Virus record (IMG/VR): IMGVR_UViG_2925891887_000001
Length of the DNA stretch: 64,000 nt
Reading direction: 5' to 3' (one strand)
Source: a virus
Taxonomy: Duplodnaviria; Heunggongvirae; Uroviricota; Caudoviricetes
In this document: positions 1 to 64,000 of the stretch, in pieces
Position numbering within the stretch: position 1 is the stretch's first letter
Layout: the number at the start of each line of letters is the position of its first letter
Made by a program: the position numbers and the translations under genes
The notes under the pieces: generated by a model
What the model was told of the DNA's origin: nothing
The model's database searches: none
What the model saw: only the letters and a program-made list of their open reading frames with translations

Positions 1-2
1 TA

Positions 3-101
3 ACTGGTGTTGCGGCTGGTACTGCCACAATCGAGGTTACTACCCAAGATGGTAGCCACAAAGCGACAGCGACCGTAGAGGTCACTGCCGCACAGGAATA
101 A
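3..101 (+). CDS. 3' end of an upstream gene; C-terminal Ig-like (Big_2-type) segment, likely head or decoration protein
   Basis: Open frame from the window edge to TAA at 99-101; the translation (GVAAGTATIEVTTQDGSHKATATVEVTAAQE) resembles the C-terminal Ig-like tail of the protein at 2761..3507. Confidence 0.4.
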   Translation, partial: TGVAAGTATIEVTTQDGSHKATATVEVTAAQE

Positions 102-145
102 CCGATATTGGGCGGCGAAAGCCGCCCAAGAGGAGAGAAAGCGTT

Positions 146-580
146 ATGAAACCAGCAAAAATTGTTTTATTAGAACCGCAATTTTCCGGTTATTCGGGAA
201 TGCTGTGTGGCGTTCAGTTCGAGAACGGGGTATCCGTAGCGGAGTTGCCTTTTATCGATCAGCAAAGGATTTGTGCCTCAATGCGAGCATCAACAGTCGA
301 GGGCAAAAATGTTTCTCCGTCTGCCGCATACAGTGATCGTGGCGAGTTGACCGCAGACCTGATTACCGAGCCAGCAGCACCTGGCATTGTGCCAATGAAA
401 CGTGGGACACCAGATGAACCGGCCAAACAGATCCAGACTTTCACACGAGAAGAGTTGGAGTCAATTGCAGACAATGAAGGCATTGCCGGTCTACGTGTGA
501 TTGGTAATCAGGTTGGTGTCAAAGCGAAAGGAATTGTCGAGATGATTGAAGGCATCCTGAAAGCACAAGGCGGTGAGTAA
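146..580 (+). CDS. hypothetical phage structural/morphogenesis protein
   Basis: 144-aa ORF, ATG preceded by AGGAGAG, position in head-tail joining region. Confidence 0.6.
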   Translation: MKPAKIVLLEPQFSGYSGMLCGVQFENGVSVAELPFIDQQRICASMRASTVEGKNVSPSAAYSDRGELTADLITEPAAPGIVPMKRGTPDEPAKQIQTFTREELESIADNEGIAGLRVIGNQVGVKAKGIVEMIEGILKAQGGE

Positions 581-1413
581 TGGCGCAGATCGACTCGTAT
601 CGTAGCGGTGAAGCTGTTTCCCTTTCATTTGCCTTCAACGTGCTGGATATCGAATCTGCTACCTACACAGTAAAGGACAGCACCGGGGCTATTCTCGTTG
701 ATGGCGAGCCGCTAGAAATTACCAGCGGTCAAATGTCGATTCCGGTTGTCGTGTCGGCTGAATATAACCAGCTCTCTGAGAAAGAGCGAGATCTGCGGTA
801 CGTCATTGTGAAGGCTGTTGCATCGGGTCTGACGCATGAAGAGCGGCAAATGTATGTTCTGCTGAATAGTTTTGAACTGTCGATACCAGAACAGTCGTTT
901 GCAACTGTCGCTGATGCTCAAATGCAGGCGATCGATATGCTGAATGGGGACACTTTGCTGTCGGATGGTGAAGGCTTAATGCGCAAGCGTCTCATTGAGG
1001 CTACCAGACGAATTAAAACTTTACCGTTCTCAATCCGCAAAATTCTACGTATCGACTTTGACCGATACGATCGCCCTCAAAATATGCTGAATGTGTATGA
1101 CATTCCGTGGGGAGCAGATGGAGCGTACCGGCATGATTTAGTCGATTGGGAAAAGATGACGCAGGAGAAGTTTGAAGAGTTCCCTGACTACTTCAAAGAA
1201 GCGTTGATGCTTGCCGTTGTCAACGAAGCGTGTGAGATCGCAAATGGCAATGATGTAGCCGCAGCACGAGAGGATGGCATTTTGTCAGAGTCCATCGGTG
1301 AAACAACCAACATGTACCGTACCGGTAAAGCTGCAAACGTGCATGTGGCTCGTAGTACCTGGCGCTTGCTGGTCAGTTACATCAACAACCGTATGATTGT
1401 TCGCCGTGCGTAA
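580..1413 (+). CDS. hypothetical phage structural/morphogenesis protein
   Basis: 277-aa ORF, start overlaps upstream stop (TAATG), same strand as the morphogenesis operon. Confidence 0.6.
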   Translation: MAQIDSYRSGEAVSLSFAFNVLDIESATYTVKDSTGAILVDGEPLEITSGQMSIPVVVSAEYNQLSEKERDLRYVIVKAVASGLTHEERQMYVLLNSFELSIPEQSFATVADAQMQAIDMLNGDTLLSDGEGLMRKRLIEATRRIKTLPFSIRKILRIDFDRYDRPQNMLNVYDIPWGADGAYRHDLVDWEKMTQEKFEEFPDYFKEALMLAVVNEACEIANGNDVAAAREDGILSESIGETTNMYRTGKAANVHVARSTWRLLVSYINNRMIVRRA

Positions 1414-1492
1414 CGCCAGTCGCATTATTTACTTTTGGTCGAAAGGGTTTTTGGCCAGTAATGAGAGCGACCGACAACAACAGGGAGAGAGC

Positions 1493-1837
1493 ATGAATAT
1501 TTCATGGCAAACAGAAATTGCGATCTACCGCTTTGGCGCAAAGAACGTTTACGGTGAGGCGCAATTACAATTCGTCAGGAAGACGAATGTCGGCGTGGTT
1601 AAGTTCGAACAGAGTAATGAGAAATCGTCAGTTCGTGCTGATAGCTCTGGTAGTCGTGGTAAGGCGAGTCTGGAGCTGTTTGATGCTGTGTTAGTAGTCC
1701 CTTTAGAAGCGGCTGTACAACTTGATGATGTACTGATCCTTGAAGGTCAAAAATTAAAGGTGTCCAGTGTTCATCGCCGCTGGGGGCTACGAGGAAGACC
1801 TGGGCATCTTGAAGTAGGGGCGAATATATGGGTCTGA
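1493..1837 (+). CDS. hypothetical protein (head-tail joining region)
   Basis: Internal ATG (MNISWQTE) preceded by AGGGAGAG; the longer 1397 start would overlap the upstream gene. Confidence 0.5.
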   Translation: MNISWQTEIAIYRFGAKNVYGEAQLQFVRKTNVGVVKFEQSNEKSSVRADSSGSRGKASLELFDAVLVVPLEAAVQLDDVLILEGQKLKVSSVHRRWGLRGRPGHLEVGANIWV

Positions 1838-2301
1838 AATACGATGCGCATCAGTTCAAACGTGCGGGGAATAGACTCAACAACAGCCAGAAAGCATTTA
1901 AGCGATATCTTATTCGGGACATGGAAAAGCTGGCGCGTTTGGTTGAGCGCCTCAGCCGTGCAATGGCCCCGCTGGAAACCGGATCTCTGGAGACAGCCAT
2001 CTTTGCCAGGGTGATTAAAGAAGGTTATTCAGGGCTGCGCATTGAGCTTTCTGTGTCTGGAGCAAAACCACGTCAGGGGCATCCGGGCGTAGAAGTCGGT
2101 GACTATGCTAAGTACATGGAGCTGGGTAAATACCGACTCGGTTATCTTTCTCGAATGAAGAACGTGACAAACCCACCAATTGCCGGTGTTAAACCCCGTG
2201 TTGGGCCACACTTTCTGGAAAGAGCGGTGGAAATTAGCGAGAAGCAGTTCTCAGAAGCGATTCTTGAGGCTGCCAGAAAAGCCGGATTTACGAGAGGTTA
2301 A
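1828..2301 (+). CDS. hypothetical head-tail connector/tail completion candidate
   Basis: 157-aa ORF tightly packed in the operon upstream of the major tail gene. Confidence 0.55.
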   Translation: MGLKYDAHQFKRAGNRLNNSQKAFKRYLIRDMEKLARLVERLSRAMAPLETGSLETAIFARVIKEGYSGLRIELSVSGAKPRQGHPGVEVGDYAKYMELGKYRLGYLSRMKNVTNPPIAGVKPRVGPHFLERAVEISEKQFSEAILEAARKAGFTRG

Positions 2302-2302
2302 T

Positions 2303-2686
2303 GTGTTTATTGAAGCGTTTGCAAGTTTGATGCAGAAGGCAAAGATTGGCACGGTCGGGACTGACATTTTCTGTCACTACTTGCCTGCCAATGTGAAATC
2401 TGGCGTCCTGCTTATTAACCCAAATACCGGTATCAGCATCGATCATGAGCTACAGGGCTTTTACCACGAATCATTCACAATAATTGTGCGTGGTTCGTCA
2501 ATTACTACGACGGTTGAGAAAGCCAATAAAATCATTGAGATGTTTCCAGTAGAGGAAACGGAATCTGGTGGTGTTTATTTTCGACTGGTACGACCGATGG
2601 CGATGCCAATCATTTATCCCAAAAATGATGGGGCATTAATAGAAGCAGGCATTCCTATTGAATTTGCTGGCTATTTATTGAATTAA
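2303..2686 (+). CDS. hypothetical tail completion/terminator candidate
   Basis: ORF immediately upstream of the major tail gene; start uncertain (GTG 2303 after GAGAGG, or ATG 2330). Confidence 0.45.
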   Translation: MFIEAFASLMQKAKIGTVGTDIFCHYLPANVKSGVLLINPNTGISIDHELQGFYHESFTIIVRGSSITTTVEKANKIIEMFPVEETESGGVYFRLVRPMAMPIIYPKNDGALIEAGIPIEFAGYLLN

Positions 2687-2760
2687 CTCAATTGGTAAGT
2701 ATATACTTACTATTAGCGCAATGAATGCGTAGAATTAACGGAAAAAGGAGTTTTCCATCA

Positions 2761-3507
2761 ATGTCTAATACCCATGTAAAAAACATCAAACTTGGTGCCT
2801 GTAAGGTGTCGTTTGGTGGTGTGGATTTGGGTTACACCAAAGGTGGTGTTCAGGTTGAAATCGCAACCGAAACGCTGAAAGTGACCGTAGACCAGCTGGG
2901 CCAGACCACGATCTCCGAGCTGATCCAGGGCCGCAACATCACCATTACTGCGCCGCTGGCTGAATCCGTGTTGAAAAACATGGTCGATCTGATGCCAGGT
3001 TCCACGCTGAGTTCTGGCGAAGATACCGTAACCATCACGTCTGCGCAGGGAGTGAACCTGATCGACGTTGCGAAAGAGTTGGTGCTGACCCCGCAGGATG
3101 CGACGGATTATGTTCTGACCATCCCTAAAGCAGCAACCGCGGGTAACTTCACCATGACCTACCAGTCTGACGACGTTCGCGTGTTCTCAGTTGAGTTTTC
3201 CGCTTACCCGGACGACGCTGGCGTGTTGGGGAAAATGAGCCTCCCAAAGCCGGTTGAGAGCGTCACGCTGACCCCGTCTTCACCGACCGTAAAAGTGGGC
3301 ACTAAAGTTCAATTGAGCGCAACCTTCACCCCGGCCGATGCAACCAATAAGACTGGCGTGTGGAGCTCTGATGCGACTGATAAAGCGACCGTAGATCAGA
3401 ACGGACTGGTAACTGGTAAAGCTGTCGGTTCAGCCAATATCACCTTCACAACTAATGACGGTGCCAAGAAGGCGACCAAAGCCGTCTCTGTAACTGCCGC
3501 AAGCTAA
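2761..3507 (+). CDS. major tail protein with C-terminal Ig-like (Big_2-type) domain
   Basis: ATG after AAAGGAG; lies directly upstream of the chaperone/tape-measure genes (lambda gpV position); Ig-like C-terminal segment. Confidence 0.7.
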   Translation: MSNTHVKNIKLGACKVSFGGVDLGYTKGGVQVEIATETLKVTVDQLGQTTISELIQGRNITITAPLAESVLKNMVDLMPGSTLSSGEDTVTITSAQGVNLIDVAKELVLTPQDATDYVLTIPKAATAGNFTMTYQSDDVRVFSVEFSAYPDDAGVLGKMSLPKPVESVTLTPSSPTVKVGTKVQLSATFTPADATNKTGVWSSDATDKATVDQNGLVTGKAVGSANITFTTNDGAKKATKAVSVTAAS

Positions 3508-3569
3508 ATTGTGATAACCCAAGAGGCCCATGGATGGGCCTCTGTATGAGTTTAAAAGGATTTTAACCA

Positions 3570-3887
3570 ATGACCAAATTACTCGATCTCGATTCCATTC
3601 TGCCTCCGAAGAAAAGCATCAAATTTGGCGGTCAGGAATATCCCATCGTTGAAATGACGGTAGGTCTGTTCGTTTCCATCAAGCAGATGGAAGGCAAAGA
3701 TCTCATGAACATGTCTCCTGTTGAGCAAGTGACAGCTTATGCAGATCTGGTTCGTAAGGTTATCCCTTCAGTACCTGACGAAGTTCTTGAAAAACTGACT
3801 GTTCCGCAACTCCAGCAGATCTTCACCTTCGCTATGGAAGTGATTGATGAAGAAAACGAAAAAGCGGCTGGCGAAGGGGCAAAGTAA
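3570..3887 (+). CDS. tail assembly chaperone (gpG-like)
   Basis: 105-aa acidic protein between major tail and tape measure genes; AAGGA RBS. Confidence 0.65.
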   Translation: MTKLLDLDSILPPKKSIKFGGQEYPIVEMTVGLFVSIKQMEGKDLMNMSPVEQVTAYADLVRKVIPSVPDEVLEKLTVPQLQQIFTFAMEVIDEENEKAAGEGAK

Positions 3888-4237
3888 TTTCCCGCGATGA
3901 ATCCGGGACAAGGACCGTCTCAATAGATCTCGGATTCTATTTCAGTCGTGTAGTTGCTCACTACGCCGTGTCGCCATTAGAGCTACTGAACGTTCCTCTC
4001 ACGATGTTCTGGATGCTCAGTCGCAATATAGACCGTCTGCGTGCGGAAGAGGATGTCCGCAACTTACAAGTCGCTCGTGCGTCCCAGGCGGATGGCGAGG
4101 CTGTGAAGGCGTTCATGGAGGGTTTGCAACTCAGGATTGGAAGACCAGTCGTAACAGATAAAGTCTACGATCCAAGCCAGGATAAGGCAGACCCTGACGC
4201 CAAAGAGCAACTGATGCAAATATTTGGCAGAGGATGA
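3570..4237 (+). CDS. tail assembly chaperone frameshift product (gpGT-like), candidate -1 programmed frameshift near 3858-3863
   Basis: The -1 frame is open from 3851 (after TGA 3848-3850) to 4237 and overlaps the last 34 nt of the gpG-like gene; the A-run GAAAAAG at 3858-3864 allows a -1 slip on AAA. Confidence 0.45.
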
Positions 4238-4244
4238 CAAGGGA

Positions 4245-7200
4245 ATGTCACAAAACGTAGAGTTTATCCTGTCGCTGGAAGACAAACAGTTTACAGCGTC
4301 AATCGATCGTGCGGGGAAACTGCTTACTCGATTTGGTGAGCAGGTAACAAAGCCTGCTCAAAAAATCCAAACCTTTGAACGCTCTTTGGGTTCGGTCGCC
4401 CGTATCATTGGCGTTCTGGAAAGCAAGCTCGATTCTACGGCAGATAAACTACAGGATGTAGCTGCCGGTTTTGAGCTTGCTTCAGATGCTACGCGTAAAA
4501 TGCGTGGCAACATCACCAGCCTCAATTCTGGTCTTAAAGCCCTGATTGAGCGCGTCGATACGACAACTTCTTCAGTAGATAAACTCACCGCGTCATTACG
4601 TAAAGTGCAATCAGAGCTAAATGATTTCTCTGATTGGGCGACCTATGCAAGCAAAAGCGCAAGCCGCTTTGGTACGGAGGTCAAAGAAGCCTCTGCGTCC
4701 GTGAGTGGCATGAATACGCGCCTTAATACCACGACGAAGCGACTCAGTAATTGGGGTGTCTCAACGAGTCAGGCTGCCGAGGGACTGAAAAAGGTTCGTG
4801 AGCAGATGGACGAAGTTATCGGACGTCAGCAACTGATTAGCAAGCCGGTACGCGTTCGTACATCTGGAGGTAGCGATGGTGGCAGCGGGCGGCGTAGCGG
4901 CTCTGGCCATAGCGGTAAAAGTAACGAAGGAGGTATGTTCTCTGGCCTTCGTGGCAACATTTTCCTGCTTGGCGAGATCGGAGATGCAGCCAGAACGGTT
5001 ACTGACATCATGTTTGGGTGGCAGAAGCCTATTGTTGAAGCTGCGGCCGAAATGGAACGTATGCGGGTGATGCTTCGAGGGTTGAATAAGGAGAAGTCCA
5101 ACCCGGGCCAGGCTGCCGCTGATGATATGAAGTACATCGTAGACATGGCTCAAAATGCGCCGTTCGCGATGCAGGCGTTAACAGACTCCTTCGTGAAGTT
5201 TCGTTCTGCTGGCTTAGATCCAACCGATGGTTCTCTGAAGGCGCTGGTGGACTCCGTTGCTCGTTTTGGTGGTGATAGTGAGCTGTTGAAACGTGCGGCT
5301 GTGGCCGTTCAGCAGATGTCCGGTAAGGGCGTTGTGTCAATGGAAGAGCTACGTCAGCAATTAGGTGAAGCCGTTCCTAACGCGATGCAGGCAATGGCAG
5401 ACGCCGCAGGCATCACTATGGGGGAACTGACTAAAGCCGTTGCCAGCGGTACGGTTGAGGCAAAACAGGCGTTGTCTCTGATGTTTGTTGGTCTGCGTGC
5501 GGAGAATGAGAACGCAGCGAAAGACATGATGCAAACCTACACAGGTGCGCTGGCGCAACTTCAGACGTCATTCACGTTATTTGCTGATCGGGTTGGTCAG
5601 GCCGGATATCTGGATTCTCTATCGAAGGGGATGAAAGAACTGGCTTCAATCATGAATAGCGCCGAAGGGATTTCGTTTGCCAATTCTTTAGGTTCGGGGT
5701 TAACAACGGCAATCGATGGGTTGCGTCAGCTTGCTCAATGGTTAGCAAAGAACCAAGAGCTGGTAATTAATCTCGGTAAGGTCGTGGCCGCGATGGTTGC
5801 GTTCAAACTGATGCGAGCAGGGATCATGGGGGTAGTTGGCGCTGGGAGCCAGATGGTTAGCACCTTTGCCACGATGGCGACCGCCATACAGACTCCATTT
5901 AACCTCGGCGCTACAGCAGTAACTCGATTCAATCGTGCGGCACGTATGGGGCTGGCTCCGATCCCCTCTCTTATTTTCGCCATCCGTGGGGCGATTACGG
6001 GGCTTAAAGGCGCTTTTGCTGGATTAACGGCGTTCATTGCAGCAAACCCTATAGGGGCAGCATTTACAGTTGCCACAGTAGCTGTTGCTGGCCTAATCAC
6101 GTACATGACCATGCTCCGCAGCGAAACTTCAAAGGTCGTTGACGAGATTAGGAAAATACCAGAGGCGATGACGGCGGCCAAACGTGCACAGATGGCGGAG
6201 TATAAAGCGCGTCTTGAGCAACAAATCACGCAAAAGGAACAAGAGTTAAAATCTGGCGAAAAGGTGGTTTATGGGCCGGGTATGGCCGGAACTACAGTAA
6301 AGATTAATCAGGATGAACGTAAGCGTATAGAAAATGAGCTAAATGACCTTCGTGAGAAACGCGATAAAACTACTGGGGCAATTGAACGCGGAGACACTGC
6401 TGTAGCCAAACGTCTTGCAAAAGATGCGGCAGAATCACAGATAGAGAAAATACGGGAAGAGAATAGAGACTTTGCGGCAACATTCGCTAAAGCTCGTCAA
6501 GAGGCTCTGGATAAGATCCAGAAAATCAATGATGACGGTTCACTTTCAGATGACGAAAAGAACAAGCTATTGGCACCGTTACGTGAAACGGTAAACAAAA
6601 GCTATCTGGAGCCTGCGCAAAAACTGGTTGATTCACTTTCTTCTCGTAAGAATGCGACCGAGAAGCAAATTGCGACTCTTAATGATCAGCTTGAAAAAGC
6701 CAAAAAGGATGGAAATACCGAGCAGATCCAGAAACTGCAAGGCAGTATTCGTGGTTATCAGGAGCATTTGGAAGCCGTTGCTCAGGAGCTGACTCAGGCA
6801 GAGTTCGAGAGAGATAACGCGGCCAAAACTGGTAAGGGCGTAATGTCAAACCAGGGGACTGTTCTTGGGTTAGGTACAACTGATAAAGCTGCTCAGAAGG
6901 CGCTGGCGCAATATATGCGAAACCAGATGGATTCTGCGACTTATCAGCGTACTTTGCCTGACGGCACTCCGATGATGGACTTCGAAGGTAAGCCGATTAT
7001 TGGGCCTAAACAACTCAAGACGCAGCTTAATTTGCAGAAAGCATCCAGCGCCAGCTCTCTGGAGAAAATGAGCGATGAAGAGCGTGCCGCAGCCATTGCT
7101 GCACTGACTAAAGCTCGTGAACAGGATGCCGCAGCCGCCGAGAAAGCAGCCCAACGATCAGCTAACGCCTCGCAGCGTGCGGCCAAGAAGGAACAGGCAG

Positions 7201-8819
7201 CGCAACAGAAACTGGCAGCCGGATACCAGAAGGCTCTGGACAAAGCCGATCAGCTTATGGGGCAAATGGGTGAAAGCTCTAAGGCTACGGTATCGTTTGA
7301 TCAGTCTCTTCGCGATACAACGAAATCGCTGACAGATTTGGCTAATGCGGTTCCTAACGAGTTCATCACTCAAGAGATGATCGACAAGGCGAAAAAACGT
7401 CTTGAAGACCTCAAAAATGCGACACCTGAATATCGCGAGATGTTTAATCGCCGCAATGTTGAGCAGATGATCTCCACCTGGGCACCGGAGGCGGATTCCA
7501 TTATTAGTGCTGGCTATACGCCGTCTCGCGAAGAGAAAGTTGCTGATTTCGAAGACACCTACAACCGCAATCTCAAAGCGTTGATAGAACTTCGTGATAA
7601 GGCGTCTGATCCTAAAGTTGTGGCGCTTTATACAAAGAAAATCAATCAACTGATTGCTGCTGGCAATACCGCGCTTATTAAAGAGACGGGGACTGCGACG
7701 CAGAAGTTGGCACTGGAATACGAAAACCTGGCAGAGCAGATCGAAAGCACCTGGACTGATTTGTTTAGTGGCTTAACTGATGTCCTGACTGATTTCGTTA
7801 TTAACGGGAAGATGAGCTTCTCCAGCCTATCTCAGTCCATTTTGAAAGATATCACCAATATGGTCGTGAAGTCGCAAATCACGCTGCCTCTAATGAACAT
7901 GTTGGGGATGGGAACCACCGCAGCTGGTAGTTCACAGAGTGGCAATTTGCTCACTGGAGTTGCTTCTGCCGTTGCCAATCAAGGTGTACGAATGGGCAAC
8001 ACTGTTAATGGCGACAAGTCGGTAGGAGAAGCCACGAAGGAGACGTCCAGTTCGGTAACTGGATTGGGGCAAACAACACAGCAGACCACCAGCGCAATTG
8101 GCACAGCAACAAATGCGATTGGTAGCTGGGTATCGGGGCTATTTGATAGCACCGAAGCCAAAGATGCTGAGACAAAAGCAGTGAAGGACTCCATCTTCTC
8201 GATGCAGAACCTCAGCTCTGTTACCGGCGCTCTGTCTGCCGCGTTTGCAATGCTTGGAGCTAATGCTTCCGGCTCTGGTAATAAGTGGTTGAATTTCGGC
8301 GCGACAGTTGCATCTGGTTTGGTTTCAGTATGGGCTGGTGGTGGATTCGATGGATTGATGTCCGGTTCTTCTGGCTCAACTTCCGGGTTCAACAATCTGA
8401 CCAGTTCTGCTGCCGATGGCACGAATGGTATTCCTGCAATTCCGAAGTTTGCAAATGGTGGCATATTCGGAAAAGACGGCGTGATCCCGCTCCGGGCATA
8501 CCAGAAAGGCGGTATCGCCAACTCACCTCAATTGGCGTTGTTTGGGGAAGGCGATATGAATGAGGCGTATGTTCCATTGCCTGATGGCCGAACAATCCCT
8601 GTAACGCTCAGTACCGATGGTATGAGTGGAGGCGGAAATGTTCTTTCTCCTGTATCAATTGAGATCAACGTCCATAGTGACGGTAGCACGACAGAATCCG
8701 GCGATACAGAAAGCATATGGAACAATGCCGCTCAACGGATGAAAGCAATCGCGCTTGAGACTATCGCTCAAGAGAAACGCCCTGGCGGATCACTCAACCC
8801 AAACACTCAACGTAACTAA
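4245..8819 (+). CDS. tail tape measure protein
   Basis: about 1.5k-aa ORF directly after the chaperone pair; long helical segments, Gly/hydrophobic central region; start uncertain (TTG 4224 or ATG 4245). Confidence 0.85.
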   Translation: MSQNVEFILSLEDKQFTASIDRAGKLLTRFGEQVTKPAQKIQTFERSLGSVARIIGVLESKLDSTADKLQDVAAGFELASDATRKMRGNITSLNSGLKALIERVDTTTSSVDKLTASLRKVQSELNDFSDWATYASKSASRFGTEVKEASASVSGMNTRLNTTTKRLSNWGVSTSQAAEGLKKVREQMDEVIGRQQLISKPVRVRTSGGSDGGSGRRSGSGHSGKSNEGGMFSGLRGNIFLLGEIGDAARTVTDIMFGWQKPIVEAAAEMERMRVMLRGLNKEKSNPGQAAADDMKYIVDMAQNAPFAMQALTDSFVKFRSAGLDPTDGSLKALVDSVARFGGDSELLKRAAVAVQQMSGKGVVSMEELRQQLGEAVPNAMQAMADAAGITMGELTKAVASGTVEAKQALSLMFVGLRAENENAAKDMMQTYTGALAQLQTSFTLFADRVGQAGYLDSLSKGMKELASIMNSAEGISFANSLGSGLTTAIDGLRQLAQWLAKNQELVINLGKVVAAMVAFKLMRAGIMGVVGAGSQMVSTFATMATAIQTPFNLGATAVTRFNRAARMGLAPIPSLIFAIRGAITGLKGAFAGLTAFIAANPIGAAFTVATVAVAGLITYMTMLRSETSKVVDEIRKIPEAMTAAKRAQMAEYKARLEQQITQKEQELKSGEKVVYGPGMAGTTVKINQDERKRIENELNDLREKRDKTTGAIERGDTAVAKRLAKDAAESQIEKIREENRDFAATFAKARQEALDKIQKINDDGSLSDDEKNKLLAPLRETVNKSYLEPAQKLVDSLSSRKNATEKQIATLNDQLEKAKKDGNTEQIQKLQGSIRGYQEHLEAVAQELTQAEFERDNAAKTGKGVMSNQGTVLGLGTTDKAAQKALAQYMRNQMDSATYQRTLPDGTPMMDFEGKPIIGPKQLKTQLNLQKASSASSLEKMSDEERAAAIAALTKAREQDAAAAEKAAQRSANASQRAAKKEQAAQQKLAAGYQKALDKADQLMGQMGESSKATVSFDQSLRDTTKSLTDLANAVPNEFITQEMIDKAKKRLEDLKNATPEYREMFNRRNVEQMISTWAPEADSIISAGYTPSREEKVADFEDTYNRNLKALIELRDKASDPKVVALYTKKINQLIAAGNTALIKETGTATQKLALEYENLAEQIESTWTDLFSGLTDVLTDFVINGKMSFSSLSQSILKDITNMVVKSQITLPLMNMLGMGTTAAGSSQSGNLLTGVASAVANQGVRMGNTVNGDKSVGEATKETSSSVTGLGQTTQQTTSAIGTATNAIGSWVSGLFDSTEAKDAETKAVKDSIFSMQNLSSVTGALSAAFAMLGANASGSGNKWLNFGATVASGLVSVWAGGGFDGLMSGSSGSTSGFNNLTSSAADGTNGIPAIPKFANGGIFGKDGVIPLRAYQKGGIANSPQLALFGEGDMNEAYVPLPDGRTIPVTLSTDGMSGGGNVLSPVSIEINVHSDGSTTESGDTESIWNNAAQRMKAIALETIAQEKRPGGSLNPNTQRN

Positions 8820-8993
8820 CTATCGACTGCCCCGACCGGGGCAGTCTCACAAGGATGTGAGATGGAAAGACAAACGTTTAATTGGTATCCAGATTACGAA
8901 TCTGAAAAGAGCGTAAAACCGAATGTAACGGTACTTAATTTTGGTGATGACTACGAGCAGCGACAGGCTCAAGGTCTTAATCGTATTAAAGAA

Positions 8994-9002
8994 GAATGGT
9001 CG
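8994..9002. repeat. IS1 target site duplication, left copy (GAATGGTCG)
   Basis: Identical 9-mer directly flanks both IS1 ends. Confidence 0.9.
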
Positions 9003-9017
9003 GGTAATGACTCCAAC

Positions 9018-9521
9018 TTATTGATAGTGTTTTATGTTCAGATAATGCCCGATGACTTTGTCATGCAGCTCCACCGATTTTGAGAACGACAGCGACTTCC
9101 GTCCCAGCCGTGCCAGGTGCTGCCTCAGATTCAGGTTATGCCGCTCAATTCGCTGCGTATATCGCTTGCTGATTACGTGCAGCTTTCCCTTCAGGCGGGA
9201 TTCATACAGCGGCCAGCCATCCGTCATCCATATCACCACGTCAAAGGGTGACAGCAGGCTCATAAGACGCCCCAGCGTCGCCATAGTGCGTTCACCGAAT
9301 ACGTGCGCAACAACCGTCTTCCGGAGCCTGTCATACGCGTAAAACAGCCAGCGCTGGCGCGATTTAGCCCCGACATAGCCCCACTGTTCGTCCATTTCCG
9401 CGCAGACGATGACGTCACTGCCCGGCTGTATGCGCGAGGTTACCGACTGCGGCCTGAGTTTTTTAAGTGACGTAAAATCGTGTTGAGGCCAACGCCCATA
9501 ATGCGGGCAGTTGCCCGGCAT
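9018..9521 (-). CDS. insB: IS1 InsB (transposase part, expressed as InsAB by frameshift)
   Basis: 167-aa ORF recognised as IS1 InsB, overlapping insA in another frame. Confidence 0.9.
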
Positions 9522-9715
9522 CCAACGCCATTCATGGCCATATCAATGATTTTCTGGTGCGTACCGGGTTGAGAAGCGGTGTAAGTGAACTGCAGTTGCC
9601 ATGTTTTACGGCAGTGAGAGCAGAGATAGCGCTGATGTCCGGCGGTGCTTTTGCCGTTACGCACCACCCCGTCAGTAGCTGAACAGGAGGGACAGCTGAT
9701 AGAAACAGAAGCCAC
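9440..9715 (-). CDS. insA: IS1 InsA
   Basis: 91-aa ORF ([40 protein letters not shown]...) recognised as IS1 InsA. Confidence 0.9.
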
Positions 9716-9770
9716 TGGAGCACCTCAAAAACACCATCATACACTAAATCAGTAAGTTGGCAGCATCACC

Positions 9771-9779
9771 GAATGGTCG
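9771..9779. repeat. IS1 target site duplication, right copy (GAATGGTCG)
   Basis: Identical 9-mer directly flanks both IS1 ends. Confidence 0.9.
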
Positions 9780-10056
9780 TTAACCTTTACCAGATCATAC
9801 AACGAAATTAATGCAATCGATGACTTCCTGACTGAGCGAGCAGGCGTTGAGTCGTTCTATTGGGTTAATCCAAGAGGAAAACGGATTGTAGTTGTATGTG
9901 ACAGTCATACGGTCAAGCGATATCAGGGGTACTGTGTCTTAACTGCTACATTCAGACAAGTATTTGAGGCTTAAGTATCTGGATAAGTAAGTACTAATTT
10001 ACTATCATTGTGGCGCTGACAGGATGTTAGCGCCTACTTATTTCAAGGATGAAACA

Positions 10057-10755
10057 ATGGGAATTAAAGCTGATATTCAGAGCTTATCTCCCTCTGCACT
10101 CATTGAGTTGTTCGTACTGGATATGTCGAACACAACTTCAGGGGGGAAGTTATTCTTCCACGCCGGAACAAACGAACTGATGCAACCTGTCGTCTGGCAA
10201 GGAGTGACATACGAGCCGTGGCCAATCAAAGCATCAGGCTTTGACAAAACTGGCCAGGGAACGTTGCCACGTCCAAAAATTCAGGTATCGAACTTTGCCG
10301 GAACCGTCTCTGCGGAAGTTCAGGCGAACGACGATCTTGTTGGCTGCCGCATTATTCGCAAGATGACGCTGGCTCGCTTCCTCGATGCCGTTAATTTTAA
10401 AGACGGCAACCCAACAGCAGATCCAAACCAACATTTCCCGGATGAAATGTGGTTTATCGAACAGAAAACGCTCGAAACTCATCAGGTTGTCGAGTTTGAG
10501 TTGTCCAGTGTGTTCGATTTGATGGGGGTGCAACTGCCGTATCGTCAGATCATTAAAAACACCTGCCCGTGGAAATACCGAGGGCCAGAATGCGGCTATA
10601 CCGGTCCATATTTCGACAAAAATAACCAGCAGACGTCTATGTCTGGTGCTGATTACTGCACAAAACGTTATGACGCCTGTAATGCGCGTCGGAATTATTT
10701 TGCCAACGGAGTGATCCATTTTGGCGGGTTTATTGGAGCTACGCGATATGGGTAA
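10057..10755 (+). CDS. minor tail protein L-like
   Basis: C-terminal cysteine cluster (CPWKYRGPECGY, CTKRYDAC) as in lambda gpL; gene order M-L-K-I-J. Confidence 0.75.
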   Translation: MGIKADIQSLSPSALIELFVLDMSNTTSGGKLFFHAGTNELMQPVVWQGVTYEPWPIKASGFDKTGQGTLPRPKIQVSNFAGTVSAEVQANDDLVGCRIIRKMTLARFLDAVNFKDGNPTADPNQHFPDEMWFIEQKTLETHQVVEFELSSVFDLMGVQLPYRQIIKNTCPWKYRGPECGYTGPYFDKNNQQTSMSGADYCTKRYDACNARRNYFANGVIHFGGFIGATRYG

Positions 10756-11545
10756 TAAAGCAATCCCTGAGCTTGGCTCTGATGTTATGCAGCAAATCTA
10801 TCTCTGCGCCATAAATCGCTACCCTAATGAAGCGTGTGGCTTTCTGGTGAGAACTAATGGCGACAAATATCGCTTTATGGAAGCGCGAAATGTTTCGGAG
10901 AACCCGCAGAACACTTTTGTAATGCACGTTGACGACATTATAGCGGCAGAGGATGCAGGTGACGTAATCGCAATCTGGCATTCACATACTGATGAATCAG
11001 CAGAAGCATCTGATGCCGATCGTGCAGGCTGTGAAGCGACGGAAGTTCCGTGGATGATTCTGGCTATTCGCAAGAATGTTGAGGGAGATGCCCCTTTCCA
11101 TTTTAGCGAGATGAATGTGATCACACCTGATGGTTTCGAAATGCCATACCTGGGTAGACCGTATGTATTTGGCGTATTCGATTGCTGGATGTTGTGTCGG
11201 GACTATTTGAAGCGTGAGTTTAACGTCGAGCTTAACCCGAACGCACACCTGCATATTCCATCGTGGTACACCGGCGATAACGACATTCTCGACCAGAACT
11301 ACCGAAACGAAGGGTTGGTACGGCTTGCGCCTGGAACAGAGCCTCAACGTGGGGACGTCTTCTTTATTCAATACGGGAAAATGCCAGATCACTGCGCGGT
11401 TTATATCGGCGATGGAATGATTCTTCATCACCAGATCGACCGTCTTAGTTGTCGTGCTTATTACGGCGGAATGTATCAGAAACATACGACGCATCACTTG
11501 CGTCACAGAGACTTGCTCAAGGGAGATGAGACGTGTCTGAGTTAG
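10748..11545 (+). CDS. tail assembly protein K-like (MPN/JAB plus NlpC/P60 domains)
   Basis: JAB-type HSHT motif region followed by Cys/His of an NlpC/P60-like domain (DCWMLC); gpK position. Confidence 0.75.
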   Translation: MGNKAIPELGSDVMQQIYLCAINRYPNEACGFLVRTNGDKYRFMEARNVSENPQNTFVMHVDDIIAAEDAGDVIAIWHSHTDESAEASDADRAGCEATEVPWMILAIRKNVEGDAPFHFSEMNVITPDGFEMPYLGRPYVFGVFDCWMLCRDYLKREFNVELNPNAHLHIPSWYTGDNDILDQNYRNEGLVRLAPGTEPQRGDVFFIQYGKMPDHCAVYIGDGMILHHQIDRLSCRAYYGGMYQKHTTHHLRHRDLLKGDETCLS

Positions 11546-12126
11546 TTCATGTGCAGCTTGGCGGACCTATGGCTAAACATTTTGGTCGCCACTGGCATCT
11601 AAAGGTGCGCAATACAAAACAGGCTCTGGATTTAATTGAAGCCAACAAGCCTGGGTTTAAAGCATGGATGAAGCGCAATATCAAAACCTATGACAGTTAC
11701 CACATCCAGATCACCAATAAACAGGGCCACAAGTGGTCTGTTGACGAAAGTGAATATCAGATGATGGGGCAGTCTGACAACATTGCCAAAATCCGCATTA
11801 CACCTGTTCCGCGAGGAAGCGGTGGATCTGCTTTTGGGTGGTTTCAGACGGTAGTAGGGGCCGCTTTGTTGGTTGTATCGGCGGTAGTGATGCCTGCTTT
11901 AGCACCTCTCGGTTTGTCACTGATGATGGGCGGCATATCACAAATCATATCGCCGCAAGCCACTAACGAAAGTGTGAGACAGGCAGATAACTCGAACTCT
12001 TATTATTTCGACGGCCCTCAAAATACAGAAAACCAGGGCAACCCAGTACAACTTATCTATGGCGAGGAAATTCTGGTTGGCTCACAGGTTGTGAGTTCTT
12101 CAATCACGATTGACCAGCTAATGTAA
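11533..12126 (+). CDS. tail assembly protein I-like
   Basis: GTG start after GGGAG; hydrophobic C-terminal segment; gpI position between K and J. Confidence 0.6.
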   Translation: MSELVHVQLGGPMAKHFGRHWHLKVRNTKQALDLIEANKPGFKAWMKRNIKTYDSYHIQITNKQGHKWSVDESEYQMMGQSDNIAKIRITPVPRGSGGSAFGWFQTVVGAALLVVSAVVMPALAPLGLSLMMGGISQIISPQATNESVRQADNSNSYYFDGPQNTENQGNPVQLIYGEEILVGSQVVSSSITIDQLM

Positions 12127-12143
12127 ACAAGGATTTTTTGAAC

Positions 12144-15100
12144 ATGGAACAGTTCAAGAAGAAAAAGCTACCGCTGTTTATTGCCGGTGCGGGTGGTAAA
12201 AAAAGCAGCAAAAGCTCTAGTCGTACACCGGTTGAAGCCGACGATACCGTAAATTCTCGTGCAATGGCCGCTATCCTCGATCTTCTTGGGGAAGGGGTAA
12301 TTGGCGGCTTAGTAAATGGCGCAAGATCTATTTTTATCGACGATCTGCCGATTGTAAATGAAGACGGTTCCTCCAACTTCAGCGGAATCACATGGGATTT
12401 TCGCGACGGTTCACAAGACCAGACTCCAATGTCTGGCTTTGATTTCGTTGAAACGCCTAAATCCGTCAATATCCAGTTAAAAAAAACACATTATGTAACG
12501 GTTTCAATCGATAACGATGAAGCTGATCGGGTTCGTGTCATCATGAAGTTTCCTTCTTTGCGAAGCATAGATAAAAAAACTGGTGACACGAACGGTACGA
12601 CTGTTGAGTACAAGTTCCAGATAGCAAATGGCGACTCAACATTTGTAGATGTGGTCGCGGAAGGTGAAAAAAGCGTTGGCATTAAGCTAACAGCAAAGAA
12701 GACCGGCGTTTATTACCGTAGCTACGAGCTGAAGCTGCCTAAGCCTGGACGCGCATACAAGGTTCGTGTAGTCCGTATTACCGATGATAACAGTAGCCAG
12801 TATCTCTATAACGATACATGGGTGGATTCAATCGGGGAAATTGTCGATACACCGATGAACTATCCAAACTCTGTTTTGGTTGGATTGAAGGTAAACTCTG
12901 AGCAATTCGGCAGCACCATGCCATCTCGCTCTTATCTGGTGCGTGGCCTAAAAATTCGAGTACCTTCAAACTATAACGAGTCCAGTAACACTTACGCTGG
13001 GGTATGGGATGGCACTTTTAAGCTGTTGTCTTCTTCGAACCCCGCGTGGATTCTCTTTGATTTGCTGACCAATGCTCGATATGGCCTTGGTCAGTATGTG
13101 TCGGAATCTATGATTGACCTTGGCCAGTTGTACCAGATTGGTCGATATTGTGACGAAGAGGTCGATGATGGCTTTGGTGGCAAAGAGAAACGCTTTGCAA
13201 TCAATACGCAGATCACCAGTCGACAGGACGCATACCGGCTAATTCAGGATATTGCCGGAGCATTCCGCGGCATGGTGTTTTGGGCTGGTGGGATGGTTAA
13301 CATCATGCAGGATAGCCCATCAGATCCGGTAATGATGTTTACCAACTCTAACGTCAAAGATGGATTGTTTACCTATAAAGGTTCTGCGCGTAAAGATCGC
13401 CCATCCGTTGCGCTCGTAACCTACAACAACAAGGAGGACGGTTATAAGCAAAACATCGAGTACGTCGAAGATCAGGACGCAATGCGCCGTTATGGTGAGC
13501 GTAAAACAGAAGTCGTAGCATTTGGCTGTACAAGCCGAGGGCAGGCTCACCGAGTTGGTTTGTGGCTTTTATATACCGCCAGAATGGAGTCGGATGTAAT
13601 TACATTTACTGCCGGCTTAGACGCGTCATTTCTGATGCCTGGTGAAACCGTTCTGATTCAGAACAAATATCGCGCAGGCAAACGTAACTCAGGTCGAATT
13701 GTGGCGTTTACCAAAAACAGCGTCACACTCGATGCGCCTGTGTCGTTAGCCAAAGGCGGCTGCTTTATTCGAATACTGAATCAGGAAGGCAAAATCGTTG
13801 AACGCGATGTTCTTGAAACTGGCGAAAATATAACAAAAGTTACGTTTTCAAAAGCCCTGTCTTCGGCTGAAACGCCTGTTTTGAACGGCGTCTGGACTAT
13901 TACAGAACCAGACCTCGAACCTATGCGCGTTCGCATCGTTAACATCGCGCAGGGGGAAACGCCGGGTAGCTTTGACATCACCGCTGTTGAGAACAATCCG
14001 TCTAAATATGAGGCAATCGACAATGGTGCAACGCTGATCCCACAGAATACGACGGTATTGGACCCAACTTACTCCAAGCCATCTAATCTGCAAATCACTG
14101 AAGGGACTTATCTCTCAAGCCCGGGCAACCTGTCAGTAAAACTGACTGCAACATGGGAAGGGAAATCTCCAGAGTATTGGATCAGTTGGCGACGTTCTGA
14201 TGAAAACAATGTATCGAACTGGCAATCGGCGCGTGTAACCGAAGAGCAATACGAAATCGTTAATGTCGCGGAGAATGGACGCTACGACTTCCAGCTGTAT
14301 GCGGTTTCATTCAACGGTAAAAAAACAGAGATTATCAGTACCGTTTATCAGGTGTTGGGCACAATGACACCGCCGGATGCCCCAACGTCATTAACGGCCG
14401 TTGGAGACTATCGTAATGTGATACTGAATTGGGTTAATCCAGATTCGGTAGACCTTGATCACATTAATGTTTACGCATCCCAGACCAACAATCTGGATAC
14501 GGCGAAACTGATCGCAGAGTCTGCAAGCACCACCTTTACACATGCTGGTCTTGGGGATAGCGAAACGTGGTATTACTGGGTTCGAGCATCGAACAAGCGA
14601 GGTATGTTAAGTCCTCCGAACTCAAACTTGGGTACAGAGGCGACAACTCGCGATGTACTGTCGTTCCTGACTGGCAAAATTACATCTTCCGAGCTTGGTC
14701 AGGCTCTGCTTGAGGACATCAACAGCAAAGCCTCTCAAGAAGCAGTTGACGAGTTAAATGAGCATATCAACCAGAGCGTCGAATCTTTGGAGGGGGCGGT
14801 AAACGACGTTAAGGAAGATATAGCTGAATTAGATAAGCAGTTCAGCGATAACCTCGCGGATTTTGAAATAAAATTCAACGAGCGTAGCGATGCTTTGGAG
14901 AACGCACAAACCGAGCTTAAAGGTGAGGTTTCGGCAACGATCGACAAGGTCAATGAAGCGTTTGAAAAAATTGATGCTACTGATGCTGCAATTGTTGAAA
15001 TCGAAAACACCGTATCTGAACACGATAAAGCTCTCGCTAATACAGTCGAGGCAATAAAGGCTGCAAGAGATGAAGCGGCGGCTCTTATTGCTAAGGAAAG

Positions 15101-16871
15101 CGAGGCTCGTGTTGAAGGCGATGCTGCAAACGCTAAACAACTGGAAGTGTTGCAGTCAACGGTAGAGGAAAGCTCCGCTGCCGTTGAAGAAATGAAAAAG
15201 ACGGTTGCAGAGGTCGATCGTGCCAGTGCAGAACTGACTACGAACATTGAAGCGTTAGCTAAAACAAATATTGACCTGGCTCTTCGTCAAGATGAAGACC
15301 AGCACAAGCAGATGGTCAATAACGCGAAGATCGCAACAACACAGAAAACCTTTGCTGATGATATGTCCGCAATGGCCACGAAGGTTGAGGAAATTCGCGT
15401 AGAAATTGGCGAAGACATTAAGGCCAGTATTCTGGAAGAGTCCACCGCTCGTGCCGATGGCGATGAAGCGTTGGCAAAGCGTGTCACTCAGCTGCAATCT
15501 AAGTTTGAAGGAGATATCAGCGCGGCGATTAGTACAGAGCAGGAGGCTCGTACATCTGCCGATGAAGCTCTGACGACACAAATCACTCAGCTTGAGTCGA
15601 AAGTAAGCAACGATATCGTCGCAGCTATTAAGGAAGAGCAAGAAGCCCGAGCAACGGAAGATTCGGCTCTGGCAAGCCAGATCACCCAACTTCAGGCAAA
15701 AGTTGATGATGATATTTCTGCTGCAATACGCAGTGAGCAGGAGGCCCGAGCAAGCGGGGACTCTGCGTTAGCCAAACAAATAAACCAGCTTCAGTCAAAG
15801 GTTGACGGTGATATATCCGCTGCCATCACTCAGGAGCAGGAGGCCAGAGCAAGTGCTGACCAGGCGCTCTCACGAGAAATTAACAGCCTGCGAGCACAAA
15901 CCGGAACTGATATTGCCGCAGCGGTTGCTGTAGAGACAAAAGCAAGGACTGATGCCGATAGTGCATTGTCTACCCAGATTACGTCTCTTACAGCAAAAGC
16001 TAATGATCTCAAGGCGTCTCTTGCCAGAGAAACAACGGCTCGTGCAGATGGTGATACCGCTTTAACAAAAGAGGTTTCAAGTTTAAAAGCACAGACAGCG
16101 AAAGATATTAGTGCGGCCGTTGCAGTTGAAACGCAGGCTCGAACTGATGCTGACTCGGCGTTGTCGTCTCAGATCACCAAGCTGACCTCTCAATACAAAG
16201 AGGATATTAAAGCGGCTGTAGCAACCGAAACGAAAACGCGTACAGAGCAAGATGCTGCATTGGCGACTCAAATCACAAACTTAGAGTCTCAAACGGCAGC
16301 CAACATTTCCGCGGCGGTCACAACTGAAACGAAAGCGAGAACGCAGGCAGATAATGCTCTGAGTGGGCGAATCGATACTCTGAAAGCAGAGGTGAATGGA
16401 AATACCGCGACAATTCAACAGCAGGCAACAGCTATTGCTGATACCAACAAAAAAGTGTCAACCGCGTGGACGTTGAAAATGGAGACTTCAACGAGCGGAG
16501 GGCAGAAGTATGTTGCCGGTATTGCGCTTGGTATTGACACCACTGGGCTATCTCAGTTTTTGGTTCAGGCGGACAGGTTTGGTTTGGTCAACTCTGTTAA
16601 CGGGAAGATCACAACGCCATTTGTTATCGAAAACAGTATCGCCTATATGAATGGAGCGTATATCAAGGATGGCACAATCACCAATGCAAAAGTAGGCGAT
16701 CTGCAATCTACCAATTTTGTTAGCGGTAGATCTGGATGGCGGTTCGGCAAAAATGGAACGCTTGAGATCAACGGTAATAGCGGCGGCAATGGGCGATTGG
16801 TTATAAATGGTCAGCGGATTGACGTTTATGACGATAACAACGTCCTACGAGTAAGAATTGGCCGTCTGTGA
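12144..16871 (+). CDS. tail tip/host specificity protein J-like with long coiled-coil repeat shaft
   Basis: about 1575 aa; N-terminal region with gpJ-like features, then about 12 in-frame 31-32 aa repeats, C-terminal distal domain. Confidence 0.8.
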   Translation: MEQFKKKKLPLFIAGAGGKKSSKSSSRTPVEADDTVNSRAMAAILDLLGEGVIGGLVNGARSIFIDDLPIVNEDGSSNFSGITWDFRDGSQDQTPMSGFDFVETPKSVNIQLKKTHYVTVSIDNDEADRVRVIMKFPSLRSIDKKTGDTNGTTVEYKFQIANGDSTFVDVVAEGEKSVGIKLTAKKTGVYYRSYELKLPKPGRAYKVRVVRITDDNSSQYLYNDTWVDSIGEIVDTPMNYPNSVLVGLKVNSEQFGSTMPSRSYLVRGLKIRVPSNYNESSNTYAGVWDGTFKLLSSSNPAWILFDLLTNARYGLGQYVSESMIDLGQLYQIGRYCDEEVDDGFGGKEKRFAINTQITSRQDAYRLIQDIAGAFRGMVFWAGGMVNIMQDSPSDPVMMFTNSNVKDGLFTYKGSARKDRPSVALVTYNNKEDGYKQNIEYVEDQDAMRRYGERKTEVVAFGCTSRGQAHRVGLWLLYTARMESDVITFTAGLDASFLMPGETVLIQNKYRAGKRNSGRIVAFTKNSVTLDAPVSLAKGGCFIRILNQEGKIVERDVLETGENITKVTFSKALSSAETPVLNGVWTITEPDLEPMRVRIVNIAQGETPGSFDITAVENNPSKYEAIDNGATLIPQNTTVLDPTYSKPSNLQITEGTYLSSPGNLSVKLTATWEGKSPEYWISWRRSDENNVSNWQSARVTEEQYEIVNVAENGRYDFQLYAVSFNGKKTEIISTVYQVLGTMTPPDAPTSLTAVGDYRNVILNWVNPDSVDLDHINVYASQTNNLDTAKLIAESASTTFTHAGLGDSETWYYWVRASNKRGMLSPPNSNLGTEATTRDVLSFLTGKITSSELGQALLEDINSKASQEAVDELNEHINQSVESLEGAVNDVKEDIAELDKQFSDNLADFEIKFNERSDALENAQTELKGEVSATIDKVNEAFEKIDATDAAIVEIENTVSEHDKALANTVEAIKAARDEAAALIAKESEARVEGDAANAKQLEVLQSTVEESSAAVEEMKKTVAEVDRASAELTTNIEALAKTNIDLALRQDEDQHKQMVNNAKIATTQKTFADDMSAMATKVEEIRVEIGEDIKASILEESTARADGDEALAKRVTQLQSKFEGDISAAISTEQEARTSADEALTTQITQLESKVSNDIVAAIKEEQEARATEDSALASQITQLQAKVDDDISAAIRSEQEARASGDSALAKQINQLQSKVDGDISAAITQEQEARASADQALSREINSLRAQTGTDIAAAVAVETKARTDADSALSTQITSLTAKANDLKASLARETTARADGDTALTKEVSSLKAQTAKDISAAVAVETQARTDADSALSSQITKLTSQYKEDIKAAVATETKTRTEQDAALATQITNLESQTAANISAAVTTETKARTQADNALSGRIDTLKAEVNGNTATIQQQATAIADTNKKVSTAWTLKMETSTSGGQKYVAGIALGIDTTGLSQFLVQADRFGLVNSVNGKITTPFVIENSIAYMNGAYIKDGTITNAKVGDLQSTNFVSGRSGWRFGKNGTLEINGNSGGNGRLVINGQRIDVYDDNNVLRVRIGRL
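15440..16390 (+). repeat. in-frame tandem repeat region (about 12 x 31-32 aa units, EQEAR..D.AL..QI.QL.SKV..DISAAI) within the J-like gene
   Basis: Periodic repeat visible in the translation; nucleotide copies are diverged. Confidence 0.6.
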
Positions 16872-16964
16872 TGGTGGAAAAAAAATTTTATATCGGTAAA
16901 AATAGGTAGGTATATACTTAATGGCGGGCAAGGATAGCCCGCCAAATCAAGGAGCATATTCAAC

Positions 16965-19900
16965 ATGTGGTACAGGGAAGGTACTATCACATTTACACAG
17001 GGCAGCAATACTCTGGTTGGGGCAGGGACAGCCTGGAACGTAACAGCTAATGGTGTGTTGCCGGGGATGATCGTCATTGGCCCCGACAATAAGCTGTATG
17101 AGATCAAGCGCGTAACCAGTGATACGAACATTGTTCTCTCAGAACCTTATACCGGCGAAACTCAGTCTGAAGTTCCGTGCCGAATCATTACGACCTATGA
17201 AGGCGACTTAACACAGTTTAGCGCGCGCTTTACTGCGCTAATGTCGCGTATGTCGGCTGATTCCAAGTCCATACGCAGTTGGTTGACTGCGCTGGATGAG
17301 GTGACAATCGAGCGTGAAGACGGTACAGAAGTGACCGTTAAGCCGCTAATGCAGATCGTCAACGAGCACAACGAAAACGTTGAGTGGTATAAAAATAACA
17401 CTGACGCGATTGATGCTGCTGGCGACAAAGCTCGTGAGGCGGCGGCCAGTGCTGCCGCAGCAGCAAAAAGCGCCAATGCCGCTGGAGAAAAAGCCTCTCA
17501 AGCGTCTCAAAGTGCATCCGCTGCGGCATCCTCACAAAGTGCCGCAAGTGCGAGTGCAACTGCTGCGAAAAAATCTGAAACGAATGCTGCAGCGTCACAA
17601 AAATCTGCAGCCACTTCTGCATCCACCGCGACCACGAAGGCGTCAGAAGCTGCCACCTCAGCCCGGGATGCGGCGGCCTCAAAAGAGGCAGCGAAATCAT
17701 CAGAAACGAGCGCAGCCTCGAGCGCCAGTAATGCCGCTTCCTCGGCAACGGCGGCAGGAAATTCCGCGAAGGCGGCAAAAACGTCCGAGACGAACGCCAG
17801 GTCTTCTGAAACGGCAGCGGGACAGAGCGCCTCGGCTGCGGCAGGCTCAAAAACAGCGGCTGCGTCGTCTGCCAGTGCCGCGTCAACAAGTGCCGGGCAG
17901 GCCTCAGCCAGTGCCACCGCCGCCGGAAAATCGGCAGAAAGTGCCGCATCGTCTGCTTCAACTGCCACAACGAAGGCTGGCCAAGCCACTGAACAGGCCA
18001 GCGCAGCAGCGAGGTCTGCTTCCGCAGCGAAGACATCCGAAACGAACGCGAAAGCGTCGGAAACCCGTGCAGAATCCTCAAAAACGGCAGCCGCATCGTC
18101 CGCCAGTTCGGCGGCGTCATCGGCATCATCGGCGTCTGCTTCAAAAGATGAGGCGACCAGACAGGCGTCAGCAGCGAAGGGCAGCGCCACGACGGCATCC
18201 ACGAAAGCAACAGAGGCGGCAGGCAGTGCGACGGCAGCATCTCAGAGCAAAACTGCTGCTGAATCCGCTGCGACCCGTGCGGAAGCTGCTGCTGATCGTG
18301 CTGAAGAGATTGCCGGTGCAGTTGCGATGGAAGACGCAAGCCTTACAACTAAAGGTGTTGTGAAACTTAGCAGTGCTGTCGACAGCACCAGTGAATCGCT
18401 GGCCGCAACGCCAAAAGCAGTTAAAGCAGCCAATGACAATGCGAATAGCAGGGTGCCATCTAACCGAAAAGTTAACGGTAAAGCACTGACTGCGGATATC
18501 AAATTAACGCCGAAAGATATTGGTACTTTAAATTCAGTAACGATGTCTTTCTCTGGCGGGGCAGGGTGGTTCAAACTGGCTACGGTTACCATGCCACAAG
18601 CGAGTTCCATCGTTTACATCGCATTGATTGGTGGCGCTGGTTACAACGTCGGCTCCCCACATCAGGCAGGCATTTCAGAACTGGTTCTACGAGCAGGCAA
18701 TGGAAACCCCAAAGGGATTACAGGTGCTTTGTGGAAGCGTACAGCTGTCGGATTAACGAATTTCGCCTGGATCAACACATCCGGCGATACATATGATATT
18801 TACGTTGAGATTGGCAATTATGCGACTCGTGTAAATATCCATTGGGATTGTACTGCAAATGCGACAGTTTCTATTTATACCTCGCCAACATATTCAGCGA
18901 GTAAGCCTTCCAGCGTTACCGATGGTGTTGTTTATACGATGTATAGCACACATCAGAAACCGACGCCGTTAGATATTGGAGCACTGCCAACAACCGGAGG
19001 AACAGTTTCAGGTCCGTTGTCTGTTACAGGTGGATTAACTGGTTCATTGAATGGTAATGCAAGTACAGCCACGAAATTGCAGACGGCAAGATCTATCGGT
19101 GGAGTTGTTTTCGACGGTTCTGCAAATATTAACCTTCCAGGTGTAAACACTACGGGTAATCAGAACACCACTGGTAATGCTGCAACTGCTACAAAACTTC
19201 AGACTGCAAGAAAAATATCCGGTGTTCCATTTGATGGTTCTACTGATATCACTTTAACCGCTGCGCATGTTGCCGCTTTCGCAAGAAGGGCAACAGGGTC
19301 ATATGCGGATGCTGATGGTGGCGTGCCGTGGAATGCTGAATCTGGTGCTTACAATGTAACTAGAACAGGCGACACCTATATTCTTGCCAACTTTTATACC
19401 GGTGTAGGTAGTTGCCGGACCCTGCAGATGAAGGCGCATTACAGAAATGGAGGTCTGTTCTACCGTTCCTCAAGAGATGGCTATGGTTTTGAAAGTGGTT
19501 GGGAGCAGGTTTACACGACTGGATTTATGCCTCAGCCGGCTGATATAAACGCGCCAACCGCTGCCGCTGGATGGTTAAATAGTGGTAACGGAACGGCATT
19601 TACGACTGCTCAATTTATAACTTGGCTAAATAATCAGGGGGCATTTACAAACAAACATTGGATCGCACGGTGCTCATGGACTTACGCCAACAATAATTAT
19701 ATAGACGACACTGGTTGCGGTAGGATCGATCTATCTGGTTCCGTGATTGAGGTGTTTAGTAATAAGGCAACAAGCCACTACACTATTCGTGTTACAACGA
19801 CAACAACATCGGGTCATGGTGGTGTTAACAATGCGGAATTTATTTATGTGTACAATGGAAGTGATTATGCACCAGGCTGGCGTCGTTCTTATAACACTAG

Positions 19901-21263
19901 AAACAAACCAACAGCTTCTGATGTAGGAGCATTACCGCTTTCAGGTGGCACATTATCTGGAGGGTTAACATCTTCTGGTGAGATCATTTCAAAATATGCA
20001 AATGGTTTCCGCATTGCTTACGGTAAGTTTGGGTTCTTTATCCGTAATGATGGGGTGAACACATATTTCCTGCTAACAGCATCAGGAGACACATTAGGTT
20101 CATGGAACGGTTTGCGACCTATTACAATTAATAATACCAGCGGTGCTGTATCAATTGGTAATGGACTAAATGTGACTGGTGGCGTAAATGGTAGTTTGAA
20201 CGGTAATGCTTCAACAGCTACGAAGTTGCAAACAGCGAGAAACATCAATGGTGTTAAGTTTGATGGTTCAGGCGATATCAATATTAATACATTGGTATCT
20301 CGTGGCCGAGTTACGGCGTTAAGCGGCTCTACTCAAGGCACTGCTGGCATTCAAATGTATGAGGCGTACAACAATAGCTACCCGACCACGTATGGCAACG
20401 TATTGCACATGAAAGGTGCGAGTGCTGCTGGTGAGGGCGAGTTGCTTATTGGCTGGAGTGGTACGAGCGGTGCACATGCGCCAGTTTTCATTCGCTCACG
20501 AAGAGATAACACAGGTGCAGCATGGTCAGCGTGGGCGCAGGTATATACCGCTAAGGATTCAATCCCTGGTGTGAATACAACTGGTAATCAGAACACTACT
20601 GGTAATGCCGCAACCGCCACAAAATTGCAGACAGCAAGGAAAATTGCTGGTGTGGCGTTTGATGGCTCTGCCGATATAACTTTGACTGCGGCTAACCTTA
20701 ATGCTTACACGAAAACAGAGGTAGCAAACCTTCTAAGTTCCTATGCAAGCAGATCATCACTGACAGGCTATAGTGGCAACCTGGATATTGTTGCTGAAAC
20801 ACTGGTTGTCAAATCAGGCGGTAGTGGAGGGTTTGCTATATGGGATATTGGCACAACTACTAGCGGTGCCAATATGTACATTGATCCAAACCCAGGTATC
20901 AATACAGTTTGGCGTTCAACGTCTTCAAGGCGCTATAAAAAGGATATTGAAACATTACAAGATCGATATGCTGATGAACTTTTGTCATTAAGACCTGTTT
21001 GGTATCGTTCAATTTGTCGAGGTGACCGAAAGGATTGGGGGTATTACGGCCTTATTGCTGAAGAGGTTGGTGAGATTGCCCCGCAATATGTCCATTGGCG
21101 TGAACCAACAAATAATGATTCTCCAGAAGATATTTCCTCAAATGGTATGGTCGCTGAAGGAGTGATGTATGAGCGTTTGGTTGTACCACTCATTTATCAT
21201 ATTCAGCAATTGACCAAAAGGGTTGAGGAGCTTGAAACGAAGTTAAATTCACCTAAAGAATAA
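16965..21263 (+). CDS. tail fibre protein with Ala/Ser-rich low-complexity region, four phage-fibre repeat modules and C-terminal S74-type intramolecular chaperone domain
   Basis: AAGGAG RBS; repeated ATKLQTAR.I.GV.FDGS.DI.L modules; C-terminal segment containing SRRYKKDIE typical of the auto-cleaving chaperone domain. Confidence 0.85.
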   Translation: MWYREGTITFTQGSNTLVGAGTAWNVTANGVLPGMIVIGPDNKLYEIKRVTSDTNIVLSEPYTGETQSEVPCRIITTYEGDLTQFSARFTALMSRMSADSKSIRSWLTALDEVTIEREDGTEVTVKPLMQIVNEHNENVEWYKNNTDAIDAAGDKAREAAASAAAAAKSANAAGEKASQASQSASAAASSQSAASASATAAKKSETNAAASQKSAATSASTATTKASEAATSARDAAASKEAAKSSETSAASSASNAASSATAAGNSAKAAKTSETNARSSETAAGQSASAAAGSKTAAASSASAASTSAGQASASATAAGKSAESAASSASTATTKAGQATEQASAAARSASAAKTSETNAKASETRAESSKTAAASSASSAASSASSASASKDEATRQASAAKGSATTASTKATEAAGSATAASQSKTAAESAATRAEAAADRAEEIAGAVAMEDASLTTKGVVKLSSAVDSTSESLAATPKAVKAANDNANSRVPSNRKVNGKALTADIKLTPKDIGTLNSVTMSFSGGAGWFKLATVTMPQASSIVYIALIGGAGYNVGSPHQAGISELVLRAGNGNPKGITGALWKRTAVGLTNFAWINTSGDTYDIYVEIGNYATRVNIHWDCTANATVSIYTSPTYSASKPSSVTDGVVYTMYSTHQKPTPLDIGALPTTGGTVSGPLSVTGGLTGSLNGNASTATKLQTARSIGGVVFDGSANINLPGVNTTGNQNTTGNAATATKLQTARKISGVPFDGSTDITLTAAHVAAFARRATGSYADADGGVPWNAESGAYNVTRTGDTYILANFYTGVGSCRTLQMKAHYRNGGLFYRSSRDGYGFESGWEQVYTTGFMPQPADINAPTAAAGWLNSGNGTAFTTAQFITWLNNQGAFTNKHWIARCSWTYANNNYIDDTGCGRIDLSGSVIEVFSNKATSHYTIRVTTTTTSGHGGVNNAEFIYVYNGSDYAPGWRRSYNTRNKPTASDVGALPLSGGTLSGGLTSSGEIISKYANGFRIAYGKFGFFIRNDGVNTYFLLTASGDTLGSWNGLRPITINNTSGAVSIGNGLNVTGGVNGSLNGNASTATKLQTARNINGVKFDGSGDININTLVSRGRVTALSGSTQGTAGIQMYEAYNNSYPTTYGNVLHMKGASAAGEGELLIGWSGTSGAHAPVFIRSRRDNTGAAWSAWAQVYTAKDSIPGVNTTGNQNTTGNAATATKLQTARKIAGVAFDGSADITLTAANLNAYTKTEVANLLSSYASRSSLTGYSGNLDIVAETLVVKSGGSGGFAIWDIGTTTSGANMYIDPNPGINTVWRSTSSRRYKKDIETLQDRYADELLSLRPVWYRSICRGDRKDWGYYGLIAEEVGEIAPQYVHWREPTNNDSPEDISSNGMVAEGVMYERLVVPLIYHIQQLTKRVEELETKLNSPKE

Positions 21264-21323
21264 ACAACTTCAATCGGGGCTGGAGCTAAACCAGCCCCTG
21301 CTTAAAAGTATAAGGATATATTT

Positions 21324-21578
21324 ATGAGCTATGGTGCACAGGTTTGGTCGCCATCAAGACAGGAGATGGTCAATGCGTTGGCCCCTGTTTATTACCTCGA
21401 TTATTTTACTCCCTCTGGTTCAGGAAGTAGAACATATGAGGTTGAGGCGGGATTGGGAATCGACTATTACATAATGGACGTAACCAATGGAAAGTACACA
21501 AGTCTTACGGTTTCTGGAAATACCATTTCGTGGTCTGGAGCTAGTGGTAATTTAAACATATTGGTTTTTCAAAAATAA
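21324..21578 (+). CDS. hypothetical protein (tail fibre-associated)
   Basis: 84-aa ORF after the tail fibre gene; lower GC than flanking genes. Confidence 0.5.
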   Translation: MSYGAQVWSPSRQEMVNALAPVYYLDYFTPSGSGSRTYEVEAGLGIDYYIMDVTNGKYTSLTVSGNTISWSGASGNLNILVFQK

Positions 21579-22186
21579 TGTACGGAAGCAAGATATATCG
21601 ATCTGACGGGAAGGTCTGGATGTCTCCTTCTTTGTCTCCTATCGTTTTTCAGAGAAAGCAGGTTGTTTCTTTGTCCGGCGGGACAGAGTTTAACACCAAA
21701 ATATCTCCAGATCGTTCACCGATTATTTTTGTTGCCTATTCGAAAGCTGTTTCATTAATAGCCAACAGAATAGTGCGTAACAACCAGGTGATTTACAGTT
21801 TCGGAGGTCAGGGTAGCGACTCTAGTGCCACGATATACGTATTTTCGAAAGGTATAGCCAAAAAAGAAACTTGGGGCATGAGTTTTTTCAATGCACAAGG
21901 GGAGGAAATCTATAATACGGCAAATATCCCACTTTCATTTACCTTTCTTAATAATACGGAGTGGAACAGCTCTGGAGGGCATGTTTTTGATTACCCTCCA
22001 GCGATAATCCCAACATATGCGAATGTGTTCGCTGTTCCAGTACCGGGCGGAGCCATGACAATGGTTTATGGATATGCGGCATATGGAAATACTGTTAGCT
22101 CGATATTCGTAAACCAACTTAATGGCGGCCATAGTTTTAGCGTAAATGGCAGAGTACCGGTAATAAATAGAAATCTGTATAACTGA
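21578..22186 (+). CDS. hypothetical protein (tail fibre-associated)
   Basis: 202-aa ORF with start/stop overlap to the upstream gene. Confidence 0.5.
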   Translation: MYGSKIYRSDGKVWMSPSLSPIVFQRKQVVSLSGGTEFNTKISPDRSPIIFVAYSKAVSLIANRIVRNNQVIYSFGGQGSDSSATIYVFSKGIAKKETWGMSFFNAQGEEIYNTANIPLSFTFLNNTEWNSSGGHVFDYPPAIIPTYANVFAVPVPGGAMTMVYGYAAYGNTVSSIFVNQLNGGHSFSVNGRVPVINRNLYN

Positions 22187-22193
22187 TGAGTAG

Positions 22194-22427
22194 ATGATGA
22201 AAAGATTATTTCTAACAATAGCTGTTGTTCTCTCTCTTACTGGCTGCCAGAAATTGCCGACACCTATATGTTACGGTGAGGCTATCATTGGTGGACAGGA
22301 GACAGTCATACCCATATATGCTGTTAAAAAAGTGAACGACTATACCTTATACAAAGCGGGTAGCATCTATAACTGGCGATGGGTAGGAGTAGGTGCTTTC
22401 TCATCAGTCCGTTGCAATGCTGAATGA
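22194..22427 (+). CDS. small lipoprotein, candidate Cor-like superinfection exclusion protein
   Basis: Signal peptide with lipobox LTGC; 77 aa; located between tail fibre genes and the lysis cassette. Confidence 0.45.
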   Translation: MMKRLFLTIAVVLSLTGCQKLPTPICYGEAIIGGQETVIPIYAVKKVNDYTLYKAGSIYNWRWVGVGAFSSVRCNAE

Positions 22428-22508
22428 TAGGTAAGTACACACCTACAACAAAAGGGTGAAATGTGATATAAATCCGCCATCCCGATTTGACTTTTCATGG
22501 AGGAAAAC

Positions 22509-22832
22509 ATGTCGAACGAGATGGCGGGCGTTACAACAGAGCAAGTTGAGCGTATTGCCGCGATCGTTGCTCGGGAGGTTGTTGGCAAATTAGGTAAAGA
22601 GCTACGTGAAGAAATTGGCCAGGAGGTCAACGATCAGCTGAAAACCTACTTTGGTGATATGACCCCGGCGCAACATAGTATTCAACACTCCAACCTGGAC
22701 AAACTCCTTAACCGGTTAGATTCCATCTCAAGTGGGTTCTTTGGCGGCATTGTTTCTAAAATAACGTCGTTCATTATTACCGCACTGCTTTTGGGGTTAG
22801 CCGCGTATGGCGTAAAAAATGGACTGCAATAA
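22509..22832 (+). CDS. membrane protein, holin candidate
   Basis: GGAGG RBS; single C-terminal hydrophobic helix; first gene of the putative lysis cassette. Confidence 0.4.
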   Translation: MSNEMAGVTTEQVERIAAIVAREVVGKLGKELREEIGQEVNDQLKTYFGDMTPAQHSIQHSNLDKLLNRLDSISSGFFGGIVSKITSFIITALLLGLAAYGVKNGLQ

Positions 22833-22845
22833 CAGGAGATCAAGG

Positions 22846-23538
22846 ATGAAGACTCCGAGAGGTATTCGTAATAATAACCCCGGTAATCTTGATAAAGGAT
22901 CACCGTGGCAAGGTCTGGTTGCGAATCCAGACGAACCGCGCTTTTGCACGTTTAAAGACCCTGTTTGGGGGATTCGTGCACTGGCGGTGACTCTAATTAC
23001 CTACCACGACAAGCGTCGCGCAAAAGACGGCTCAAGTATCGATACCATTCGTGAAGTTATTGAACGTTGGGCACCGCCGAATGAAAACAACACTGACGCC
23101 TACATTAATGAGGTGTCTAAAGCCGTTGGTGTAACCGCAGACATGATTATCGATCTGCATGATTACGACATTCTTCGACCTTTGGTTGAGGCAATCATTC
23201 GCCATGAGAATGGGCGAGGTCCGCTAAAAACGCTGAACACCTGGTATGCGGCAGAAGTTATTGAGGAAGGTCTGCGTCGAGCTGGCGTCGTTAAGCCGGT
23301 GAAAACCGTGAAGGCTGTTCCTGTAACTAAAGAAACAGCAGGCGCAACTGTTACAGCAGGTATTGGTCTGGCGCAGCTGGCCGATGTTATGCCGCAGGTT
23401 TCCGCTGCTATGGATAAAGCACAAGGTCATATCTCTAGCGGGGATACAGTACGCATCATCTTCGGTATTGCCACTATTGTTGTGGCTGGATTTATCGCCT
23501 GGTCGCAGGTAAGAAGACACCAGAAAGGGATGGTCTAA
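22846..23538 (+). CDS. lysis cassette protein, candidate endolysin with C-terminal membrane anchor
   Basis: CAGGAG RBS; conserved-looking RGIRNNNPGN N-terminal motif; sits between holin candidate and spanins; C-terminal hydrophobic helix. Confidence 0.35.
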   Translation: MKTPRGIRNNNPGNLDKGSPWQGLVANPDEPRFCTFKDPVWGIRALAVTLITYHDKRRAKDGSSIDTIREVIERWAPPNENNTDAYINEVSKAVGVTADMIIDLHDYDILRPLVEAIIRHENGRGPLKTLNTWYAAEVIEEGLRRAGVVKPVKTVKAVPVTKETAGATVTAGIGLAQLADVMPQVSAAMDKAQGHISSGDTVRIIFGIATIVVAGFIAWSQVRRHQKGMV

Positions 23539-23539
23539 T

Positions 23540-23791
23540 ATGCTAGGCAGCCTGATGACAAAGCTAAAAGTTGCTTTGATTACGCTGGCTGCCGTTCTTT
23601 TCGTTCTGGTCGGCGCTTACACGATGGGCGGAAATGCGGCGCGACGAGCAATGGAAGAGAAGGCAAAACAGGAAGACAGAAAACGACTTCAAAGCACAGT
23701 GGATGTCAAAAATGAAACGGTTAATGAAGTGCGGCAAAAAGATGCCTCTGGTGTTCATCGCGAGCTGTTTGATAAATGGGTGCGTGATTAA
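23540..23791 (+). CDS. i-spanin (Rz-like)
   Basis: N-terminal transmembrane anchor followed by a charged helical periplasmic region; an o-spanin candidate is embedded in the +1 frame. Confidence 0.6.
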   Translation: MLGSLMTKLKVALITLAAVLFVLVGAYTMGGNAARRAMEEKAKQEDRKRLQSTVDVKNETVNEVRQKDASGVHRELFDKWVRD

Positions 23792-23939
23792 GACGCAGGC
23801 TCCAGGCGTGCTATTCTGCGATGCTGCAAATCCTATCTATGTGAGTAGAGAGGATTTTATGACTGAGGAAACGGAGCGACAGTTGCTTATCCACAATACG
23901 ATAGGTGAAAGGCTGTGTGAGTGGGGGCACCTGAACTGA
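23703..23939 (+). CDS. o-spanin (Rz1-like lipoprotein), partly nested in the i-spanin gene
   Basis: Short signal peptide with lipobox (FIASC) in an ORF that begins inside the i-spanin gene in another frame; start uncertain (ATG 23703 or 23712). Confidence 0.5.
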   Translation: MSKMKRLMKCGKKMPLVFIASCLINGCVIKTQAPGVLFCDAANPIYVSREDFMTEETERQLLIHNTIGERLCEWGHLN

Positions 23940-24163
23940 GTCGATGATTGATGAGTGGTCTCAGTTTACCTTTTATCCTAAAGATGGCATCTTCACTCAT
24001 ATACACGCCTGTTCACTCAAGCTCATGTTGAATCATTTAGTAATTTGATGTAGATTTATTAGGCATCCACGTAAGTGGGCACATACAGGCTACGCATCCT
24101 CGTAGCCTTCAACCCCGAGAGGGGTGCCGCAATGACACTTGTGTTAACGGCTAAGGTGGATAT

Positions 24164-24583
24164 ATGCTAAATTATCATGACAATACGCGTTCTATGCAGA
24201 CGATCCGCACCAATACTGCGGTCATCGACAGCTTTCCTATGCGTATTCACAACAGTGAAGACGCAGTAGAAGTGCGACGTATGTTGTGCCGTGAATCAGC
24301 TAACCGCCAGCACTTCATCGTCACTTTTAAGAGCGATGTGGCGCGTGCCGAAAAGATCTCTAATTCTACGTCACTGGTTAAACCGTTGGCCGAGGTTGTC
24401 GCTAACGGTAAACGAACCTCTTTTGTTTTAGATGTTGCTGAACAATATCCTGACTTGAAGTGTTTAGATCGTGATATTTCTTCACGAATCAAACAAGTTG
24501 TAGAGTCTTTTATGAAGAAATTCTGTAAAATCGATGATATGGAACCATCAACGGCACAGAATACTTCATGGCACCATCTCTAA
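24164..24583 (+). CDS. hypothetical protein
   Basis: 139-aa ORF, first gene after a 220-bp non-coding gap following the lysis genes. Confidence 0.5.
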   Translation: MLNYHDNTRSMQTIRTNTAVIDSFPMRIHNSEDAVEVRRMLCRESANRQHFIVTFKSDVARAEKISNSTSLVKPLAEVVANGKRTSFVLDVAEQYPDLKCLDRDISSRIKQVVESFMKKFCKIDDMEPSTAQNTSWHHL

Positions 24584-25341
24584 TTGGTCAGGCGAACAGA
24601 TTAATCCCTGAAATAGAAGACTACAGCAAGGTCTTGTCTGAAATGCCGAGAGCGACGAGAATTATCGCTCTCGGTGAGTTCTATTTTATCTCCCGAGGTT
24701 TCGATCTAATTCGATTTACCGAATACGAGCTTGTTGATTCGGCCTATGAACGCTGTATTGTTGGCGAGTGTCTTGAGTCATGTGATCCTGATTACCAAGA
24801 GCAGGAAGTTAAGCGACTCAAACGTGCTGGTTACACACCTCTTGAGATAGGAGCAGAAATTGAATCCTACAAGTTGCATGTGGGGCAGCCAGTCCAAACA
24901 GTCTTCCGCGTGGCCTACTGCGAGTTTCCAATCAAGGATAAATCTGGAGTAAAAGTCAGCGCCAAGCAGATTAGAGGGGTTTTTACTCATGCTGATTATA
25001 TGGGATTAGGCATCGCAAGTTTTGCTTACCTTTATCTCGTAGATAAGTATCAGTACTTGGTTTGCGATACGTTACAGACGGTAAAAGGCGCAACTCTTTG
25101 GGCTGTGAGTATGCGCAAACATGGACTGGTCGAAATTTACGATACGAAGAACGAAAATTTTATAGAGGAATTGGGTGAGGATGCCTGTGGCGTAAGTGGT
25201 TTTATTCCGTGGGATATCGGTAAGTCTGACGGAGGCCAGATGCGAAGACGTGAAGAGTGGGGGACTAATAAAATCAATCTCACCCCAGGTGCTTGTACTC
25301 ATATAGTGAACATTCTGACTAAACGATCTATGAATCAATAA
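24568..25341 (+). CDS. hypothetical protein
   Basis: 257-aa ORF followed by a hairpin plus T-run terminator. Confidence 0.55.
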   Translation: MAPSLIGQANRLIPEIEDYSKVLSEMPRATRIIALGEFYFISRGFDLIRFTEYELVDSAYERCIVGECLESCDPDYQEQEVKRLKRAGYTPLEIGAEIESYKLHVGQPVQTVFRVAYCEFPIKDKSGVKVSAKQIRGVFTHADYMGLGIASFAYLYLVDKYQYLVCDTLQTVKGATLWAVSMRKHGLVEIYDTKNENFIEELGEDACGVSGFIPWDIGKSDGGQMRRREEWGTNKINLTPGACTHIVNILTKRSMNQ

Positions 25342-25342
25342 A

Positions 25343-25366
25343 CCCGCTACGGCGGGTTTTTTGTTA
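25343..25366 (+). terminator. Rho-independent terminator
   Basis: CCCGCTACGGCGGG hairpin followed by TTTTTTGTT. Confidence 0.7.
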
Positions 25367-25490
25367 TTAAGCCCCCCCTATGTACCTATCATTAAACCTT
25401 TACACCGCAGCCGTAGGCATTTAGGCTATATCACATATAAGAAAACAAGTTGTTTCAGACGATAATTATATACGCAAAGGGAACTCTCCA

Positions 25491-26159
25491 ATGACCAAGA
25501 TCTTTGTGGTTGGCGGCACAAAGGGCGGGCCTGGCAAATCCACCGTTGCCCAGCAAATTGCCGTTTGCCTGAAAGTCAAAAAGAAGAAGAAGGTTTATAT
25601 TACCGATATAGATATTCAGCGCACGACAACGAGCTGGTGTGAAGACCGTCGACAGAACGAAGACCTTGAGCTGATTCCTTTCGCATACGTTCAGGATGAC
25701 ATCATTAAGCACCTAAAATCGCTTCAGGGTAGAGCTGAGTTTGTAGTGGTAGATGCTGGTGGCTTCGACTCCGAAATTCAGCGACAAGCGATGCTGATGG
25801 CTGACGTTATCATTATCCCGCTGCGTCCTAAGCGTCGTGATTTGAAATCTTTACGTGACATCGATCCTATTATCGACAATGTTCGCAATGTAAACGATAA
25901 AGTGAAGGTCCGCGCGGTCATGAACCAGTGCCCGGCTTTGCCATCACAAGTGTCTCGCATTCTGGCGGCTAAAGAGATTGTTGAGACGTTTGGCATCGAG
26001 TCTGCGCCAGTCAATCTATATAACCGCAACGTCTATGATGATGCGGAAGAGTCTGGTCGTTCTATCTTTGAAATGACCGGTAGCGAGCGCGACAAAAAGG
26101 CGGAAGCCGAGTTTGAAGAATTTGTAGATTATCTGTTGAGTCTGGAGGAAGAAGAATAA
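25491..26159 (+). CDS. parA: ParA-family partition ATPase
   Basis: N-terminal deviant Walker A (GGTKGGPGKST), about 220 aa, followed by a small overlapping gene. Confidence 0.75.
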   Translation: MTKIFVVGGTKGGPGKSTVAQQIAVCLKVKKKKKVYITDIDIQRTTTSWCEDRRQNEDLELIPFAYVQDDIIKHLKSLQGRAEFVVVDAGGFDSEIQRQAMLMADVIIIPLRPKRRDLKSLRDIDPIIDNVRNVNDKVKVRAVMNQCPALPSQVSRILAAKEIVETFGIESAPVNLYNRNVYDDAEESGRSIFEMTGSERDKKAEAEFEEFVDYLLSLEEEE

Positions 26160-26518
26160 TGTCCATGAAAATGGGTGACCTAGCAAAGCGCAAAGAGCCT
26201 GATGCACCGGCTAAGAACACAACTCCTTTGCGCCAACCAGTCAGACCACAGGGACGCCCGACTCGTGGCAAAGAGAAAATTAAAAGCCGCACAATGTCAC
26301 TGGAGGACGAATACTTCGAACTGCTGGAGATGATGAAGTTCATCCCTCGCTTCGAGAAGTTCACTCGTTCTGACGTGATTCGTGCTGCTATTTTCCATCT
26401 TGCGGAGAAGACACCGCAGGAAATCGAGGACATCGTGAAACTTAACGAGGCGATCACAGCTGCCGATGTCACGATGCGTACCGATGAAATTAAACGCGAG
26501 TTGATGAAGAAAGGGTGA
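26159..26518 (+). CDS. small partition/centromere-binding protein candidate (ParG-like ribbon-helix-helix)
   Basis: 119 aa, basic N-terminus, RHH-like segment (RTMSLEDEYFELLEMM...SDVIRAAIFHL); start overlaps parA stop. Confidence 0.5.
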   Translation: MSMKMGDLAKRKEPDAPAKNTTPLRQPVRPQGRPTRGKEKIKSRTMSLEDEYFELLEMMKFIPRFEKFTRSDVIRAAIFHLAEKTPQEIEDIVKLNEAITAADVTMRTDEIKRELMKKG

Positions 26519-26569
26519 TTATATTGGGCGTTTGTTACGCCCAATATATGAGTTGAAGGATAGACACCA

Positions 26570-28276
26570 ATGGAATCGATAGAAGTATTTTTAAAAAATT
26601 TTTTGGACTCAGATCATCGGGTTGCTGTCATAAAAGGAAATTGGGGAGTAGGTAAAACGCATTATTGGAATAGCTTTTATACTAAACATTCTAAAAAATT
26701 AGATTTTAATGCATATTCATATGTTTCTTTGTTTGGAATAAATTCTATTGGAGACATTAAAAAAGCTCTTTATCATTGTGCCACACCAATTAATGAAAAG
26801 AAATATAAAGAACTGATTTTATCTGAAACGGATCGAACTATGATTCGTTATAGAAATGGGTTTTGGGGATGGTTGAAATACAACTCCTTGTCAAAATTTA
26901 TAATACATTTTGGAAAGAACGATTTTTTTGGGTTCAAAACTGATAATCTGCTGTCATCTCTTGAGTATAAATTTGTTAATAATTATTTGGTTTGCATTGA
27001 TGATATTGAACGAAAAGGTAGTGCGCTAGAAATTAAAGAGATTATGGGGGTAATTGATGAGTTGGCAAGAAGAAAAAATTGCAAGGTTGTTCTAATATTA
27101 AATGAAGATAACTTACATGAAGAAACTGCACAACAACAGTTTTTAGAGTATAGAGAAAAAATAATTGATGTGGAAATAAAATACGATCCCACGCCTGAGA
27201 AAAACTTAAGAAAAGTTTTTTATGAGACTGACCCTGATTTTCTTTTGTTAAAAAACCTAGCAAATGATTTAAACATCAAAAACATTAGAATATTAAATAA
27301 AATAAAATCATCTCTAGTTATATTTAGAGATGTGCTAAAGTTAGCAGAGGATAAGGTTAGAGAAAGTTTTATTAATAGATTGGTCTTATTTTCAGTGGTT
27401 TACTATTTTGGTGTTCCTAGCGTTGATTATGCTTCATTTAAGGAGTCAATCAAAAATATACATGCATTCGACTATATGTTAGATGATAAAGATGAAAAGG
27501 AAGAAGTTAACTCTGTATATTCATTTGTTAATAGCCTTGATGTTATTTATGAACGAGCAGAAAGTGCTTTCGATGATGATATAGATTTTTACCTTAAGAA
27601 CGGTTATGTTTCTTCTGAAAGCAATATTCTAAATATAATAAAAGAAAAAAATGAACAATATAGAGATAATAGGGTTTTATGTGAGGTTTATAAAATTTGG
27701 GATGTTTTTAGAAACTCTTTTAAAGATAATGAATCAGAGTTTATTTTTCAAATTGAGCGCGTAATTAACGATAGTCTGTTGCGTATACCAATTGGACAGT
27801 TCGTAGGTTTAATAAATGTCCTAATTAAATTGGATAGAGATTGTAATAATATTATAGAGGCATATGCAGATGCTTTTGTTAATAAAGACAATGCGTATGC
27901 TACATTTAATTCTTTGCGAGTAGAGATCTTCGGAAATGAAGAATTAGGTTTCAGAATTGAAAAAAAATTGAAAGATAGAAATCCAGATGACTATAACTTA
28001 GATAAAATTATAAAAAAAATAGCTGGTGGAAGATTTAACCATAGTGATGTGAATATTCTTAACAGTTTTTCTAAAGATGATTACGTAAACTGGATATTAT
28101 CCTGTGATCAGGATGCTTTGAATTTAGTAGAAGAGACTATGCTCAAGTTCAAGGGTATGCAACACCCGACAGACGAACAGAAGAGCATCACTGATAAAGC
28201 AATAGAAGCTTTGGAGGAAGTTGCTTCAAAATCAACACTTAATAAGCTGCGTGTTAATAAAATACTCAATCATTAA
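26570..28276 (+). CDS. KAP-family-like P-loop NTPase, strongly AT-rich cargo gene
   Basis: Walker A in KAP style (GNWGVGKTHYW), Walker B (LVCIDDIER); codon usage and base composition differ sharply from neighbours. Confidence 0.6.
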   Translation: MESIEVFLKNFLDSDHRVAVIKGNWGVGKTHYWNSFYTKHSKKLDFNAYSYVSLFGINSIGDIKKALYHCATPINEKKYKELILSETDRTMIRYRNGFWGWLKYNSLSKFIIHFGKNDFFGFKTDNLLSSLEYKFVNNYLVCIDDIERKGSALEIKEIMGVIDELARRKNCKVVLILNEDNLHEETAQQQFLEYREKIIDVEIKYDPTPEKNLRKVFYETDPDFLLLKNLANDLNIKNIRILNKIKSSLVIFRDVLKLAEDKVRESFINRLVLFSVVYYFGVPSVDYASFKESIKNIHAFDYMLDDKDEKEEVNSVYSFVNSLDVIYERAESAFDDDIDFYLKNGYVSSESNILNIIKEKNEQYRDNRVLCEVYKIWDVFRNSFKDNESEFIFQIERVINDSLLRIPIGQFVGLINVLIKLDRDCNNIIEAYADAFVNKDNAYATFNSLRVEIFGNEELGFRIEKKLKDRNPDDYNLDKIIKKIAGGRFNHSDVNILNSFSKDDYVNWILSCDQDALNLVEETMLKFKGMQHPTDEQKSITDKAIEALEEVASKSTLNKLRVNKILNH

Positions 28277-28448
28277 TAGATTATGACCTGCTTCCGTATG
28301 TATTTAATAAGTTACTTATTATTTGTATATACAGAAGCAGGTCTTTTAAAGACGCCCACCAGAACAAGTCCCTTCCGTTTCCACTTCCAAAAACTGCCAC
28401 CAGTCGCTATCATCCGCTCATTGTGATAAGTAAGTAACTACCTACCAG

Positions 28449-29198
28449 GTGAGCCACATGAGCCAAATCTTTTTCGATACCATCGACAACGACCAGTACG
28501 ACTTCATGACAGAGTGGAATACCGCTGTTATGGACAAGTGGGTTGCTGAAAACATTGGTTTGTCGCGCTGCAAAGACGAGGCTGAACTGTTTGAGACGAA
28601 GTGGTTTGATTACCGCGATATGCATCCTCTCATGGCCACCTGTCTGTTTACGGAGGCATACAAACGTCAGTACTCAAATATCATGCTGACGCACGGTCGT
28701 GAACACTTTGAAACAGCTCCGTTCACCACCGGGTTAAAACGCTTGCCTTATCAGGAGTTGTCGACTGCTAATAAAACGTCGCTATGGAAAGCACGCCAGT
28801 TTGCGGATCGCTATTGCTGCTCATACGACTACTTTATCTCCACTGTTCTTTCCGCAGCTGCACGACGTCTGTGGGACAAGCTGCCTCGCCCACAGCATTT
28901 GTGGCAGCCAGAACTGATTGAGATATTTGAAGAGAAATTAGCCAGACGCGCAACAACCCGTCTGGATGACTCTCTGGTTAGCTTTAAGCATATGGGAGAC
29001 ATGCAGTTCAACCCGATTCAGGAAAGCTATTTTGAGTGGATTCTGGAGCGTTTGCGCACCATCCCTCGCAGTAAGCGCATACGCGCAATTTTCTCCGCTA
29101 TCTGGCTAATGGAAATCGTTCCAGAGCGCCTTATTTCCGCCCACTTTCCAGAAGAACTGGAAGAAGCACGGCGGTTTATTGATCCCCTATCTAATTAA
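28449..29198 (+). CDS. hypothetical protein (upstream of replicative helicase)
   Basis: 249-aa ORF; GATAAGTAAGTA motif upstream. Confidence 0.5.
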   Translation: MSHMSQIFFDTIDNDQYDFMTEWNTAVMDKWVAENIGLSRCKDEAELFETKWFDYRDMHPLMATCLFTEAYKRQYSNIMLTHGREHFETAPFTTGLKRLPYQELSTANKTSLWKARQFADRYCCSYDYFISTVLSAAARRLWDKLPRPQHLWQPELIEIFEEKLARRATTRLDDSLVSFKHMGDMQFNPIQESYFEWILERLRTIPRSKRIRAIFSAIWLMEIVPERLISAHFPEELEEARRFIDPLSN

Positions 29199-29219
29199 CT
29201 AATACTAGAAAACAATTTG

Positions 29220-29232
29220 TTTAAAAAACAAA
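29220..29232. promoter_or_regulatory. AAACAATTTGTTT palindrome upstream of the helicase gene
   Basis: 13-bp perfect palindrome; near-identical copies at 48876-48888, 57309-57321, 42839-42852 and 25442-25455, each 20-45 bp upstream of a start codon. Confidence 0.5.
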
Positions 29233-29241
29233 GGAAAGCAC

Positions 29242-30582
29242 ATGACCGAACTTTGCCATACAGGACGCGGGCTGTCCGAAGAGTTTGATGAAGATTTCCA
29301 GAACAGACTGACGGCATATTTTTGTCGTGATCACGAGTTTCTTACTCGTGCGGGAGATCTGGTTGTGCCTAGCCAATTTGCCAATGCGGCCAATGCCATA
29401 TTGGTTAATATGGTTTCGGGCTATTACCGTATGTACAAGAGCGCGCCCTCTTCATCTGCAATTCTGGATATGCTTAAGCGTGCGAAACGCGATAAGACTA
29501 TCCGTGAGGAACTATTCGCCGATGTTGTTGTTGCGTTTAAGCGCATCCTTGCAGAAAAATTGTCCGATACCTCGTACATGGTTGACCAGGTATCAACCTT
29601 CGCAAAAAGCGTAGCGTTTGATGATGCTCTGATTAAGGCTGCTGAACTGAAAGAGAAGGGCGACTTTCAGGGGGCGATGGCAATCATGGCCAAGGTTCAG
29701 CAGATTGGATCGAACGAAGCGACCGGAATCTATGACTACTACACCTCCGCAAGTGAGCGATTGAAAGCGCGTGAATATGAGGCTTCAGAGGAGTATGTAC
29801 CAAACAGTATTACAACTGGACTCCCTCTTCTCGATAGGTTGCTGTACCAAAAAGGCTGGGCAAAGCGCGAAATGGTGCTCTTCATGGGGTTCGCTAAATC
29901 CGGTAAATCGACCGCAATGGGTGAGTTTTCCATAAACGCAACGCTTGCTGGCTACAATGTTCTGTATCTCTCGCTGGAGGTTCACACCAACATTTTGTCC
30001 GACCGTTTTGATGCAAGATTGTCGGAGACGGAAATGTCCAAGTTGGTGGAACGGCGCGATGAAGTTCATCGTAAGTTGGCAGAGTTGGGAGCCTCTAAGG
30101 GGATTGGTAGTTTGTGGGTTGTTGAGCGTCCGTCAGGAAGTATGTCACCGGCAGATCTGGACCGTATGCTTAACAGCATGAAAGCCAACGGCATGGTGCC
30201 TGACATGGTTGTTGTCGACTACGCAGATTTGATGCGTGCCAGTTATGACCTTCGTGATGATCGCGCCAACATTCGTAGTATCTACACCGATTTACGTGCT
30301 CTTTATGACAAGCATAACGTTGCTGGGATCACGGCATCGCAGACAAACCGTGAAGGTGGCGCGTCAGAAGTTGCCACAATGATGCACGCTGCCGACAACA
30401 TCGAAAAAGTACGTATTGCTGACCTGGTAATAACGATCAACAAAACCGAAGAAGAAGAAGCGAAAGGAGAGGCTCGTCTCTACTTTGCCGGTTCACGTAA
30501 CCAGCAGGGAGGGATCAGCATTCGCGTTAAACAAAACCTCGAACAAATGCGCTTCATTGAGCGAATCTTAGACGTTACCTAA
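29242..30582 (+). CDS. DnaB-like replicative helicase
   Basis: Walker A (GFAKSGKST), DnaB-type Walker B (VVVDYADLM), about 446 aa. Confidence 0.75.
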   Translation: MTELCHTGRGLSEEFDEDFQNRLTAYFCRDHEFLTRAGDLVVPSQFANAANAILVNMVSGYYRMYKSAPSSSAILDMLKRAKRDKTIREELFADVVVAFKRILAEKLSDTSYMVDQVSTFAKSVAFDDALIKAAELKEKGDFQGAMAIMAKVQQIGSNEATGIYDYYTSASERLKAREYEASEEYVPNSITTGLPLLDRLLYQKGWAKREMVLFMGFAKSGKSTAMGEFSINATLAGYNVLYLSLEVHTNILSDRFDARLSETEMSKLVERRDEVHRKLAELGASKGIGSLWVVERPSGSMSPADLDRMLNSMKANGMVPDMVVVDYADLMRASYDLRDDRANIRSIYTDLRALYDKHNVAGITASQTNREGGASEVATMMHAADNIEKVRIADLVITINKTEEEEAKGEARLYFAGSRNQQGGISIRVKQNLEQMRFIERILDVT

Positions 30583-30591
30583 AAAATAAGC

Positions 30592-31845
30592 GTGGAGAAC
30601 ACCTCCACGCTTGATTCATTGGTGAAACAACTTTTCTTTTGCCAAACCACAAAAGAAAAACACATGAGCCTTTATGTTATATCAACATTTAGGTTGGTCA
30701 CAATATTGCCTGTTAAAAGTGGAATTATCGTGAGCGAGCTGAAAGAGCTAATTGCCGAATTAGATTTTGAACAATGGTTGGATACTGAAGGTATCGTTTA
30801 TCGACGTGGAGGCGTGAGTGCTCGCGGTCGTGAAGTGAATATCAAAGAGTGTCCGGTATGCGGCAGCTCCAACTGGAAGGTATATTTCAATCTGACCAGT
30901 GGCGTCGGCAAATGCTTCGCTGGTGATCATCCCGAAGAGATTCAGTTCAATAAGCTGGTCTTCCTCAAGCACTACAGCGGTAAATCACGACGACAGTTCG
31001 AGGAATATGTGCAGAACGCTCTTCTTTCCCAGGGGTGGACACCAAAGAAAGAAGAGCTAGTGCTTGCAAGCACAGTCGAGTTAGAGGGGCCAGTTGCACT
31101 CCCTCGTCATTACGAGCTTCCTATAGATGGCCGTCTTCCAGACTATCTGGTTGAACGAAACATATCACCTGAAATGGCAAAGTATTTTGACCTACGATAC
31201 TGCGTCGAAGGCAAGCACGCTTATGTAGATCCGTATACAGATCAGGTAAAAGGGCAGATATTCGATATGCGAATACTGATACCGGTTTACGATCTGGATG
31301 GGGTAATGAAGACATTTCAGGGACGAGACATTACCGGTACAGCAGAACGCCGCTACCTCTTTCCTATGCAGCTTCCAGCTTCAGGTAAATTTCTCTACAA
31401 CGGCCATAATGCAGTCGGCAAACAGACTGTAGTTGTCTGTGAGGGTTCGTTCGATGTTATGGGGGTCAAACGAGCTATTTTCGACGAAGAAACATTACGT
31501 GATTACGTGGAGCCAATAGGAACGTTCGGGATGCATCTATCTGGCAACACCACTCAGGATGCAGAAGATCAGTTGGGCGCGTTCCTGACGCTCAAGGCGC
31601 GTGGATTACGTAATGTGATCATGATGTGGGATAGTGAAAAGCAAGCTATACGAAACACGATGGCCGCAGCCAGGCGACTGACCAGTATTGGTCTTAATGT
31701 CAAAGTTGCGTGTTTGGGCGAGGAAGGACTCGACCCCGGCGATGCGACACCGGGGCAGATTATCAAAGCCTACTATTGCGCAAAACCTTATTCACGACAG
31801 CTTGAACTTTTAAGCAAGGTAAAAGGTATAGCAGCATTAGTTTGA
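30592..31845 (+). CDS. DNA primase (zinc ribbon plus TOPRIM)
   Basis: CPVCGSSNW...CFAGDH zinc-binding motif and TOPRIM-like acidic motifs (VVVCEGSFD); start uncertain. Confidence 0.65.
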   Translation: MENTSTLDSLVKQLFFCQTTKEKHMSLYVISTFRLVTILPVKSGIIVSELKELIAELDFEQWLDTEGIVYRRGGVSARGREVNIKECPVCGSSNWKVYFNLTSGVGKCFAGDHPEEIQFNKLVFLKHYSGKSRRQFEEYVQNALLSQGWTPKKEELVLASTVELEGPVALPRHYELPIDGRLPDYLVERNISPEMAKYFDLRYCVEGKHAYVDPYTDQVKGQIFDMRILIPVYDLDGVMKTFQGRDITGTAERRYLFPMQLPASGKFLYNGHNAVGKQTVVVCEGSFDVMGVKRAIFDEETLRDYVEPIGTFGMHLSGNTTQDAEDQLGAFLTLKARGLRNVIMMWDSEKQAIRNTMAAARRLTSIGLNVKVACLGEEGLDPGDATPGQIIKAYYCAKPYSRQLELLSKVKGIAALV

Positions 31846-33090
31846 ACCAGTATTAGTCACGTAAACATTGACCGAAAATGATTTAACTTCTGTGTTGAAG
31901 TTGTCAGTCATTACCGCGAGGTAGGCATTCTTGGTATCTCTGAATTGCTTCAGGATGATTTGAACGTTATCGGTGCAAACAAACGAGGTAGCCAGATTGC
32001 CTCCTTTCTCTGAAAAATCCTTCAAGAAGGTGCAGTCAACTTTGCCATCATTAGCGGTGAAGACGGCATCATCACCCTGCCAGGTAAATGTTGCGTTAAC
32101 GCCTTTATCAATGGATTTAGCAATAAGTCGCTGAGTGTCAGATTTGGCATTTTGCTGTTTTGAAGGCGAACGGAACGTACCTTTTGCTTTCATTGCAGCA
32201 ACGTTTTCGCAGCCCGTTTCGTCATCTTTATCGCAAGCAGCTTGGTAAAGCTCTGATGCTTTCCGATAATCCTGTTTGACGCCCAATCCCTTAAGATACA
32301 TGTAACCAAGGTGGTTCATGGCATAATCATTTCCTAAGCTGATTGCTTGTTCTAAAAGACTTCTGGCCTTCGAATAGTCTTTTTTTATACCTTCTCCATG
32401 CATCAACTTGTATCCAAGCGCGCTCATGGCGTTATTATTTCCTAATTCAGCTGCTTTCAAGTACCACTTAATTGCCTCTTTATTGTTGCGCTTAACAGCA
32501 ACACCATCGTCGTACATAGAGCCTAGCCCATACATTCCTGCGGCATTTCCACTATCCGCAGCCTTTTTATAAGATTTAAATGCTTTCTTGTAATCTTTCG
32601 GAACTCCCTTACCGTATTGATATAAATATCCCATATAGGCAAGCGAAGGTATATCACCAGCTTCTACTGCTAGTTTGTGATATTTTAAAGCAGCTTCTGG
32701 GTCCTCCTTTCCAGTCCAACCTCGTTCGTATATAACGGCAAGATTATGGTAAGCACTGCCGTTGCGAGCATTTCCTGCTAGTTTGTAGTACTCAACGGCC
32801 TTATTTAGATCTTTATCTACTCCCTTCCCAATTGTGTACATAACCCCAAGCGCATAATATGCTACTTTATCTCCCTTTTCTGCGGCGAGATCGATCCACT
32901 TCTTGGCCTCTACTAAATCCTCATCAAAGCCATTAGCCCCATCCAAATAATTTGTCCCTAACGCACTTTGTGCTGTGGTATCTCCTGCGGTGGCGGCGTC
33001 GATCAGCGTTTGTTTATTATCTGCGTTAACGTATCCAGGGCCGAAAAGCAAAGCTAATGCCAGCAACGATGAAGGTTTTATGAGTTTCAT
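31837..33090 (-). CDS. secreted Sel1-like repeat (TPR-like) protein
   Basis: Signal peptide then multiple about 36-aa repeats of Sel1 type (A..YYKLAA..G...A...LG.MY..G.GV..D); only large minus-strand gene in the replication block. Confidence 0.7.
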   Translation of the reverse strand: MKLIKPSSLLALALLFGPGYVNADNKQTLIDAATAGDTTAQSALGTNYLDGANGFDEDLVEAKKWIDLAAEKGDKVAYYALGVMYTIGKGVDKDLNKAVEYYKLAGNARNGSAYHNLAVIYERGWTGKEDPEAALKYHKLAVEAGDIPSLAYMGYLYQYGKGVPKDYKKAFKSYKKAADSGNAAGMYGLGSMYDDGVAVKRNNKEAIKWYLKAAELGNNNAMSALGYKLMHGEGIKKDYSKARSLLEQAISLGNDYAMNHLGYMYLKGLGVKQDYRKASELYQAACDKDDETGCENVAAMKAKGTFRSPSKQQNAKSDTQRLIAKSIDKGVNATFTWQGDDAVFTANDGKVDCTFLKDFSEKGGNLATSFVCTDNVQIILKQFRDTKNAYLAVMTDNFNTEVKSFSVNVYVTNTGSN

Positions 33091-33317
33091 ATTTTATGTT
33101 CTGTTGATATAGGATGAACAGTTTAGACGCGGCAAGCGTCAAGTGTGCGAAAAGGGTACTTAAATTTAGTTAATCTGTCAGCTTTGATAATTTATGAACT
33201 GTAAAGTTGATGTGATATTAATCACTGATGGAAATAATGAGCTATGGAATTATTGTGACACGGCTCGTGTTTTGGTTAACTAATACCTACGATAAATATA
33301 AATAAAGGGAAGTCAAA

Positions 33318-33731
33318 ATGAGCAAAAAGAAGTTGATTTTAACAGGTGCTTTATTGTCGTTGTTTGCATTAGTTGGGTGTAAGCCTACAGACGAGAAGGC
33401 TATTACTCTGGGCCAACAGGCAATTGCGGATGATATGAAAGATCCCACGTCGGTGATGTTTAGGAAAGATAAGTTTGTCAGGACTGATCATGATGATGGG
33501 AGTGTGACAGGCTTTGTGTGTGGTGAATTAAACGCCAAAAATGGCTTTGGTGCATACGTGGGCTATCACTCATATGTTGTTGAACTCGAAATGAAGCCAA
33601 AGGGCATGTTTTCAAAAGGGGTGGTATACAAAATCCTATCGAAGTCGTTGGCACCTAATGATCCTCATGATTTACAGCGTTATAAGCAGGTCTACAGAAA
33701 GATGTGCAACAGTGAGGCTGTAGCTCATTAA
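33318..33731 (+). CDS. lipoprotein, function unknown
   Basis: Signal peptide with lipobox LVGC; AGGGA RBS. Confidence 0.55.
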   Translation: MSKKKLILTGALLSLFALVGCKPTDEKAITLGQQAIADDMKDPTSVMFRKDKFVRTDHDDGSVTGFVCGELNAKNGFGAYVGYHSYVVELEMKPKGMFSKGVVYKILSKSLAPNDPHDLQRYKQVYRKMCNSEAVAH

Positions 33732-33856
33732 AGGTGAATGCTGGGCTGAGGATATGCCCGGCATCTTAGTATAAAGAACTATTGCACCTAAAATGATAAG
33801 TAGATACATACTTAAGTTTTTGTAAGAATACTTTCATCCGTTAGCTAGGAGTTGGT

Positions 33857-34639
33857 ATGAAAGAAGAAATTAAGAGATTAGCCTGCAACATCATTGATAA
33901 AACTGGTTTAGAAATCAGCGAGAGCAATCGGCTAGACATCATTGAAAAAGCCGTCAATACGGCAATGGATCATATCGCCACTCGTTTGGTCGAGATCCCT
34001 CTACCGGGGCTACCTTATCTGAAGGTTAAGTTGTGCGTATGGGACGAACCTGCACATGCACGACGTTCTGCATTAGTTGTTTTTGTACGCAAAGAAAACT
34101 TACGAACTCTAAAAGTGCAGGTTGGGGCGTGGTTTGATGGCAGAGTCATCTATACAGATACCATTATCTGTCCTCCAGGTGACGAACATATTGAAGCCGT
34201 TATTCGAGAATCAATTCGAGCTATGCGTAGTTTAGCTTTGCTGGAAGACAAGCAAAACTTTGAAGATTACTTGCTGTCGGTAAAAGCTGAACCAACATTG
34301 TCTCTGAAAGCCGATTTCGTCACCCCGACAAATCTGTTGGAGGTTTTGATTAATAAAGGGGCTAATGATGCTGTAAACCTAATCAGGGAGAGCGAATATT
34401 CGACTCTTTGGGACATGTGCAAAAGCCAGTTGGATCTTGTGCATATCATTGTTGATGCGGGTAAGGCGTGTGATGGCGTAATGGCGGAATTTGCTGGGAA
34501 GATGGTCAGGATTGCTAACGAATTACCGATGATAGAGCAAGAGGCCAAATCATACGCCACCAATCATGTCACAGAGCTTCTTGCCCCCTATCGCTTAGAA
34601 AGCGATCAGCGCAAGATGATTAGCTGGGGAAGTTGGTAA
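33857..34639 (+). CDS. hypothetical protein
   Basis: 260-aa ORF with AGGAG RBS. Confidence 0.55.
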   Translation: MKEEIKRLACNIIDKTGLEISESNRLDIIEKAVNTAMDHIATRLVEIPLPGLPYLKVKLCVWDEPAHARRSALVVFVRKENLRTLKVQVGAWFDGRVIYTDTIICPPGDEHIEAVIRESIRAMRSLALLEDKQNFEDYLLSVKAEPTLSLKADFVTPTNLLEVLINKGANDAVNLIRESEYSTLWDMCKSQLDLVHIIVDAGKACDGVMAEFAGKMVRIANELPMIEQEAKSYATNHVTELLAPYRLESDQRKMISWGSW

Positions 34640-34706
34640 GCTCTCTGTGTGTCGTTTTTTACGCAAATAATGATAAGTAAGCACAAGATTATTTCTGGCG
34701 GTAATT

Positions 34707-35177
34707 GTGAAAGCTGATTTGTCAAAAGTCCCTTCTATTTCAGGAAATAACGGTTATTCACTTCGTTGTGAGGAAGTAAAGATAAACGGTGAGTCGGCAT
34801 ATTGCAGCTACTCCGTTTGCCAGCACACCATTCTTGCCTTCAAAGAAAACCGTCTTCCTCGAACGTCTTTCCAGTCGTGCGCAACCGCTATTAAAGCAGG
34901 CAAATGCAAGGCGTTAAAAATGATGGTTGAAGAGATTCGTAAAGGAGAATCTCTGTATTTCGAAGATATGACCGCACTCATTAAGGAGGTTGAAGAACGG
35001 AATAAACAAGCCAGAACTATAAAACGAAAACGTGACAGTGTAACGATTAATAGCATGGTTAAGAAGAGCGCCACATCACAAACAGCGATCACTGACGTGT
35101 ATGCGGCGTTGATTGAAGAAACAACAAAAGAAACACATGAGCAAATCGATCAACATATGGAGGCAAAACAACAATGA
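34707..35177 (+). CDS. hypothetical protein
   Basis: 156-aa ORF; start uncertain; stop overlaps ligase start. Confidence 0.45.
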   Translation: MKADLSKVPSISGNNGYSLRCEEVKINGESAYCSYSVCQHTILAFKENRLPRTSFQSCATAIKAGKCKALKMMVEEIRKGESLYFEDMTALIKEVEERNKQARTIKRKRDSVTINSMVKKSATSQTAITDVYAALIEETTKETHEQIDQHMEAKQQ

Positions 35178-36496
35178 AAAAGTTGATCGCACTTAAGCAT
35201 AAGCTGGACGAAATGAAAGCTATAGGAACCAATGCAAAAAAAGAGGCATTGGCCAACATGGATGACTTTGAACAAAGCATGGTTTCATTGATGCTCAACC
35301 CTTTCATCCGTTTTGGGGTAAAGAAATACAAAGTGGCAGAGCCGCTTAGTGAGTCCATCCCAAGTGACGTAAAAGCCATTGATGTACTGAATAAGCTGGC
35401 CTCTCGCGAGCTAACGGGGAACGCAGCAATAGCAGCTGTTGAGTCTATCGTGGCGTCAATGTGCGCCGATGGGCAGGACGTGTTCCGTCGTTTCCTCTTA
35501 AAAGACCCGAAAGCAGGTGTTGGGATTAGCCTATGCAACAAGGTTTTTGAAAATCCCATTCCGAAATTCGAGGTGCAGCTGGCGTCACCGTATAAAGAAA
35601 AAGGCGACAAATACCCCTTCAAGCCAAATCCTAAAGCAAAATGGCCGATGATTGGCAGTCTTAAGCTCGATGGTTTGCGAGTAATTTGCGAGGTTATTGT
35701 TGACGAGGAAGAGGTTAACTTCCTTTCTCGTACTGGTAATCCAATCACGTCTCTCGATCACCTAAAGCCAGCAATGCTCGAATTAGGCAAACTTTCAGGC
35801 CACAAACACATCTTCTTCGATGGTGAAGGAACAGCCGGTTCATTTAACCAGTCCGTATCTGCATTGCGCAAAAAGAACGTGCAGGCAATTGGCGCTATTT
35901 ATCATGTTTTCGACTTCTTCCTACCGGAATGGCGAGCACAGGCTAAATCCAAAGAGTATGCAAAGACAGGTATGAAGCTGAAAGAGCGCCTGGCTATTCT
36001 CGTGGCGTTGTTCAAAAACGATCGCAGTGAAGGCTACACACAAGACATTCACCTGCATCCGTTCTATATCATCCATAGCCACGAAGACTTCATCGAACGC
36101 TTCATGAAACGCCTGGACGATAATGAAGAAGGGGAGATGGGCAAAGATCCGAACTCTGTTTACGAGTTTAAACGTACCCGCAGCTGGTGGAAGTTAAAAG
36201 ACGAAGATTCAGAAGATGGTGAAATTATCGATTTTGAGCCGGGCGATCCGGACTCTGGTTTTGCCAACACGCTTGGAAAAATTGTTATTCGTCTTGAAAA
36301 CGGCGTCATCGTTCGTGCGAGCGGTATTAAGCATAAATATCTGGACGAGATCTGGAACAACAAAGAGAAGTACCGTGGTCGTATTGTTGAGGTTCATTGT
36401 CACGAGAAAACACCGGATGGCAGCTTACGCCACCCCCGACTGAAATGGCCGCGTTGCTTACGCGATACAGAAGATCGAATCGGAGATAAAGAATGA
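35174..36496 (+). CDS. ATP-dependent DNA ligase
   Basis: Adenylation motif I KxDG (SLKLDGLRV) and ligase-size ORF. Confidence 0.8.
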   Translation: MKKLIALKHKLDEMKAIGTNAKKEALANMDDFEQSMVSLMLNPFIRFGVKKYKVAEPLSESIPSDVKAIDVLNKLASRELTGNAAIAAVESIVASMCADGQDVFRRFLLKDPKAGVGISLCNKVFENPIPKFEVQLASPYKEKGDKYPFKPNPKAKWPMIGSLKLDGLRVICEVIVDEEEVNFLSRTGNPITSLDHLKPAMLELGKLSGHKHIFFDGEGTAGSFNQSVSALRKKNVQAIGAIYHVFDFFLPEWRAQAKSKEYAKTGMKLKERLAILVALFKNDRSEGYTQDIHLHPFYIIHSHEDFIERFMKRLDDNEEGEMGKDPNSVYEFKRTRSWWKLKDEDSEDGEIIDFEPGDPDSGFANTLGKIVIRLENGVIVRASGIKHKYLDEIWNNKEKYRGRIVEVHCHEKTPDGSLRHPRLKWPRCLRDTEDRIGDKE

Positions 36497-36672
36497 TGCT
36501 CGGCTGGATGATTGCATTTTTAGCAGTTGGTTTTTTCATAGGTATTGTGGTGATGTCCAGTTGCATCAATGACTACATTAAAAGCGGTGTTATAGAAAGA
36601 CGCGGTCGTATTTATCGCATTGTAGAAATAACCAACACCCTGAAGGAGATTAAGGATGATCGTATTAAGTAA
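36493..36672 (+). CDS. small membrane protein (59 aa)
   Basis: Not in the ORF track (below 60 aa); ATG overlaps ligase stop; one TM helix; paralogous to 36868..37020. Confidence 0.4.
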   Translation: MMLGWMIAFLAVGFFIGIVVMSSCINDYIKSGVIERRGRIYRIVEITNTLKEIKDDRIK

Positions 36673-36871
36673 ACGGGAGAAGGAAACGCTTCATGAAATC
36701 AGTAAGTGGCCGGAGTTCCCTGAGTACTGGAAGCCTAAAACGCGAGCTAAGTTAGAGCGTTTAGGGTTGGTTGCAAACGTTTCTGAAACGTGGTGTTCGG
36801 CCAACTACCAGTTAACTGATAAAGGGAAAGTATTGCTACAGCAATTAGTAGAATCAGGAGTGTTAAAATGA
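36656..36871 (+). CDS. hypothetical small protein
   Basis: 71-aa ORF with AAGGAG RBS. Confidence 0.5.
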   Translation: MIVLSKREKETLHEISKWPEFPEYWKPKTRAKLERLGLVANVSETWCSANYQLTDKGKVLLQQLVESGVLK

Positions 36872-37020
36872 TTCCATACATCTCATTAGCTTTTATGGGT
36901 GGCTTCCTTATCGGCTTCGGCATCTGTCGTGATTTAGTTAAGCAGGAACTTAAAACCAAAACACTGTGCATCGGAAAGCGTGTGTATCGGGTAGTTCATG
37001 AAACAAAGGTGAAAAAATGA
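36868..37020 (+). CDS. small membrane protein (50 aa), paralogue of 36493..36672
   Basis: ATG overlapping upstream stop; TM helix followed by a shared basic motif (RVYRVVHETK versus RIYRIVEITN). Confidence 0.4.
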   Translation: MIPYISLAFMGGFLIGFGICRDLVKQELKTKTLCIGKRVYRVVHETKVKK

Positions 37021-37307
37021 GCAATTTAACTTCTTGGGAATGGTGGTTGGCCACCTATTTCTTAGCGGCCGGAGTCGCATTCGCCTTTTACGTAGGTCAG
37101 TTAGTCGTAAAACTGTTGCTGATTAAATTTGCTAGTCATAAACGTATCGATGATGGTCTGTGGCGTCTTGGCGCCCTGGTGGAAACTCGCTACGGGCAAC
37201 TTAAGGAGAACGAAACCATTACTATCCAAGCGAAACGATTCACTGCCACCATTACAAGAACACCTAGTCGTAGAGTGGCCTTGATCAAAAAAGTCACAAC
37301 CGAATAA
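37017..37307 (+). CDS. small membrane protein
   Basis: 96-aa ORF, N-terminal TM helix, ATGA start/stop overlap. Confidence 0.5.
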   Translation: MSNLTSWEWWLATYFLAAGVAFAFYVGQLVVKLLLIKFASHKRIDDGLWRLGALVETRYGQLKENETITIQAKRFTATITRTPSRRVALIKKVTTE

Positions 37308-37316
37308 AAACATATT

Positions 37317-37338
37317 GATAAGTATTTACTTACTTATC
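37317..37338. promoter_or_regulatory. perfect inverted repeat GATAAGTA-N6-TACTTATC, member of the recurrent GTAAGTA motif family
   Basis: Read directly from the sequence; related palindromes recur in many intergenic regions. Confidence 0.5.
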
Positions 37339-38085
37339 TTTTGTGTATAAGATGACTTTGTTTTCGTTGAGACGCGACTGTTTGAACTTAAATACAAGTG
37401 CAAACGAAGAAGTCTATCTGGCAGTAGCCTAATAAGCCAAACACCAGCGAGGTCAGTTTCCAGCCTCGTTACCGAAATGGGACACACTGAGCGAGTGTGA
37501 TTGCAGAACGCAGGAGGGAACATTCATGTTCCCTCCGATGAAGTAACAGAATGGGCGGTTGGTATATTTTCAACTCCATATGACTCCCGGATTCTTAGCC
37601 ACTGACCGCCCATCCTGTTACGTCATTTTGTTCAATTATGTCGTTTATACTGGGTTAAAAAGCGGCGACGTAGCCCGGCTGGTATGGTTAGCCAGCACAC
37701 AACGTTGAGGCCATTACATTTTTATCAATTCTAAGGTTCTATTCACAGAGATACCGGCGAGCGTTGATATGTAACATGTTGGGCAAACATTCAATCGGAG
37801 TAGTGGCCTCAACGTTGTGAAGACGGGATTGTTGTGTAGGTTTAACCACTGTTGCCATTGGTGCCTGTTTTCACAACAAATGATTCCATACATCACATTG
37901 TATAAATTACAAAGTAGGTGCTGTCCTCAGAAACATCATCTACTTAAAGATTTTGCCTTCTACTATTGAGCGAAGTCGAAAGCGTCTGGCACTAACGAAA
38001 AGTGCAAGTAGCGGTGCGTTTCCTGGCAGAAACTAAACCGTCGCGATTGGCACTGTTGAGTAATAAATACTGGCAGTGCTGAATT

Positions 38086-38160
38086 GATGGTGTAGCTCAG
38101 CGGTAGAGCAGTTGGCTGTTAACCAACTGGTCGGTGGTTCGAATCCACCCACCATCGCCA
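38086..38160 (+). tRNA. tRNA-Asn (anticodon GTT)
   Basis: Cloverleaf read by eye: acceptor GATGGTG/CACCATC, anticodon loop CTGTTAA, T-loop GGTTCGAATCC, encoded CCA. Confidence 0.8.
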
Positions 38161-38165
38161 ATTTA

Positions 38166-38252
38166 GGGGAGTTAGTCCGTAGAGGTAGCGGTGTAGACTG
38201 TAAATCTACTGTCATGGCGACTCGGGTGGTTCGACTCCATCACTCCCCACCA
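38166..38252 (+). tRNA. tRNA-Tyr (anticodon GTA), long variable arm
   Basis: Acceptor GGGGAGT/ACTCCCC, anticodon loop CTGTAAA, T-loop GGTTCGACTCC, encoded CCA. Confidence 0.75.
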
Positions 38253-38256
38253 AATT

Positions 38257-38332
38257 GCCGGTTTAGCTCAGTTGGTAGAGCAGTCGCTTTGTAAGCGAAT
38301 GGCCAGCGGTTCAAGTCCGTTAACCGGCACCA
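38257..38332 (+). tRNA. tRNA-Thr (anticodon TGT)
   Basis: Acceptor GCCGGTT/AACCGGC, D-arm AGCTCAGTTGGTAGAGC, anticodon loop TTTGTAA, T-loop GGTTCAAGTCC, encoded CCA. Confidence 0.75.
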
Positions 38333-38652
38333 ACACAACAGGTAAGAGCATTGGGCGAATCGGCGATACTGACCCACAAGGCCGTAAATCGATAGAGTCA
38401 GACCAGTGCTCTTACCGTTGTGAGGAAGTGCAGCTCTTTGAAGCAACCAGAAGATAAGCATCTGGCTTCACAACACAACGATAATATCATTACGGTTAAT
38501 CGTCGTTCATGTGCACAATGACTGGTCGAAAGGTAGTGATCTTACCGTTGTGATGAATGCACAGGCTGATGTGCCGCAACTACAGTAGTGCGCGCTTTGC
38601 GGGGCTTGCTACAACCCTGTGTCGGAGTTCAGCACCGACCATCACAATAGCT

Positions 38653-38739
38653 GGAGAGTAGGGAGCATGGTGCTCAAGCGGTCTTGAAAACCGTCCCATT
38701 GTGCAAACGATGATGGTTCGATTCCATTACTCTCCGCCA
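38653..38739 (+). tRNA. tRNA-Ser (anticodon TGA), long variable arm
   Basis: Acceptor GGAGAGT/ACTCTCC, anticodon loop CTTGAAA, T-loop GGTTCGATTCC, encoded CCA. Confidence 0.7.
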
Positions 38740-38894
38740 GACACAGCGTTGAGCGGTTTGGCCTTTTAATCAACTCGATTAAGACTCCGCTAACATAAAC
38801 CAGACCGCTCAACGCTGTGATAGATAATTACGGCAGACGTTCTTAACCATAGCTTGCTAACATCCTAGCAACACTTTTTTCAGCGCAAAATTCA

Positions 38895-38918
38895 AAGGGG
38901 CTTCGGCCCCTTTTTTGT
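38895..38918 (+). terminator. Rho-independent terminator closing the tRNA cluster
   Basis: AAAGGGGC-TTCG-GCCCC hairpin followed by TTTTTTGTT. Confidence 0.75.
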
Positions 38919-38931
38919 TGAACAGTGCAAT

Positions 38932-40194
38932 TTACTTTGCATAGTCGCCCAATTTTAATATTTCGCGCTTATATTCATTAACCATGCTACTGGATTCAGT
39001 ATAAATTCGATTTAAAAGATTATCGTTATCTTTATTTTCATTTATCTTAATTAGTGCTAATTTATATTCATAGTCATCAAATGCCACAATTAAATGGTGG
39101 CCTGGGATTATATCTTCGTCACTCTTAAAGTATATATCTTCAAGTATGTAATCTAGTTGATTAGATTTTCTTTTCTCGATGTAATCTTCAGCCATAGCTA
39201 TTACATCATTCCTGTCATTTAACCTGTTTTTTTCGGAAGGCACATCTTCGTAATGTTGCACGATTGAACAACCAATAAGGCGTGGGATGTAAACGTCAAA
39301 ATGAGTAACTCTATCATTCGCGGTTTTAAGTAGTTCCTCAAAGTAGTTTCTTACATGTAAAGGCAACTTCTCAAAGTAATCATTAATTATAGGAGAACAA
39401 GGAGTTTTATAATTCATAAGAACCGACGGTACGAGCTTTGGGTGTCGAAACATCCAGTCCCTTTTAACGTCCGATGGAACATAATAACTTTTAATGATAT
39501 TATCAAAATAATTTATCATTCGAGATTTGAATATTTTGTTGAATCTAAGGTTTATGAATGTATCCAGATAAGGCATATTTGAATAAGCATCATCAAAAAA
39601 TATTTCATCATTGAAAAAATCATATTTATTCAATAAACAACACAGTTTTTCCGAATTAATATGTTCACAATAATCGATTTTTAATCCAAAGATAGCAATG
39701 ATCAACTTCATCTGAGGTGGGATTTTAAAAATTAATTGTGACACATACGCTCTTTTTTCCTTGAGACATTCCCCATCAATATAAAATGAACCATCCACAT
39801 ACTCAAATATATTAATAATATGCTTCACATACTGTATTACCTCATGCTGTCTTACCAATGGATAATATAGTCTATGTAACTCATCGCTGTTTAAATTAAT
39901 TTTGTGTTTATCGATAATTTGTTTTGCAAGAAGACATAACTCATCATGTTGATTTAATAAGGAATCAAACCATTGTTTAAATGCACTCTTTCGCATTTCG
40001 AACAATGATTCAGTTGTTAATTGAAGGGCTGAAAAAGCTGCTTTTGCACTTTTTCTCGCTTCGTAGGCATTCCATGCTGTTGCTATAAAAGCAAATGCTG
40101 TAGCCAATGTTCCAACAGTTTGACCATTTAAAACAACCCAATCCCAAAAAATGACGGTGAGCAGTAGTATAATAATGAAAATTAAAAAAGGCAT
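38932..40194 (-). CDS. AT-rich membrane-anchored protein of unknown function (cargo gene)
   Basis: 420-aa ORF, two N-terminal hydrophobic helices, strongly AT-rich, adjacent to tRNAs and an integrase. Confidence 0.55.
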   Translation of the reverse strand: MPFLIFIIILLLTVIFWDWVVLNGQTVGTLATAFAFIATAWNAYEARKSAKAAFSALQLTTESLFEMRKSAFKQWFDSLLNQHDELCLLAKQIIDKHKINLNSDELHRLYYPLVRQHEVIQYVKHIINIFEYVDGSFYIDGECLKEKRAYVSQLIFKIPPQMKLIIAIFGLKIDYCEHINSEKLCCLLNKYDFFNDEIFFDDAYSNMPYLDTFINLRFNKIFKSRMINYFDNIIKSYYVPSDVKRDWMFRHPKLVPSVLMNYKTPCSPIINDYFEKLPLHVRNYFEELLKTANDRVTHFDVYIPRLIGCSIVQHYEDVPSEKNRLNDRNDVIAMAEDYIEKRKSNQLDYILEDIYFKSDEDIIPGHHLIVAFDDYEYKLALIKINENKDNDNLLNRIYTESSSMVNEYKREILKLGDYAK

Positions 40195-40368
40195 GTATGT
40201 ATTTCACTCTACTAACTATAAAATATTAGGCTAATGTTAACCAAACAATGCCTTAATTAATAGATTGATCGAGGCTTTAATAGCTTTATAATGCAGACTT
40301 TAAAGATAAGTATGCACATACCTATCTTCTTTGTAAGTAAAGTTGCATATCAATTCTATGAGGTAACA

Positions 40369-40614
40369 ATGACGATCACTATCTACGGACGAGATAACTG
40401 CTCATACTGCAAACGTGCGGTCGAGCTGGCGAAGCAACTAAAGGGACATGGCTACGGTGATTATGAGTACATCGACATCACCACTGCCGGTATCGACAAG
40501 GAAAAACTAAGTGAAATTGTTGGTAAACCGGTAGAGACTATCCCCCAAGTGCTGATCGATGGCCAACCGATTGGCGGATACACAGAACTGGCTGCATACG
40601 TCAGCACCCTCTGA
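40369..40614 (+). CDS. glutaredoxin-like protein (NrdH/NrdC-like, CxxC)
   Basis: MTITIYGRDNCSYCKRA... with GAGGT RBS; about 81 aa; followed by a terminator. Confidence 0.7.
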   Translation: MTITIYGRDNCSYCKRAVELAKQLKGHGYGDYEYIDITTAGIDKEKLSEIVGKPVETIPQVLIDGQPIGGYTELAAYVSTL

Positions 40615-40632
40615 TTTTAACGGCTCACAGGA
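40611..40632 (+). terminator. Rho-independent terminator
   Basis: CGGCTC-ACAG-GAGCCG hairpin followed by TTTTTA. Confidence 0.65.
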
Positions 40633-40824
40633 GCCGTTTTTATTCCCACCAAACTCACTCCCGTTTCCCTTAAAATTCAAAAAACAACGTCAAAATGATT
40701 CCATACCTACTATGTATGGAATCATTACTGAAAATGAGTTACTTTTACTCTTGATCCTATAAGAATCTATGCCTAATATACTGTTTACTTATACAGTAAA
40801 TCGGCGTAACTCGGTGATTGTCAT

Positions 40825-41928
40825 ATGAAAAATAGCTTTGACAGAGCACGCGCTGCGGAGAACACCTCAAAAGAGGCGATTGAGTATCTCGAAAGAGCAT
40901 CTCAAATGCAGGCCGTTATGATCTCGCAGGTCAGCAATGACATGAGATTCTCGGACGCATTCATGTTATTCACTCGCTTATCTCTGCTGATAACAAGACG
41001 TCGGCCAGAGATCGCTGTTCATTGTATTTTGATACATGTTTTGCCGCACATTGCCGATGTAAAAGTAAGTGACATTAATAGGTTCATGGTGAACCAACTG
41101 GTCAACCCACTAATACTGGATGGCAAAATTGTTATGGGCCGCCGCGTTTTCTCTCTGATGAAGCAGTTCCTTAGCTGGTGCGCCTTCCAGGGGATGATAG
41201 ACGTGTCACCGTTAAACGATATGTCACTAAACAAAGTTGCCGGTGGCGCAAAGCCCACACCTCGCGAGCGGAAGCTGACCGACGCAGAGGTATGGGTGTT
41301 CTGGAATATATGGGACTACTTCAATGTGTGCGCTGGTACAAAATGGGCGGCCAGGCTGTGTCTTGTATCCGCAAGACGACCTGACGAAGTACTGCGGGCT
41401 AAAAAAAGTGAGTTCAATCTTAAGCGTGGGGTTTGGAATCAAGGCAAGAGGAACAAATCTGCCCGTGAGCATTCGCTGCCTTTAAGCACATTAATGCGCA
41501 CATGTATTGAAGAGTTGTTCGAATACGGTAAAGGCAGCCAGTGGCTCGTGCCTTCGAATAAAAAAATCGGGAAAGACCTTCCTATGTCTAAAGTGGCAAT
41601 AGCCCAGGCATTACGTCGTATCCTGGAACGACCAGAACTGATGGAGCTTGAGCCATTTACACCCCGAGACTTGCGCCGTACTGCGCGTAGTTACTTCCCA
41701 GCATTAGGCATAAGCCAGGAGGTCTCACGCAAAATCATGAACCACAGTCTTGAGGGGATAGATCGAGTCTACGACCGGCACGATTATATGGACGAGATGC
41801 GAGACGCCTTAGAAAGTTTCTCGACGTACATCGCATCAATCGTAGAGCAACCGGATTTAGACGAAATTGACCACAAATTCAAGGGAGATCGTCTATCAAC
41901 AGAGCTTATTCGTGTAAATTTTTCATAG
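40825..41928 (+). CDS. tyrosine recombinase/integrase
   Basis: C-terminal catalytic signature (RDLRRTARSY ... HS..G.DRVYDRHDY); 367 aa. Confidence 0.75.
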   Translation: MKNSFDRARAAENTSKEAIEYLERASQMQAVMISQVSNDMRFSDAFMLFTRLSLLITRRRPEIAVHCILIHVLPHIADVKVSDINRFMVNQLVNPLILDGKIVMGRRVFSLMKQFLSWCAFQGMIDVSPLNDMSLNKVAGGAKPTPRERKLTDAEVWVFWNIWDYFNVCAGTKWAARLCLVSARRPDEVLRAKKSEFNLKRGVWNQGKRNKSAREHSLPLSTLMRTCIEELFEYGKGSQWLVPSNKKIGKDLPMSKVAIAQALRRILERPELMELEPFTPRDLRRTARSYFPALGISQEVSRKIMNHSLEGIDRVYDRHDYMDEMRDALESFSTYIASIVEQPDLDEIDHKFKGDRLSTELIRVNFS

Positions 41929-42309
41929 AGACTTTATGGCCTCAACAACCTTTTGTGATGCGCCTTTCTCTTTACCGAATCGCTCGTTATATGCAGCAAG
42001 AACCTGTTTTTCGTCCTCGTTAAGAGGAGCGGTGCCTTCTTTGTATAAAAATGCTGCGAGTTCAGGTTGGCGTTCTTCCAGCACCATCATCATAAGACGA
42101 CTTGGCTCAATACCCAGCGCCAGCGCCAACGGACGAACCTTATCGATAGGCAAAGGAATTTTGCCACTTTTAATTAAAGAAAGGTTGTTGGCATTTTTAT
42201 AACCAATAAGTCTGGCTATTTGGGCCTGACTCATAGGTGAGGATTCAATCAGCCCTGCGATAAAAGCGGCATAGCGACTTTCTATAAATTCAATCTTGTT
42301 GTCAGACAT
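41923..42309 (-). CDS. HTH (XRE-family) transcriptional regulator
   Basis: Helix-turn-helix segment QAQIARLIGYKNANNLSLIKSGK; divergent from 42560..42772 across an AT-rich intergenic region. Confidence 0.65.
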   Translation of the reverse strand: MSDNKIEFIESRYAAFIAGLIESSPMSQAQIARLIGYKNANNLSLIKSGKIPLPIDKVRPLALALGIEPSRLMMMVLEERQPELAAFLYKEGTAPLNEDEKQVLAAYNERFGKEKGASQKVVEAIKSL

Positions 42310-42559
42310 TGTTACAACCTTTGCGCGTTCAATTCTCTCTGGTAAGTGCTTACCGATATTACATCAAAGGTTAGGGTTGTAAAGCTATTATCATTTTTTC
42401 GATAGGCACTTAAAAGACCGGTTAAAGGCCATTGCACGGAGAAAAATTAGCCCAAAACAGGTAAGAAAATTAACTTGCATATGATATGAATGTATTCAGT
42501 ATTGATATAAATTTTAGTAGTATTCCTTACCATAGTATAAGTTAGAATGGATTGATTGA

Positions 42560-42772
42560 ATGAACACCACTATTTCCAGCCTAATCGCTCTTGAGATCGG
42601 ACACGTACAGAAATTAGCTGATGAGTGTGTAGCTGACATCCTCACCGATCTACCGAATGAGCAGATTCAGGTTGGTGTGAATGACACAACTGGCTTTATA
42701 TTCGAACTTAACAACAAACGCTTCACGCTTCTCAATATCGGCTCCGGGTCTTTAGCCGTCAGAATCTGTTAA
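42560..42772 (+). CDS. hypothetical small protein
   Basis: 70-aa ORF divergent from the HTH regulator gene. Confidence 0.4.
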   Translation: MNTTISSLIALEIGHVQKLADECVADILTDLPNEQIQVGVNDTTGFIFELNNKRFTLLNIGSGSLAVRIC

Positions 42773-42870
42773 CCCCTCTTCTCCCTGCGCGAATGGCTTA
42801 GTTCCCTGTTCGCGCAGTGCTACATTAAACACACTAGTAAATAATTTGTTTTCATAACAAAGGATTAGCC

Positions 42871-44979
42871 ATGTCTAAAAAACGTTCCATCAAAGAGGTT
42901 CAGGACTTCCGTGACAGTGTAAAACGAGTAGTCGCTCTCCTTTCAGGTAAAAACATCCCTGTTGCAGAACGAGGGGACGACGCTTATGTACGCTATAACG
43001 ATGATGGAGAGCCAATTCTCGTAAACATCCCATCAATCCCGGATAACGCAACACCGGCATTGATGAATGCTGTGCGCGGATTTCTCGATCATGAGGTTGC
43101 TCACATTTTGTTTACCGATATTCGTGTGTCCAACAAAATGAGAGAAAAAGGACGCGTTCCTTCCTGGTCGCTATGGAATGCCTTAGAAGACGTGTTCATC
43201 GAGCGAAAAATGGGTCAGGTCTTTAACGGAACAAGACGTAATCTGATGGCAACTCAGCGCCTTATAATCGAAAAAGTCTTTAAACCAAAGGCTTCAGAGG
43301 CTATTGCTTATTGTGGCAAAGATCAGCGCGCGCTTTTTCTAAACTTCTTTCTCTGTCCGGTTGTAAGAGCCTGGGATGGCCAAGCACCGTTCGTAGATTT
43401 CATGGATGAACATTGGCCTGTCATTGAGAAACCAATTTCATTATTAAAAGAACATGGTATCGATGTGGCCGTGCGTAACATGTCTTGCACCGAGGATTGT
43501 GTAAAGGTGGCTGCGACCATAGCTAAGATCCTCAAAGACACTGAAAGTGAAAGCAAAGGTAAGGAGTCAGCTCCGGGAAAAACTTCCGATCCTTCAGACG
43601 CTGACCAGACGGATGCCTCTGGAGAAAACAATGAAGACAACGAAGATCATGAGACTCCCTCAGTGTTAGATAATCACAAATCTATCAAATCAGAATCACA
43701 TAGTAAGTACAAACATGATAATAACAACAGTGATGATTCAGATAATTCTGAATCATCAGAAACAATATTCGATGATACAGAAAATGATAAAGAGGTATCA
43801 GATTCTGATGCTTCTGATAACGCGGCGTCAGAATCATTAACCGCTGACCACGAAAAAAGAAAAACGACAGAAGACGGCTCTTCAGATATCCCAACTCCGT
43901 CAAAAATGAGTCTGGAAGAGGCTTTAGAGGAGCTGGATAGCATAGAAGATGAAGTCGGAGGCATGACAGAAGATGCTCTATCCGAAACGATTAAAAGCGA
44001 GTTAACAGAAAGCTCGAAAAGCGAATACAGGCCATACAATCGCTCATACGACTTCATCGGCTCGATTGATCAGGCAGAAGCCCATATCAAACGGCTTATT
44101 AAAACATTCTCCGATATTGATTTGGGAGGATATCCAATCAGCCGCTATCGCATCGTTCCTGAAGGCAACCAGCTCTTCGACAAATATATTGAAAAGCATC
44201 TTTCGTCAGGTGTTTCGTCGACGCTGGCAAAAGACCTGGAGCGAGCAATAGCAAGCAGAAACAGAGTTCAGTTTATACCGGGCCAGCGTCGGGGGCGCAT
44301 TCATGGTTCTAGTATCTACAGATTAGCAATGAATGATGCTCGCGTGTTTCGTAAAAAAGAAGAATCTAAAGCCGTTAACGCCTGTGTTCAACAAGTGATT
44401 GATTTATCAGGTTCAATGAGTGGTATAACGATTAAACTGGCTCTTGCAAGTGCATATACCATCGCCGATGCCCTTGATCGAATAAATGTTCCCAACATTA
44501 TCACTGGCTTCACTACATTTGGTAGTCATATGGCGGCAGGAGAACTTAAGGCTGTCAAGTATGAGTTCTCTCGCTTTGAATCTTTAATGCTACCTATCAT
44601 CAAAAATTGGAATGAAAAGGTAAATTCTCGCGAAGTTCGCTCACGTATGGGGTGCGTAGGCTACACATTCCCACTTCTTAATAACGTGGATGGTGAAAGC
44701 ATAGCCAGCCTTGCATCGTTATTTTCCGGTCGCATGGAGGACAGGAAGATCATGCTTGTTCTGAGTGATGGCGCGCCGTGGGCTGTTGGGAGAGGTTTTG
44801 ACGCTCATTTGCGTTCAGTTGCGAAGCAAATTGAAACGCAGACTGATATTGATTTGATGGCAATTGGCATCATGACTGACGCACCGGAGAGATTTTACTC
44901 AAATCATGCCCTGGTAACGAGCGTTGATAGTCTTGGTTCATCTGTAGTTACTGAACTATCTCGTATCATTTTAAAGTGA
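42871..44979 (+). CDS. von Willebrand factor A (vWA) domain protein with acidic Asp/Glu/Ser-rich linker (CobT-like)
   Basis: MIDAS motif DLSGSMSG in the C-terminal part; long acidic low-complexity segment; paired with the downstream AAA+ gene. Confidence 0.65.
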   Translation: MSKKRSIKEVQDFRDSVKRVVALLSGKNIPVAERGDDAYVRYNDDGEPILVNIPSIPDNATPALMNAVRGFLDHEVAHILFTDIRVSNKMREKGRVPSWSLWNALEDVFIERKMGQVFNGTRRNLMATQRLIIEKVFKPKASEAIAYCGKDQRALFLNFFLCPVVRAWDGQAPFVDFMDEHWPVIEKPISLLKEHGIDVAVRNMSCTEDCVKVAATIAKILKDTESESKGKESAPGKTSDPSDADQTDASGENNEDNEDHETPSVLDNHKSIKSESHSKYKHDNNNSDDSDNSESSETIFDDTENDKEVSDSDASDNAASESLTADHEKRKTTEDGSSDIPTPSKMSLEEALEELDSIEDEVGGMTEDALSETIKSELTESSKSEYRPYNRSYDFIGSIDQAEAHIKRLIKTFSDIDLGGYPISRYRIVPEGNQLFDKYIEKHLSSGVSSTLAKDLERAIASRNRVQFIPGQRRGRIHGSSIYRLAMNDARVFRKKEESKAVNACVQQVIDLSGSMSGITIKLALASAYTIADALDRINVPNIITGFTTFGSHMAAGELKAVKYEFSRFESLMLPIIKNWNEKVNSREVRSRMGCVGYTFPLLNNVDGESIASLASLFSGRMEDRKIMLVLSDGAPWAVGRGFDAHLRSVAKQIETQTDIDLMAIGIMTDAPERFYSNHALVTSVDSLGSSVVTELSRIILK

Positions 44980-45074
44980 ACAAAACAGCCTTAACGATAA
45001 GTAACCACTTACGATATATAATGATATATTTATATAAGAAGTTGAACGCTCATTAGAGAACAAAGGAAAAACGC

Positions 45075-46310
45075 ATGACGACTACTGCACTGCAAAATGA
45101 AAAAAATCCTTCTGATTACCTTGTTTGCAAGTGGTGCGGCAAATCATTTCACTATTTTAAGTCCCATGTAGCCAATGGTAATTGCGAGGGCATTCCTGAG
45201 TCAGTAAAAGATGCCGATCCTGACACCGTACTGAAAATGTACACAACGCAGTTTCCAGATGAACCAACGCTATCGAAAAAGGCACTTGATGCAATTCAAG
45301 CTAAACGTGCCGAGCAAAAAAGCGAAATGGCCAAATCTTCTGGCTTGACCAGTAGCCCTGGCTACACAGGCACAGTTGAGTACAAGACAGATCTGGTCGC
45401 AGCTCACGAACTGCTAAACGTAACAGTGGAAGAACTCGGAACAAAACGTGGGACGCCGCTCATGGTTAGCGTCAACGTCAATACGCCGTATCCAGAGTTC
45501 GTTCCCGAAGTGAAGAAAGGCTACGTATATGGCGACTTCGAACTGATCAAAGATATTTTCATGATGCTTGAACTTGGCATACCTGGCTATTTGTGGGGTC
45601 ATGCAGGAACAGGCAAATCGTCATTGCCTACACAGCTATGTGCTTTGCTCAATCGTCCGTTGATCCGTGCCCAACATACAGCATCAATGGAAGAGGCACA
45701 TGTTACGGGGCAAATTCTGGCGCGTGATGGCTCTACGTATTTCGAACCTGGCTTGCTTGCGCTCGCAATGAAGCATGGCTGGGTTTACCTCGCGGATGAA
45801 TACGACTTTGCGTTTCCACAAATTCTTGGCGTGTATCAGCCAGTGCTGGAAGGTGAAGCGTTGGTCATCAAAGAGGCAACTCCAGAATGGCGTCGCATTA
45901 CTCCGCATGAACGGTTTGCTTTCATTGGCACTGGCAACACGAACGGATCTGGTGATGAAACCGGCTTGTACCAGGGTACAAACATCCAGAACGCCGCGAA
46001 CTTTTCGCGTTTTGGCATCGTTTCGAATGTGAAATACATGAGCAAAGACGCAGAGATCAACATGTTGACAAATGCAGGCATCGTGGATGAATACGCTGAA
46101 AAGATGGTTAAGTTTGCCGGTATCGTTCGCGATGGATACGAAGAACACCTCATTAGTCAGCCAATTGGCCCTCGTGAACTTTTGTTGTCGGCCAAGATTG
46201 GAATGATGCGAGGCGACTTTGTGACAGGTATTGAGCGTTCTTTCATTAACAAACTCCCTTCAGCTTCTGCACAAGCGGCTCGTGAAGTTGTTCAAAAAAT
46301 ATTTGGTTAA
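45075..46310 (+). CDS. MoxR/CobS-like AAA+ ATPase
   Basis: Walker A GHAGTGKSSL, Walker B-like VYLADEYD; 411 aa. Confidence 0.65.
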   Translation: MTTTALQNEKNPSDYLVCKWCGKSFHYFKSHVANGNCEGIPESVKDADPDTVLKMYTTQFPDEPTLSKKALDAIQAKRAEQKSEMAKSSGLTSSPGYTGTVEYKTDLVAAHELLNVTVEELGTKRGTPLMVSVNVNTPYPEFVPEVKKGYVYGDFELIKDIFMMLELGIPGYLWGHAGTGKSSLPTQLCALLNRPLIRAQHTASMEEAHVTGQILARDGSTYFEPGLLALAMKHGWVYLADEYDFAFPQILGVYQPVLEGEALVIKEATPEWRRITPHERFAFIGTGNTNGSGDETGLYQGTNIQNAANFSRFGIVSNVKYMSKDAEINMLTNAGIVDEYAEKMVKFAGIVRDGYEEHLISQPIGPRELLLSAKIGMMRGDFVTGIERSFINKLPSASAQAAREVVQKIFG

Positions 46311-46490
46311 TCGTGCGTAAAGGATGTTTCGGCTCTCTTATCGCTGCTTCTGAAACTGGTAAGGCTTGTCTGGTGTGTCCAGACAAGCCCGATTGTCACC
46401 AATCAGCAAAAGAAGTTGCGATTTCGATGCATGGGAAGTTCGTAGGCTTCCCCAATGACAAAATCAAAAAAACCAGAAAGGTAAAAACAC

Positions 46491-48854
46491 ATGAAGGCAC
46501 TGATGGTTCGAACTGACTTCTCACTTGGGGAGTCGGCTCTAAAAGCAGAAAACGCGGTGAAGATTGCCAGAGAAGCTGGCTACACCGCTGTAATTTCAGC
46601 AGATAGCATGAATATTGCGAGCGTTATTCCACTACAACGTGCCGCTGGTGACGACATGGCGGTTATTTGTGGTGTGAAACTAAACATTGTTGATGATCCC
46701 ACATACGAGCACCGGGCTAAACTTGCTAAAGAATCTATGAGATGTATGGAATCATTAGAGCGAGGACGTAACTACTCGTTTACCGCTCTAATTAAAAATG
46801 AGAAAGGATATCGCGACATCTGCGAACTAATGACGGCGGCCAACACACGAGAACAGTTCTACTTTGTACCGCGTCTCTCGCTCGAACAGTTGGTTTCTAC
46901 ATATGCCAAAGGCAACATCATCCTGCTTACTTCCGACATCGGTAGCGTGTTCCAACGCAACGATTTTGCAAAAATCATAAGCACACTGATTACAGCGGGT
47001 GGAAAAGACAACTTCTATAGTGTGGTTTATCCGCACCCTACCCCATTCTACGACCAGATTAACGTCCGGGCGATGAAAGTCGCCAGCGCATTGAAAATAG
47101 AGCCAGTGGCGTTCTATCCCGCTTATTACGAATCGATCGACGATGCAGACATTAAAGACATTGCGCACATGGTTACGAACAACATCAAAATCGACCAGCC
47201 GCATCGTCTGCGTATCCCCCACCAGCGAGATAACGCCGTCAATGGTCGCCGCCATCTCCTTGAGGCGCTTAAAGCCTTCTCCGTTCGCATGGATGTGCCG
47301 GTAACAGCTGCAATGGCCTCAACAACGCAGGATACCATTATCGATGCCTGCACATGGCGCTGGCATGAATTGCCGCCAGCACTGCCAAAGATGGCAGACG
47401 ACGAGCCTGCAACGCTGATGAAACTGGCTGTTGCAGGGCTGCGTAAACGTCTTACCACAAAAGAGTTTGGCTACACACCACCTGCTTCTGAGAACAGGGT
47501 TTATGTTGAGCGGCTAAAGTACGAAATGGACACGCTGACTCGCCTGGGATTCTGTGGTTACTTCCTGATGGTGCGCGATCTGATGAATCATAGTCGTGAA
47601 ACTGGCATTCCCGTTGGGCCTGGTCGTGGTTCCTCTGCCGGTTCTCTGGTGGCGTGGTGCATAGGCATAACCAACGTCGACCCAATCCGTCACGGTCTTC
47701 TGTTTGAGCGTTTCATCAACCCTGAGCGTCTCGACTTGCCGGATGCGGACTTGGACTTCAGCCAGGCACGTCGCCATGAGGTGATCGAGTATCTGAATGA
47801 ACGCTACGGCGAAGATTACGTTGCAGGCATTCCGAACTTCACCTACCTGGGCGCAGCCTCTGCACTACGTGATACCGCTCGTATTTATGGTGTGGAGTCC
47901 GCAGATATGGCGGTATCAAAAGAGCTGAAGAACGTCGAGGATGATAGCCTTCCATTGGAGGAGCTGCGCGAACAACTGGCAAGTCTCGACAAATACGCAA
48001 CAAAATATCCTGATGCATTCAATGCAGCCTGCAAGTTACAAAGCCTTATGCGTGGCTTTGGTAGACATGCGGCAGGGATGATCGTAGCAGGTGTTCCTCT
48101 GACAGAACGTACACCGGTTGAACGCCGTGGTGACGCGCGTTGTATCGCATTTGACAAGCGTTACTGCGAGGCTATGGGCCTAATTAAGCTGGACGTGCTT
48201 GGCCTGGCAACTCTCGATTTGCTCGATAGTGCAAAACGCTACATAAAAGAGAACACAGGTGAAGATATCAATCTTGATGCCATTTCTCTTGAAGATCGCA
48301 AGGTGCTGGATGGTTTTGCTGCAGGGTATACACAGGGCGTATTCCAGCTTGAATCAGGCCCAATGCGCAAGCTGCTTAAAGATTTAGGTGGTGGAATTGA
48401 GCCAATGAGCTTTAAAACGGTCGTCGCTACAACTGCGCTCTTCCGACCTGGCCCGATTCAATCCGGCATGTTGGACGATTATGTGTCCGTGGCCAAAGGC
48501 TTCATGGCCCCACATTCCTTACACCCAATGCTGGACGACATCTCTCGCGACACAAACGGAGTTCTGATTTATCAGGAACAGATCATGGCTGCTACGCGAA
48601 TCTTGGCGGGGTTCTCAATGGCGGAAGCAGACTCGGTCAGGAAAGCGATCGGGAAAAAAGATATGGAGAAAATGAAATCCATTGGCGGCGACTTCATTAA
48701 GCGAGCGGAGGAAGGCTGGGTGACAGTGTCACTGGATGATGGTTCTACGAGAAAAATCCATAAAGCAGCACGCCTACTTTGTGCTGATGGTGAGCGTCGC
48801 ACTTATGCCGAAGCAATGGCAATAAATGCCGACATAACGAGCTTCGATATTTGA
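46491..48854 (+). CDS. DNA polymerase III alpha-type (DnaE-like) replicative polymerase, N-terminal part
   Basis: Polymerase core block GRGSSAGSLVAWCIGITNVDPIRHGLLFERFINPER; ORF ends in non-conserved sequence just before the finger-domain motif. Confidence 0.75.
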   Translation: MKALMVRTDFSLGESALKAENAVKIAREAGYTAVISADSMNIASVIPLQRAAGDDMAVICGVKLNIVDDPTYEHRAKLAKESMRCMESLERGRNYSFTALIKNEKGYRDICELMTAANTREQFYFVPRLSLEQLVSTYAKGNIILLTSDIGSVFQRNDFAKIISTLITAGGKDNFYSVVYPHPTPFYDQINVRAMKVASALKIEPVAFYPAYYESIDDADIKDIAHMVTNNIKIDQPHRLRIPHQRDNAVNGRRHLLEALKAFSVRMDVPVTAAMASTTQDTIIDACTWRWHELPPALPKMADDEPATLMKLAVAGLRKRLTTKEFGYTPPASENRVYVERLKYEMDTLTRLGFCGYFLMVRDLMNHSRETGIPVGPGRGSSAGSLVAWCIGITNVDPIRHGLLFERFINPERLDLPDADLDFSQARRHEVIEYLNERYGEDYVAGIPNFTYLGAASALRDTARIYGVESADMAVSKELKNVEDDSLPLEELREQLASLDKYATKYPDAFNAACKLQSLMRGFGRHAAGMIVAGVPLTERTPVERRGDARCIAFDKRYCEAMGLIKLDVLGLATLDLLDSAKRYIKENTGEDINLDAISLEDRKVLDGFAAGYTQGVFQLESGPMRKLLKDLGGGIEPMSFKTVVATTALFRPGPIQSGMLDDYVSVAKGFMAPHSLHPMLDDISRDTNGVLIYQEQIMAATRILAGFSMAEADSVRKAIGKKDMEKMKSIGGDFIKRAEEGWVTVSLDDGSTRKIHKAARLLCADGERRTYAEAMAINADITSFDI

Positions 48855-48902
48855 GAATTAATTTATAAGATAAGAAAACAATTTGTTTAGTGAGTCTTAG
48901 AA

Positions 48903-49637
48903 ATGCCGAGTACGAAGTACAAAATCACAGAAGAATGGTTACGTCAGCGTTACATGGTTGACCTGATGAGAAAAGAAGACATTGCCGCCGAAGCTGGTTG
49001 CAGCAAGGCAAATATTGACCGCTTATTAGCCAAATGGGGGATCAGGCGCGGAAGCGCGCGGATCTCCGCTACCCCAGCCTGGAATCGTGGCAAAAACAAA
49101 AATAATGACGAACGTATGAAGCGTCTCTCCGAAGCCCGGACTGGCACTGGCAACCCTATGTATGGGAAAACCTCGTGGAATGCCGGTCTGCGTGCTGATA
49201 TCGATGAGCGAGTGGCCACCGTTTCGAAAAAGCTAACCGGCAGAACAATCCGCGCGGAGACGAAGGAAAAGCTGGCGGCTGCCAAACGCGGAAAGATCGG
49301 AGAAGAAGCGAACAACTACAAAGGTGGCATCATCGTAAAAACCAACGGCTACATGATGCAGCTGGTTGGTAACAATGGCGTTTCGCAATACGAATACGTT
49401 CATCGATTGATAGCGAAAGAACGTCTCGGTCGGGAGCTACGTGACGATGAACATGTCCACCATATTAACCGCGATACGATAGATAACGCCCCTGGGAATC
49501 TTGTAGCACTTCCAGAAGACGCCCACATTCGCCTGCATAGTGAAATGCGTGAAGAGATATGGAGCTGGGAGCGCCAACGGAACTGGCTGGCCTCCAATGG
49601 GTATGAGTTCGTGAAGATTGATGAGGTGACTGCATGA
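48903..49637 (+). CDS. HNH homing endonuclease inserted within the split DnaE gene
   Basis: HNH motif (HHINRDTIDNAPGNLVALPEDAHIRLH) and repeated basic NUMOD-like motifs (WNRGKNK, MYGKTSWNAGL). Confidence 0.75.
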   Translation: MPSTKYKITEEWLRQRYMVDLMRKEDIAAEAGCSKANIDRLLAKWGIRRGSARISATPAWNRGKNKNNDERMKRLSEARTGTGNPMYGKTSWNAGLRADIDERVATVSKKLTGRTIRAETKEKLAAAKRGKIGEEANNYKGGIIVKTNGYMMQLVGNNGVSQYEYVHRLIAKERLGRELRDDEHVHHINRDTIDNAPGNLVALPEDAHIRLHSEMREEIWSWERQRNWLASNGYEFVKIDEVTA

Positions 49638-50803
49638 AAATTACCGGTGTTGTCGAAGAGAGCAATGGCCTGACGCACGAACGAGCCGAAGAAATCTGGA
49701 ATATGTTTGAGAAATCCGGCGCGTATGCCTTCAACAAATCACACTCTGTTGCTTACTCCTTAATCAGTTATCAATCTATGTGGTTGAAAACTCATTATCC
49801 CGCAGAGTTTTTCGCTGCTGCTCTCACTATTCTTGGCGAAGATAAACACCAGGGGCTGGTTAAAGATGCGCTGACCTATGGCATTCGCGTATTGCCACCA
49901 GACGTTAACGTGTCATCTAACCGAATCGAGATCCGCACGCTTGAAGATGGCAGCCAGGTGCTGTATGCGCCCTTCTCTGCTGTGAAGGGGTGTTCTGAGA
50001 ATGGCTGCCAAGCCATCATGAGAGCGCGAGAAAAAGTTGGCGGCAAATTCGAGTCACTGGCGCAATTCGAAGAAGCTGTCGAGAAACGTGCCTGTAATAG
50101 TCGAGTGCGCGAATCGCTGCAAAAAGTAGGGGCGTTTGCATCCATCGAGCCAGGCAGTCTGCCAGCAACTGATCCAGAGCGCCTACGCGACCAGGCTGAA
50201 TTGATGGGAAACCTTGTCATAGACGCAGTTAAAGCCTCACGTCCGTTTGAGATGAACCCCAAACGTTCGGCTGAAATTAACGTACTCATGACGCGGATGG
50301 CGGCTGAAATGGGCTTAGGTGATGAACTAATCCGCCCCAGCATTGGTATTAAGCCGAAAATCATGATCATTCTGGACAATGCGAACGGCAATGATGCTCG
50401 AACCGGTTACTTTATGGAGAACGGATACGACGACTTTAAGGCCAAGCTATTGACGGCTGGAGATTTACGCATGGGCGATCTCTATGTCACAGGTGTTTGC
50501 AAGAAGGTTAAAGACAAAGAAAAAGACTACACCAAAGACGAGATCGGCCAGTTCACCGACTTTATGCGTGAAGAGATCAATCTGGTGCGTCCGACCTATG
50601 TGCTGACGTGTGGCAGCCGGGCAACTTCATTGTTTAACAACAAAAACAAGCCATCCGATTTGGTCGGCAGGAAGGAGTATCTTCCAGACCTTGACGTTAC
50701 TGTCTTTTACGGGTTTAACCCCAACATTCTTTACTTCAGACCTGAAGAGGGAGAACGACTAGAAGCGATATTAGCCGACGTAGCAGAAACTATTAAGACG
50801 TGA
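49634..50803 (+). CDS. DnaE-like polymerase, C-terminal part
   Basis: Begins with the conserved finger motif region (GAYAFNKSHSVAYSLISYQSMWLKTHYPAEF); own ATG overlapping the HNH stop. Confidence 0.75.
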   Translation: MKITGVVEESNGLTHERAEEIWNMFEKSGAYAFNKSHSVAYSLISYQSMWLKTHYPAEFFAAALTILGEDKHQGLVKDALTYGIRVLPPDVNVSSNRIEIRTLEDGSQVLYAPFSAVKGCSENGCQAIMRAREKVGGKFESLAQFEEAVEKRACNSRVRESLQKVGAFASIEPGSLPATDPERLRDQAELMGNLVIDAVKASRPFEMNPKRSAEINVLMTRMAAEMGLGDELIRPSIGIKPKIMIILDNANGNDARTGYFMENGYDDFKAKLLTAGDLRMGDLYVTGVCKKVKDKEKDYTKDEIGQFTDFMREEINLVRPTYVLTCGSRATSLFNNKNKPSDLVGRKEYLPDLDVTVFYGFNPNILYFRPEEGERLEAILADVAETIKT

Positions 50804-50810
50804 TCCAATA

Positions 50811-50836
50811 AACATGGCCATAAAGGCCATGTTTTC
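50811..50836 (+). terminator. Rho-independent terminator
   Basis: ACATGGCC-ATAAA-GGCCATGT hairpin followed by TTTT. Confidence 0.65.
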
Positions 50837-50905
50837 CCTTATCCCCTCACCCCCCCTATCTTCAAGCTCATTGCCTCATCATTACAATGATATAATCAAT
50901 ACAAA

Positions 50906-51361
50906 ATGATAAGTGATAAGGAAATGTGCATGATCGCCGATATTTACGAGAAAATAATGTCTGATCTCGAGTTTGACCGAGACAATCTGGAGGAAGTCTG
51001 GCGTAGACAACCCCGCCTTTTAATGGAGTATGGCTCAAAACTCGCTCATGCAGAAAGAAGTGTCGCAGAGGCAAAACTTAACCTTGAAGCTGTTGAAGCA
51101 AAGCTATACGACACAGAGCGTAAGAACTTGAGTATGAACGGCATTAAGTTCAACGAATCTGTACTGGACGCTAAGGTTAAAACAAACCCACAGTATCTGT
51201 CTAAAAGGCAGAAGTTGGATGAAGCACGGCACATCGCAGACATATACAAACATGCTGTCGCCGCCTTTTCGCATCGCCGAGACATGATCGTTCAGGCGTC
51301 AAAGATGGCCATCGTTGAATTAGAGCGATTAGGCTCTGAACGCTTTATTACTCCCCGTTGA
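50906..51361 (+). CDS. hypothetical protein (possible recombination mediator)
   Basis: 151-aa helical ORF immediately upstream of the SSB gene; function not supported by motif. Confidence 0.45.
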   Translation: MISDKEMCMIADIYEKIMSDLEFDRDNLEEVWRRQPRLLMEYGSKLAHAERSVAEAKLNLEAVEAKLYDTERKNLSMNGIKFNESVLDAKVKTNPQYLSKRQKLDEARHIADIYKHAVAAFSHRRDMIVQASKMAIVELERLGSERFITPR

Positions 51362-51478
51362 TTTTTGATAGATAATAAGTAAGTACTGATCTATCATTTA
51401 ACAGCTCGAAAGAGCCACGAATGAACGAAAGCCCAACGCGCATAGCGCCATCGGCCAAATCACAACAAGGAGAAACAC

Positions 51479-52507
51479 ATGTCTAAGACATTACTTGATT
51501 TGCTTAACAAAACTCGTGAAGACATTGCCGCCAAACGTGGTAACAACGTTGATCTGACTCGCTTAAAAGACGGCGTCAACTATATCCGCATCTTCCCGAA
51601 TAAAGACGACCCAAACGGTAAGTTCTTCCAGACTTTCGGTATGCACTACGTTAAGTATCAGAACGAGGAAGGTAAAGAAGCAACCAACGCTTATATTTGT
51701 GAGCAACATACTCACGGTCGCGCTTGTCAGCTATGCGAAATGGTGATGGAAGGTCGCGCTCGTCACAAGGGTAACAAAGCAATGGAAGAACGCATCGGTC
51801 AAATGCGTGCCACTCCTCGCTACCTGGTCAACGGCATTCTTTCTGCTCGTGAGGATTTCGCAGATGCTGAGAAATGCCAGTTAATCGAGCTGCCGTCTAC
51901 TGTATTCGATGATATCTGCAAAGCAATCACCGAAGACATCGCTGATGATATCGGCAATCCACTGAGCAAAGAGGAAGGCTACGCATTCCTGATTAAACGT
52001 ACTGGCTCTGGTCGCGATACCAAATATGACGTCTCGCCTAAGCGTAAAGTCTACAAAGGCGATATCGAAGATAAATTCTGGAATACCCAGCATGATCTGA
52101 TCGCATACGCAAATCAGGCTGATGAAACTCGTCTTCTGTCGACAGTTCGCACTATGGGTCGTCTGATTGGCATCGCTGCACCAACTGCCGCAGCATCTGC
52201 ACCAGCAATTTCCTCAACCGCGAAAACATCGGCTGCGGCACTACCTGGATTTGGCTCTGTCACTGGTCATACGGAGGGTGCGACTGCTGTAGCTACCGCT
52301 CATACCCCAGCTTCTGAACCAACCAGTCTGGTTGATGAAGAAATCCTCCGTGCCGTTGAAACTGAATTTAAACCAGAAGCAAGTCCCGCTGCCGTTGCAG
52401 TATCAGTCAAAGAGTCTGAAGCAGTCGCAACGACATCTGTAGCAGCCGCATCTGCGACGGAAGATGAAGGTCTGGATGACCTACTGAGAGAGCTGGACTC
52501 TCTGTAA
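51479..52507 (+). CDS. single-stranded DNA-binding protein (T4 gp32-like)
   Basis: Zn-binding His/Cys cluster (HTHGRACQLCE), Ala/Ser-rich linker and acidic C-terminal tail (EDEGLDDLLRELDSL). Confidence 0.6.
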   Translation: MSKTLLDLLNKTREDIAAKRGNNVDLTRLKDGVNYIRIFPNKDDPNGKFFQTFGMHYVKYQNEEGKEATNAYICEQHTHGRACQLCEMVMEGRARHKGNKAMEERIGQMRATPRYLVNGILSAREDFADAEKCQLIELPSTVFDDICKAITEDIADDIGNPLSKEEGYAFLIKRTGSGRDTKYDVSPKRKVYKGDIEDKFWNTQHDLIAYANQADETRLLSTVRTMGRLIGIAAPTAAASAPAISSTAKTSAAALPGFGSVTGHTEGATAVATAHTPASEPTSLVDEEILRAVETEFKPEASPAAVAVSVKESEAVATTSVAAASATEDEGLDDLLRELDSL

Positions 52508-52523
52508 TCCCATTACGTGACCA

Positions 52524-52552
52524 GTAAGGCGTCTACGGACGCCTTACTTTTT
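52524..52552 (+). terminator. Rho-independent terminator
   Basis: GTAAGGCGTC-TACG-GACGCCTTAC hairpin followed by TTTTT. Confidence 0.7.
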
Positions 52553-52567
52553 GGAAGGAATGTACCG

Positions 52568-53512
52568 GTGAATTATCTCTTCGTAGATGGCAATAGCCTG
52601 GGTTATTACCACCAACAATCTGACAAATTGCACAACGGCGAAATGGAAGTACAGGCTGCTTTCGGCTTTGTTAAGAACGTCCGTCGTTATGCCTCCATCC
52701 TCCATGCCCGACCTATGATTCTTTGGGATGGATTTAGTGACAAGCGTCGCGACTTTTACCCGGACTACAAAGCAAATCGCGACGACGATCCTGATATGAA
52801 AAAGATGAAGGAAGGCTTTGCTATCCAGAAGCCATACATCCTCAAAATGATGACCGCGCTTGGAGTTACCCAACTCATTGCAAAAGATGCAGAAGCGGAT
52901 GATCTGGCCGGGCTGCTGGTATCCCGCATGGCACCGCAGCCAACCGTTGAACACATCTATCTGTTAACAGGCGATAGCGACTGGCTTCAGTTAGTTCGTG
53001 AAAACGTAAGCTGGGTAAGCCTGCGTGAAGACGCCAAAAACAAGCAGGTTAATTTTGAGCAATTTGCGGAGCTGACAGGATTCGCTACTCCTCGCGCATT
53101 TTTGGAAGCAAAAGCATTACAAGGCGATAAATCGGACAACATTAGCGGTGTTGGTGGCATTGGTGCTGGCGGTGCGAAAGAGCTGCTGCATGAATGGGGA
53201 AGTGTCGCAACGATGGTACGCGGCATCAACGACGGCTCAATCGTGGTTGACAAAGGACGCCATAAGACCGCCTTCAACAAACTAGCGAAGAATGCCTTCA
53301 ACGAGAAAACAGGCTGTCGAATGCTCGAAGCGTTCAAGAGAAACATCACGCTAATGAACCTGATTGAGACGAAGTTTCCGCCTACCGAAATCGAAACAAT
53401 CAAAGGCAATCGTGACGTGAAAGCATTCGAGCAACTGTGCTACGAGCTGAATTTCCGTTCGTTCCTTGAAGACCTTGAAGTGTATGTTCTTCCATTCGAA
53501 AGGTATTGCTAA
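52568..53512 (+). CDS. 5'-3' exonuclease/flap endonuclease (RNase H-like)
   Basis: N-terminal LFVDGNSLGYY and H3TH-type glycine-rich segment (GDKSDNISGVGGIGAGGAKELL); GTG start after GGAAGGA placed downstream of the terminator. Confidence 0.75.
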   Translation: MNYLFVDGNSLGYYHQQSDKLHNGEMEVQAAFGFVKNVRRYASILHARPMILWDGFSDKRRDFYPDYKANRDDDPDMKKMKEGFAIQKPYILKMMTALGVTQLIAKDAEADDLAGLLVSRMAPQPTVEHIYLLTGDSDWLQLVRENVSWVSLREDAKNKQVNFEQFAELTGFATPRAFLEAKALQGDKSDNISGVGGIGAGGAKELLHEWGSVATMVRGINDGSIVVDKGRHKTAFNKLAKNAFNEKTGCRMLEAFKRNITLMNLIETKFPPTEIETIKGNRDVKAFEQLCYELNFRSFLEDLEVYVLPFERYC

Positions 53513-53778
53513 TGCTTAAATCAATTATTAATGGCGCTACAACCACCCCTGCCCAACTGGCAAAAGAGATTGTCTTTTATCACGGTGAGTACGCTGTCAT
53601 CGCACTGCCGTCAATTCTAGGCGCTGCCGGAATGAAAGCGACAGATCGCGAGTTTGGATTAGTCAGCGAGCAGGTCGTAAAAATCCTCGCTCGTGTATCC
53701 AGACTCCTTAACCACGATGCGATTGTATTCGATGAATCCGCCGCTTTAAAACGAATCAACGAAACAAAAGGAGCCTGA
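53506..53778 (+). CDS. hypothetical protein
   Basis: 90-aa ORF between the exonuclease and recA. Confidence 0.45.
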   Translation: MLMLKSIINGATTTPAQLAKEIVFYHGEYAVIALPSILGAAGMKATDREFGLVSEQVVKILARVSRLLNHDAIVFDESAALKRINETKGA

Positions 53779-53780
53779 TC

Positions 53781-56120
53781 ATGGCAAAAGGAAAATCCGC
53801 ACTGGCACTTGCTCTGAAAAAGAAAATCGGTAGCAACGACGAAATTCAGAAAGTAACTCATTGGATTGATACAGGCTTTCCACCGTTAAACAAAGCTATT
53901 TCTGGTCGTTACGATGGCGGCTTCCCATGTGGTCGTATCGTCGAAGTATTCGGTCCTCCAAGTGCAGGGAAATGTGTTACCGCAGACACCATGCTGCTGA
54001 CGGAGCGTGGAATGGTAACAGTGAAAGAGTTGTTTGAGATTGAAGGGTACAAAGCGACATGCACTACTCGCGATGTAGAGCATAACGTTGGACTCATCAA
54101 TGAAAATGGCGTGATAGAGAAGACCTCACACCTGACATGGAACAACCGTCGCAAATTCAAGCGTATTAAGCTGGCATCAGGCGGTTATATCGAGGCTACG
54201 TTCCGTCACCCAATCCGTGTGGTTGACGACTTAGGTAATGTCGTCTGGCGACATGCTGAAAAAATCAGTGTAGGCGACACGATTCCTTCAATGGTTGGCA
54301 CACATCAATTCGGCGATCAGCACCTGGATGCCAATATCGCAAAACTGATGGGCTATTTAATTGCTGACGGATACGTCGCCTCTGAAAATTCAGTGAATTT
54401 TTCTAACACAGATCCTTTCATCAAGGATGAGTACTACCGCCTCATTTCGCTGGTATCAGACAAGATGCCAGTTACGAGAAAACATAACGGCTCGGAAGAC
54501 CATGTGCTGTTTAGCAAAGAGGTGCGTTCGCTGCTTTTTAAAGAATATGGTCTGGAGTATGAGAAAGCTGCTGGCAAGCAGGTTCCGTTGAGTGTGCGTC
54601 GCGCCAATAGCGAGGCTCAAATTGCATTCCTTCGCGGCTACTTTGAGCTGGAATGCCACGTCAATGATGGTCGCTGCATTGAGGTTGTGAGCGCGAGTGG
54701 GCTGCTGCTACAGCAAATTCGCCTCATGCTCCTGAATCTGGGGATTACGTCAACTATCTCTGAAAAACACGTCGCGGGTTATGAAAATACATATTACCGG
54801 CTGTCATTCAGTGGCTCTAATTACGACCTTTTTCTGTCAACGATTGGTTTCGAATCTCCGGCACGTTTATCAGTGGCAACCAAACGGGACATTGGTTTTG
54901 ACCGCACTTACTCAGGCTATGTTCCGCACATCAGCGGCTTAGTGAAATCACTCTACGAGTCGCTCACCAAGACCACCCGTGAAGACTACGCTCTGGTAGA
55001 CCACGTTATTGGCCGCGGCGATCGTGTCGGAATAGACAAACTGCGAGAAATCTATGTCTCCTTCATTGGCAGAAAGAATCGTTTTAACGAGCATCTGTTT
55101 GCACAACTGGCAGCGGTAATTGGCTCTAACTTGTTCTACGACGAAGTCGTGGCTATTGAGGAAGGTGAAGCACCAACGTTCGACGTAGCGATGCCGGAAA
55201 CACACTCTTTCTGGTCTAACGGGATTATCAGCCACAACACATTCCTTGCAACAGCAGCGATGATCTCCGCTCAAAAACAAGATGGTCTGGCGGTATTCCT
55301 CGATCATGAAAACAGTTTTGACGTTGGCCTGGCTGTAGCCAATGGCCTGAACGCAGATGAGGATGACGGTCAGTGGGTCTACAAACAGCCGGATACCTTC
55401 GAAGACTCCGTAGAGCTGATCGGCACAATCCTCAAGCTGGTGCGCGACGAAGAGCTTATTCCGGAAACAGCCCCTATCTGCATCGTAGCCGACTCTCTGG
55501 CGTCGATGGTTCCGAACTCGAAGGCTGAGAAGTTCGACAAGATGGCAGAAGGCACTGCGAAAGACAAAGATCAGCTGAACATGAACGACAACACGGCGCT
55601 GGCGCGCGCGACAAGTGCGAACTTCCCTACTCTGGCGCTTTGGGCGCGTAAGTACAACGCGTGCATCATCTTCTTGAACCAGGTGCGTACCAAAATTGGT
55701 GTGATGTTTGGCGATCCGACTACGTCTCCGGGTGGCGACTCTCCGAAGTTCTACGCTTCTGTACGTATCCGTCTTGGTGCATCGGTGATGAAGGATGGTA
55801 AAGAGAAGATCGGCCAGGACGTAGGCGCAGAATGCATCAAAAACAAAGTTGCACCACCGTATGGCAAATGCACCTGGAAATTCTACTTCGATCCTACTCG
55901 TGGCCTCGACGTTATCGAATCGCTCGTCGAGTACATGCTGGAAGAAGGATACCTGCCAAAGAACGCCAGCGGGCGAGTTGAAATTGGTGACAAGAAATAC
56001 ACCAAATCGCAGATCGTCGAGATGTATCGGGAGAAGCCACTGGCTGAAATCATTGCGGCTTTGCAGGCAATCGACGACCGAAGAGCAAAAGACAACCCCA
56101 CCGAGTCAGTAGAAGAGTAA
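53781..56120 (+). CDS. recA: RecA recombinase precursor containing an intein
   Basis: Exteins (64 + 293 aa) align to bacterial RecA (GRIVEVFGPPSAGK | TFLATAA..., IIFLNQVRTKIGVMFGDPTTSPGG, KFYASVRIRLG); intein residues begin with Cys and end HN before Thr. Confidence 0.85.
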   Translation: MAKGKSALALALKKKIGSNDEIQKVTHWIDTGFPPLNKAISGRYDGGFPCGRIVEVFGPPSAGKCVTADTMLLTERGMVTVKELFEIEGYKATCTTRDVEHNVGLINENGVIEKTSHLTWNNRRKFKRIKLASGGYIEATFRHPIRVVDDLGNVVWRHAEKISVGDTIPSMVGTHQFGDQHLDANIAKLMGYLIADGYVASENSVNFSNTDPFIKDEYYRLISLVSDKMPVTRKHNGSEDHVLFSKEVRSLLFKEYGLEYEKAAGKQVPLSVRRANSEAQIAFLRGYFELECHVNDGRCIEVVSASGLLLQQIRLMLLNLGITSTISEKHVAGYENTYYRLSFSGSNYDLFLSTIGFESPARLSVATKRDIGFDRTYSGYVPHISGLVKSLYESLTKTTREDYALVDHVIGRGDRVGIDKLREIYVSFIGRKNRFNEHLFAQLAAVIGSNLFYDEVVAIEEGEAPTFDVAMPETHSFWSNGIISHNTFLATAAMISAQKQDGLAVFLDHENSFDVGLAVANGLNADEDDGQWVYKQPDTFEDSVELIGTILKLVRDEELIPETAPICIVADSLASMVPNSKAEKFDKMAEGTAKDKDQLNMNDNTALARATSANFPTLALWARKYNACIIFLNQVRTKIGVMFGDPTTSPGGDSPKFYASVRIRLGASVMKDGKEKIGQDVGAECIKNKVAPPYGKCTWKFYFDPTRGLDVIESLVEYMLEEGYLPKNASGRVEIGDKKYTKSQIVEMYREKPLAEIIAALQAIDDRRAKDNPTESVEE
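53973..55238 (+). mobile_element. intein (422 aa) with LAGLIDADG homing endonuclease domain, inserted in the RecA Walker A motif between K and T
   Basis: In-frame element CVTADTMLL...IISHN followed by +1 Thr; LAGLIDADG-like motifs LMGYLIADGYV and FLRGYFELECHV. Confidence 0.8.
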
Positions 56121-56124
56121 ACAC

Positions 56125-56148
56125 AAGGCGTCCACAGGACGCCTTTTT
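56125..56148 (+). terminator. Rho-independent terminator
   Basis: AAGGCGTCC-ACA-GGACGCCTT hairpin with TTTTT. Confidence 0.7.
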
Positions 56149-56211
56149 ATCTCTTGAAAATATATAAGTACTTACTTATTATTTTCGCATAACAACCACA
56201 TAGGAAAACAC

Positions 56212-56412
56212 ATGATCAAAATCTATCTATTGGCAGTAGCCACAGGCGTTTCAGTGGCTCTCATCTACGGTTTACTGGTTCCGTCGCTGATTTCTACCAA
56301 GAGTGATTTAGCCGTCATGTTTGGAGTTATCGTTGGTTTTGGTGCTCCTGTAATCGGTCTTATTGCTGGTCGTAAGTTTATCAACTCATTAATCAAAGCA
56401 AAGGGGAAATAA
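56212..56412 (+). CDS. small two-helix membrane protein (partner of the SPFH protein)
   Basis: 66 aa, two hydrophobic helices, 4 nt upstream of the SPFH gene. Confidence 0.5.
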   Translation: MIKIYLLAVATGVSVALIYGLLVPSLISTKSDLAVMFGVIVGFGAPVIGLIAGRKFINSLIKAKGK

Positions 56413-56415
56413 GTA

Positions 56416-57246
56416 ATGAAGAAAGGTTTACTTGCAGTTGCTCTGGCGGCTATTTGCACAATGGGTCTTACTGGCTGTGATCGCGTGGAGCCTGGATACG
56501 TTGGCATCAAAGTAAACAAATTAGGTGAAGACAAAGGGATCGGTGAAGTGGTTGGCGTTGGTCGCCAATGGACAGGTCTTAACACCGAACTTTACGTATT
56601 CCCGACCTTCAAACAAATGAAGACCTACGACGAACCGTTCACATTCCAGATGAGTGACGGTACTGCTATTGGTCACAAAATTGGCGTTGCGTATCTGGTT
56701 AATCGTGACAAGGTAACGACGGTGTTCCAGACCTATCGCAAAGGCGTAGACGATATCACCGAATCAGATCTGCGTCAGAAAATTGCCGACTCTCTAAACC
56801 GTTTGGCCAGCCGTATGACCACTGACTCATTTATCGACGGTGGTAAGGCGCAATTGCTGGACAACGCACTGAAAGATATTCAGAAAGAGATGTCTCCGGT
56901 TGGTATTGAGGTACTGAGCCTGTCATGGGTTGGAAAGCCTGATTACCCAAAAACCGTCATTGAATCTATCAACGCCAAAGTAACGGCTAACCAGCGTACT
57001 CTGCAACGTCAGCAGGAAGTTGAACAACGTAAAGCTGAGGCGAATATGCTACGTGAACAGGCTAATGGTGAAGCTGATGCTATCCGTGCTCGTGCGCAAG
57101 CAGAAGCAGACGCCATTCGTCTGCGCGGTGAAGCTCTGCGTCAAAACCCGAACGTTATGGAACTGGAAGCCATCAATAAATGGAATGGCCAGTTACCGCA
57201 GTACATGACTCAAGGGGCTAACACTCCTTTCATTACAGTGAAATAA
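56416..57246 (+). CDS. SPFH/Band-7 (stomatin/HflC-like) domain lipoprotein
   Basis: Lipobox LTGC; SPFH-like core followed by Ala/Glu/Arg-rich helical segment (EADAIRARAQAEADAIRLRGEA). Confidence 0.6.
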   Translation: MKKGLLAVALAAICTMGLTGCDRVEPGYVGIKVNKLGEDKGIGEVVGVGRQWTGLNTELYVFPTFKQMKTYDEPFTFQMSDGTAIGHKIGVAYLVNRDKVTTVFQTYRKGVDDITESDLRQKIADSLNRLASRMTTDSFIDGGKAQLLDNALKDIQKEMSPVGIEVLSLSWVGKPDYPKTVIESINAKVTANQRTLQRQQEVEQRKAEANMLREQANGEADAIRARAQAEADAIRLRGEALRQNPNVMELEAINKWNGQLPQYMTQGANTPFITVK

Positions 57247-57262
57247 CTCCCCTAAAAAGTTC

Positions 57263-57288
57263 AGGCGTCCAGTTGGACGCCTTTTTTA
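57263..57288 (+). terminator. Rho-independent terminator
   Basis: AGGCGTCC-AGTT-GGACGCCT hairpin followed by TTTTTTAT. Confidence 0.7.
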
Positions 57289-57337
57289 TCGCAATTATCT
57301 TATTAAGAAAATAATTTGTTTAAAAGGATAAGAAAAC

Positions 57338-57763
57338 ATGACAGCTATTAAGAAACTCTACGATGCCGCAAACGTGGCTCTGGATGTTATTGATGATGAA
57401 GCAGCAAAAGGCTTTCCTGAACCTGATTGGGCGCATCAGCTACGAAACGCTATCGCAGAAATGACCCCACCAGATCCAACCCCCGAGGAGACAGACTGGC
57501 AGCGATTCATCCGTATGTACGCTCAGGAAATAGGTCCAACGCCAACGGCAGAGCAGGCAATGCTGCTGAAATACTTCAAAGAGGCGGGAGAGGATTTACC
57601 AATTGATGACTCAGCATATTGGTTCCACTGCGCATGGCGTAAGTATGACGTGATATTCACACAAGGCATGGGAAGCAAAGATATGGTTGTGTGGCATCTA
57701 CTCCATATAGACACAGCCGTTGACAGAGTTATTGAACAGTTTTTCCCTAAACAAGAAGATTGA
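57338..57763 (+). CDS. hypothetical protein
   Basis: 141-aa ORF preceded by the AATAATTTGTTT palindrome. Confidence 0.5.
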   Translation: MTAIKKLYDAANVALDVIDDEAAKGFPEPDWAHQLRNAIAEMTPPDPTPEETDWQRFIRMYAQEIGPTPTAEQAMLLKYFKEAGEDLPIDDSAYWFHCAWRKYDVIFTQGMGSKDMVVWHLLHIDTAVDRVIEQFFPKQED

Positions 57764-57818
57764 TCGCCTATTCATAACTAACAAAATAAGTAAACACTAA
57801 CCACAAAAGGAAAAACAC

Positions 57819-58094
57819 ATGAGAGTTTTAGTTCGAATCGTTACCAGCACTGTCTATGACGTGTTTCCGCTTTTTATGGTCAAAGTCGATGGCCTTAACG
57901 ATGAAGAAACTGACGCGCTGATCCAGCGTACTCTTGTTGAATATACAGGTCATGACGCTGATTCAGTGATGGTTGATGACGATGGTGTTTGTTGGCATAA
58001 CGGCAACTGTTGGTACGTAGAAGAGACTCAACAAATCAGTAATGAAGATGCTGAACATCTTGAGCGTATTTTAAGCATCAGCACTTTTGAGTGA
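57819..58094 (+). CDS. hypothetical protein
   Basis: 91-aa acidic ORF with the conserved AAAGGAAAAACAC leader. Confidence 0.5.
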   Translation: MRVLVRIVTSTVYDVFPLFMVKVDGLNDEETDALIQRTLVEYTGHDADSVMVDDDGVCWHNGNCWYVEETQQISNEDAEHLERILSISTFE

Positions 58095-58309
58095 GTTTAC
58101 AGTAAAGTTTATATAAGTTAGTATCTACCTATCATGAAGATTTTTATTGAATACTTGTTACTCATCGTTTCAATAGCTTTTGTCATCGACTGCATTTTCA
58201 CTGGTGTCATTCGTAAAGTCTTTTCCCCGGTGCACGACGTAGTCATAAACGCTTTGGCTATCGTGCTCGTATTTAATTCAGCATTTGATGTAATCAAAGA
58301 GGTGGCAGC

Positions 58310-58645
58310 ATGAAGACCATCCCATTCGCGCTGTTGTTTCTTTCTTCGATCGTTGTGGCCGACACCACTGTTTATCAGTGTGAAATGTCTGTAGCCGACG
58401 TTAAGAATGGCGCTCTTACCGACGTCATAAAAGCACCATATGGAGCGATGGTCGTAGACAGCGGCGACCAGTTCTATGTTGTGCGTGACGATCGAGTGTT
58501 GTCATCCCCATATCTCACAAATCGTAATGGCAAATTAACCGGCGTCGGAGAAGACCACTTCGTATACAACAAATACAAGGGCTTCTATGGCGTTCACGCT
58601 TCTCAGCAAAGCTACCTTTTCGATGACTGCAAGGAGGTTGGGTAA
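58310..58645 (+). CDS. secreted protein with signal peptide, function unknown
   Basis: 111 aa, N-terminal signal peptide (MKTIPFALLFLSSIVVA). Confidence 0.5.
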   Translation: MKTIPFALLFLSSIVVADTTVYQCEMSVADVKNGALTDVIKAPYGAMVVDSGDQFYVVRDDRVLSSPYLTNRNGKLTGVGEDHFVYNKYKGFYGVHASQQSYLFDDCKEVG

Positions 58646-58857
58646 TGGCATTAACACTGGCAGGTCTGGAAATCGAGAAAACAAGCGGCTACTGGCGTGC
58701 TAAGGGTTTCAAGCAGCCTGGCATTCTTGAGCGTCTGGAACGTGAAGATGGGTATATCGTCCACCAGCGGCGTGAATGGCGTATGTACGATCCAGAAACA
58801 GGAAAACTGACTACAAAAGCCGGAACACTTTGGGGTCTGTTAAAGAAAATACACTAA
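58645..58857 (+). CDS. hypothetical small protein
   Basis: 70-aa ORF with ATGA overlap; followed by hairpin 58867..58888. Confidence 0.45.
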   Translation: MALTLAGLEIEKTSGYWRAKGFKQPGILERLEREDGYIVHQRREWRMYDPETGKLTTKAGTLWGLLKKIH

Positions 58858-58904
58858 ATGCAAACTGACTGCGGCACGTTCCGCAGTCATATTTCATAGT
58901 CGTC

Positions 58905-59437
58905 ACCGCTGACAGCATACACAATCAACTACCGCTGATAGCATATCGAGAGTCTATCTCACCGCTCACAGCATACTTTACTCGATTCTTTACCGCTGAC
59001 AGCATACTTAAGAAATTGCATGAATAATGTGTCCCGGTATGGGTATAACCAGAACAAAATTACCGCTGGCAGCATACGAATGTCTGACATATACCATTAA
59101 TTACCGCTGATAGCATATCCAAACAAAAATTCCTCAATAACACACCGCTGACAGCATACGTTCTATCAGGGAGTAGCAGGCAATAAATGCCTTTCACTAC
59201 AAGCAACCAGCGCAATAGCAATAGAATGTTAGTGAGCGCAAACCTATATGGAATGCACTCTTCGAGGTTAGTAACCACTGGGGAGGTATGACAGAGCATT
59301 GAGTGGTGATAGATGATTTACCGCTCACAGCATACGTTCATCTCACTATACCGCTGGTAGCATATCTTTAACCGTTCACAGCAAACTTTTCAGAAAAATA
59401 GCCGCTGATAGCATACATTTCACCGCTGACAGCATAT
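58905..59437 (+). repeat. iteron array downstream of rep: about 12 direct copies of a 16-bp unit (consensus ACCGCTGACAGCATAC), incA-like
   Basis: Copies read at 58905, 58931, 58961, 58992, 59062, 59103, 59144, 59320, 59350, 59371 (degenerate), 59401, 59422, all in the same orientation. Confidence 0.85.
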
Positions 59438-60531
59438 CAAAGCAGTTTGAGACTATTGGAAAGGATCTCAATCATCTTGATATTTTCAGGCGTCAAATTC
59501 TGCGAAAGTTCGGTTATCTTGTTGATAATGTTCTGTTTGGCATCAATTTCCCCAGCTTTCTCATCTGGTTTTTTGGGTTCGATGTCTTCAGGTTTTGGCG
59601 GTGCGACTTTGAGTTTTGGATTGCGGCTGTGAATCTGGATATAGATCGACCGCCCACGCTTAATCTCGCTGTATTCGAGATAGCCCAAATCTTGGAGAGC
59701 TTTTAAGCCGTTACGTATAGTCTGATTCTGCGAGCTGACATTCCTGCTACTCAAATTGAGTCGCGCACGCAATCGAGCAAGCGATACCGGCGCAGGCTTG
59801 GTTGGAAGACTTTCGATGAAGGTGTACAGAGCCTGTGCTGTTTCTTTGCGTGGTAGCTTATTGATAACCTTTAACTGCAAAAGAACCTTATGGTCAAAGC
59901 GATATAGTTCGGCCAGCTTCGGTTCTGCATAGAACACCACCGTATCTTTCTGCTCGTTGTAGTCCACGCTATTGATGAGGTGCACCATCAGAAGCGAGAT
60001 CTTGTTAGAGCCGTCGACGTTCTTTTCTTCATACGTTCTCTGGAAAGACAGAGTTGTACGCATGATCTTCAAAAGACTGTTTGTAAGCCGGTCGCGGAGT
60101 GTTTTGCGGATCTGTGACGATGGATAGCCACAAAACTTAGCAAATTTCGTGATGCTTAACTCGACACGACCGTTAGGTTCGCCGTATTCTGCCAGCGAAC
60201 GCACAACGCCCACCCACGTTTTGAAATCATGATCCATGTCGAGACGAGGACCGGTTATCTTGATATCGGAATAGCCTTCAGAACGGGCTACTTCGAGCTG
60301 GACAAGCTCCTTTGAAGCATCGATCTCATTTGGCTTGTTACGTTTACTGTATTTTGTTCCCTTAAGCGTGGGGACGAACAACCCCAGTCGCATCAACGCA
60401 ATTGGTTGGACTGTATTGTTGCTATTAGGGACAAGTTCCCCTGTGTACAATTCAAGGGAACCTTCTTCAAAGTTGTCGATGTTATCTTCTACTTCTTTGT
60501 TATTTTTACCTTTTTTATTTTTTGTGGACAT
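59437..60531 (-). CDS. replication initiator (iteron-binding Rep protein) candidate
   Basis: 364-aa ORF flanked on both sides by the same 16-bp iterons; basic N-terminus; start MSTKNKKG at the DnaA-box-like TGTGGACA pair; assignment from replicon architecture, not from a protein motif. Confidence 0.6.
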   Translation of the reverse strand: MSTKNKKGKNNKEVEDNIDNFEEGSLELYTGELVPNSNNTVQPIALMRLGLFVPTLKGTKYSKRNKPNEIDASKELVQLEVARSEGYSDIKITGPRLDMDHDFKTWVGVVRSLAEYGEPNGRVELSITKFAKFCGYPSSQIRKTLRDRLTNSLLKIMRTTLSFQRTYEEKNVDGSNKISLLMVHLINSVDYNEQKDTVVFYAEPKLAELYRFDHKVLLQLKVINKLPRKETAQALYTFIESLPTKPAPVSLARLRARLNLSSRNVSSQNQTIRNGLKALQDLGYLEYSEIKRGRSIYIQIHSRNPKLKVAPPKPEDIEPKKPDEKAGEIDAKQNIINKITELSQNLTPENIKMIEILSNSLKLL

Positions 60532-60551
60532 GTGGACACCTTTGTCATTCA

Positions 60552-60653
60552 ACCGCTGACAGCATACTTGATTTGCCGCTGACAGAATACCAAAAACAGT
60601 TGGCAGCATACGGTGAACCGCTGACAGACTATCAATTACCGCTGACAGCATAC
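60552..60653 (+). repeat. iteron array upstream of rep (origin-proximal, about 5 copies at roughly 21-bp spacing)
   Basis: Copies at 60552, 60575, 60596 (degenerate), 60617, 60638 of the same 16-bp unit. Confidence 0.8.
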
Positions 60654-60693
60654 ATGAACATGACTTCAGACCAGTCGTGGCGCGGCTTACAGC

Positions 60694-60766
60694 GATCGGG
60701 GATCTTATTTGATCTATATAAGGATCTATCTATGGATCTCTTTATTAGGATCTATCCTGTGGATAT
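60694..60766. promoter_or_regulatory. origin-associated AT-rich region with six GATC sites and a DnaA-box-like 9-mer (TGTGGATAT)
   Basis: GATC at 60694, 60701, 60711, 60723, 60735, 60749 within GGATCT-type repeats; TGTGGATAT at 60758-60766. Confidence 0.6.
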
Positions 60767-60852
60767 GTGAATAATTAAAACAGGCATTTACTACCTTCGG
60801 CGCACCTGGTGGGTTATCGTTGCCTCGGCTAACAATCACAGAAAAATGACAT

Positions 60853-61497
60853 ATGGATCTAAAACGCACGCGCTGGGTTCGTCGTCTTGAAGACGGCTCC
60901 TACACTATCGAATCAAATTCCAACCTGAATAAGCAGAAGTTGCTTTGTGACATCTGCGGTATAGCGGCGAAGTGCCCGATCTACGAAACCAGAATTAAAC
61001 TTGATAAGGCTGGTGTGAATTTTCATTTAAACAGTTGCATCAGGTACGTTCCATTACTCGCATTTCGTAAACCGATCATCGGATTGGATGCTCCCTACTT
61101 CAACACACTCCGTTCAGGTGTGACGTGGCGAGATCGTTTATCACCAGACAAGCTGATTTGCCTCGTATCCGCAGACACAGGGAAAATCATCCGTTTTGGG
61201 AAAGTAGACAAGGTTTACTCAGGCCCAGTAGACGAAATGTTGCGGAAACACAGCCGGTTTAATCATCTCTGTATGGGTGGTGAGAAAATCGAGAAGGTAG
61301 AAGAAGTGATCCGCAAATCCTACGGACACTTTCTGACCAAAGATAGCCTGCTCACCGCAATCTACATCAGACATGTAAAACGTGAGTTCGACCTCGAATA
61401 CCACAGCGAAGAAGAGCTTAACCTTGTTGACCCACGTCCAAAAGCTGGCGTCATAAGCATAAACGCAGCGCGTAAAAAGCCCACTGACGCGCTGTAA
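60853..61497 (+). CDS. hypothetical protein
   Basis: 214-aa ORF downstream of the origin region. Confidence 0.5.
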   Translation: MDLKRTRWVRRLEDGSYTIESNSNLNKQKLLCDICGIAAKCPIYETRIKLDKAGVNFHLNSCIRYVPLLAFRKPIIGLDAPYFNTLRSGVTWRDRLSPDKLICLVSADTGKIIRFGKVDKVYSGPVDEMLRKHSRFNHLCMGGEKIEKVEEVIRKSYGHFLTKDSLLTAIYIRHVKREFDLEYHSEEELNLVDPRPKAGVISINAARKKPTDAL

Positions 61498-61751
61498 CCC
61501 TCCAGATCGTATATTGGCGTAGATAGAATCTACGCCCCCTCAAAATAGCTCTCATAGCGTTCTACAGTGATCCTGTCTTATTTTTAGTCATACAGACAAG
61601 CAAAGTTGCGCCACAACAAATAGGTATATACTTACTTATAAATTTTGTATATTAAGGCGCTCGTTTCATTCCTAACATACCGTTATGCATAGTTGTTTAC
61701 CTTCTCATTGCTCTTAGAATTTGTATCAAAATAATCACAAAGGAAAAACAC

Positions 61752-62837
61752 ATGACTTTGCCATACGGCGTCATTTCTGACTGCCACTACCACAAATGGG
61801 ATGCGTTCTCCACGACGAACGCAGAGGGGCTTAACTCCAGACTTGAAATACAGTTGGAAGCAACGAAAGAAGCAGCCATCGCCATGAAGAAGGCCGGTTG
61901 TAAGTACATGTTGGTTGCCGGTGATACATTTCACGTCCGAGGAACTGTGTCCCCTTCTGTTTTGCATTACGTAACTGAAACGTACAAGTGGATTATCAAC
62001 GAGCTTGATCTGACAGTAGTAATGCTGGCCGGTAATCACGATCTTGAAACCAACGATTCAGTATATAGCGCCAACGCAGCAGCATCGCTGAGTTCTATCG
62101 GCGTGGTAATCGTATGTGGCAAACGCCCACACTCAATAAAAATTGGTGATGTGACTGTCCACCTGATTAGCTGGCGTAACAATCATGCGGAGCTTATCAG
62201 CGATCTGAAAGCATTACGTAAGAGCGTAGAAGGTGACAATCATGACGTTGTTATCCATACATCCATTAACAAAGCCATTCCAACAATGCCTGACGTCGGT
62301 ATCGATGCGCAGGAGTTAAAGGATATCGGCTTTCGTCTCGTGCTTAGTGGGCATTACCACAACCACAAAGAGGTCATTCCTGGAGTTATCAGTGTCGGTG
62401 CACTGACTCATCAAAATTGGGGAGATGTTGGATCTCTGGCTGGCTACATGATCGTAAACCCGGACGGCAGTTTCAGTCACTACGAAACCAGTGCGCCTAA
62501 ATTCATTAACCTGGAAGATGATGTTGCTGATGACCAAATTCGCGGCAACTACGTGCGTTTCCGCGCCGTAATTGAGAACGATGAAGAAGGCATTAAGTAC
62601 CAGAACATCCTCAAAACAATGGGTGCAAAAGGTGTCGTGTGCAACTTCATCCGTAAGTCATCAATGATGGAAGGGACAGCCAGCACAACTGAAACCAGCA
62701 AAATCGATAGCCTGGGAGAGTCGGTATCTGCTTATTGCAAGATTGTCCACGATACTGACGGCGGATTTGATCTGAGCAAATTGGATATTTTGTGTCAGGA
62801 AATCCTCACCGAAGCGGAGAGTTCGGAGGCTGTGTGA
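61752..62837 (+). CDS. sbcD: SbcD/Mre11-like metallophosphoesterase nuclease
   Basis: Phosphoesterase motifs (SDCHYH, AGDTFH, LAGNHD, SGHYHNH); conserved AAAGGAAAAACAC leader. Confidence 0.75.
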   Translation: MTLPYGVISDCHYHKWDAFSTTNAEGLNSRLEIQLEATKEAAIAMKKAGCKYMLVAGDTFHVRGTVSPSVLHYVTETYKWIINELDLTVVMLAGNHDLETNDSVYSANAAASLSSIGVVIVCGKRPHSIKIGDVTVHLISWRNNHAELISDLKALRKSVEGDNHDVVIHTSINKAIPTMPDVGIDAQELKDIGFRLVLSGHYHNHKEVIPGVISVGALTHQNWGDVGSLAGYMIVNPDGSFSHYETSAPKFINLEDDVADDQIRGNYVRFRAVIENDEEGIKYQNILKTMGAKGVVCNFIRKSSMMEGTASTTETSKIDSLGESVSAYCKIVHDTDGGFDLSKLDILCQEILTEAESSEAV

Positions 62838-63070
62838 AGCAAAGTCGTTATGGGAGCTTTCGAGACTTTGCCATCACGATGAAAAGACTTGAACGAGGCC
62901 AGACGGTGATGTTTCACAAGCCCTACCCGCCACAAGGAAATCCCGTAGCGTTTTATCTTGGAAGGTTAACAAGAAAAGGCGTATTGAGGCGCAGATCCTT
63001 CCCGGCGCATACGGAGTTCAGATTGAAAGAAGGTCAAAAGCTAACACACGGTATCAAAGGTGTTATATGA
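62792..63070 (+). CDS. hypothetical small protein (uncertain)
   Basis: 92-aa ORF overlapping the end of the sbcD-like gene; may not be expressed. Confidence 0.3.
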   Translation: MSGNPHRSGEFGGCVKQSRYGSFRDFAITMKRLERGQTVMFHKPYPPQGNPVAFYLGRLTRKGVLRRRSFPAHTEFRLKEGQKLTHGIKGVI

Positions 63071-64000
63071 AGTTTTTAAAGCTCCAGGTTGAGAATTTTA
63101 TGGCTATCGCCAGCGCGGAGGTCGAGTTAGATCAGCGTGGTTTAGTGCTCATTCAGGGTGTTAATAGTGATGATAGTTCCGCATCAAGTAATGGCTCTGG
63201 AAAGTCAACGCTAATGAATAGCCTGATGTGGTGTCTTTATGGCGAAACAGCTCATGGTGTGAAGGGTGACGATGTGTTGTCTACCGACCATGAAAAGAAC
63301 TGTCGTGTTGCAGTAACCATCGAGGATGAAGGCAAAAGATATGCGATCATTCGTCACCGTAAACACAAAGAGTTCAAAAATCGGCTTATCGTTCGTGGTG
63401 AAGACGGCGATATGACGAAAGGCAAAGATGCGCTGACGCAAGAGTTCGTCGAGCGTCTGATCGGTGCATCTAAAGAGGTTTTCATGGCTTCCATCTATGC
63501 AAGCCAAGAAGCTATGCCAGATTTACCTGGAATGTCCGACAAAAACCTCAAAACCATCGTAGAAGAAGCCGCTGGCGTTGACAGACTGACACGCGCCTAC
63601 GCTATTGCTCGTGAGCGAGCTAATGCAGCTGCCGCACGTATGGATGTGGTTAAAACCAAATTGGAGTCGACAATCTCGACCATTGAGGCAACACAGTCAG
63701 AAATTGAGTCAGCGAAAGCCTCCTCTGAATCATGGGAGCAAGAGCGTTCTAAACGTTATGACGATGCCCTGGCTGGGCTGGCCAGTGCCGAAGTTGAGTT
63801 AACGGAAGTTGAACTTGAGATCCGCACTCTTCCCGAACAGATCCGTGATACCGAGAAGGCAATCGAAAGTGAGCGCAAAAAGTTAGCCTCAAAAGAAGAA
63901 CATGACGCCAAGTTGCTCAAAGTTCGTGGTGCGATAACTGATATTCGGGCAAGCATCAAAGCTACAGAAAATAGTCAGGCTGATGCAATGAACCGCGCGC
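63067..64000 (+). CDS. sbcC: SbcC/Rad50-like ATPase, 5' part (truncated by the window end)
   Basis: N-terminal Rad50-type Walker A (LIQGVNSDDSSASSNGSGKSTLMNSL) followed by coiled-coil sequence; ORF runs to the window edge. Confidence 0.7.
   Translation, partial: MKFLKLQVENFMAIASAEVELDQRGLVLIQGVNSDDSSASSNGSGKSTLMNSLMWCLYGETAHGVKGDDVLSTDHEKNCRVAVTIEDEGKRYAIIRHRKHKEFKNRLIVRGEDGDMTKGKDALTQEFVERLIGASKEVFMASIYASQEAMPDLPGMSDKNLKTIVEEAAGVDRLTRAYAIARERANAAAARMDVVKTKLESTISTIEATQSEIESAKASSESWEQERSKRYDDALAGLASAEVELTEVELEIRTLPEQIRDTEKAIESERKKLASKEEHDAKLLKVRGAITDIRASIKATENSQADAMNRA

Follow-up and report, generated by a model that had tools for sequence, protein, structure and literature searches.

The analyzed window, a stretch of 64,000 nucleotides, is an SSU5-like Escherichia coli phage-plasmid and matches NZ_LR882992.1 with 100% identity across a 3-kb query. 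Phage-plasmids of the SSU5 type frequently occur in E. coli, Enterobacter, Citrobacter, Salmonella, and Klebsiella from clinical and animal sources. Surveillance concentrates on the resistance genes that they carry, and to our knowledge their other cargo is almost unstudied. At the locus described here (Table 1), a gene for a Sel1-repeat protein (in the following, the Sel1 gene), which is labeled “tetratricopeptide repeat protein” in identical plasmids, lies on the (-) strand between (+) genes, with the primase gene (30592–31845) on one side and a lipoprotein gene, two hypothetical genes, and a ligase gene on the other. It is therefore oriented against the surrounding operon, as the original prediction had stated, and the GC skew changes its sign across the gene (-0.18 vs. 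positive flanks). The overlap with the primase gene is annotated identically, with 9 bp, in the Enterobacter plasmid, and in the E. coli loci, the positions at which the tblastn matches end are consistent with it. The search for a canonical terminator 3' of the Sel1 gene yielded none, the sole candidate being a weak stem at 31678–31663.

Table 1. Features of the Sel1 locus, in coordinates of the window.
Feature	Position	Strand	Remarks
Accessory block (Sel1 gene, divergent intergenic region, lipoprotein gene)	31821..33795		1975 bp; blastn breakpoints
Tail-to-tail overlap, Sel1 gene/primase gene	31837..31845		9 bp, convergent
Sel1-repeat protein CDS, complete	31837..33090	-	ATG start, 417 aa, stop codon 31837–31839; ORF list
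C-terminal 8-stranded beta-barrel (modeled), residues 320–417	31840..32133	-	conserved C353 and C372
Low-complexity linker, residues 304–319	32134..32181	-	pLDDT <50
Sel1-like solenoid (predicted), residues 24–303	32182..33021	-	N-cap helix, 7 repeats, C-cap helix with C286-x7-C294; Pfam, AF2
Signal peptide (predicted), residues 1–23, MKLIKPSSLLALALLFGPGYVNA	33022..33090	-	predicted cleavage after VNA; n/h/c regions, -3/-1 rule by inspection
Promoter-like element CTGACA-N17-TACCCT	33153..33181	-	-35 33176–33181, -10 33153–33158; conserved upstream motif
Putative lipoprotein, 137 aa, MSKKKLILTGALLSLFALVGC...	33318..33731	+	divergent; lipobox LVGC by inspection; PHROG 2320, function unassigned

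The promoter-like element upstream of the Sel1 gene had been missed by a generic promoter scan because its weak -10 (TACCCT) matches at only 3/6 positions. The motif occurs once in the window compared to 0.01 expected occurrences, and in the form CTGACA-N17-TAMYCT it precedes the ATG by 88–107 nt in 25 of the 29 full-length ortholog loci, where it is kept even in lineages with saturated dS. This conservation suggests that the element would act as a promoter, whereby the predicted 5' UTR would comprise about 56 nt (33091–33146). There is no obvious Shine-Dalgarno sequence upstream of the Sel1 ATG, and a search of the accessory block for structured RNA gave no Rfam match at E≤1.

The product aligns at full length to PHROG 8741, a phage family whose function is unassigned (E=1.8e-199), whereby the profile of 380 positions aligns in two stretches since the window allele is one repeat longer. 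The about seven Sel1 repeats that had been claimed were recovered by Pfam as seven stretches of Sel1 (PF08238; E=5.4e-56, 185.5 bits vs. a cut-off of 30.7) as well as by AlphaFold2 (AF2), which models 16 helices between residues 23 and 303 with a pLDDT >90, that is, an N-cap, seven helix pairs, and a C-cap. The repeats are thus predicted to be antiparallel helix pairs that stack as a solenoid. The claimed signal peptide, too, was supported by rule-based inspection, which points to the Sec type: the N-terminus (MKLIKPSSLLALALLFGPGYVNA, followed by DN) has an n-region with two Lys, a hydrophobic core with a mean Kyte-Doolittle value of 2.4 over 10 residues, and V-N-A at positions -3 to -1. In all 13 distinct ortholog N-termini, the n/h/c layout and the small residue at -1 occur at the same alignment position although the sequences differ, and residues 1–23 of the AF2 model have a pLDDT of 31, with the helices starting at residue 23. 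The mature protein contains four Cys residues, all of them invariant, with one pair in the last repeat/cap and one in the C-terminal domain. Neither a lipobox nor an autotransporter was found in the window allele, so that no route past the periplasm is indicated by the sequence; the protein is probably exported to this compartment. In the linker between the two folded parts, dN/dS is the highest in the gene (0.3–0.65), and the DNA identity to other alleles falls away near 32145.

A distinct C-terminal domain had been postulated with about 110 aa, and we found one of about 98 aa. When residues ~320–417 were modeled alone, eight beta strands were obtained with a pLDDT of 86, whereas the barrel is poor in the full-length AF2 model (pLDDT <56), which makes the separate domain model the usable one. 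The domain thus models confidently as a real, separate, and soluble eight-stranded beta-barrel, and it is the best-conserved part of the whole protein. Pfam searches with 11 barrel sequences (E≤10) and a PDB sequence search with the barrel gave no match. The fold search that had been proposed for this domain was run with Foldseek and found nothing significant in the PDB; among viral structures, a 106-aa protein of Phapecoctavirus matches best (TM 0.71, E=2e-5). Tuntematon gp76 (120 aa), which is related to the latter protein, has a signal peptide and Cys residues at the same positions, and hhalign gives a marginal homology of the window barrel with the barrel of the lytic phage (88%). In an exhaustive HMMER search among 1.84 billion proteins, the barrel family comprises only 9 clusters, to which two word-index searches added no further relatives. 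Barrels of the OmpX/NspA/PagL type have membrane-spanning strands, a size of about 150 aa, and an aromatic C-terminal residue. An outer-membrane anchor of this kind was ruled out by the domain length, the strand length, and the C-terminus. The barrel is a previously undescribed domain without family assignment.

Comparison with related elements delimits the block that contains the Sel1 gene. Phage Cyrano has 39 bp in place of the 1975 bp, and in its annotation the primase gene is followed 75 bp further on by a homolog of the gene at 33857 of the window. The same indel is seen in comparison to CMS-2020a and PhiR41_1, two close relatives that also lack the block, and in SSU5 this site is occupied by an unrelated antisense gene. 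The barrel is encoded on 90 of 361 related PLSDB plasmids, always adjoining primase, and the Sel1 gene occurs in 60 of 5426 complete E. coli genomes, in every case on a plasmid; the gene is hence present in some close relatives and cleanly absent from others. In CP088502.1, a deletion has left the last 47 codons as a remnant. Gut, urine, or blood was the source of many carrier isolates, which belong to E. coli, Enterobacter, and Citrobacter. The divergent lipoprotein gene accompanies the 417- and 381-aa alleles of E. coli and has homologs in the temperate phages SEN4/SEN5, Fraca, and LMessi; it is a second moron in the block. As it is missing from the loci of the 345-aa and Enterobacter alleles, it was ruled out as an obligate partner of the Sel1 protein.

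Orthologs of the Sel1 gene were also found elsewhere, among others in genera from plants and the environment, e.g., Pantoea and Leclercia. In a Leclercia prophage the ortholog follows a tail-fibre gene, and in a myovirus-like contig it lies between the tail tube and chaperone genes. In Pseudenterobacter it is situated within a disrupted cdiA, where a NERD gene and a promoter motif of its own accompany it, so that this arrangement looks like an insertion. Unrelated prophages and chromosomal islands carry it without a primase neighbor. Judged by this gene order, the orthologs are placed like morons in other prophages. In about 30 loci, the Sel1 gene adjoins no effector, toxin, or phage-exclusion partner gene, there are no vgrG, tle, or pld neighbors in the phage-plasmid, prophage, and chromosomal loci examined, and PADLOC returned noise-level matches only, with no meaningful defense system. 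The suggestion of an independently regulated cargo gene gains comparative support from the 1975-bp indel, the unrelated gene in SSU5, the orthologs in apparent moron positions, and the conserved promoter-like motif. Going by these sequence comparisons, the Sel1 gene is a real accessory cargo gene, one of the recurrent cargo genes of SSU5-type elements that is common to other temperate phages.

The Sel1 array occurs in alleles with 5, 6, or 7 repeats, corresponding to proteins of 345, 381, and 417 aa, and repeats 3–7 constitute its hypervariable, recombining portion. Across all folded parts, dN/dS is about 0.05–0.3, from which it follows that the gene is functional and under purifying selection. 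Positive selection on the array was not detected, with a dN/dS of about 0.15–0.2 between 381-aa alleles. Synonymous divergence differs strongly along the gene, as dS of the barrel is 0.05–0.10 whereas repeats 3–7 are saturated. In terms of the aligned sequences, the allelic diversity is a recombination mosaic of old alleles. Intragenic DNA repeats and a DGR-like process were rejected as sources of the hypervariation, because the Sel1 repeats are dissimilar at the DNA level and the only intragenic DNA repeat is one 20-nt pair with 85% identity.

In order of sequence similarity, the best match among solved structures is EsiB (c5321, PDB 4bwr) from extraintestinal pathogenic E. coli (E=1.2e-55, residues 27–270), likewise a Sel1-like solenoid from E. 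coli. This similarity is at the level of the repeats and common to hundreds of SLR proteins; moreover, EsiB has no C-terminal beta-barrel and is encoded on the chromosome, in contrast to the phage-plasmid location of the window gene. The secreted Sel1 proteins HcpB/HcpC of Helicobacter were also matched (1ouv, E=1.7e-30; 1klx, E=8e-15). The spacing C-x7-C in the last repeat is similar to that of the Hcp disulfide, yet Hcp proteins have a Cys pair in every repeat, compared to only 1/7 repeats in the window protein, and no barrel. The label “putative beta-lactamase HcpC” of some phage records is not transferable, since the per-repeat Cys pairs are missing.

Sel1-repeat proteins are known as T6SS immunity proteins, namely Sel1E, which acts against VgrG4 in Klebsiella pneumoniae, and its template PA5087/Tli5b from Pseudomonas aeruginosa (PDB 5jkp), whose solenoids bind and neutralize the incoming toxin (PMC7108748). 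PA5087 is detectable by sequence with E=1e-6, which is weaker than EsiB. Sel1E has an extra C-terminal region whose structure is unassigned, and a barrel has not been reported for Sel1E or PA5087. T6SS Sel1 immunity genes adjoin the effector gene (vgrG, tle, or pld), whereas the window gene and its relatives do not. With regard to the barrel, the lysozyme inhibitors PliC/MliC and the T6SS immunity protein BtaiB are small eight-stranded periplasmic barrels, which stand alone without a Sel1 fusion. The window domain would likewise be a small eight-stranded periplasmic beta-barrel according to its model; the identity in structural alignments with these proteins is 5–14%. Membership in PliC/MliC was rejected, as the resemblance is one of fold only, with no Pfam (E≤10) or PDB sequence match, and the motifs that we take to be the PliC/MliC signatures are not visible in the window barrel. 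DUF4251 (PDB 4gdz, Bacteroides eggerthii) is longer (149 aa) and has no detectable relation to the barrel at the sequence level.

Classical morons and exclusion proteins are lambda bor/lom, phi80/N15 cor, T5 llp, and T4 Spackle. In a comparison drawn from general knowledge, they resemble the Sel1 gene in being single genes for exported proteins between backbone genes, with their own (here candidate) promoter and a patchy presence, and the Leclercia prophage ortholog next to tail-fibre genes agrees with this pattern. The window protein, however, has no sequence or fold relation to any of them, and the terminator of its own that would belong to the pattern was not found downstream of the gene.

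Taken together, purifying selection, the predicted export to the envelope, and the sharing across temperate phages make it probable that the Sel1 gene alters the phenotype of the lysogen, e.g., its phage susceptibility, resistance to competitors, or colonization of the host. Our preferred reading, to which we assign a probability of roughly 40%, is that it is a lysogenic-conversion moron of SSU5-type phage-plasmids encoding a periplasmic protective binder. During plasmid carriage, the gene would be transcribed from its own sigma-70-like promoter in opposition to the replication operon, and the product would be exported by Sec with removal of the signal peptide. In the periplasm it would fold with two disulfides, C286–C294 in the Sel1 cap and C353–C372 in the barrel, into two modules, a seven-repeat solenoid as a protein-binding surface, represented by deeply divergent and recombining alleles of 5–7 repeats, and the strongly conserved soluble barrel. 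Such a binder could neutralize or block an envelope-exposed protein, either a component of an incoming phage or a toxin or enzyme acting in the periplasm, so that the lysogen would be protected in an immunity- or superinfection-exclusion-like manner. We infer promoter activity, export, disulfide formation, and expression during plasmid carriage, and the protection of the lysogen most of all. The four invariant Cys residues point to a periplasmic target, as do the hosts that include Pantoea and Leclercia and the Phapecoctavirus relative of the barrel, since a strictly lytic phage would have cause to target the bacterial envelope rather than an animal host. The Sel1-repeat proteins of T6SS immunity provide a precedent. 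Several results speak against this reading, namely the missing partner genes and PADLOC matches, the marginal homology of the barrel, the undetected positive selection on the array, and a weak -10 with neither a clear Shine-Dalgarno sequence nor a terminator. In the literature, no paper mentions this Sel1 protein, and none ties SSU5-type elements to a Sel1/TPR protein.

It might also be that the protein is an animal-host interaction or colonization factor of the EsiB/LpnE/Hcp type, placed on the surface or in the medium, whose Sel1 array binds, e.g., secretory IgA and confers an advantage in the gut. EsiB, the nearest sequence match of known structure, is a secretory IgA binder that impairs the activation of neutrophils (PMC3735183), many carriers come from gut, urine, or blood, and variable repeat number together with divergent alleles is typical of surface antigens, as in the SLR family of Haemophilus (PMC4792463). 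However, dozens of unrelated SLR proteins score nearly as well as EsiB, so that this similarity is generic, and the conserved part of the window protein, the barrel, is what EsiB lacks. With orthologs in Pantoea, Leclercia, and Pseudenterobacter, distant barrel relatives in strictly lytic coliphages, and neither autotransporter nor lipobox to lead the window allele past the periplasm, we consider such a role unlikely. MerG, AlgK, MotX, and ExoR are all periplasmic Sel1 proteins. Weak partial NCBIfam matches to these four (E 1e-9 to 4e-16), the presence of AlgK and MotX among the PDB sequence matches, and a putative, loosely CpxR-type direct repeat in the spacer/-10 sequence (CTAAA-N5-GTACC) would fit a regulator or scaffold of a host envelope machine, comparable to ExoR, MotX, or AlgK, which rewires signaling, motility, or polysaccharide export. 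The NCBIfam bit scores are far below the cut-offs (MerG 60/350, AlgK 51/700, MotX 50/330, ExoR 35/450), and the protein therefore stands outside these families; in addition, deep allelic diversity of Sel1 within one host species fits a conserved housekeeping target poorly, which renders this explanation very unlikely.

The location within the replication module and the 9-bp overlap with the primase 3' end, also in the Enterobacter plasmid, could hint that the gene serves the lytic cycle of the phage itself, be it by restraining the endolysin, by chaperoning a virion or lysis protein in the periplasm, or by antisense or convergent modulation of primase; as no terminator was detected, the Sel1 transcript should run antisense into the primase gene. 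Yet the gene is missing from about three quarters of the related phage-plasmids, among them Cyrano, PhiR41_1, and SSU5, which have been isolated as phages, and replication, assembly, or lysis can therefore not depend on it. Since, furthermore, purifying selection on the coding sequence means that the protein matters and not merely the act of transcription, and since orthologs reside in unrelated prophages and chromosomal islands away from primase, we regard this role as highly improbable.

If the protective reading is true, the site downstream of primase would be a hotspot for genes that benefit the lysogen, and one could read from the Sel1 allele what an element protects against; otherwise, the product is simply another uncharacterized Sel1 protein. 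A further-reaching version, which we consider decidedly unlikely, holds that the protein represents an unrecognized two-module class of phage-borne periplasmic protection factors, with a swappable Sel1 “specificity” array and a constant barrel as “effector or anchor.” In that case, different alleles would exclude different phages or neutralize different periplasm-acting toxins, and the locus would be a polymorphic immunity determinant that is spread by phage-plasmids and prophages of Enterobacterales. As part of this two-module reading, lytic Phapecoctavirus phages may possess the barrel domain on its own as a secreted protein.

The Sel1 gene of this window, which is a portion of an E. coli SSU5-like phage-plasmid, is strongly supported as an accessory gene that encodes an exported two-module protein, has its own upstream element, is selected to stay functional and is mobile among temperate phages of Enterobacterales. 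The region 31000-34000 (3 kb) shows 100% identity to plasmid NZ_LR882992.1 and 99.9% to three further plasmid records, and it matches 361 plasmids, chiefly non-mobilisable ones of ~110 kb from Escherichia, Enterobacter, Salmonella, Citrobacter and Klebsiella. As the original prediction had stated, the gene lies within the replication block on the opposite strand; its plus-strand neighbours include the helicase, primase and ligase genes (table). It is convergent with the primase gene, whereby both overlap by 9 bp at the primase end, and the GC-skew sign inverts across it; few other non-overlapping genes are found on the minus strand of the 64-kb window.

Features of the window discussed in the text
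Feature	Position	Strand	Remark
Very long ORF	4224-8819	+	1531 aa
IS1 transposase ORF	9018-9521	-	
Very long ORF	12138-16871	+	1577 aa
KAP-family P-loop NTPase gene	26570-28276	+	568 aa
DnaB-like helicase gene	29242-30582	+	neighbour of Sel1 gene
Primase gene	30592-31845	+	neighbour of Sel1 gene
Accessory block	31821-33795		1975 bp
Sel1 gene	31837-33090	-	417 aa, ATG start
Predicted 5' UTR	33091-33146	-	
Promoter-like element	33153-33181	-	stricter pattern
Putative lipoprotein gene	33318-33731	+	137 aa
Hypothetical gene	33857-34639	+	neighbour of Sel1 gene
Hypothetical gene	34707-35177	+	neighbour of Sel1 gene
ATP-dependent DNA ligase gene	35174-36496	+	neighbour of Sel1 gene
Antisense ORF	38932-40194	-	420 aa
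Phage-integrase-family gene	40825-41928		

The gene product belongs to PHROG family 8741 (E=1.8e-199), which has no assigned function. In a rule-based inspection, its N-terminus, MKLIKPSSLLALALLFGPGYVNA followed by DN, is organised like a Sec signal peptide (n-, h- and c-regions, V-N-A at -3 to -1), and 13 distinct N-termini of orthologues, which differ in sequence, share this layout at the identical position of the alignment. Pfam detected seven Sel1 repeats (185.5 bits, E=5.4e-56). In a full-length AlphaFold2 model built on a 12-sequence alignment, residues 1-23 are disordered and residues 23-303 form 16 helices with pLDDT >90, namely seven helix pairs with one capping helix at either end (N-cap and C-cap). 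This model resolved the C-terminal ~98 residues badly; modelled separately on an 11-sequence alignment, they yielded a confident eight-stranded barrel (pLDDT 86, pTM 0.75). Thus, all elements that had been described from the sequence, i.e., a signal peptide, about seven Sel1/TPR-like repeats and a distinct C-terminal domain of about 110 aa, were found in this ORF. Four cysteines are invariant across the orthologues, two in the cap (C286, C294) and two on adjacent barrel strands (C353, C372), which fits an oxidising compartment.

The suggestion that the gene is cargo was borne out by comparison with related genomes. Matches to the phages Cyrano, CMS-2020a and PhiR41_1 are limited to the flanks, and in Cyrano 39 bp replace the 1975-bp block, so that the primase gene directly precedes the homologue of the 33857 gene. 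Besides the Sel1 gene, the block contains the putative lipoprotein gene and, between the two, a divergent AT-rich region of 227 bp. In Salmonella phage SSU5 (L003), an unrelated antisense gene, SSU5_041 (4848-5813, minus strand, 321 aa), is located exactly at the Sel1-gene site, which identifies the primase 3' junction as a hotspot for antisense accessory genes. Its product has neither a signal peptide nor a Pfam match and was called cytoplasmic. A tblastn search with the barrel found 90 plasmids (59 from Escherichia, 22 from Enterobacter, 8 from Citrobacter), whereby the barrel adjoins the primase among the matches listed, and 60 of the 5426 complete E. coli genomes carry the gene, on a plasmid in all cases and on the chromosome in none. 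In some plasmids only a deletion remnant is left, the final 47 codons directly beside the primase. The lipoprotein gene, which shares this indel with the Sel1 gene and is transcribed divergently from it, carries the lipobox LVGC and belongs to PHROG 2320. Homologues with 33-48% identity occur in the temperate phages SEN4/SEN5, Fraca, LMessi and others, and two weaker ones are annotated as SPOR or peptidoglycan-binding. The lipoprotein gene has the appearance of a further moron independent of the Sel1 gene, i.e., an accessory transcription unit inserted in the phage backbone.

When the upstream regions of the Sel1 gene were aligned, conservation was confined to two blocks of constant spacing, CTGACA and TA(A/C)(C/T)CT, which lie 17 nt apart and 88-107 nt before the ATG in the orthologue loci. 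Judged by its motifs, the element looks like a putative sigma-70 promoter with a good -35 box, optimal spacing and a weak -10 box. The window contains a single match to a stricter pattern (0.01 expected), and in 19 orthologue loci this pattern is likewise found once, upstream of the gene. In a relaxed scan, the element was present in 25 of 29 full-length orthologue loci, missing in Leclercia-type contigs and Pantoea only, and it is kept in lineages whose coding sequence is saturated at synonymous sites. A generic promoter scan of the region did not pick it up. No convincing terminator was found for the Sel1 gene, and its transcript would therefore continue antisense into the primase gene. By eye, the predicted 5' UTR contains a short hairpin (GACGC-TTGCC-GCGTC), the ATG has no evident Shine-Dalgarno sequence, and CTAAA-N5-GTACC in the spacer/-10 region bears a loose likeness to a CpxR-type direct repeat.

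Purifying selection acts on the gene. Its alleles have 5, 6 or 7 repeats and encode 345, 381 and 413-426 aa, respectively; at the DNA level the repeats are dissimilar. Among E. coli phage-plasmids with 96-100% identical flanking genes, protein identity is 92-100% in the barrel, whereas it drops to 43-63% in divergent stretches of the array. Between the window and two orthologue loci (L013 and L021), barrel dS is 0.05-0.10 and repeats 3-7 are saturated, with the identity break near 32145, inside the linker (residues 304-319). Thus, the alleles are mosaics, in which old divergent Sel1 arrays were recombined onto a common barrel-plus-primase backbone. Synonymous sites are saturated in both parts of distant orthologues, yet amino-acid changes are two to four times rarer in the barrel (pN 0.09-0.19 vs 0.27-0.40 for the array), which makes it the most constrained module. 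In the 381-aa alleles, array dN/dS is about 0.15-0.2 and only the linker is higher; positive selection left no sign at the resolution used.

Outside phage-plasmids, the gene occupies typical moron positions. It immediately follows the tail-fibre gene in a Leclercia prophage, is flanked by tail tube and tail chaperone genes in a myovirus-like viral contig, lies beside IS fragments and a primase remnant on the Escherichia whittamii chromosome and resides on a megaplasmid in Pantoea. In Pseudenterobacter it is found within a disrupted cdiA, adjoining a NERD-domain gene. There (P. timonensis, L009, 2838-4198 and 8244-10580), the orthologue, two small ORFs and the NERD-domain gene are flanked by haemagglutinin-repeat fragments and a PT-VENN pre-toxin region, which looks like a roughly 4-kb island inserted into, or recombined within, cdiA.

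The barrel gave no Pfam match at E<=10 in any of 11 family members and no sequence match in the PDB. When 1.84 billion cluster representatives were searched exhaustively with HMMER, only nine clusters were recovered, and every clear one is the C-terminus of a Sel1 protein or a fragment thereof. A fold search, proposed for this domain in the original prediction, gave as best viral match in BFVD a 106-aa protein of Phapecoctavirus Mt1B1_P17 (TM 0.71, E=2e-5), with a Serratia phage "putative lysozyme inhibitor" also within the top four; Foldseek against the PDB gave no significant match. Gp76 of Escherichia phage tuntematon (L002, 2405-2767), present in related Phapecoctavirus genomes, has 120 aa, a signal peptide and two cysteines aligned with those of the barrel, to which it shows 28% identity over 77 aa and an hhalign probability of 88%. 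Thus, distant stand-alone secreted barrels probably exist in strictly lytic coliphages.

Sel1 solenoids are protein-binding modules. Periplasmic ones include T6SS immunity proteins such as Sel1E, which acts against VgrG4 and for which PA5087 served as structural template (PMC7108748). We tentatively favour, at a probability of roughly 40%, a protective, immunity- or exclusion-like role on a bacterial-envelope target, and hold the exported moron with much greater confidence than its protective function. Fold neighbours of the barrel including periplasmic inhibitors and an immunity protein, the distant relatives in lytic phages, the plant and environmental host genera, the copy beside tail-fibre genes and the co-circulating divergent alleles all point in this direction. 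The main rival is a host-interaction factor like EsiB, which among solved structures is the closest by sequence (E=1.2e-55; PMC3735183); however, this similarity is generic, and EsiB has no barrel. The protein might also be a regulator or scaffold resembling ExoR, MotX or AlgK, but its scores for these families all fall far below the cut-offs. Since the gene is missing from most relatives, isolated infectious phages among them, it is unlikely to serve the phage's own cycle.

The protein is a member of the Sel1-repeat superfamily, and RefSeq already labels it "tetratricopeptide repeat protein" or "sel1 repeat family protein". Membership in Hcp, EsiB, Tli5/Sel1E, PliC/MliC, MerG, AlgK, MotX and ExoR was rejected by the features tested. 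A literature search found no paper on the Sel1-barrel protein; new are the fusion of a Sel1 array to an unclassified, narrowly distributed barrel, the modular structure of the alleles, the conserved promoter-like element and the recognition of the gene as a recurrent moron of several phage types.

Elsewhere in the window, the KAP NTPase gene, with a weak nSTAND3 match, is likely to be one more accessory or defence-like gene subject to swapping. It sits in a strongly AT-rich segment (27001-28000, GC 0.29) that separates a ParA-like gene from the replication genes, and its place in Cyrano is taken by a RelE/ParE toxin and a hypothetical gene. The second long antisense ORF, very AT-rich (GC about 0.30), without Pfam match and adjoining the integrase-family gene, is probably further cargo. 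The IS1 transposase ORF is located between the two very long ORFs.

Follow-up and report, generated by a model that had tools for sequence, protein, structure and literature searches.

In Bacillus phage phi29, which infects a Gram-positive host, p16.7 and p1 are membrane-anchored organisers of phage DNA replication, with p16.7 contributing a helical dimeric DNA-binding domain. Small inner-membrane proteins also mediate superinfection exclusion, as in T4 (Imm and Sp), HK97 (gp15) and P22 (SieA); T4 Imm and Sp are made early in lytic growth, prophage-type exclusion proteins are expressed in lysogens, and Sp works through a periplasmic part. Type I toxins such as Hok/Gef are about 50 residues long and combine a single membrane helix with a charged tail. 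Among chromosomal proteins, AcrZ, MgrB and SafA are small single-pass regulators that act through helix–helix packing onto larger host membrane partners.

The locus described here lies in a 64,000-nucleotide stretch of viral DNA (hereafter the window), which was found to belong to a phage-plasmid of the SSU5/pHCM2/pMT1 type. Over positions 35100–37900, its nucleotide identity was 99.1% to E. coli phage Cyrano and 78.8% to SSU5. The gene order followed that of the replication module of these elements, namely helicase, primase, two hypothetical genes, ligase, small genes and tRNAs, and the elements carrying this synteny measure roughly 100–115 kb. Four small genes behind the ligase, termed ORF1 to ORF4 (Table 1), form the 3' end of the helicase–primase–ligase operon, and their order is identical in SSU5, pMT1, pHCM2-type elements, and plasmids from Klebsiella and Enterobacter. 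The ligase gene itself carries a DNA ligase annotation in Cyrano and SSU5. For comparative analysis, loci were drawn from a viral collection (80 loci) and a plasmid collection, and conservation was counted over 93 related loci. The four-gene block was present in 789 plasmid records, and the family of ORF1 and ORF3, here called mini-proteins, had Escherichia, Salmonella, Klebsiella, Yersinia and Enterobacter as hosts in plasmid records. A scan of species-representative genomes with an ORF2 profile returned only two Kluyvera contigs, and the intergenic region beside the block was found in 244 of 5426 complete E. coli genomes, which serves as a rough guide to the frequency of the element.

Table 1. 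Positions of the ligase gene, the four small genes and the direct repeat in the window.
Feature	Position	Strand	Description	Match or context
DNA ligase, ATP-dependent	35174..36496	+	440 aa	From the ORF list; homologues match PF01068
Direct repeat, left copy	36482..36497	+	16 bp, GGAGATAAAGAATGAT	ORF1 SD and start, ligase stop
ORF1	36493..36672	+	59 aa, putative mini membrane protein, paralogue of ORF3	phrog_4381, E 1.1e-39
Direct repeat, right copy	36645..36660	+	GGAGATTAAGGATGAT	ORF2 SD and start, inside the ORF1 tail (KEIKDD)
ORF2	36656..36871	+	71 aa, predicted soluble	phrog_4054, E 1.7e-45
ORF3	36868..37020	+	50 aa, putative mini membrane protein	phrog_6302, E 1.4e-36
ORF4	37017..37307	+	96 aa, putative third single-pass protein	phrog_4507, E 3.2e-58

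The original prediction had placed four genes of 59, 71, 50 and 96 residues at 36493–37307, and both coordinates and lengths proved exact. It had also linked them by ATGA overlaps, which were found at the ligase/ORF1, ORF2/ORF3 and ORF3/ORF4 junctions; the ORF1/ORF2 junction is instead a 17-nt overlap, running from the ORF2 ATG at 36656 to the ORF1 TAA at 36670–36672. All four starts are preceded, 6–8 nt upstream, by a Shine–Dalgarno (SD) box of the form GGAG, AGGAG or AGGTG. In the survey of related loci, the ORF3/ORF4 junction was ATGA wherever scored (83/83) and the ORF1/ORF2 overlap of 17 nt was kept in 77 of 78, while the ligase/ORF1 and ORF2/ORF3 junctions were mostly ATGA or TGATG, with few GTGA, TAATG and outliers. 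The SD box at each start and the overlaps conserved across loci thus bear out the translational coupling that had been proposed, with ribosomes probably passing from one small gene to the next. No promoter-like site was found on the + strand at 33500–38200. The region holds seven terminator-like sites against a shuffle expectation of 4.6, and since these values are close, the site at 37042–37055 inside ORF4, with a 5-bp stem, was treated as chance.

Purifying selection acts on each of the four frames. The dN/dS values were 0.136 for ORF1, 0.091 for ORF2, 0.205 for ORF3 and 0.130 for ORF4 (pS 0.44–0.70), compared with 0.051 for the ligase, and the reading frames were unbroken in nearly all of the 93 loci, which span 60–100% identity. 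Protein motifs were likewise kept in relatives with DNA too diverged to align. Low dN/dS, intact frames, SD boxes and conserved overlaps together indicate that the four ORFs are real coding genes. The converse, that functionless frames are held open by a constraint on DNA or RNA rather than on protein, could appeal to the shortness of the ORFs, to the omission of ORF1 from the Cyrano annotation, and to some invariant ORF1 residues that sit on the SD and ATG of ORF2. Such a reading is already disfavoured and extremely improbable in view of dN/dS values of 0.09–0.20 at this level of synonymous divergence, and of frames and motifs that outlast the alignability of the DNA.

The four genes are already catalogued as hypothetical proteins in PHROGs and RefSeq. 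The PHROGs matches (E 1e-36 to 1e-58) extend over the full length of both protein and profile, and families 4381, 4054, 6302 and 4507 are all labelled 'unknown function'. The genes in the window belong to these families without any difference; the RefSeq hypotheticals SSU5_045–048 are their counterparts in SSU5, and equivalents exist in pMT1 (WP_002224360, WP_002224361, WP_002225462 and WP_002224363) and in pHCM2-type elements. The remark that the two mini-proteins had been missed by the ORF track therefore fails for public annotation, which contains all four genes in SSU5, pMT1 and many PGAP-annotated plasmids; the Cyrano annotation leaves out ORF1 only. Searches of the mini-proteins and ORF4 for characterised relatives in Pfam, NCBIfam (both considered to E up to 1), PADLOC and PDB sequences were negative.

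Judging from their sequences, ORF1 and ORF3 are duplicates within a single narrow family of single-pass proteins of 50–60 residues. The hydrophobic helix expected in each was recovered, the best 19-residue windows having mean Kyte–Doolittle values of 2.55 (ORF1) and 1.84 (ORF3), and the shared basic motif, RIYRIVEITN in ORF1 and RVYRVVHETK in ORF3, aligned without gaps. Their paralogy was corroborated by BLASTP (E 5e-5) and hhalign (probability 81%, E 1.3e-5). In addition, when 1118 six-frame segments of the window were searched, each of the two family profiles had the other ORF as its best non-self match (E 0.014 and 0.0048), and two bridging sequences (P0072 and P0077) connected ORF1 with ORF3 at E values of about 1e-8 or better. 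PHROGs nonetheless files the two under separate families. ORF1 consists of an MLGW tip, a helix with a GxxxG motif (G13, G17) and a basic hairpin, RRGRIYRIVEIT; ORF3, with a net charge of +7, has an MIPY tip, a helix with GxxxG (G12, G16) and the invariant motif GKRVYRVVHET, predicted to be cytoplasmic. Positions G13, G17, R39, Y41, R42 and T47 were invariant in the joint alignment. Neither protein has a lysine or arginine before the helix, and 9–10 follow it; the predicted orientation is N-out/C-in, with 2–6 residues outside the cytoplasm and the basic RxYRxV segment forming a predicted cytoplasmic hairpin. The 40 clusters of ORF1 homologues were from Enterobacterales throughout, and the mini-protein contexts examined were SSU5-like phage-plasmids. 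An exhaustive search of 1.84 billion representative proteins with the mini-protein profile gave 24 matches, nearly all to similar short proteins; one match of 238 residues (P0086) was unrelated.

ORF1 is a dispensable tandem duplicate. Its start and that of ORF2 lie within the two copies of a direct repeat (Table 1), and a 163-bp deletion between these copies removes ORF1 exactly in 13 of the 93 loci. Because the invariant ORF1 residues E52, D55 and D56 are encoded where ORF2 has its SD and ATG, their invariance may reflect the initiation signals of ORF2 instead of the function of the ORF1 protein. A role for ORF1 as obligate anchor of ORF2 was rejected, since ORF2 is kept in the 13 loci without ORF1; it is also contradicted by a relative (L219) in which two tandem mini-proteins are followed by an ORF4-like gene, with no ORF2.

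ORF2, inserted between the two duplicates, showed no hydrophobic segment in a hydropathy scan and is, on profile similarity, probably a small winged-helix protein. HTH_45 was matched by seven of ten ORF2 family members, the best at E 0.0043 with a bit score under the cut-off of 25.5. Other sub-threshold matches were to the C-terminal wHTH of Csa3 (E 0.0015), to SSO5209 (E 0.013) and to the wing region of PDB entry 2f2e. A single-sequence AlphaFold2 model (pLDDT 59.5) was without a wing.

Beyond the two membrane proteins originally noticed, the block encodes a third: near its N terminus, ORF4 carries a membrane helix on which small residues (A18, G19, A23, G27) make up a conserved face. This helix is followed by an invariant KRIDDGLWRLG segment, a cytoplasmic helix and a hairpin, TITIQAKRFTATITR. 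In an AlphaFold2 model of low confidence (mean pLDDT 64.7), a helix spanned residues 6–61 and strands spanned residues 67–71 and 76–80. ORF4 has a net charge of +7 and no lysine or arginine before its helix, and across ORF1, ORF3 and ORF4 the membrane helices are followed by 9–13 such residues; a single-pass topology with a cytoplasmic C-terminal part is predicted. Membership of ORF4 in the mini-protein family was rejected, as hhalign gave a probability of 1.8% and only the architecture, a membrane helix plus a hairpin, is alike. The label 'C-type natriuretic protein/peptide' under which ORF4 homologues appear in GenBank/RefSeq was found to be a propagated product name only, with no Pfam or NCBIfam match at E up to 1.

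Comparison of the related loci points to a mini-protein and ORF4 as the conserved core of the block. ORF3 and ORF4 were both intact in 81 of the 93 loci and jointly lost in 8, with only four loci discordant. Divergent relatives carry positional and architectural equivalents of ORF4: in two of them (L094 and L221), the ligase gene is followed by a single mini-protein gene and an ORF4-like gene, with overlaps throughout, and the 84-residue protein of L094 was matched to the ORF4 family by hhalign (probability 81%, E 1.2e-5). The element can evidently be maintained without ORF1, which is lost in 13/93 loci, and without ORF3/ORF4, lost in about 9/93. The mini-protein/ORF4 pair is also retained in two ligase-deleted loci (L010 and L220), so that only its operon position would link it with replication.

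Superinfection exclusion, one of the roles for which the original prediction had put the genes forward, or immunity would require the mini-proteins, with or without ORF4, to block the entry of a second phage's DNA from within the inner membrane, where they might occupy the host injection channel like early T4 proteins in lytic growth. They are predicted to be small proteins of the inner membrane, encoded by a temperate phage. Their duplicated, fast-evolving membrane helices adjoin an invariant motif, and their presence or absence varies naturally, as accessory functions typically do; the block is also close to a variable hotspot, which bears AbiH in a Klebsiella relative. The PADLOC defence and exclusion models, however, gave no match for ORF1, ORF3 or ORF4, and the genes are situated in a replication operon and not beside a repressor or tail genes. 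With only 2–6 residues predicted outside the membrane and the invariant part in the cytoplasm, action on an incoming phage would need to take place in the membrane interior or the cytoplasm. Expression data weigh further on the matter: in an E. coli LF82 lysogen of Cyrano grown overnight in LB, CYRAN_37–39 (ORF2–ORF4) were at about 0–3 fpkm, like the ligase, and all rose only modestly in other conditions (PMC9928086, S1 Table). CYRAN_37–39 are also absent from the morons listed for Cyrano (PMC9928086). This near-silence counts against classical prophage-expressed exclusion, and we consider an exclusion role unlikely. In the text of the Klebsiella p2 paper (PMC8969562), none of the terms 'ligase', 'membrane protein', 'superinfection', 'transcriptom-' and 'exclusion' occurs.

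A role in lytic development, that is, host takeover in a broad sense, is compatible with all data seen. Our leading proposal, at low confidence, is that a mini-protein and ORF4 form a membrane-anchored complex acting in lytic replication. Each of ORF1 and ORF3 would serve as an inner-membrane anchor with a tiny periplasmic tip, a GxxxG packing helix and a very basic cytoplasmic β-hairpin, and the mini-protein and ORF4 may assemble through their small-residue helix faces and hairpins. The assembly would present a strongly basic cytoplasmic platform anchored to the membrane and produced only while the replication/lytic operon is on, and it would most likely serve to tether phage DNA undergoing replication, or proteins of the replication machinery, to the inner membrane. 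As a counterpoint, basic juxtamembrane tails can simply bind acidic lipids.

Host takeover in the narrower sense would have the GxxxG helix dock on a host membrane-associated protein (FtsH, a transporter or part of the division apparatus, for instance), with the hairpin blocking its cytoplasmic face. Size and architecture are like those of small proteins through which bacteria and phages regulate membrane proteins, the GxxxG motif and cytoplasmic hairpin are invariant, and expression is confined to conditions outside lysogeny, all of which suits this reading. Conversely, known inhibitors show no homology, the strict pairing with ORF4 is more readily explained by a phage complex complete in itself than by a lone inhibitor, and the spread over five host genera would require a well-conserved target; such docking appears rather doubtful.

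A third possibility is that the helices oligomerise into pores or modulate a holin, and thereby influence lysis timing or permeabilisation as a holin, antiholin or toxin-like factor. All three membrane helices display small-xxx-small faces, and the mini-protein sizes resemble those of type I toxins. The sole holin match, of ORF4 to phrog_2359 (E 0.063), was not significant, and no Hok/Gef or holin Pfam match was obtained at E up to 1. Moreover, the canonical holin–endolysin–Rz/Rz1 cassette (CYRAN_22–25) lies elsewhere, about 9 kb upstream of the block, and coupling to the ligase without a promoter or antisense RNA of its own misfits a toxin–antitoxin locus. We consider a lysis or pore function very unlikely.

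To return to the membrane-anchored complex, it could be extended to a device in which the mini-protein/ORF4 pair, the duplicate anchor ORF1 and the inserted, winged-helix-like ORF2 would constitute an unrecognised membrane-tethering system of Gram-negative phage-plasmids, the hairpin of the 50-residue anchor completing a β-sheet shared with ORF4. This extension seems quite unlikely; if true, the genome in replication or the replisome would be drawn to the inner membrane by the basic platform, and micro-proteins would do the work that p16.7/p1 do in phi29.

The block consists of ordinary uncharacterised small phage genes already in databases. The Yersinia pestis plasmid pMT1 and pHCM2 of Salmonella Typhi are SSU5-type phage-plasmids, as are common elements that carry resistance in Klebsiella and E. 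coli. A conserved membrane micro-protein module in the replication operon of such elements offers a definite and inexpensive target for studying their organisation of lytic replication or their manipulation of the envelope. Natural variants without ORF1 (for example NZ_CP075058.1) or without ORF3/ORF4 (for example CP128711.1) represent ready-made mutants. As a separate observation, an unannotated structured RNA with a tmRNA-like tag frame (ANEEVYLAVA, then two stops) lies directly downstream of the block and is a more unusual object than the small genes.

When set against the described systems, the mini-proteins resemble Hok/Gef in size and in joining one helix to a charged tail, and differ from it in their opposite predicted orientation, their coupling within a replication operon and their strict pairing with ORF4. 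Assignment to the Hok/Gef type I toxins was rejected, given the lack of a Pfam match, the lack of a promoter-like site on the + strand over the scanned interval, and the overlapping starts. AcrZ, MgrB and SafA are alike in size, in their single helix and in the proposed packing of that helix against a larger membrane partner; they are unrelated in sequence, and here the obvious partner is the phage-encoded ORF4. With T4 Imm and Sp, HK97 gp15 and P22 SieA, the block has in common that they are small phage inner-membrane proteins, with no homology between them; it differs from prophage-type exclusion proteins in being silent in the lysogen, and from Sp in having almost nothing predicted outside the cytoplasm. 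The phi29 proteins p16.7 and p1 are the functional parallel put forward here. There is no sequence similarity to them and no Pfam match at E up to 1, the comparison being one of architecture and operon position only, and in place of a helical DNA-binding domain the block would have a basic hairpin of 15–20 residues plus a separate partner protein. By analogy, the proteins of both systems would be small and made early, would be fixed in the membrane by an N-terminal segment with another part in the cytoplasm, and would be encoded together with replication genes.

The coordinates and lengths originally proposed for the four ORFs downstream of the ligase were exact when re-read from the window sequence. 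The ATGA overlaps said to couple them were present at ligase/ORF1, ORF2/ORF3 and ORF3/ORF4; ORF1 and ORF2 overlap by 17 nt instead. Among related loci, the ORF3/ORF4 junction is ATGA in 83/83 and the 17-nt overlap recurs in 77 of 78 junctions, and a GGAG, AGGAG or AGGTG box lies 6–8 nt 5′ of each of the four starts. No promoter-like site was found on the + strand in 33500–38200, which fits a single transcript running on from the replication genes; the order in SSU5 and in Cyrano, the Escherichia coli LF82 phage-plasmid 99% identical to the window, is helicase, primase, two hypothetical genes, ATP-dependent ligase, small genes and tRNAs. A total of 93 related loci were gathered from collections of phages, plasmids, viral contigs and genomes: the ligase and all four ORFs were found in 68, exactly ORF1 was absent in 13, and ORF4 was absent with ORF3 truncated or fused in 9. 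The reading frames of ORF1–4 were intact in almost every copy, with pooled Nei–Gojobori dN/dS values of 0.136, 0.091, 0.205 and 0.130, compared with 0.051 for the ligase, at 0.44–0.70 synonymous differences per site. ORF1–4 are protein-coding genes under purifying selection that evolve faster than the ligase, and a lack of function is very improbable. With a sensitive DNA search, the block was retrieved from 789 plasmid records, from Klebsiella, Escherichia, Enterobacter, Salmonella, Yersinia (pMT1) and Citrobacter among others. Almost all of these plasmids are non-mobilisable, and those examined measure ~100–140 kb.

Features of the block and its surroundings
Feature	Position	Strand	Description
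ORF1	36493–36672	+	59 aa
ORF2	36656–36871	+	71 aa
ORF3	36868–37020	+	50 aa
ORF4	37017–37307	+	96 aa
Promoter-like element	37327–37353	+	TTTACT...TATAAGAT; conserved, precedes tmRNA-like RNA
tmRNA-like RNA	~37346–37717	+	~370 nt, non-coding; possible extension to ~37819
Tag frame	37411–37446	+	ANEEVYLAVA, two stops (GCA AAC GAA GAA GTC TAT CTG GCA GTA GCC TAA TAA)
CRISPR-matching segment	37686–37717		32 nt
Inverted repeat	37696–37712 and 37805–37819		perfect, 15–17 bp, CACAACGTTGAGGCC / GGCCTCAACGTTGTG; arms ~92 nt apart
Four tRNA genes	38086–38739		Asn-GTT, Tyr-GTA, Thr-TGT, Ser-TGA
420-aa ORF	38932–40194	-	AT-rich, N-terminal hydrophobic segment (ORF list)

As sequences, ORF1–4 are ordinary hypothetical phage genes that are already catalogued, with full-length matches to PHROGs 4381, 4054, 6302 and 4507, respectively (E 1e-36 to 1e-58); each of these families carries the label 'unknown function'. 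All four are annotated in SSU5, pMT1 and many PGAP-annotated plasmids; the Cyrano annotation lacks ORF1 and names ORF2 a 'putative transcriptional regulator'. Hundreds of ORF4 homologues in GenBank/RefSeq (e.g. SSU5_048 and WP_073311629.1) bear the product name 'C-type natriuretic protein', which looks like a propagated misnomer because none of the Pfam and NCBIfam models backs it. The analysis adds a demonstration that ORF1 and ORF3 are paralogues, a modular history of the block and a context for its expression.

As anticipated, ORF1 and ORF3 each have one strongly hydrophobic segment close to the N-terminus, preceded by no Lys/Arg and followed by 9–10. Given this asymmetry and the positive-inside rule, both are predicted to be single-pass N-out/C-in proteins, with a tiny tip in the periplasm and the C-terminus in the cytoplasm. 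Their proposed paralogy is sound at the sequence level, as borne out by BLASTP (E 5e-5) and profile–profile comparison (probability 81%, E 1.3e-5). When run on the complete set of 1118 six-frame segments from the window, the HMMs of the ORF1 and ORF3 families returned the other ORF as best non-self match (E 0.014 and 0.0048). Two intermediates among the family's profile-search matches, P0072 and P0077, each link to both ORFs at E ~1e-8 or better; P0077 combines an ORF3-type N-terminal MIPYI with an ORF1-type C-terminal RRRVYRVVEIT. The joint alignment contains no gaps, and the GxxxG glycines of the helix and the R, Y, R and T of the hairpin motif are invariant. This mini-protein family is very narrow: when 1.84 billion representative proteins were searched exhaustively with a profile, only 24 matched.

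The ORF4 helix carries conserved small residues (A18, G19, A23 and G27) along one face, followed by an invariant juxtamembrane KRIDDGLWRLG; an AlphaFold2 model of modest confidence (pLDDT 64.7) comprises a long helix (6–61) and a hairpin (67–71/76–80). Membership of ORF4 in the mini-protein family was also considered, and no homology to it was detectable. ORF2 is soluble and repeatedly matched winged-helix models, always sub-threshold; its single-sequence structure model was unreliable.

Divergent loci were informative on how the block was assembled. In two SSU5-like loci (L094 and L221), a single mini-protein gene comes after the ligase and overlaps the gene for an 84- or 96-aa protein, which has an N-terminal helix and terminal hairpin, as in ORF4 (hhalign probability 81% between the ORF4 family and the 84-aa protein). 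A third (L219) lacks ORF2 and has two tandem mini-proteins with an ATGA junction, after which comes an 81-aa protein resembling ORF4, and divergent versions fill all four positions in a Klebsiella quasipneumoniae plasmid (L009). The Klebsiella-type relatives L010 (NZ_CP138554.1) and L220 (GCA_045138415.1, contig DBCAWU010000012.1) have lost the ligase and kept the ORF3–ORF4 pair, so the phage ligase is dispensable for plasmid maintenance. In L010 (1803–2051), an in-frame deletion joins the first ~70 ligase codons to the last ~12 of ORF2, yielding an 82-aa product, with ORF3 and ORF4 intact. Intact ORF3 and ORF4 are both present in 81 loci and both absent in 8. Some E. coli lineages have lost ORF1 cleanly, through deletion of 163 bp between two direct repeats of 16 bp, GGAGATAAAGAATGAT and GGAGATTAAGGATGAT, which contain the Shine–Dalgarno sequences and ATG codons of ORF1 and ORF2. 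Taken together, the divergent loci, the ligase-less pairs, the joint loss of ORF3 and ORF4, and the ORF1 deletion show that mini-protein plus ORF4 is the conserved core; ORF1 is a tandem duplicate that can be dispensed with, and ORF2 has been inserted between the two copies.

In LF82 carrying Cyrano grown overnight in LB, RNA-seq covering the annotated ORF2–4 (CYRAN_37–39) gave log2(fpkm+5) values of 2.3–3.0 for these genes and the ligase (PMC9928086, S1 Table), equivalent to ~0–3 fpkm, at the floor. Values rise to ~5–6 under some other conditions (PMC9928086), and the Cyrano moron list includes neither the ligase nor CYRAN_37–39 (PMC9928086, main text and S1 Table). Floor-level expression in the lysogen, like that of the ligase, argues for co-regulation with lytic or replication genes and, together with the non-moron status, against an exclusion function expressed from the prophage. 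The superinfection exclusion or host takeover originally suggested is thus a possibility only, its prophage-type version being disfavoured. Exclusion exerted during lytic growth is unlikely, inhibition of a host membrane protein is similarly doubtful, and a role in lysis timing or pore formation is less probable still. The favoured reading, a tentative one based on the position in the operon and on the hairpins being basic and cytoplasmic, is that mini-protein and ORF4 may tether replicating DNA or replication proteins to the membrane. The two would pack via the small-residue faces of their helices, with their hairpins paired, forming a strongly basic cytoplasmic platform (net charge +7 each for ORF3 and ORF4) at the membrane during lytic development.

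Farther downstream, the tRNA set differs among the window, Cyrano (three, Tyr absent) and SSU5 (one annotated, Asn, within the stretch examined), and therefore turns over fast. The 420-aa ORF, with no Pfam or PADLOC match, occupies a variable spot after the tRNAs, which elsewhere holds other genes (Cyrano), genes with a porphyrin biosynthesis annotation (SSU5), caf1R (pMT1) or, in a Klebsiella relative, an AbiH abortive-infection gene; it is a candidate for accessory or defence cargo.

The tmRNA-like RNA directly 3′ of the ORF4 stop may matter more than the small-gene block. This stretch is more conserved than the genes beside it and is carried by 244 E. coli genomes, with RefSeq annotation absent in all records among the matches listed. 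Its consensus structure comprises 91 pairs (99.2% paired), of which 9 are compensatory, compared with 3.6 ± 1.3 in shuffles (reached by 0/500) and 0–4 in slid controls. The helix 3′ of the tag covaries among phage types (GCGAGG/CCUCGU, GUGAGG/CCUCAU, GCAAGG/CCUUGU and GCAGGG/CCCUGU). At its 3′ end, a 32-nt segment matches with 100% identity a chromosomal sequence annotated as CRISPR in an E. coli isolate from sediment (NZ_LR778147.1, 1705873–1705904), apparently a spacer directed against a phage-plasmid of the SSU5 type. The inverted repeat also sits at this end and could be a processing site or terminator substitute; its first arm repeats CGTTGAG from the RNA 5′ end (~37365–37371), so alternative pairings are possible, and its second arm is absent in some relatives (L007 and L074).

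Rfam returned only tmRNA-family matches, all sub-threshold, for this region. ARAGORN detected no credible tmRNA: default and relaxed runs returned nothing, and the minus-strand calls that alone appeared under the loosest threshold were spurious and had unrelated tags. An exhaustive 2014 survey placed phage ssrA in mycobacteriophages and Bacillus phage G only (PMC4131195), and a literature search with tmRNA terms retrieved no link of tmRNA to these phage-plasmids. By pattern scan, at least 120 viral contigs in IMG/VR carry the tag, and they fall into three kinds: SSU5-like elements, lambdoid phages of ~47 kb and a third group of 80–110 kb. The lambdoid version is located between antiterminator Q and the holin and has retained a canonical T-loop. 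The SSU5-type RNA may be tmRNA-derived with the tRNA-like domain absent or remodelled, since neither an acceptor stem with G3:U70 nor a conserved CCA was found in it. No start codon for the tag frame is conserved across clades because of 1–2-nt indels upstream. The frame changes like a translated tag: other clades have ANEDTYLAVA, ANDNQYLAVA, ANEDAYLAVA, ANEEMYLAVA and ANDTQYLAVA, and the Tyr and Ala codons vary synonymously. The tag of E. coli tmRNA is ANDENYALAA, likewise followed by two stops, and that of the window RNA closely resembles it.

What the first reader, a model, noticed from the sequence alone, without database searches (positions are those of the whole stretch)
37320..38930. 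Structured, repeat-rich non-coding region around the four tRNAs
About 750 bp upstream of tRNA-Asn is ORF-free but contains long perfect inverted repeats: 37513-37536 (stem of about 11 bp), 37551-37559 with 37605-37613, and a 16-bp pair 37697-37712 with 37804-37819. Between tRNA-Thr and tRNA-Ser there is another pair (38341-38350 with 38407-38416), and after tRNA-Ser a 15-bp pair (38743-38757 with 38804-38818). A short motif CGTTGTGA/TCACAACG recurs (37697, 37811, 38412, 38546). These could be small RNAs, tRNA-processing structures or decayed tRNA genes.
Basis: seen in the sequence. Interest (0 to 1): 0.55.

Follow-up and report, generated by a model that had tools for sequence, protein, structure and literature searches.

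The report
Phage stable-RNA operon with tmRNA-like RNA
The repeat-rich stretch is a real, transcribed-looking block of structured RNAs in a phage-plasmid: four tRNAs separated by a family of long hairpins. It is led by an unannotated ~160-nt RNA that resembles the coding half of the bacterial ribosome-rescue RNA (tmRNA) but has no tRNA-like half, and that RNA occurs in hundreds of phages.

Summary
Every inverted repeat exists and is longer than stated.

**Overall layout.** The region 37316-38920 (+) reads as one non-coding unit:
- a promoter-like site with an operator-like palindrome
- a ~160-nt structured RNA (37360-37511)
- seven hairpins, five of which are long-stem hairpins of one family
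- four tRNAs
- a strong terminator

**The hairpin family.**
- The stem base is CACAAC…GUUGUG.
- Stems keep pairing through compensatory changes: 97.7% paired, with 8 of 17 pairs changed on both sides.
- Wobble pairs favour the + strand.
- The hairpins start 1-2 nt after a tRNA CCA end or directly after the leading RNA.
- I read them as RNA-level punctuation or processing elements. That function is inferred, not shown.

**The leading RNA, the unexpected part.**
- It carries a tmRNA-type tag frame, GCA AAC … UAA. In this window it reads ANEEVYLAVA.
- The tag is always 10 codons and has no start codon.
- The stop codon sits in a helix, and two covarying pseudoknots follow.
- No tRNA-like domain is detectable.

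**Distribution.**
- The whole unit is homologous to the leader of the P1 ban operon.
- The tag RNA occurs in at least 766 phage records, including Felix O1-like, ViI-like, T1-like, N4-like, HK620, P1 and SSU5 types. It is almost never annotated.
- No Rfam family reaches its threshold on it.

How the tag RNA works is unknown. Interference with, or re-use of, host trans-translation is the leading hypothesis.

The parts
37316..37353 (+). Promoter-like site. It has a candidate -35 (TTTACT, 37325-37330), a candidate -10 (TAAGAT, 37348-37353) and an operator-like palindrome, GATAAGTA (37318-37325) / TACTTATC (37332-37339). The predicted start is the G at 37360.
   Evidence: Read from the sequence. 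The TAAGAT/TATGAT box and the palindrome recur in SSU5-type relatives, 6-7 nt upstream of GTTTTCG. The consensus scan did not call it, because it matches only 8 of 12 positions. This part is inferred.
37360..37511 (+). Tag RNA: a tmRNA-like RNA with no tRNA-like domain. It consists of an invariant 5' GUUUUCGU, a possible PK1-like fold, the tag frame, a helix around the stop codon and two pseudoknots.
   Evidence: The covariance model built from 33 lineages scores 87.9 bits over 37356-37521. Structure counts give 85.5% of cells paired against 38-45% when the partners are slid, and a covariation score of 0.274 against 0.05-0.10. It is homologous to the P1 ban-operon leader.
37400..37435 (+). Tag reading frame: GCA AAC GAA GAA GTC TAT CTG GCA GTA GCC TAA TAA, which reads ANEEVYLAVA**.
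   Evidence: Read from the sequence. The family tag is always 10 codons plus TAA, with about 23 peptide variants. There are no gaps in its 33 alignment columns. In 26 of 33 lineages an in-frame stop lies upstream with no start codon in between. It aligns in register with the E. coli ssrA tag.
37418..37447 (+). Helix-5-like stem (CUGG 37418-37421 / CCAG 37444-37447) that encloses the end of the tag and the stop codons.
   Evidence: Helix 4 is 99% paired. One of its pairs is G-C in 17 lineages and A-U in 16.
37448..37482 (+). Pseudoknot 2. Stem 1 is CGAGG 37448-37452 / CCUCG 37464-37468. Loop bases UUCC 37458-37461 pair with GGGA 37479-37482.
   Evidence: In one search, helix 6 has 3 covarying pairs and helix 7 has 4 of 4. 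The loop-to-downstream pairing reads CCAG/CUGG, CCGA/UCGG, CCAA/UUGG, CUAG/CUAG, GUCG/CGAC or UUCC/GGGA in different lineages.
37483..37511 (+). Pseudoknot 3. Stem 1 is CACACU 37483-37488 / AGUGUG 37494-37499. Its second stem is weak in this lineage: GCG 37491-37493 / CGC 37509-37511.
   Evidence: In one search, helix 8 is 95% paired with 4 covarying pairs, and helix 9 has 3 covarying pairs across the family. For the SSU5-type copy, the second stem is only inferred.
37513..37536 (+). Perfect 11-bp hairpin directly after the tag RNA. Its position is conserved in SSU5-type relatives but its sequence is not.
   Evidence: z = -4.6. Relatives carry a different 12-bp hairpin at the same place.
37538..37626 (+). 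Long hairpin 'unit 0' with 22-nt arms. It is homologous to the P1 hairpin GCACAACAGGTAAGGGCGCTGG… that follows the P1 tag RNA.
   Evidence: z = -5.9. The alignment is, and orthologues with compensatory changes are.
37698..37819 (+). Hairpin unit A (CACAACGUUGAGGCCAUUAC … GUAGUGGCCUCAACGUUGUG). It has a U·G wobble at stem position 17.
   Evidence: (z = -5.6).
37814..37877 (+). Overlapping hairpin (GUUGUGAAGACGGG / CCUGUUUUCACAAC). It re-uses the 3' arm of unit A, so it is an alternative pairing.
   Evidence: pair I14; z = -2.5.
38086..38332 (+). tRNA-Asn(GUU) 38086-38160, tRNA-Tyr(GUA) 38166-38252 and tRNA-Thr(UGU) 38257-38332.
   Evidence: ARAGORN. Rfam tRNA scores are 75.5, 41.6 and 69.0 bits.
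38334..38422 (+). Hairpin unit B (CACAAC-A-GGUAAGAGCAUUGG … CCAGUGCUCUUACCGUUGUG). It starts 1 nt after the CCA of tRNA-Thr.
   Evidence: (z = -5.5). The same unit follows tRNA-Thr in P1 and follows the tag RNA in HK633.
38417..38474 (+). Overlapping hairpin (GUUGUGAGG … CUUCACAAC) that re-uses the 3' arm of unit B.
   Evidence: z = -2.3. The same segment is conserved in P1.
38474..38552 (+). Hairpin unit C (CACAACGAUAAUAUCAUUAC … GUAGUGAUCUUACCGUUGUG). It is the weakest stem of the family.
   Evidence: pair I4; z = -2.4.
38553..38650 (+). Conserved spacer that begins GAUGAAUGC and holds a small hairpin, GCAC 38559-38562 / GUGC 38571-38574. It is 96% identical to P1-type plasmids.
   Evidence: query positions 1106-1347 match at 96%. 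The hairpin is GCGC/GCGC in HK633, which is a compensatory change.
38653..38739 (+). tRNA-Ser(UGA).
   Evidence: ARAGORN. It scores 44.8 bits against an Rfam tRNA-clan model.
38742..38819 (+). Hairpin unit D (CACAGCGUUGAGCGGUUUGG … CCAGACCGCUCAACGCUGUG). It starts 2 nt after the CCA of tRNA-Ser.
   Evidence: (z = -9.6).
38894..38920 (+). Intrinsic terminator: an 8-bp G+C-rich stem followed by a T-run. It ends the unit.

Best explanation
The stretch 37316-38920 (+) is a phage 'stable-RNA operon', homologous to the leader of the phage P1 ban operon. Transcription probably starts at G37360.

**Order of the elements**
- A ~150-160-nt tmRNA-derived 'tag RNA'. It has a resume-type GCA codon, a 10-codon degron-like tag (ANEEVYLAVA), a stop codon held in a helix, and two pseudoknots. 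It has no tRNA-like domain.
- Seven hairpins, five of them 78-122-nt long-stem hairpins of one paralogous family.
- Four tRNAs, interleaved with the hairpins.
- An intrinsic terminator.

**What is shown**
- The hairpins are selected structures on the + strand. They sit directly after the 3' ends of the stable RNAs.
- The tag RNA is a conserved structured RNA. It shares the mRNA-like domain, helix 5 and pseudoknot layout of tmRNA.

**What is inferred**
- The hairpins act in the transcript as punctuation. Duplexes of 20 bp or more could be cut by a double-strand-specific or structure-specific host RNase, RNase III being the obvious candidate. That would free and protect the ends of neighbouring tRNAs and of the tag RNA. 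Their conserved stems also serve as recombination joints that shuffle tRNA and RNA cassettes between phages.
- The tag RNA engages the host trans-translation machinery (ribosome, SmpB, S1 or RNase R). It would act either as a competitor or decoy for the coding part of tmRNA, or as a substitute template.
For: **The hairpins are real**
- Stems are long and fold far better than shuffles.
- Across 18 distinct arm pairs from orthologues and paralogues, 97.7% of cells pair. Eight of 17 pairs change on both sides. Slid controls pair at 29-52%.
- Among 63 unique hairpins, G·U outnumbers A·C by 45 to 20, which favours the + strand.
- Units begin 1-2 nt after a tRNA CCA end in the window, P1, Klebsiella, Enterobacter and Citrobacter relatives. 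Of 117 motif-defined units, 44 begin within -2 to +2 nt of a tRNA end.
- Other units directly follow the last pseudoknot of the tag RNA in HK633, Kpn BU9, P1 and many viral contigs.
- An N4-like phage has unrelated hairpins of 82-97 nt with 13-19-bp stems next to its tRNAs.

**One transcription unit**
- All features lie on the + strand, and a strong terminator sits at 38894-38913.
- In P1 the homologous block lies between the C1-controlled Pban promoters and ban.
- In HK633 it lies between PR'/qut and the holin gene.

**The tag RNA**
- The 33-lineage alignment has covariation in the stop-codon helix and in both pseudoknots.
- There are about 23 tag variants, all 10 codons long, fitting A-N-[DE]-x-x-x-[LM]-x-[AV]-A followed by UAA.
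- The tag has no indels, while 52 of the other 167 alignment columns have gaps. Third codon positions vary most. There is no start codon upstream in 26 of 33 lineages.
- The family profile aligns without gaps and in register with E. coli ssrA nt 80-128.
- The covariance model hits the mRNA-like domain and helix 5 of E. coli ssrA at 21.4 bits (E = 0.005), and another true tmRNA at 22.6 bits.
- Rfam tmRNA families give sub-threshold hits in every lineage tested.
- ARAGORN finds no tmRNA in any of these loci, although it called standard and permuted tmRNAs fetched by the same scan.

**Recombination joints**
- Phage Cyrano lacks tRNA-Tyr and units B and C exactly at tRNA borders.
- The segment 38405-38646 is 96% identical to P1-type plasmids, and that match starts inside the 3' arm of unit B.
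Against: - There is no expression or cleavage data. The promoter is weak by consensus and was not called by the scan.
- RNase III cutting is an inference from stem length alone.
- Perfect palindromic stems would also form in single-stranded DNA. The wobble bias is moderate, about 2:1.
- Hairpin interiors are hypervariable. That fits a dispensable loop, but it does not explain why the stem base CACAAC/GUUGUG is conserved.
- A template without a tRNA-like domain cannot enter the ribosome by the known route, so the 'substitute template' reading lacks a mechanism.
- Part of the tag lies inside a helix, so some of its conservation could be structural rather than coding.
- The only published Y. pestis small-RNA survey I could check lists no small RNA at the homologous pMT1 site.
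Confidence: 0.6

Rival explanations
1. The hairpins are DNA-level elements. They could be recombination sites folded from single strands (integron attC-like) or miniature inverted-repeat mobile elements. Either would move tRNA and RNA cassettes between phages.
For: - The content is modular. tRNA-Tyr and units B and C are present or absent as blocks.
- The same hairpin family occurs in unrelated phage backbones: P1, SSU5-type, HK633, Kpn BU9.
- The outer bases (C)ACAAC…GUUGU(G) contain the AAC…GTT core of attC R boxes.
- The length of 78-122 nt lies in the attC range (my knowledge of attC anatomy).
- A tyrosine recombinase gene lies 2 kb downstream, at 40825-41928.
Against: - The stems are near-perfect 17-22-bp duplexes. 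They lack the unpaired central spacer and extrahelical bases that define attC.
- CACAAC does not fit the consensus RYYYAAC.
- There are no target-site duplications, and the units are not dispersed. The motif is confined to this RNA operon.
- Wobble pairs favour the transcribed strand.
- The units sit at fixed distances from RNA 3' ends.
- P1 has the same units far from its recombinase genes.
Confidence: 0.12
2. The hairpins are decayed or atypical tRNA genes: tRNA-like molecules with extended acceptor stems.
For: - P1 unit B holds AGGGTTCGAATCCCT next to its 3' arm.
- An N4-like hairpin holds TTAGGTTCGAATCCTAA next to its 3' arm.
- The Kpn BU9 unit holds two T-arm-like hairpins.
- Each unit occupies a slot in a tRNA array.
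Against: - None of the window's units has a T-arm, a D-arm or a CCA end. ARAGORN and Rfam call nothing there.
- Interiors differ completely between close relatives while the stems are kept. That is the opposite of decay of a once-functional tRNA body.
- The stems are 17-22 bp, not 7 bp.
Confidence: 0.08
3. The tag RNA acts as an antisense RNA against host tmRNA. Its invariant 5' GUUUUCGU is the exact complement of ACGAAAAC in the E. coli tag codons (GAC GAA AAC), so it would block or destabilise tmRNA.
For: - The motif is invariant in all lineages, even though the phage's own tags differ at those codons.
- In 6 of 8 lineages the best predicted duplex of the first 24 nt with ssrA lands on ssrA nt 75-108.
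- The complementarity extends to 9-10 bp in several lineages (read from the sequences).
Against: - Duplex energies are no better than for shuffled 24-mers; the fraction of shuffles that did as well ranged from 0.03 to 0.8.
- An 8-mer match between RNAs of these sizes is expected about once by chance (my estimate).
- The motif may instead pair inside the RNA, GUUUU with GAAAC (helix 1).
- All known hosts share the same tag, so no co-variation test was possible.
- This reading does not explain the conserved tag frame or the pseudoknots.
Confidence: 0.1
4. The tag region is an ordinary small ORF, or a functionless piece of host ssrA picked up by imprecise prophage excision.
For: - In this window an in-frame ATG at 37352 would give a 26-aa ORF (read).
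- ssrA fragments in prophages are known and are attributed to integration and excision (PMC9004378; PMC4131195).
Against: - The ATG lies upstream of the predicted transcription start, inside the -10 box.
- In 26 of 33 lineages an in-frame stop precedes GCA with no start codon between them.
- att-derived fragments are 3' ends of ssrA, not the coding part.
- The RNA is only about 8 bits similar to E. coli ssrA in sequence. Yet it is conserved with covariation across at least 766 phage records from many families, virulent ones included.
Confidence: 0.04

Closest known systems
tmRNA (SsrA), one-piece and permuted two-piece forms
   Same: - An A-rich stretch containing AUA lies upstream of a GCA resume codon.
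- The tag has 10 codons beginning A-N-D/E and ending in Ala/Val-Ala, the same length as the enterobacterial ANDENYALAA.
- UAA is held in a helix-5-like stem.
- H-type pseudoknots follow the tag.
- The tag aligns in register with E. coli ssrA.
   Different: - There is no acceptor stem, T-arm or CCA, and no long helix 2.
- It is about 160 nt instead of about 360 nt.
- It has two downstream pseudoknots, not three.
- It scores below every Rfam tmRNA threshold, and ARAGORN does not call it.
- It is encoded by phages, usually inside tRNA arrays or operon leaders.
Mycobacteriophage DS6A 'TLD-only' tmRNA-like gene, and complete phage tmRNAs (Bxz1 group, Bacillus phage G, Melnitz)
   Same: These are phage-borne derivatives of tmRNA. 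DS6A keeps only one half of the molecule and is suggested to inhibit tmRNA by titrating SmpB (PMC4131195).
   Different: This RNA keeps the opposite half, the coding domain and pseudoknots, rather than the tRNA-like domain. It occurs in phages of Enterobacterales, Aeromonas and Vibrio. The exhaustive search in that paper depended on the tRNA-like domain and reported none in such phages.
Leader of the phage P1 ban operon (Pban, dicF-like region, trnA, trnT, 'plp/upl', tciABC, trnI, ban)
   Same: The homology is direct. The tag RNA, the hairpin after it, tRNA-Asn, tRNA-Thr, the unit-B hairpin and the following spacer all align.
   Different: - P1 has a dicF-like RNA upstream and protein genes downstream.
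- This phage-plasmid has its own promoter-like site, adds tRNA-Tyr and tRNA-Ser, and ends at a terminator.
- The P1 record annotates minus-strand ORFs (plp, upl) over the hairpins.
RNase III processing stems of rRNA operons and of phage T7 and lambda transcripts
   Same: They are duplexes of two helical turns or more that flank stable RNAs inside a polycistronic transcript (my knowledge of those systems).
   Different: Cleavage is untested here. The conserved CACAAC/GUUGUG stem base and the large variable interiors have no described counterpart.
Integron attC sites
   Same: They are imperfect inverted repeats of 57-141 nt that follow each cassette, with AAC…GTT at the outer ends and a variable centre.
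   Different: There is no unpaired central spacer and there are no extrahelical bases. The R-box consensus is not met. No integron integrase or attI was identified. The wobble bias points to RNA.
Y RNA-like YrlA (Rfam RF02553)
   Same: It has a long terminal stem enclosing tRNA-like pieces, and it occurs in some phages.
   Different: No YrlA hit falls on any hairpin unit. The only weak YrlA hit in P1 lies across two genuine tRNAs. Where T-arms occur in the units, their order differs from YrlA.

Membership tests
tmRNA (SsrA) | tRNA-like domain: acceptor stem with G3·U70, a T-arm and a 3' CCA | tested here: not met
   ARAGORN finds no tmRNA in the window or in 17 related loci, although it called standard and permuted tmRNAs from the same scan. 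The stand-alone copies in Cronobacter phage CS01 and Aeromonas phage pAh6-C have no adjacent tRNA-like sequence. CS01 has none within about 1.2 kb on either side.
tmRNA (SsrA) | Tag reading frame that starts at a resume codon with no initiation signal and ends in a hydrophobic or Ala-rich degron plus a stop codon | tested here: met
   The frame is GCA AAC … UAA, always 10 codons, with about 23 variants ending in [AV]A. It has no gaps. In 26 of 33 lineages an in-frame stop lies upstream without a start codon. It aligns in register with E. coli ssrA.
tmRNA (SsrA) | Helix 5 around the stop codon, with pseudoknots downstream of the tag | tested here: met
   Helices 4-9 carry compensatory changes, and none of 500 shuffles reaches the observed covariation score.
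tmRNA (SsrA) | Pseudoknot 1 upstream of the resume codon | tested here: inconclusive
   A candidate exists: GUUUU/GAAAC crossed by CUUUG/CAAAG. Its helices show little covariation (helices 1-3).
tmRNA (SsrA) | Reaches the Rfam gathering score of a tmRNA family | tested here: not met
   The best hits are 11-27 bits against thresholds of 47-84 bits.
tmRNA (SsrA) | Alanylation, SmpB binding and tagging of nascent chains | not testable with these tools
   This needs biochemistry or mass spectrometry.
RNase III processing site | Double-stranded stem of about two helical turns or more | tested here: met
   Stems are 17-22 bp in units 0, A, B and D, and 23 nt at 83% complementarity in unit C.
RNase III processing site | Cleavage by RNase III in vivo or in vitro | not testable with these tools
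   No transcript-end data are available.
Integron attC site | R''/R' boxes RYYYAAC / GTTRRRY, an unpaired central spacer, extrahelical bases, and partnership with an IntI integrase | tested here: not met
   ACACAAC/GTTGTGA departs from the consensus. The stems are continuous, and only unit B has a single bulged A. The nearby recombinase matches only the general Phage_integrase family. P1 carries the units with no adjacent integrase.
tRNA or pseudo-tRNA | Cloverleaf with a T-arm and a 7-bp acceptor stem | tested here: not met
   There are no ARAGORN or Rfam calls on the window's hairpins. T-arm-like hairpins occur only in some relatives' units.
Y RNA-like (YrlA) | Match to Rfam RF02553 | tested here: not met
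   There is no hit in the window at E ≤ 10. The P1 hit (25.6 bits, threshold 69) lies over tRNA-Asn and tRNA-Thr, not over a hairpin.

The most novel reading that the evidence does not exclude
The tag RNA is a working, phage-supplied coding module for trans-translation. Held by base-pairing or protein contacts to a host or phage tRNA-like partner, it would act as a new kind of split tmRNA. Rescued host or phage nascent chains would then receive a phage-specified tag (…YLAVA, …MMVAA, …LMAA) instead of the host degron ANDENYALAA. That would let hundreds of unrelated phages re-programme ribosome rescue and proteolysis during infection.
Probability: 0.12. Interest if true: 0.92.

Novelty: new variant of a known kind. 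Interest (0 to 1): 0.72.

Why it matters
**Why it matters if the reading holds.** A large and very diverse set of phages of enteric bacteria would carry an unannotated RNA derived from the coding half of tmRNA. The set includes textbook phages such as P1 and HK620, the Felix O1 and ViI groups used in phage therapy and typing, and the plague plasmid pMT1/pFra.

**The question it opens.** What does a tag template do without its tRNA-like half? Possible answers are a decoy, an inhibitor or a substitute template. The system is fully tractable in E. coli and P1.

**Practical consequences**
- The long hairpins give a rule for reading phage tRNA regions: a stable RNA followed by a punctuating hairpin.
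- They explain how tRNA cassettes are shuffled between unrelated phages.
- They flag probable mis-annotated ORFs such as P1 plp and upl.

Tried and rejected
**Searches that found nothing or were wasted**
- Rfam at E ≤ 10 over the region gave only the tRNAs and weak sub-threshold tmRNA hits. There was no riboswitch, YrlA, DicF, C4 or other known family.
- The single scan of genome contigs used too loose a pattern (GTTTTCGT…GCAAACGA). It returned only chance matches plus one real alphaproteobacterial tmRNA.
- Literature searches for the tag peptides, 'tmRNA-like phage' and 'phage-encoded tmRNA' found no description of this RNA.
- The published Y. pestis small-RNA lists place sR082 and sR083 elsewhere on pMT1, so they give no expression evidence either way.

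**Ideas tested and dropped**
- *Permuted tmRNA.* I asked whether the tag RNA plus the following hairpin could be a circularly permuted tmRNA, with the tRNA-like domain inside the hairpin. I rejected this for three reasons. Hairpin interiors are not conserved. No acceptor/CCA arrangement could be found. Stand-alone copies exist without any hairpin.
- *Antisense pairing.* Pairing of the 5' motif with host ssrA is not better than shuffled controls. I kept it only as a minor rival.
- *Second copy in the window.* A second covariance-model hit at 27409-27562 lies inside a 568-aa ORF and is spurious.
- *Conventional ORF.* This reading of the tag was rejected.
- *The downstream gene.* Pfam and PADLOC searches of the 420-aa downstream gene found nothing.


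Full report
**What the window is**

The region sits in an SSU5-type phage-plasmid. The best matches are Escherichia phages CMS-2020a (97%) and Cyrano (98%), and many 105-115-kb IncFIB 'plasmids' of E. coli. Upstream lie an ATP-dependent DNA ligase gene and four small ORFs. Downstream lie an AT-rich orphan gene on the opposite strand, a glutaredoxin gene and a tyrosine recombinase gene.

**Checking the observation**

- 37513-23/37526-36: 11 bp, perfect.
- 37538-59/37605-26: 22 nt.
- 37698-717/37800-819: 20 nt.
- 38334-54/38403-22: one bulged A.
- 38742-61/38800-19: 20 nt.

As single strands they fold far better than shuffled sequence, with z between -4.6 and -9.6. The exception is the unit at 38474, with z = -2.4. 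The heptamer CACARCG and its complement occur 7 times within 1.1 kb and only 10 times in the other 63 kb. The four tRNAs are confirmed. No ORF longer than 73 aa lies in the stretch.

**The hairpins form one family under selection for pairing**

Units A (37698-37819), B (38334-38422), C (38474-38552) and D (38742-38819) all begin CACA(A/G)C and end G(U/C)UGUG. Their inner stems have different sequences that remain complementary. Orthologues in SSU5, in Y. pestis pFra, in Klebsiella, Enterobacter and Citrobacter plasmids, and in P1 and D6 differ by compensatory changes.

I aligned 18 distinct arm pairs.
- 97.7% of cells pair, against 29-52% when the partners are slid.
- Eight of 17 pairs show changes on both sides.
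- No shuffle reaches the observed covariation.

Among 63 unique hairpins from about 130 related loci, G·U pairs outnumber A·C mismatches by 45 to 20 when read on the tRNA strand. A U·G wobble recurs at stem position 17. This fits structures formed by the + strand transcript. The bias is only about 2:1, so single-stranded DNA is not excluded.

The hairpin at 37538-37626 is homologous to a P1 hairpin that starts GCACAACAGG, so it belongs to the same family.

**Where the hairpins sit**

- In the window, unit B starts 1 nt after the CCA of tRNA-Thr. Unit D starts 2 nt after the CCA of tRNA-Ser.
- The same holds in P1 (after Thr), in a Klebsiella plasmid (after Thr and Ser), and in Enterobacter and Citrobacter plasmids (after Asn).
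- In 240 related loci, 44 of 117 motif-defined units begin within -2 to +2 nt of a tRNA 3' end.
- The others directly follow the leading RNA described below, or stand between other conserved RNA segments.
- An N4-like phage that shares the Asn-Thr tRNA block has unrelated hairpins of 82-97 nt with 13-19-bp stems next to its tRNAs.
- Hairpin interiors differ completely, even between close relatives. Some relatives' interiors contain T-arm-like stem-loops: P1 unit B, an N4-like hairpin and Kpn BU9. None does in this window.
- The 3' arm of units A and B can alternatively pair with a downstream UCACAAC (37814-37877 and 38417-38474).

**One unit, homologous to the P1 ban leader**

- All elements are on the + strand, and a strong intrinsic terminator closes the block at 38894-38913.
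- The stretch from 37358 to about 37700 aligns with the P1 sequence between the C1-controlled Pban promoters and tRNA-Asn. The stretch 38227-38646 aligns with P1 downstream of tRNA-Thr.
- In SSU5-type genomes, a conserved TAAGAT/TATGAT box and an 8-bp-arm palindrome lie just upstream of the conserved GTTTTCG. I infer a regulated promoter with its start at G37360. The consensus scan did not call it.

**The leading RNA is tmRNA-like**

Weak Rfam hits to tmRNA families drew attention to 37400-37435. This reads GCA AAC GAA GAA GTC TAT CTG GCA GTA GCC TAA TAA, or ANEEVYLAVA**. P1 has ANDDLMMVAA* at the homologous place.

Pattern scans of viral contigs, followed by BLAST searches, recovered the same element widely.
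- More than 300 viral contigs carry it.
- At least 766 of 50,697 phage records carry it.
- The hosts' phages include P1-type and SSU5-type, HK620/HK633, Felix O1-like, ViI-like, T1-like and N4-like phages. They also include Klebsiella, Erwinia and Serratia phages, Vibrio phage pYD38-A and Aeromonas phage pAh6-C.
- It is almost never annotated. RefSeq annotates nothing there in 257 E. coli genomes.

The tag behaves like a coding sequence without a conventional start.
- About 23 distinct tags were found. All have exactly 10 codons and fit A-N-[DE]-x-x-x-[LM]-x-[AV]-A followed by UAA.
- In a 33-lineage alignment the 33 tag columns have no gap, while 52 of the other 167 columns do.
- Third codon positions vary most.
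- In 26 of 33 lineages an in-frame stop lies 4-15 codons upstream with no ATG, GTG or TTG between.

The surrounding structure matches the tmRNA body.
- The end of the tag and the stop codon lie in a helix. One of its pairs is G-C in 17 lineages and A-U in 16.
- Two H-type pseudoknots follow. All four pairs of the first loop-to-downstream stem covary: CCAG/CUGG, CCGA/UCGG, CCAA/UUGG, CUAG/CUAG, GUCG/CGAC and UUCC/GGGA.
- Overall 85.5% of cells pair, against 38-45% for slid controls. No shuffle reaches the covariation score.

Sequence comparisons with genuine tmRNA agree.
- A profile of the family aligns without gaps and in register with E. coli ssrA nt 80-128. That span covers the A-rich upstream stretch, the resume codon, ten codons and UAA.
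- A covariance model of the family finds E. coli ssrA (21.4 bits, E = 0.005) and another genuine tmRNA (22.6 bits).

No tRNA-like domain is present.
- ARAGORN calls none in these loci. It did call standard and permuted tmRNAs fetched by the same scan.
- The copies in Cronobacter phage CS01 and Aeromonas phage pAh6-C stand alone between protein genes, with no adjacent tRNA-like sequence or hairpin unit.

**How it most likely works**

*Shown:* a conserved block of + strand structured RNAs, a hairpin family fixed at the 3' borders of stable RNAs, and a tmRNA-like RNA with no tRNA-like domain.

*Inferred for the hairpins:*
- They act as punctuation in the polycistronic transcript. Two-turn duplexes directly after the CCA leave no single-stranded landing site. 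An enzyme that cuts double-stranded or structured RNA would then be needed to release the tRNA and tag-RNA ends. RNase III is the obvious candidate, and RNase P acting on hairpin substrates is an alternative.
- The remaining stem could also protect against 3' exonucleases.
- Their conserved stems also mark exchange points. Cyrano lacks tRNA-Tyr and units B and C cleanly. The segment 38405-38646 is 96% identical to P1-type plasmids, starting inside an arm of unit B.

*Inferred for the tag RNA:*
- Its tag frame, the AUA-containing stretch upstream of GCA, and the pseudoknots all look built for the ribosome and SmpB.
- Without a tRNA-like domain it cannot use the known entry route.
- The most economical reading is a mimic that competes for factors that bind the tmRNA body. 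This would mirror mycobacteriophage DS6A, which keeps only the tRNA-like domain and was suggested to titrate SmpB (PMC4131195).
- A phage anti-CRISPR protein that uses tRNA and tmRNA fragments against RNase R shows that such fragments can serve in counter-defence (PMC11662646).
- The more radical reading is a substitute template working with a partner supplied in trans. It would explain the coding-type conservation, but it has no demonstrated mechanism.
- The invariant 5' GUUUUCGU is complementary to ACGAAAAC in the host tag. Predicted duplexes are no better than shuffled controls.

**Comparison with what is known**

- The RNA fails the membership test for tmRNA. It lacks the tRNA-like domain and stays below all Rfam thresholds. 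It does share the mRNA-like domain, helix 5 and pseudoknot architecture.
- The hairpins do not meet the attC, tRNA or YrlA definitions.
- I found no paper describing the tag RNA or its peptides in the searchable library.
- An exhaustive tmRNA survey reported ssrA in phages only for mycobacteriophages and Bacillus phage G.
- The library is incomplete, so a prior description cannot be excluded.

**Verdict**

The hairpins are a new variant of RNA punctuation in phage tRNA clusters. The leading RNA is a widespread, unannotated derivative of tmRNA that keeps only the coding and pseudoknot part.

Noticed in passing
window 38932-40194 (-): A 420-aa AT-rich orphan gene converges on the terminator of the RNA operon. 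It has no Pfam or PADLOC match. The same slot holds an AbiH-family gene in a Klebsiella relative (L003). In Y. pestis pFra it holds the F1 capsule locus, caf1R and caf1M (L006). The site therefore looks like a hotspot for variable cargo.
   Followed up: partly
L006 (Y. pestis pFra) 2040-2505: The plague plasmid keeps the tag RNA and hairpin unit A. It has lost the tRNAs, and caf1R begins about 15 nt after unit A.
   Followed up: partly
L002 (phage P1) 2075-2644: The P1 genes plp and upl are annotated on the minus strand. They lie over the covarying hairpin units and conserved RNA spacers of the ban leader, so they are probably not real genes.
   Followed up: partly
L002 (phage P1) 2683-2802; window 38553-38650: In several phages the hairpins are followed by a segment that starts GGUGAAUGC or GAUGAAUGC. 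In P1 one such segment matches Rfam STnc100 below threshold (33 bits, E = 4e-5). In the window the segment holds a small hairpin that covaries with HK633. These may be further small RNAs.
   Followed up: no
L008 1918-1985 and L084 11549-11615 (N4-like phages): A conserved tRNA-like gene has a 7-bp acceptor stem, a T-arm and ACCA. In place of the anticodon arm it has a short tetraloop hairpin. ARAGORN and Rfam do not call it.
   Followed up: no
L252 (Felix O1-like EcSzw-2) 1487-1605 and 1750-1830: Two uncalled tRNA-like sequences lie just downstream of the tag RNA. Each has acceptor stem, T-arm and GCCA ends, with long or irregular interiors.
   Followed up: no
L256 (Aeromonas phage pAh6-C) 1510-1565 and 1720-1775: The stand-alone tag RNA is bracketed by two copies of a ~50-nt hairpin repeat. 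Other Aeromonas phages match the query only over those two repeat stretches, not over the tag RNA. This is another case of hairpins flanking a stable RNA.
   Followed up: no
window 37017-37307 (+): The 96-aa ORF just upstream is labelled 'C-type natriuretic protein' in several database records. It has no Pfam support, so the name looks like a propagated annotation error.
   Followed up: partly
window 37318-37339: An 8-bp-arm palindrome, GATAAGTA…TACTTATC, overlaps the putative -35 region. It is conserved in SSU5-type relatives and is a candidate operator.
   Followed up: no
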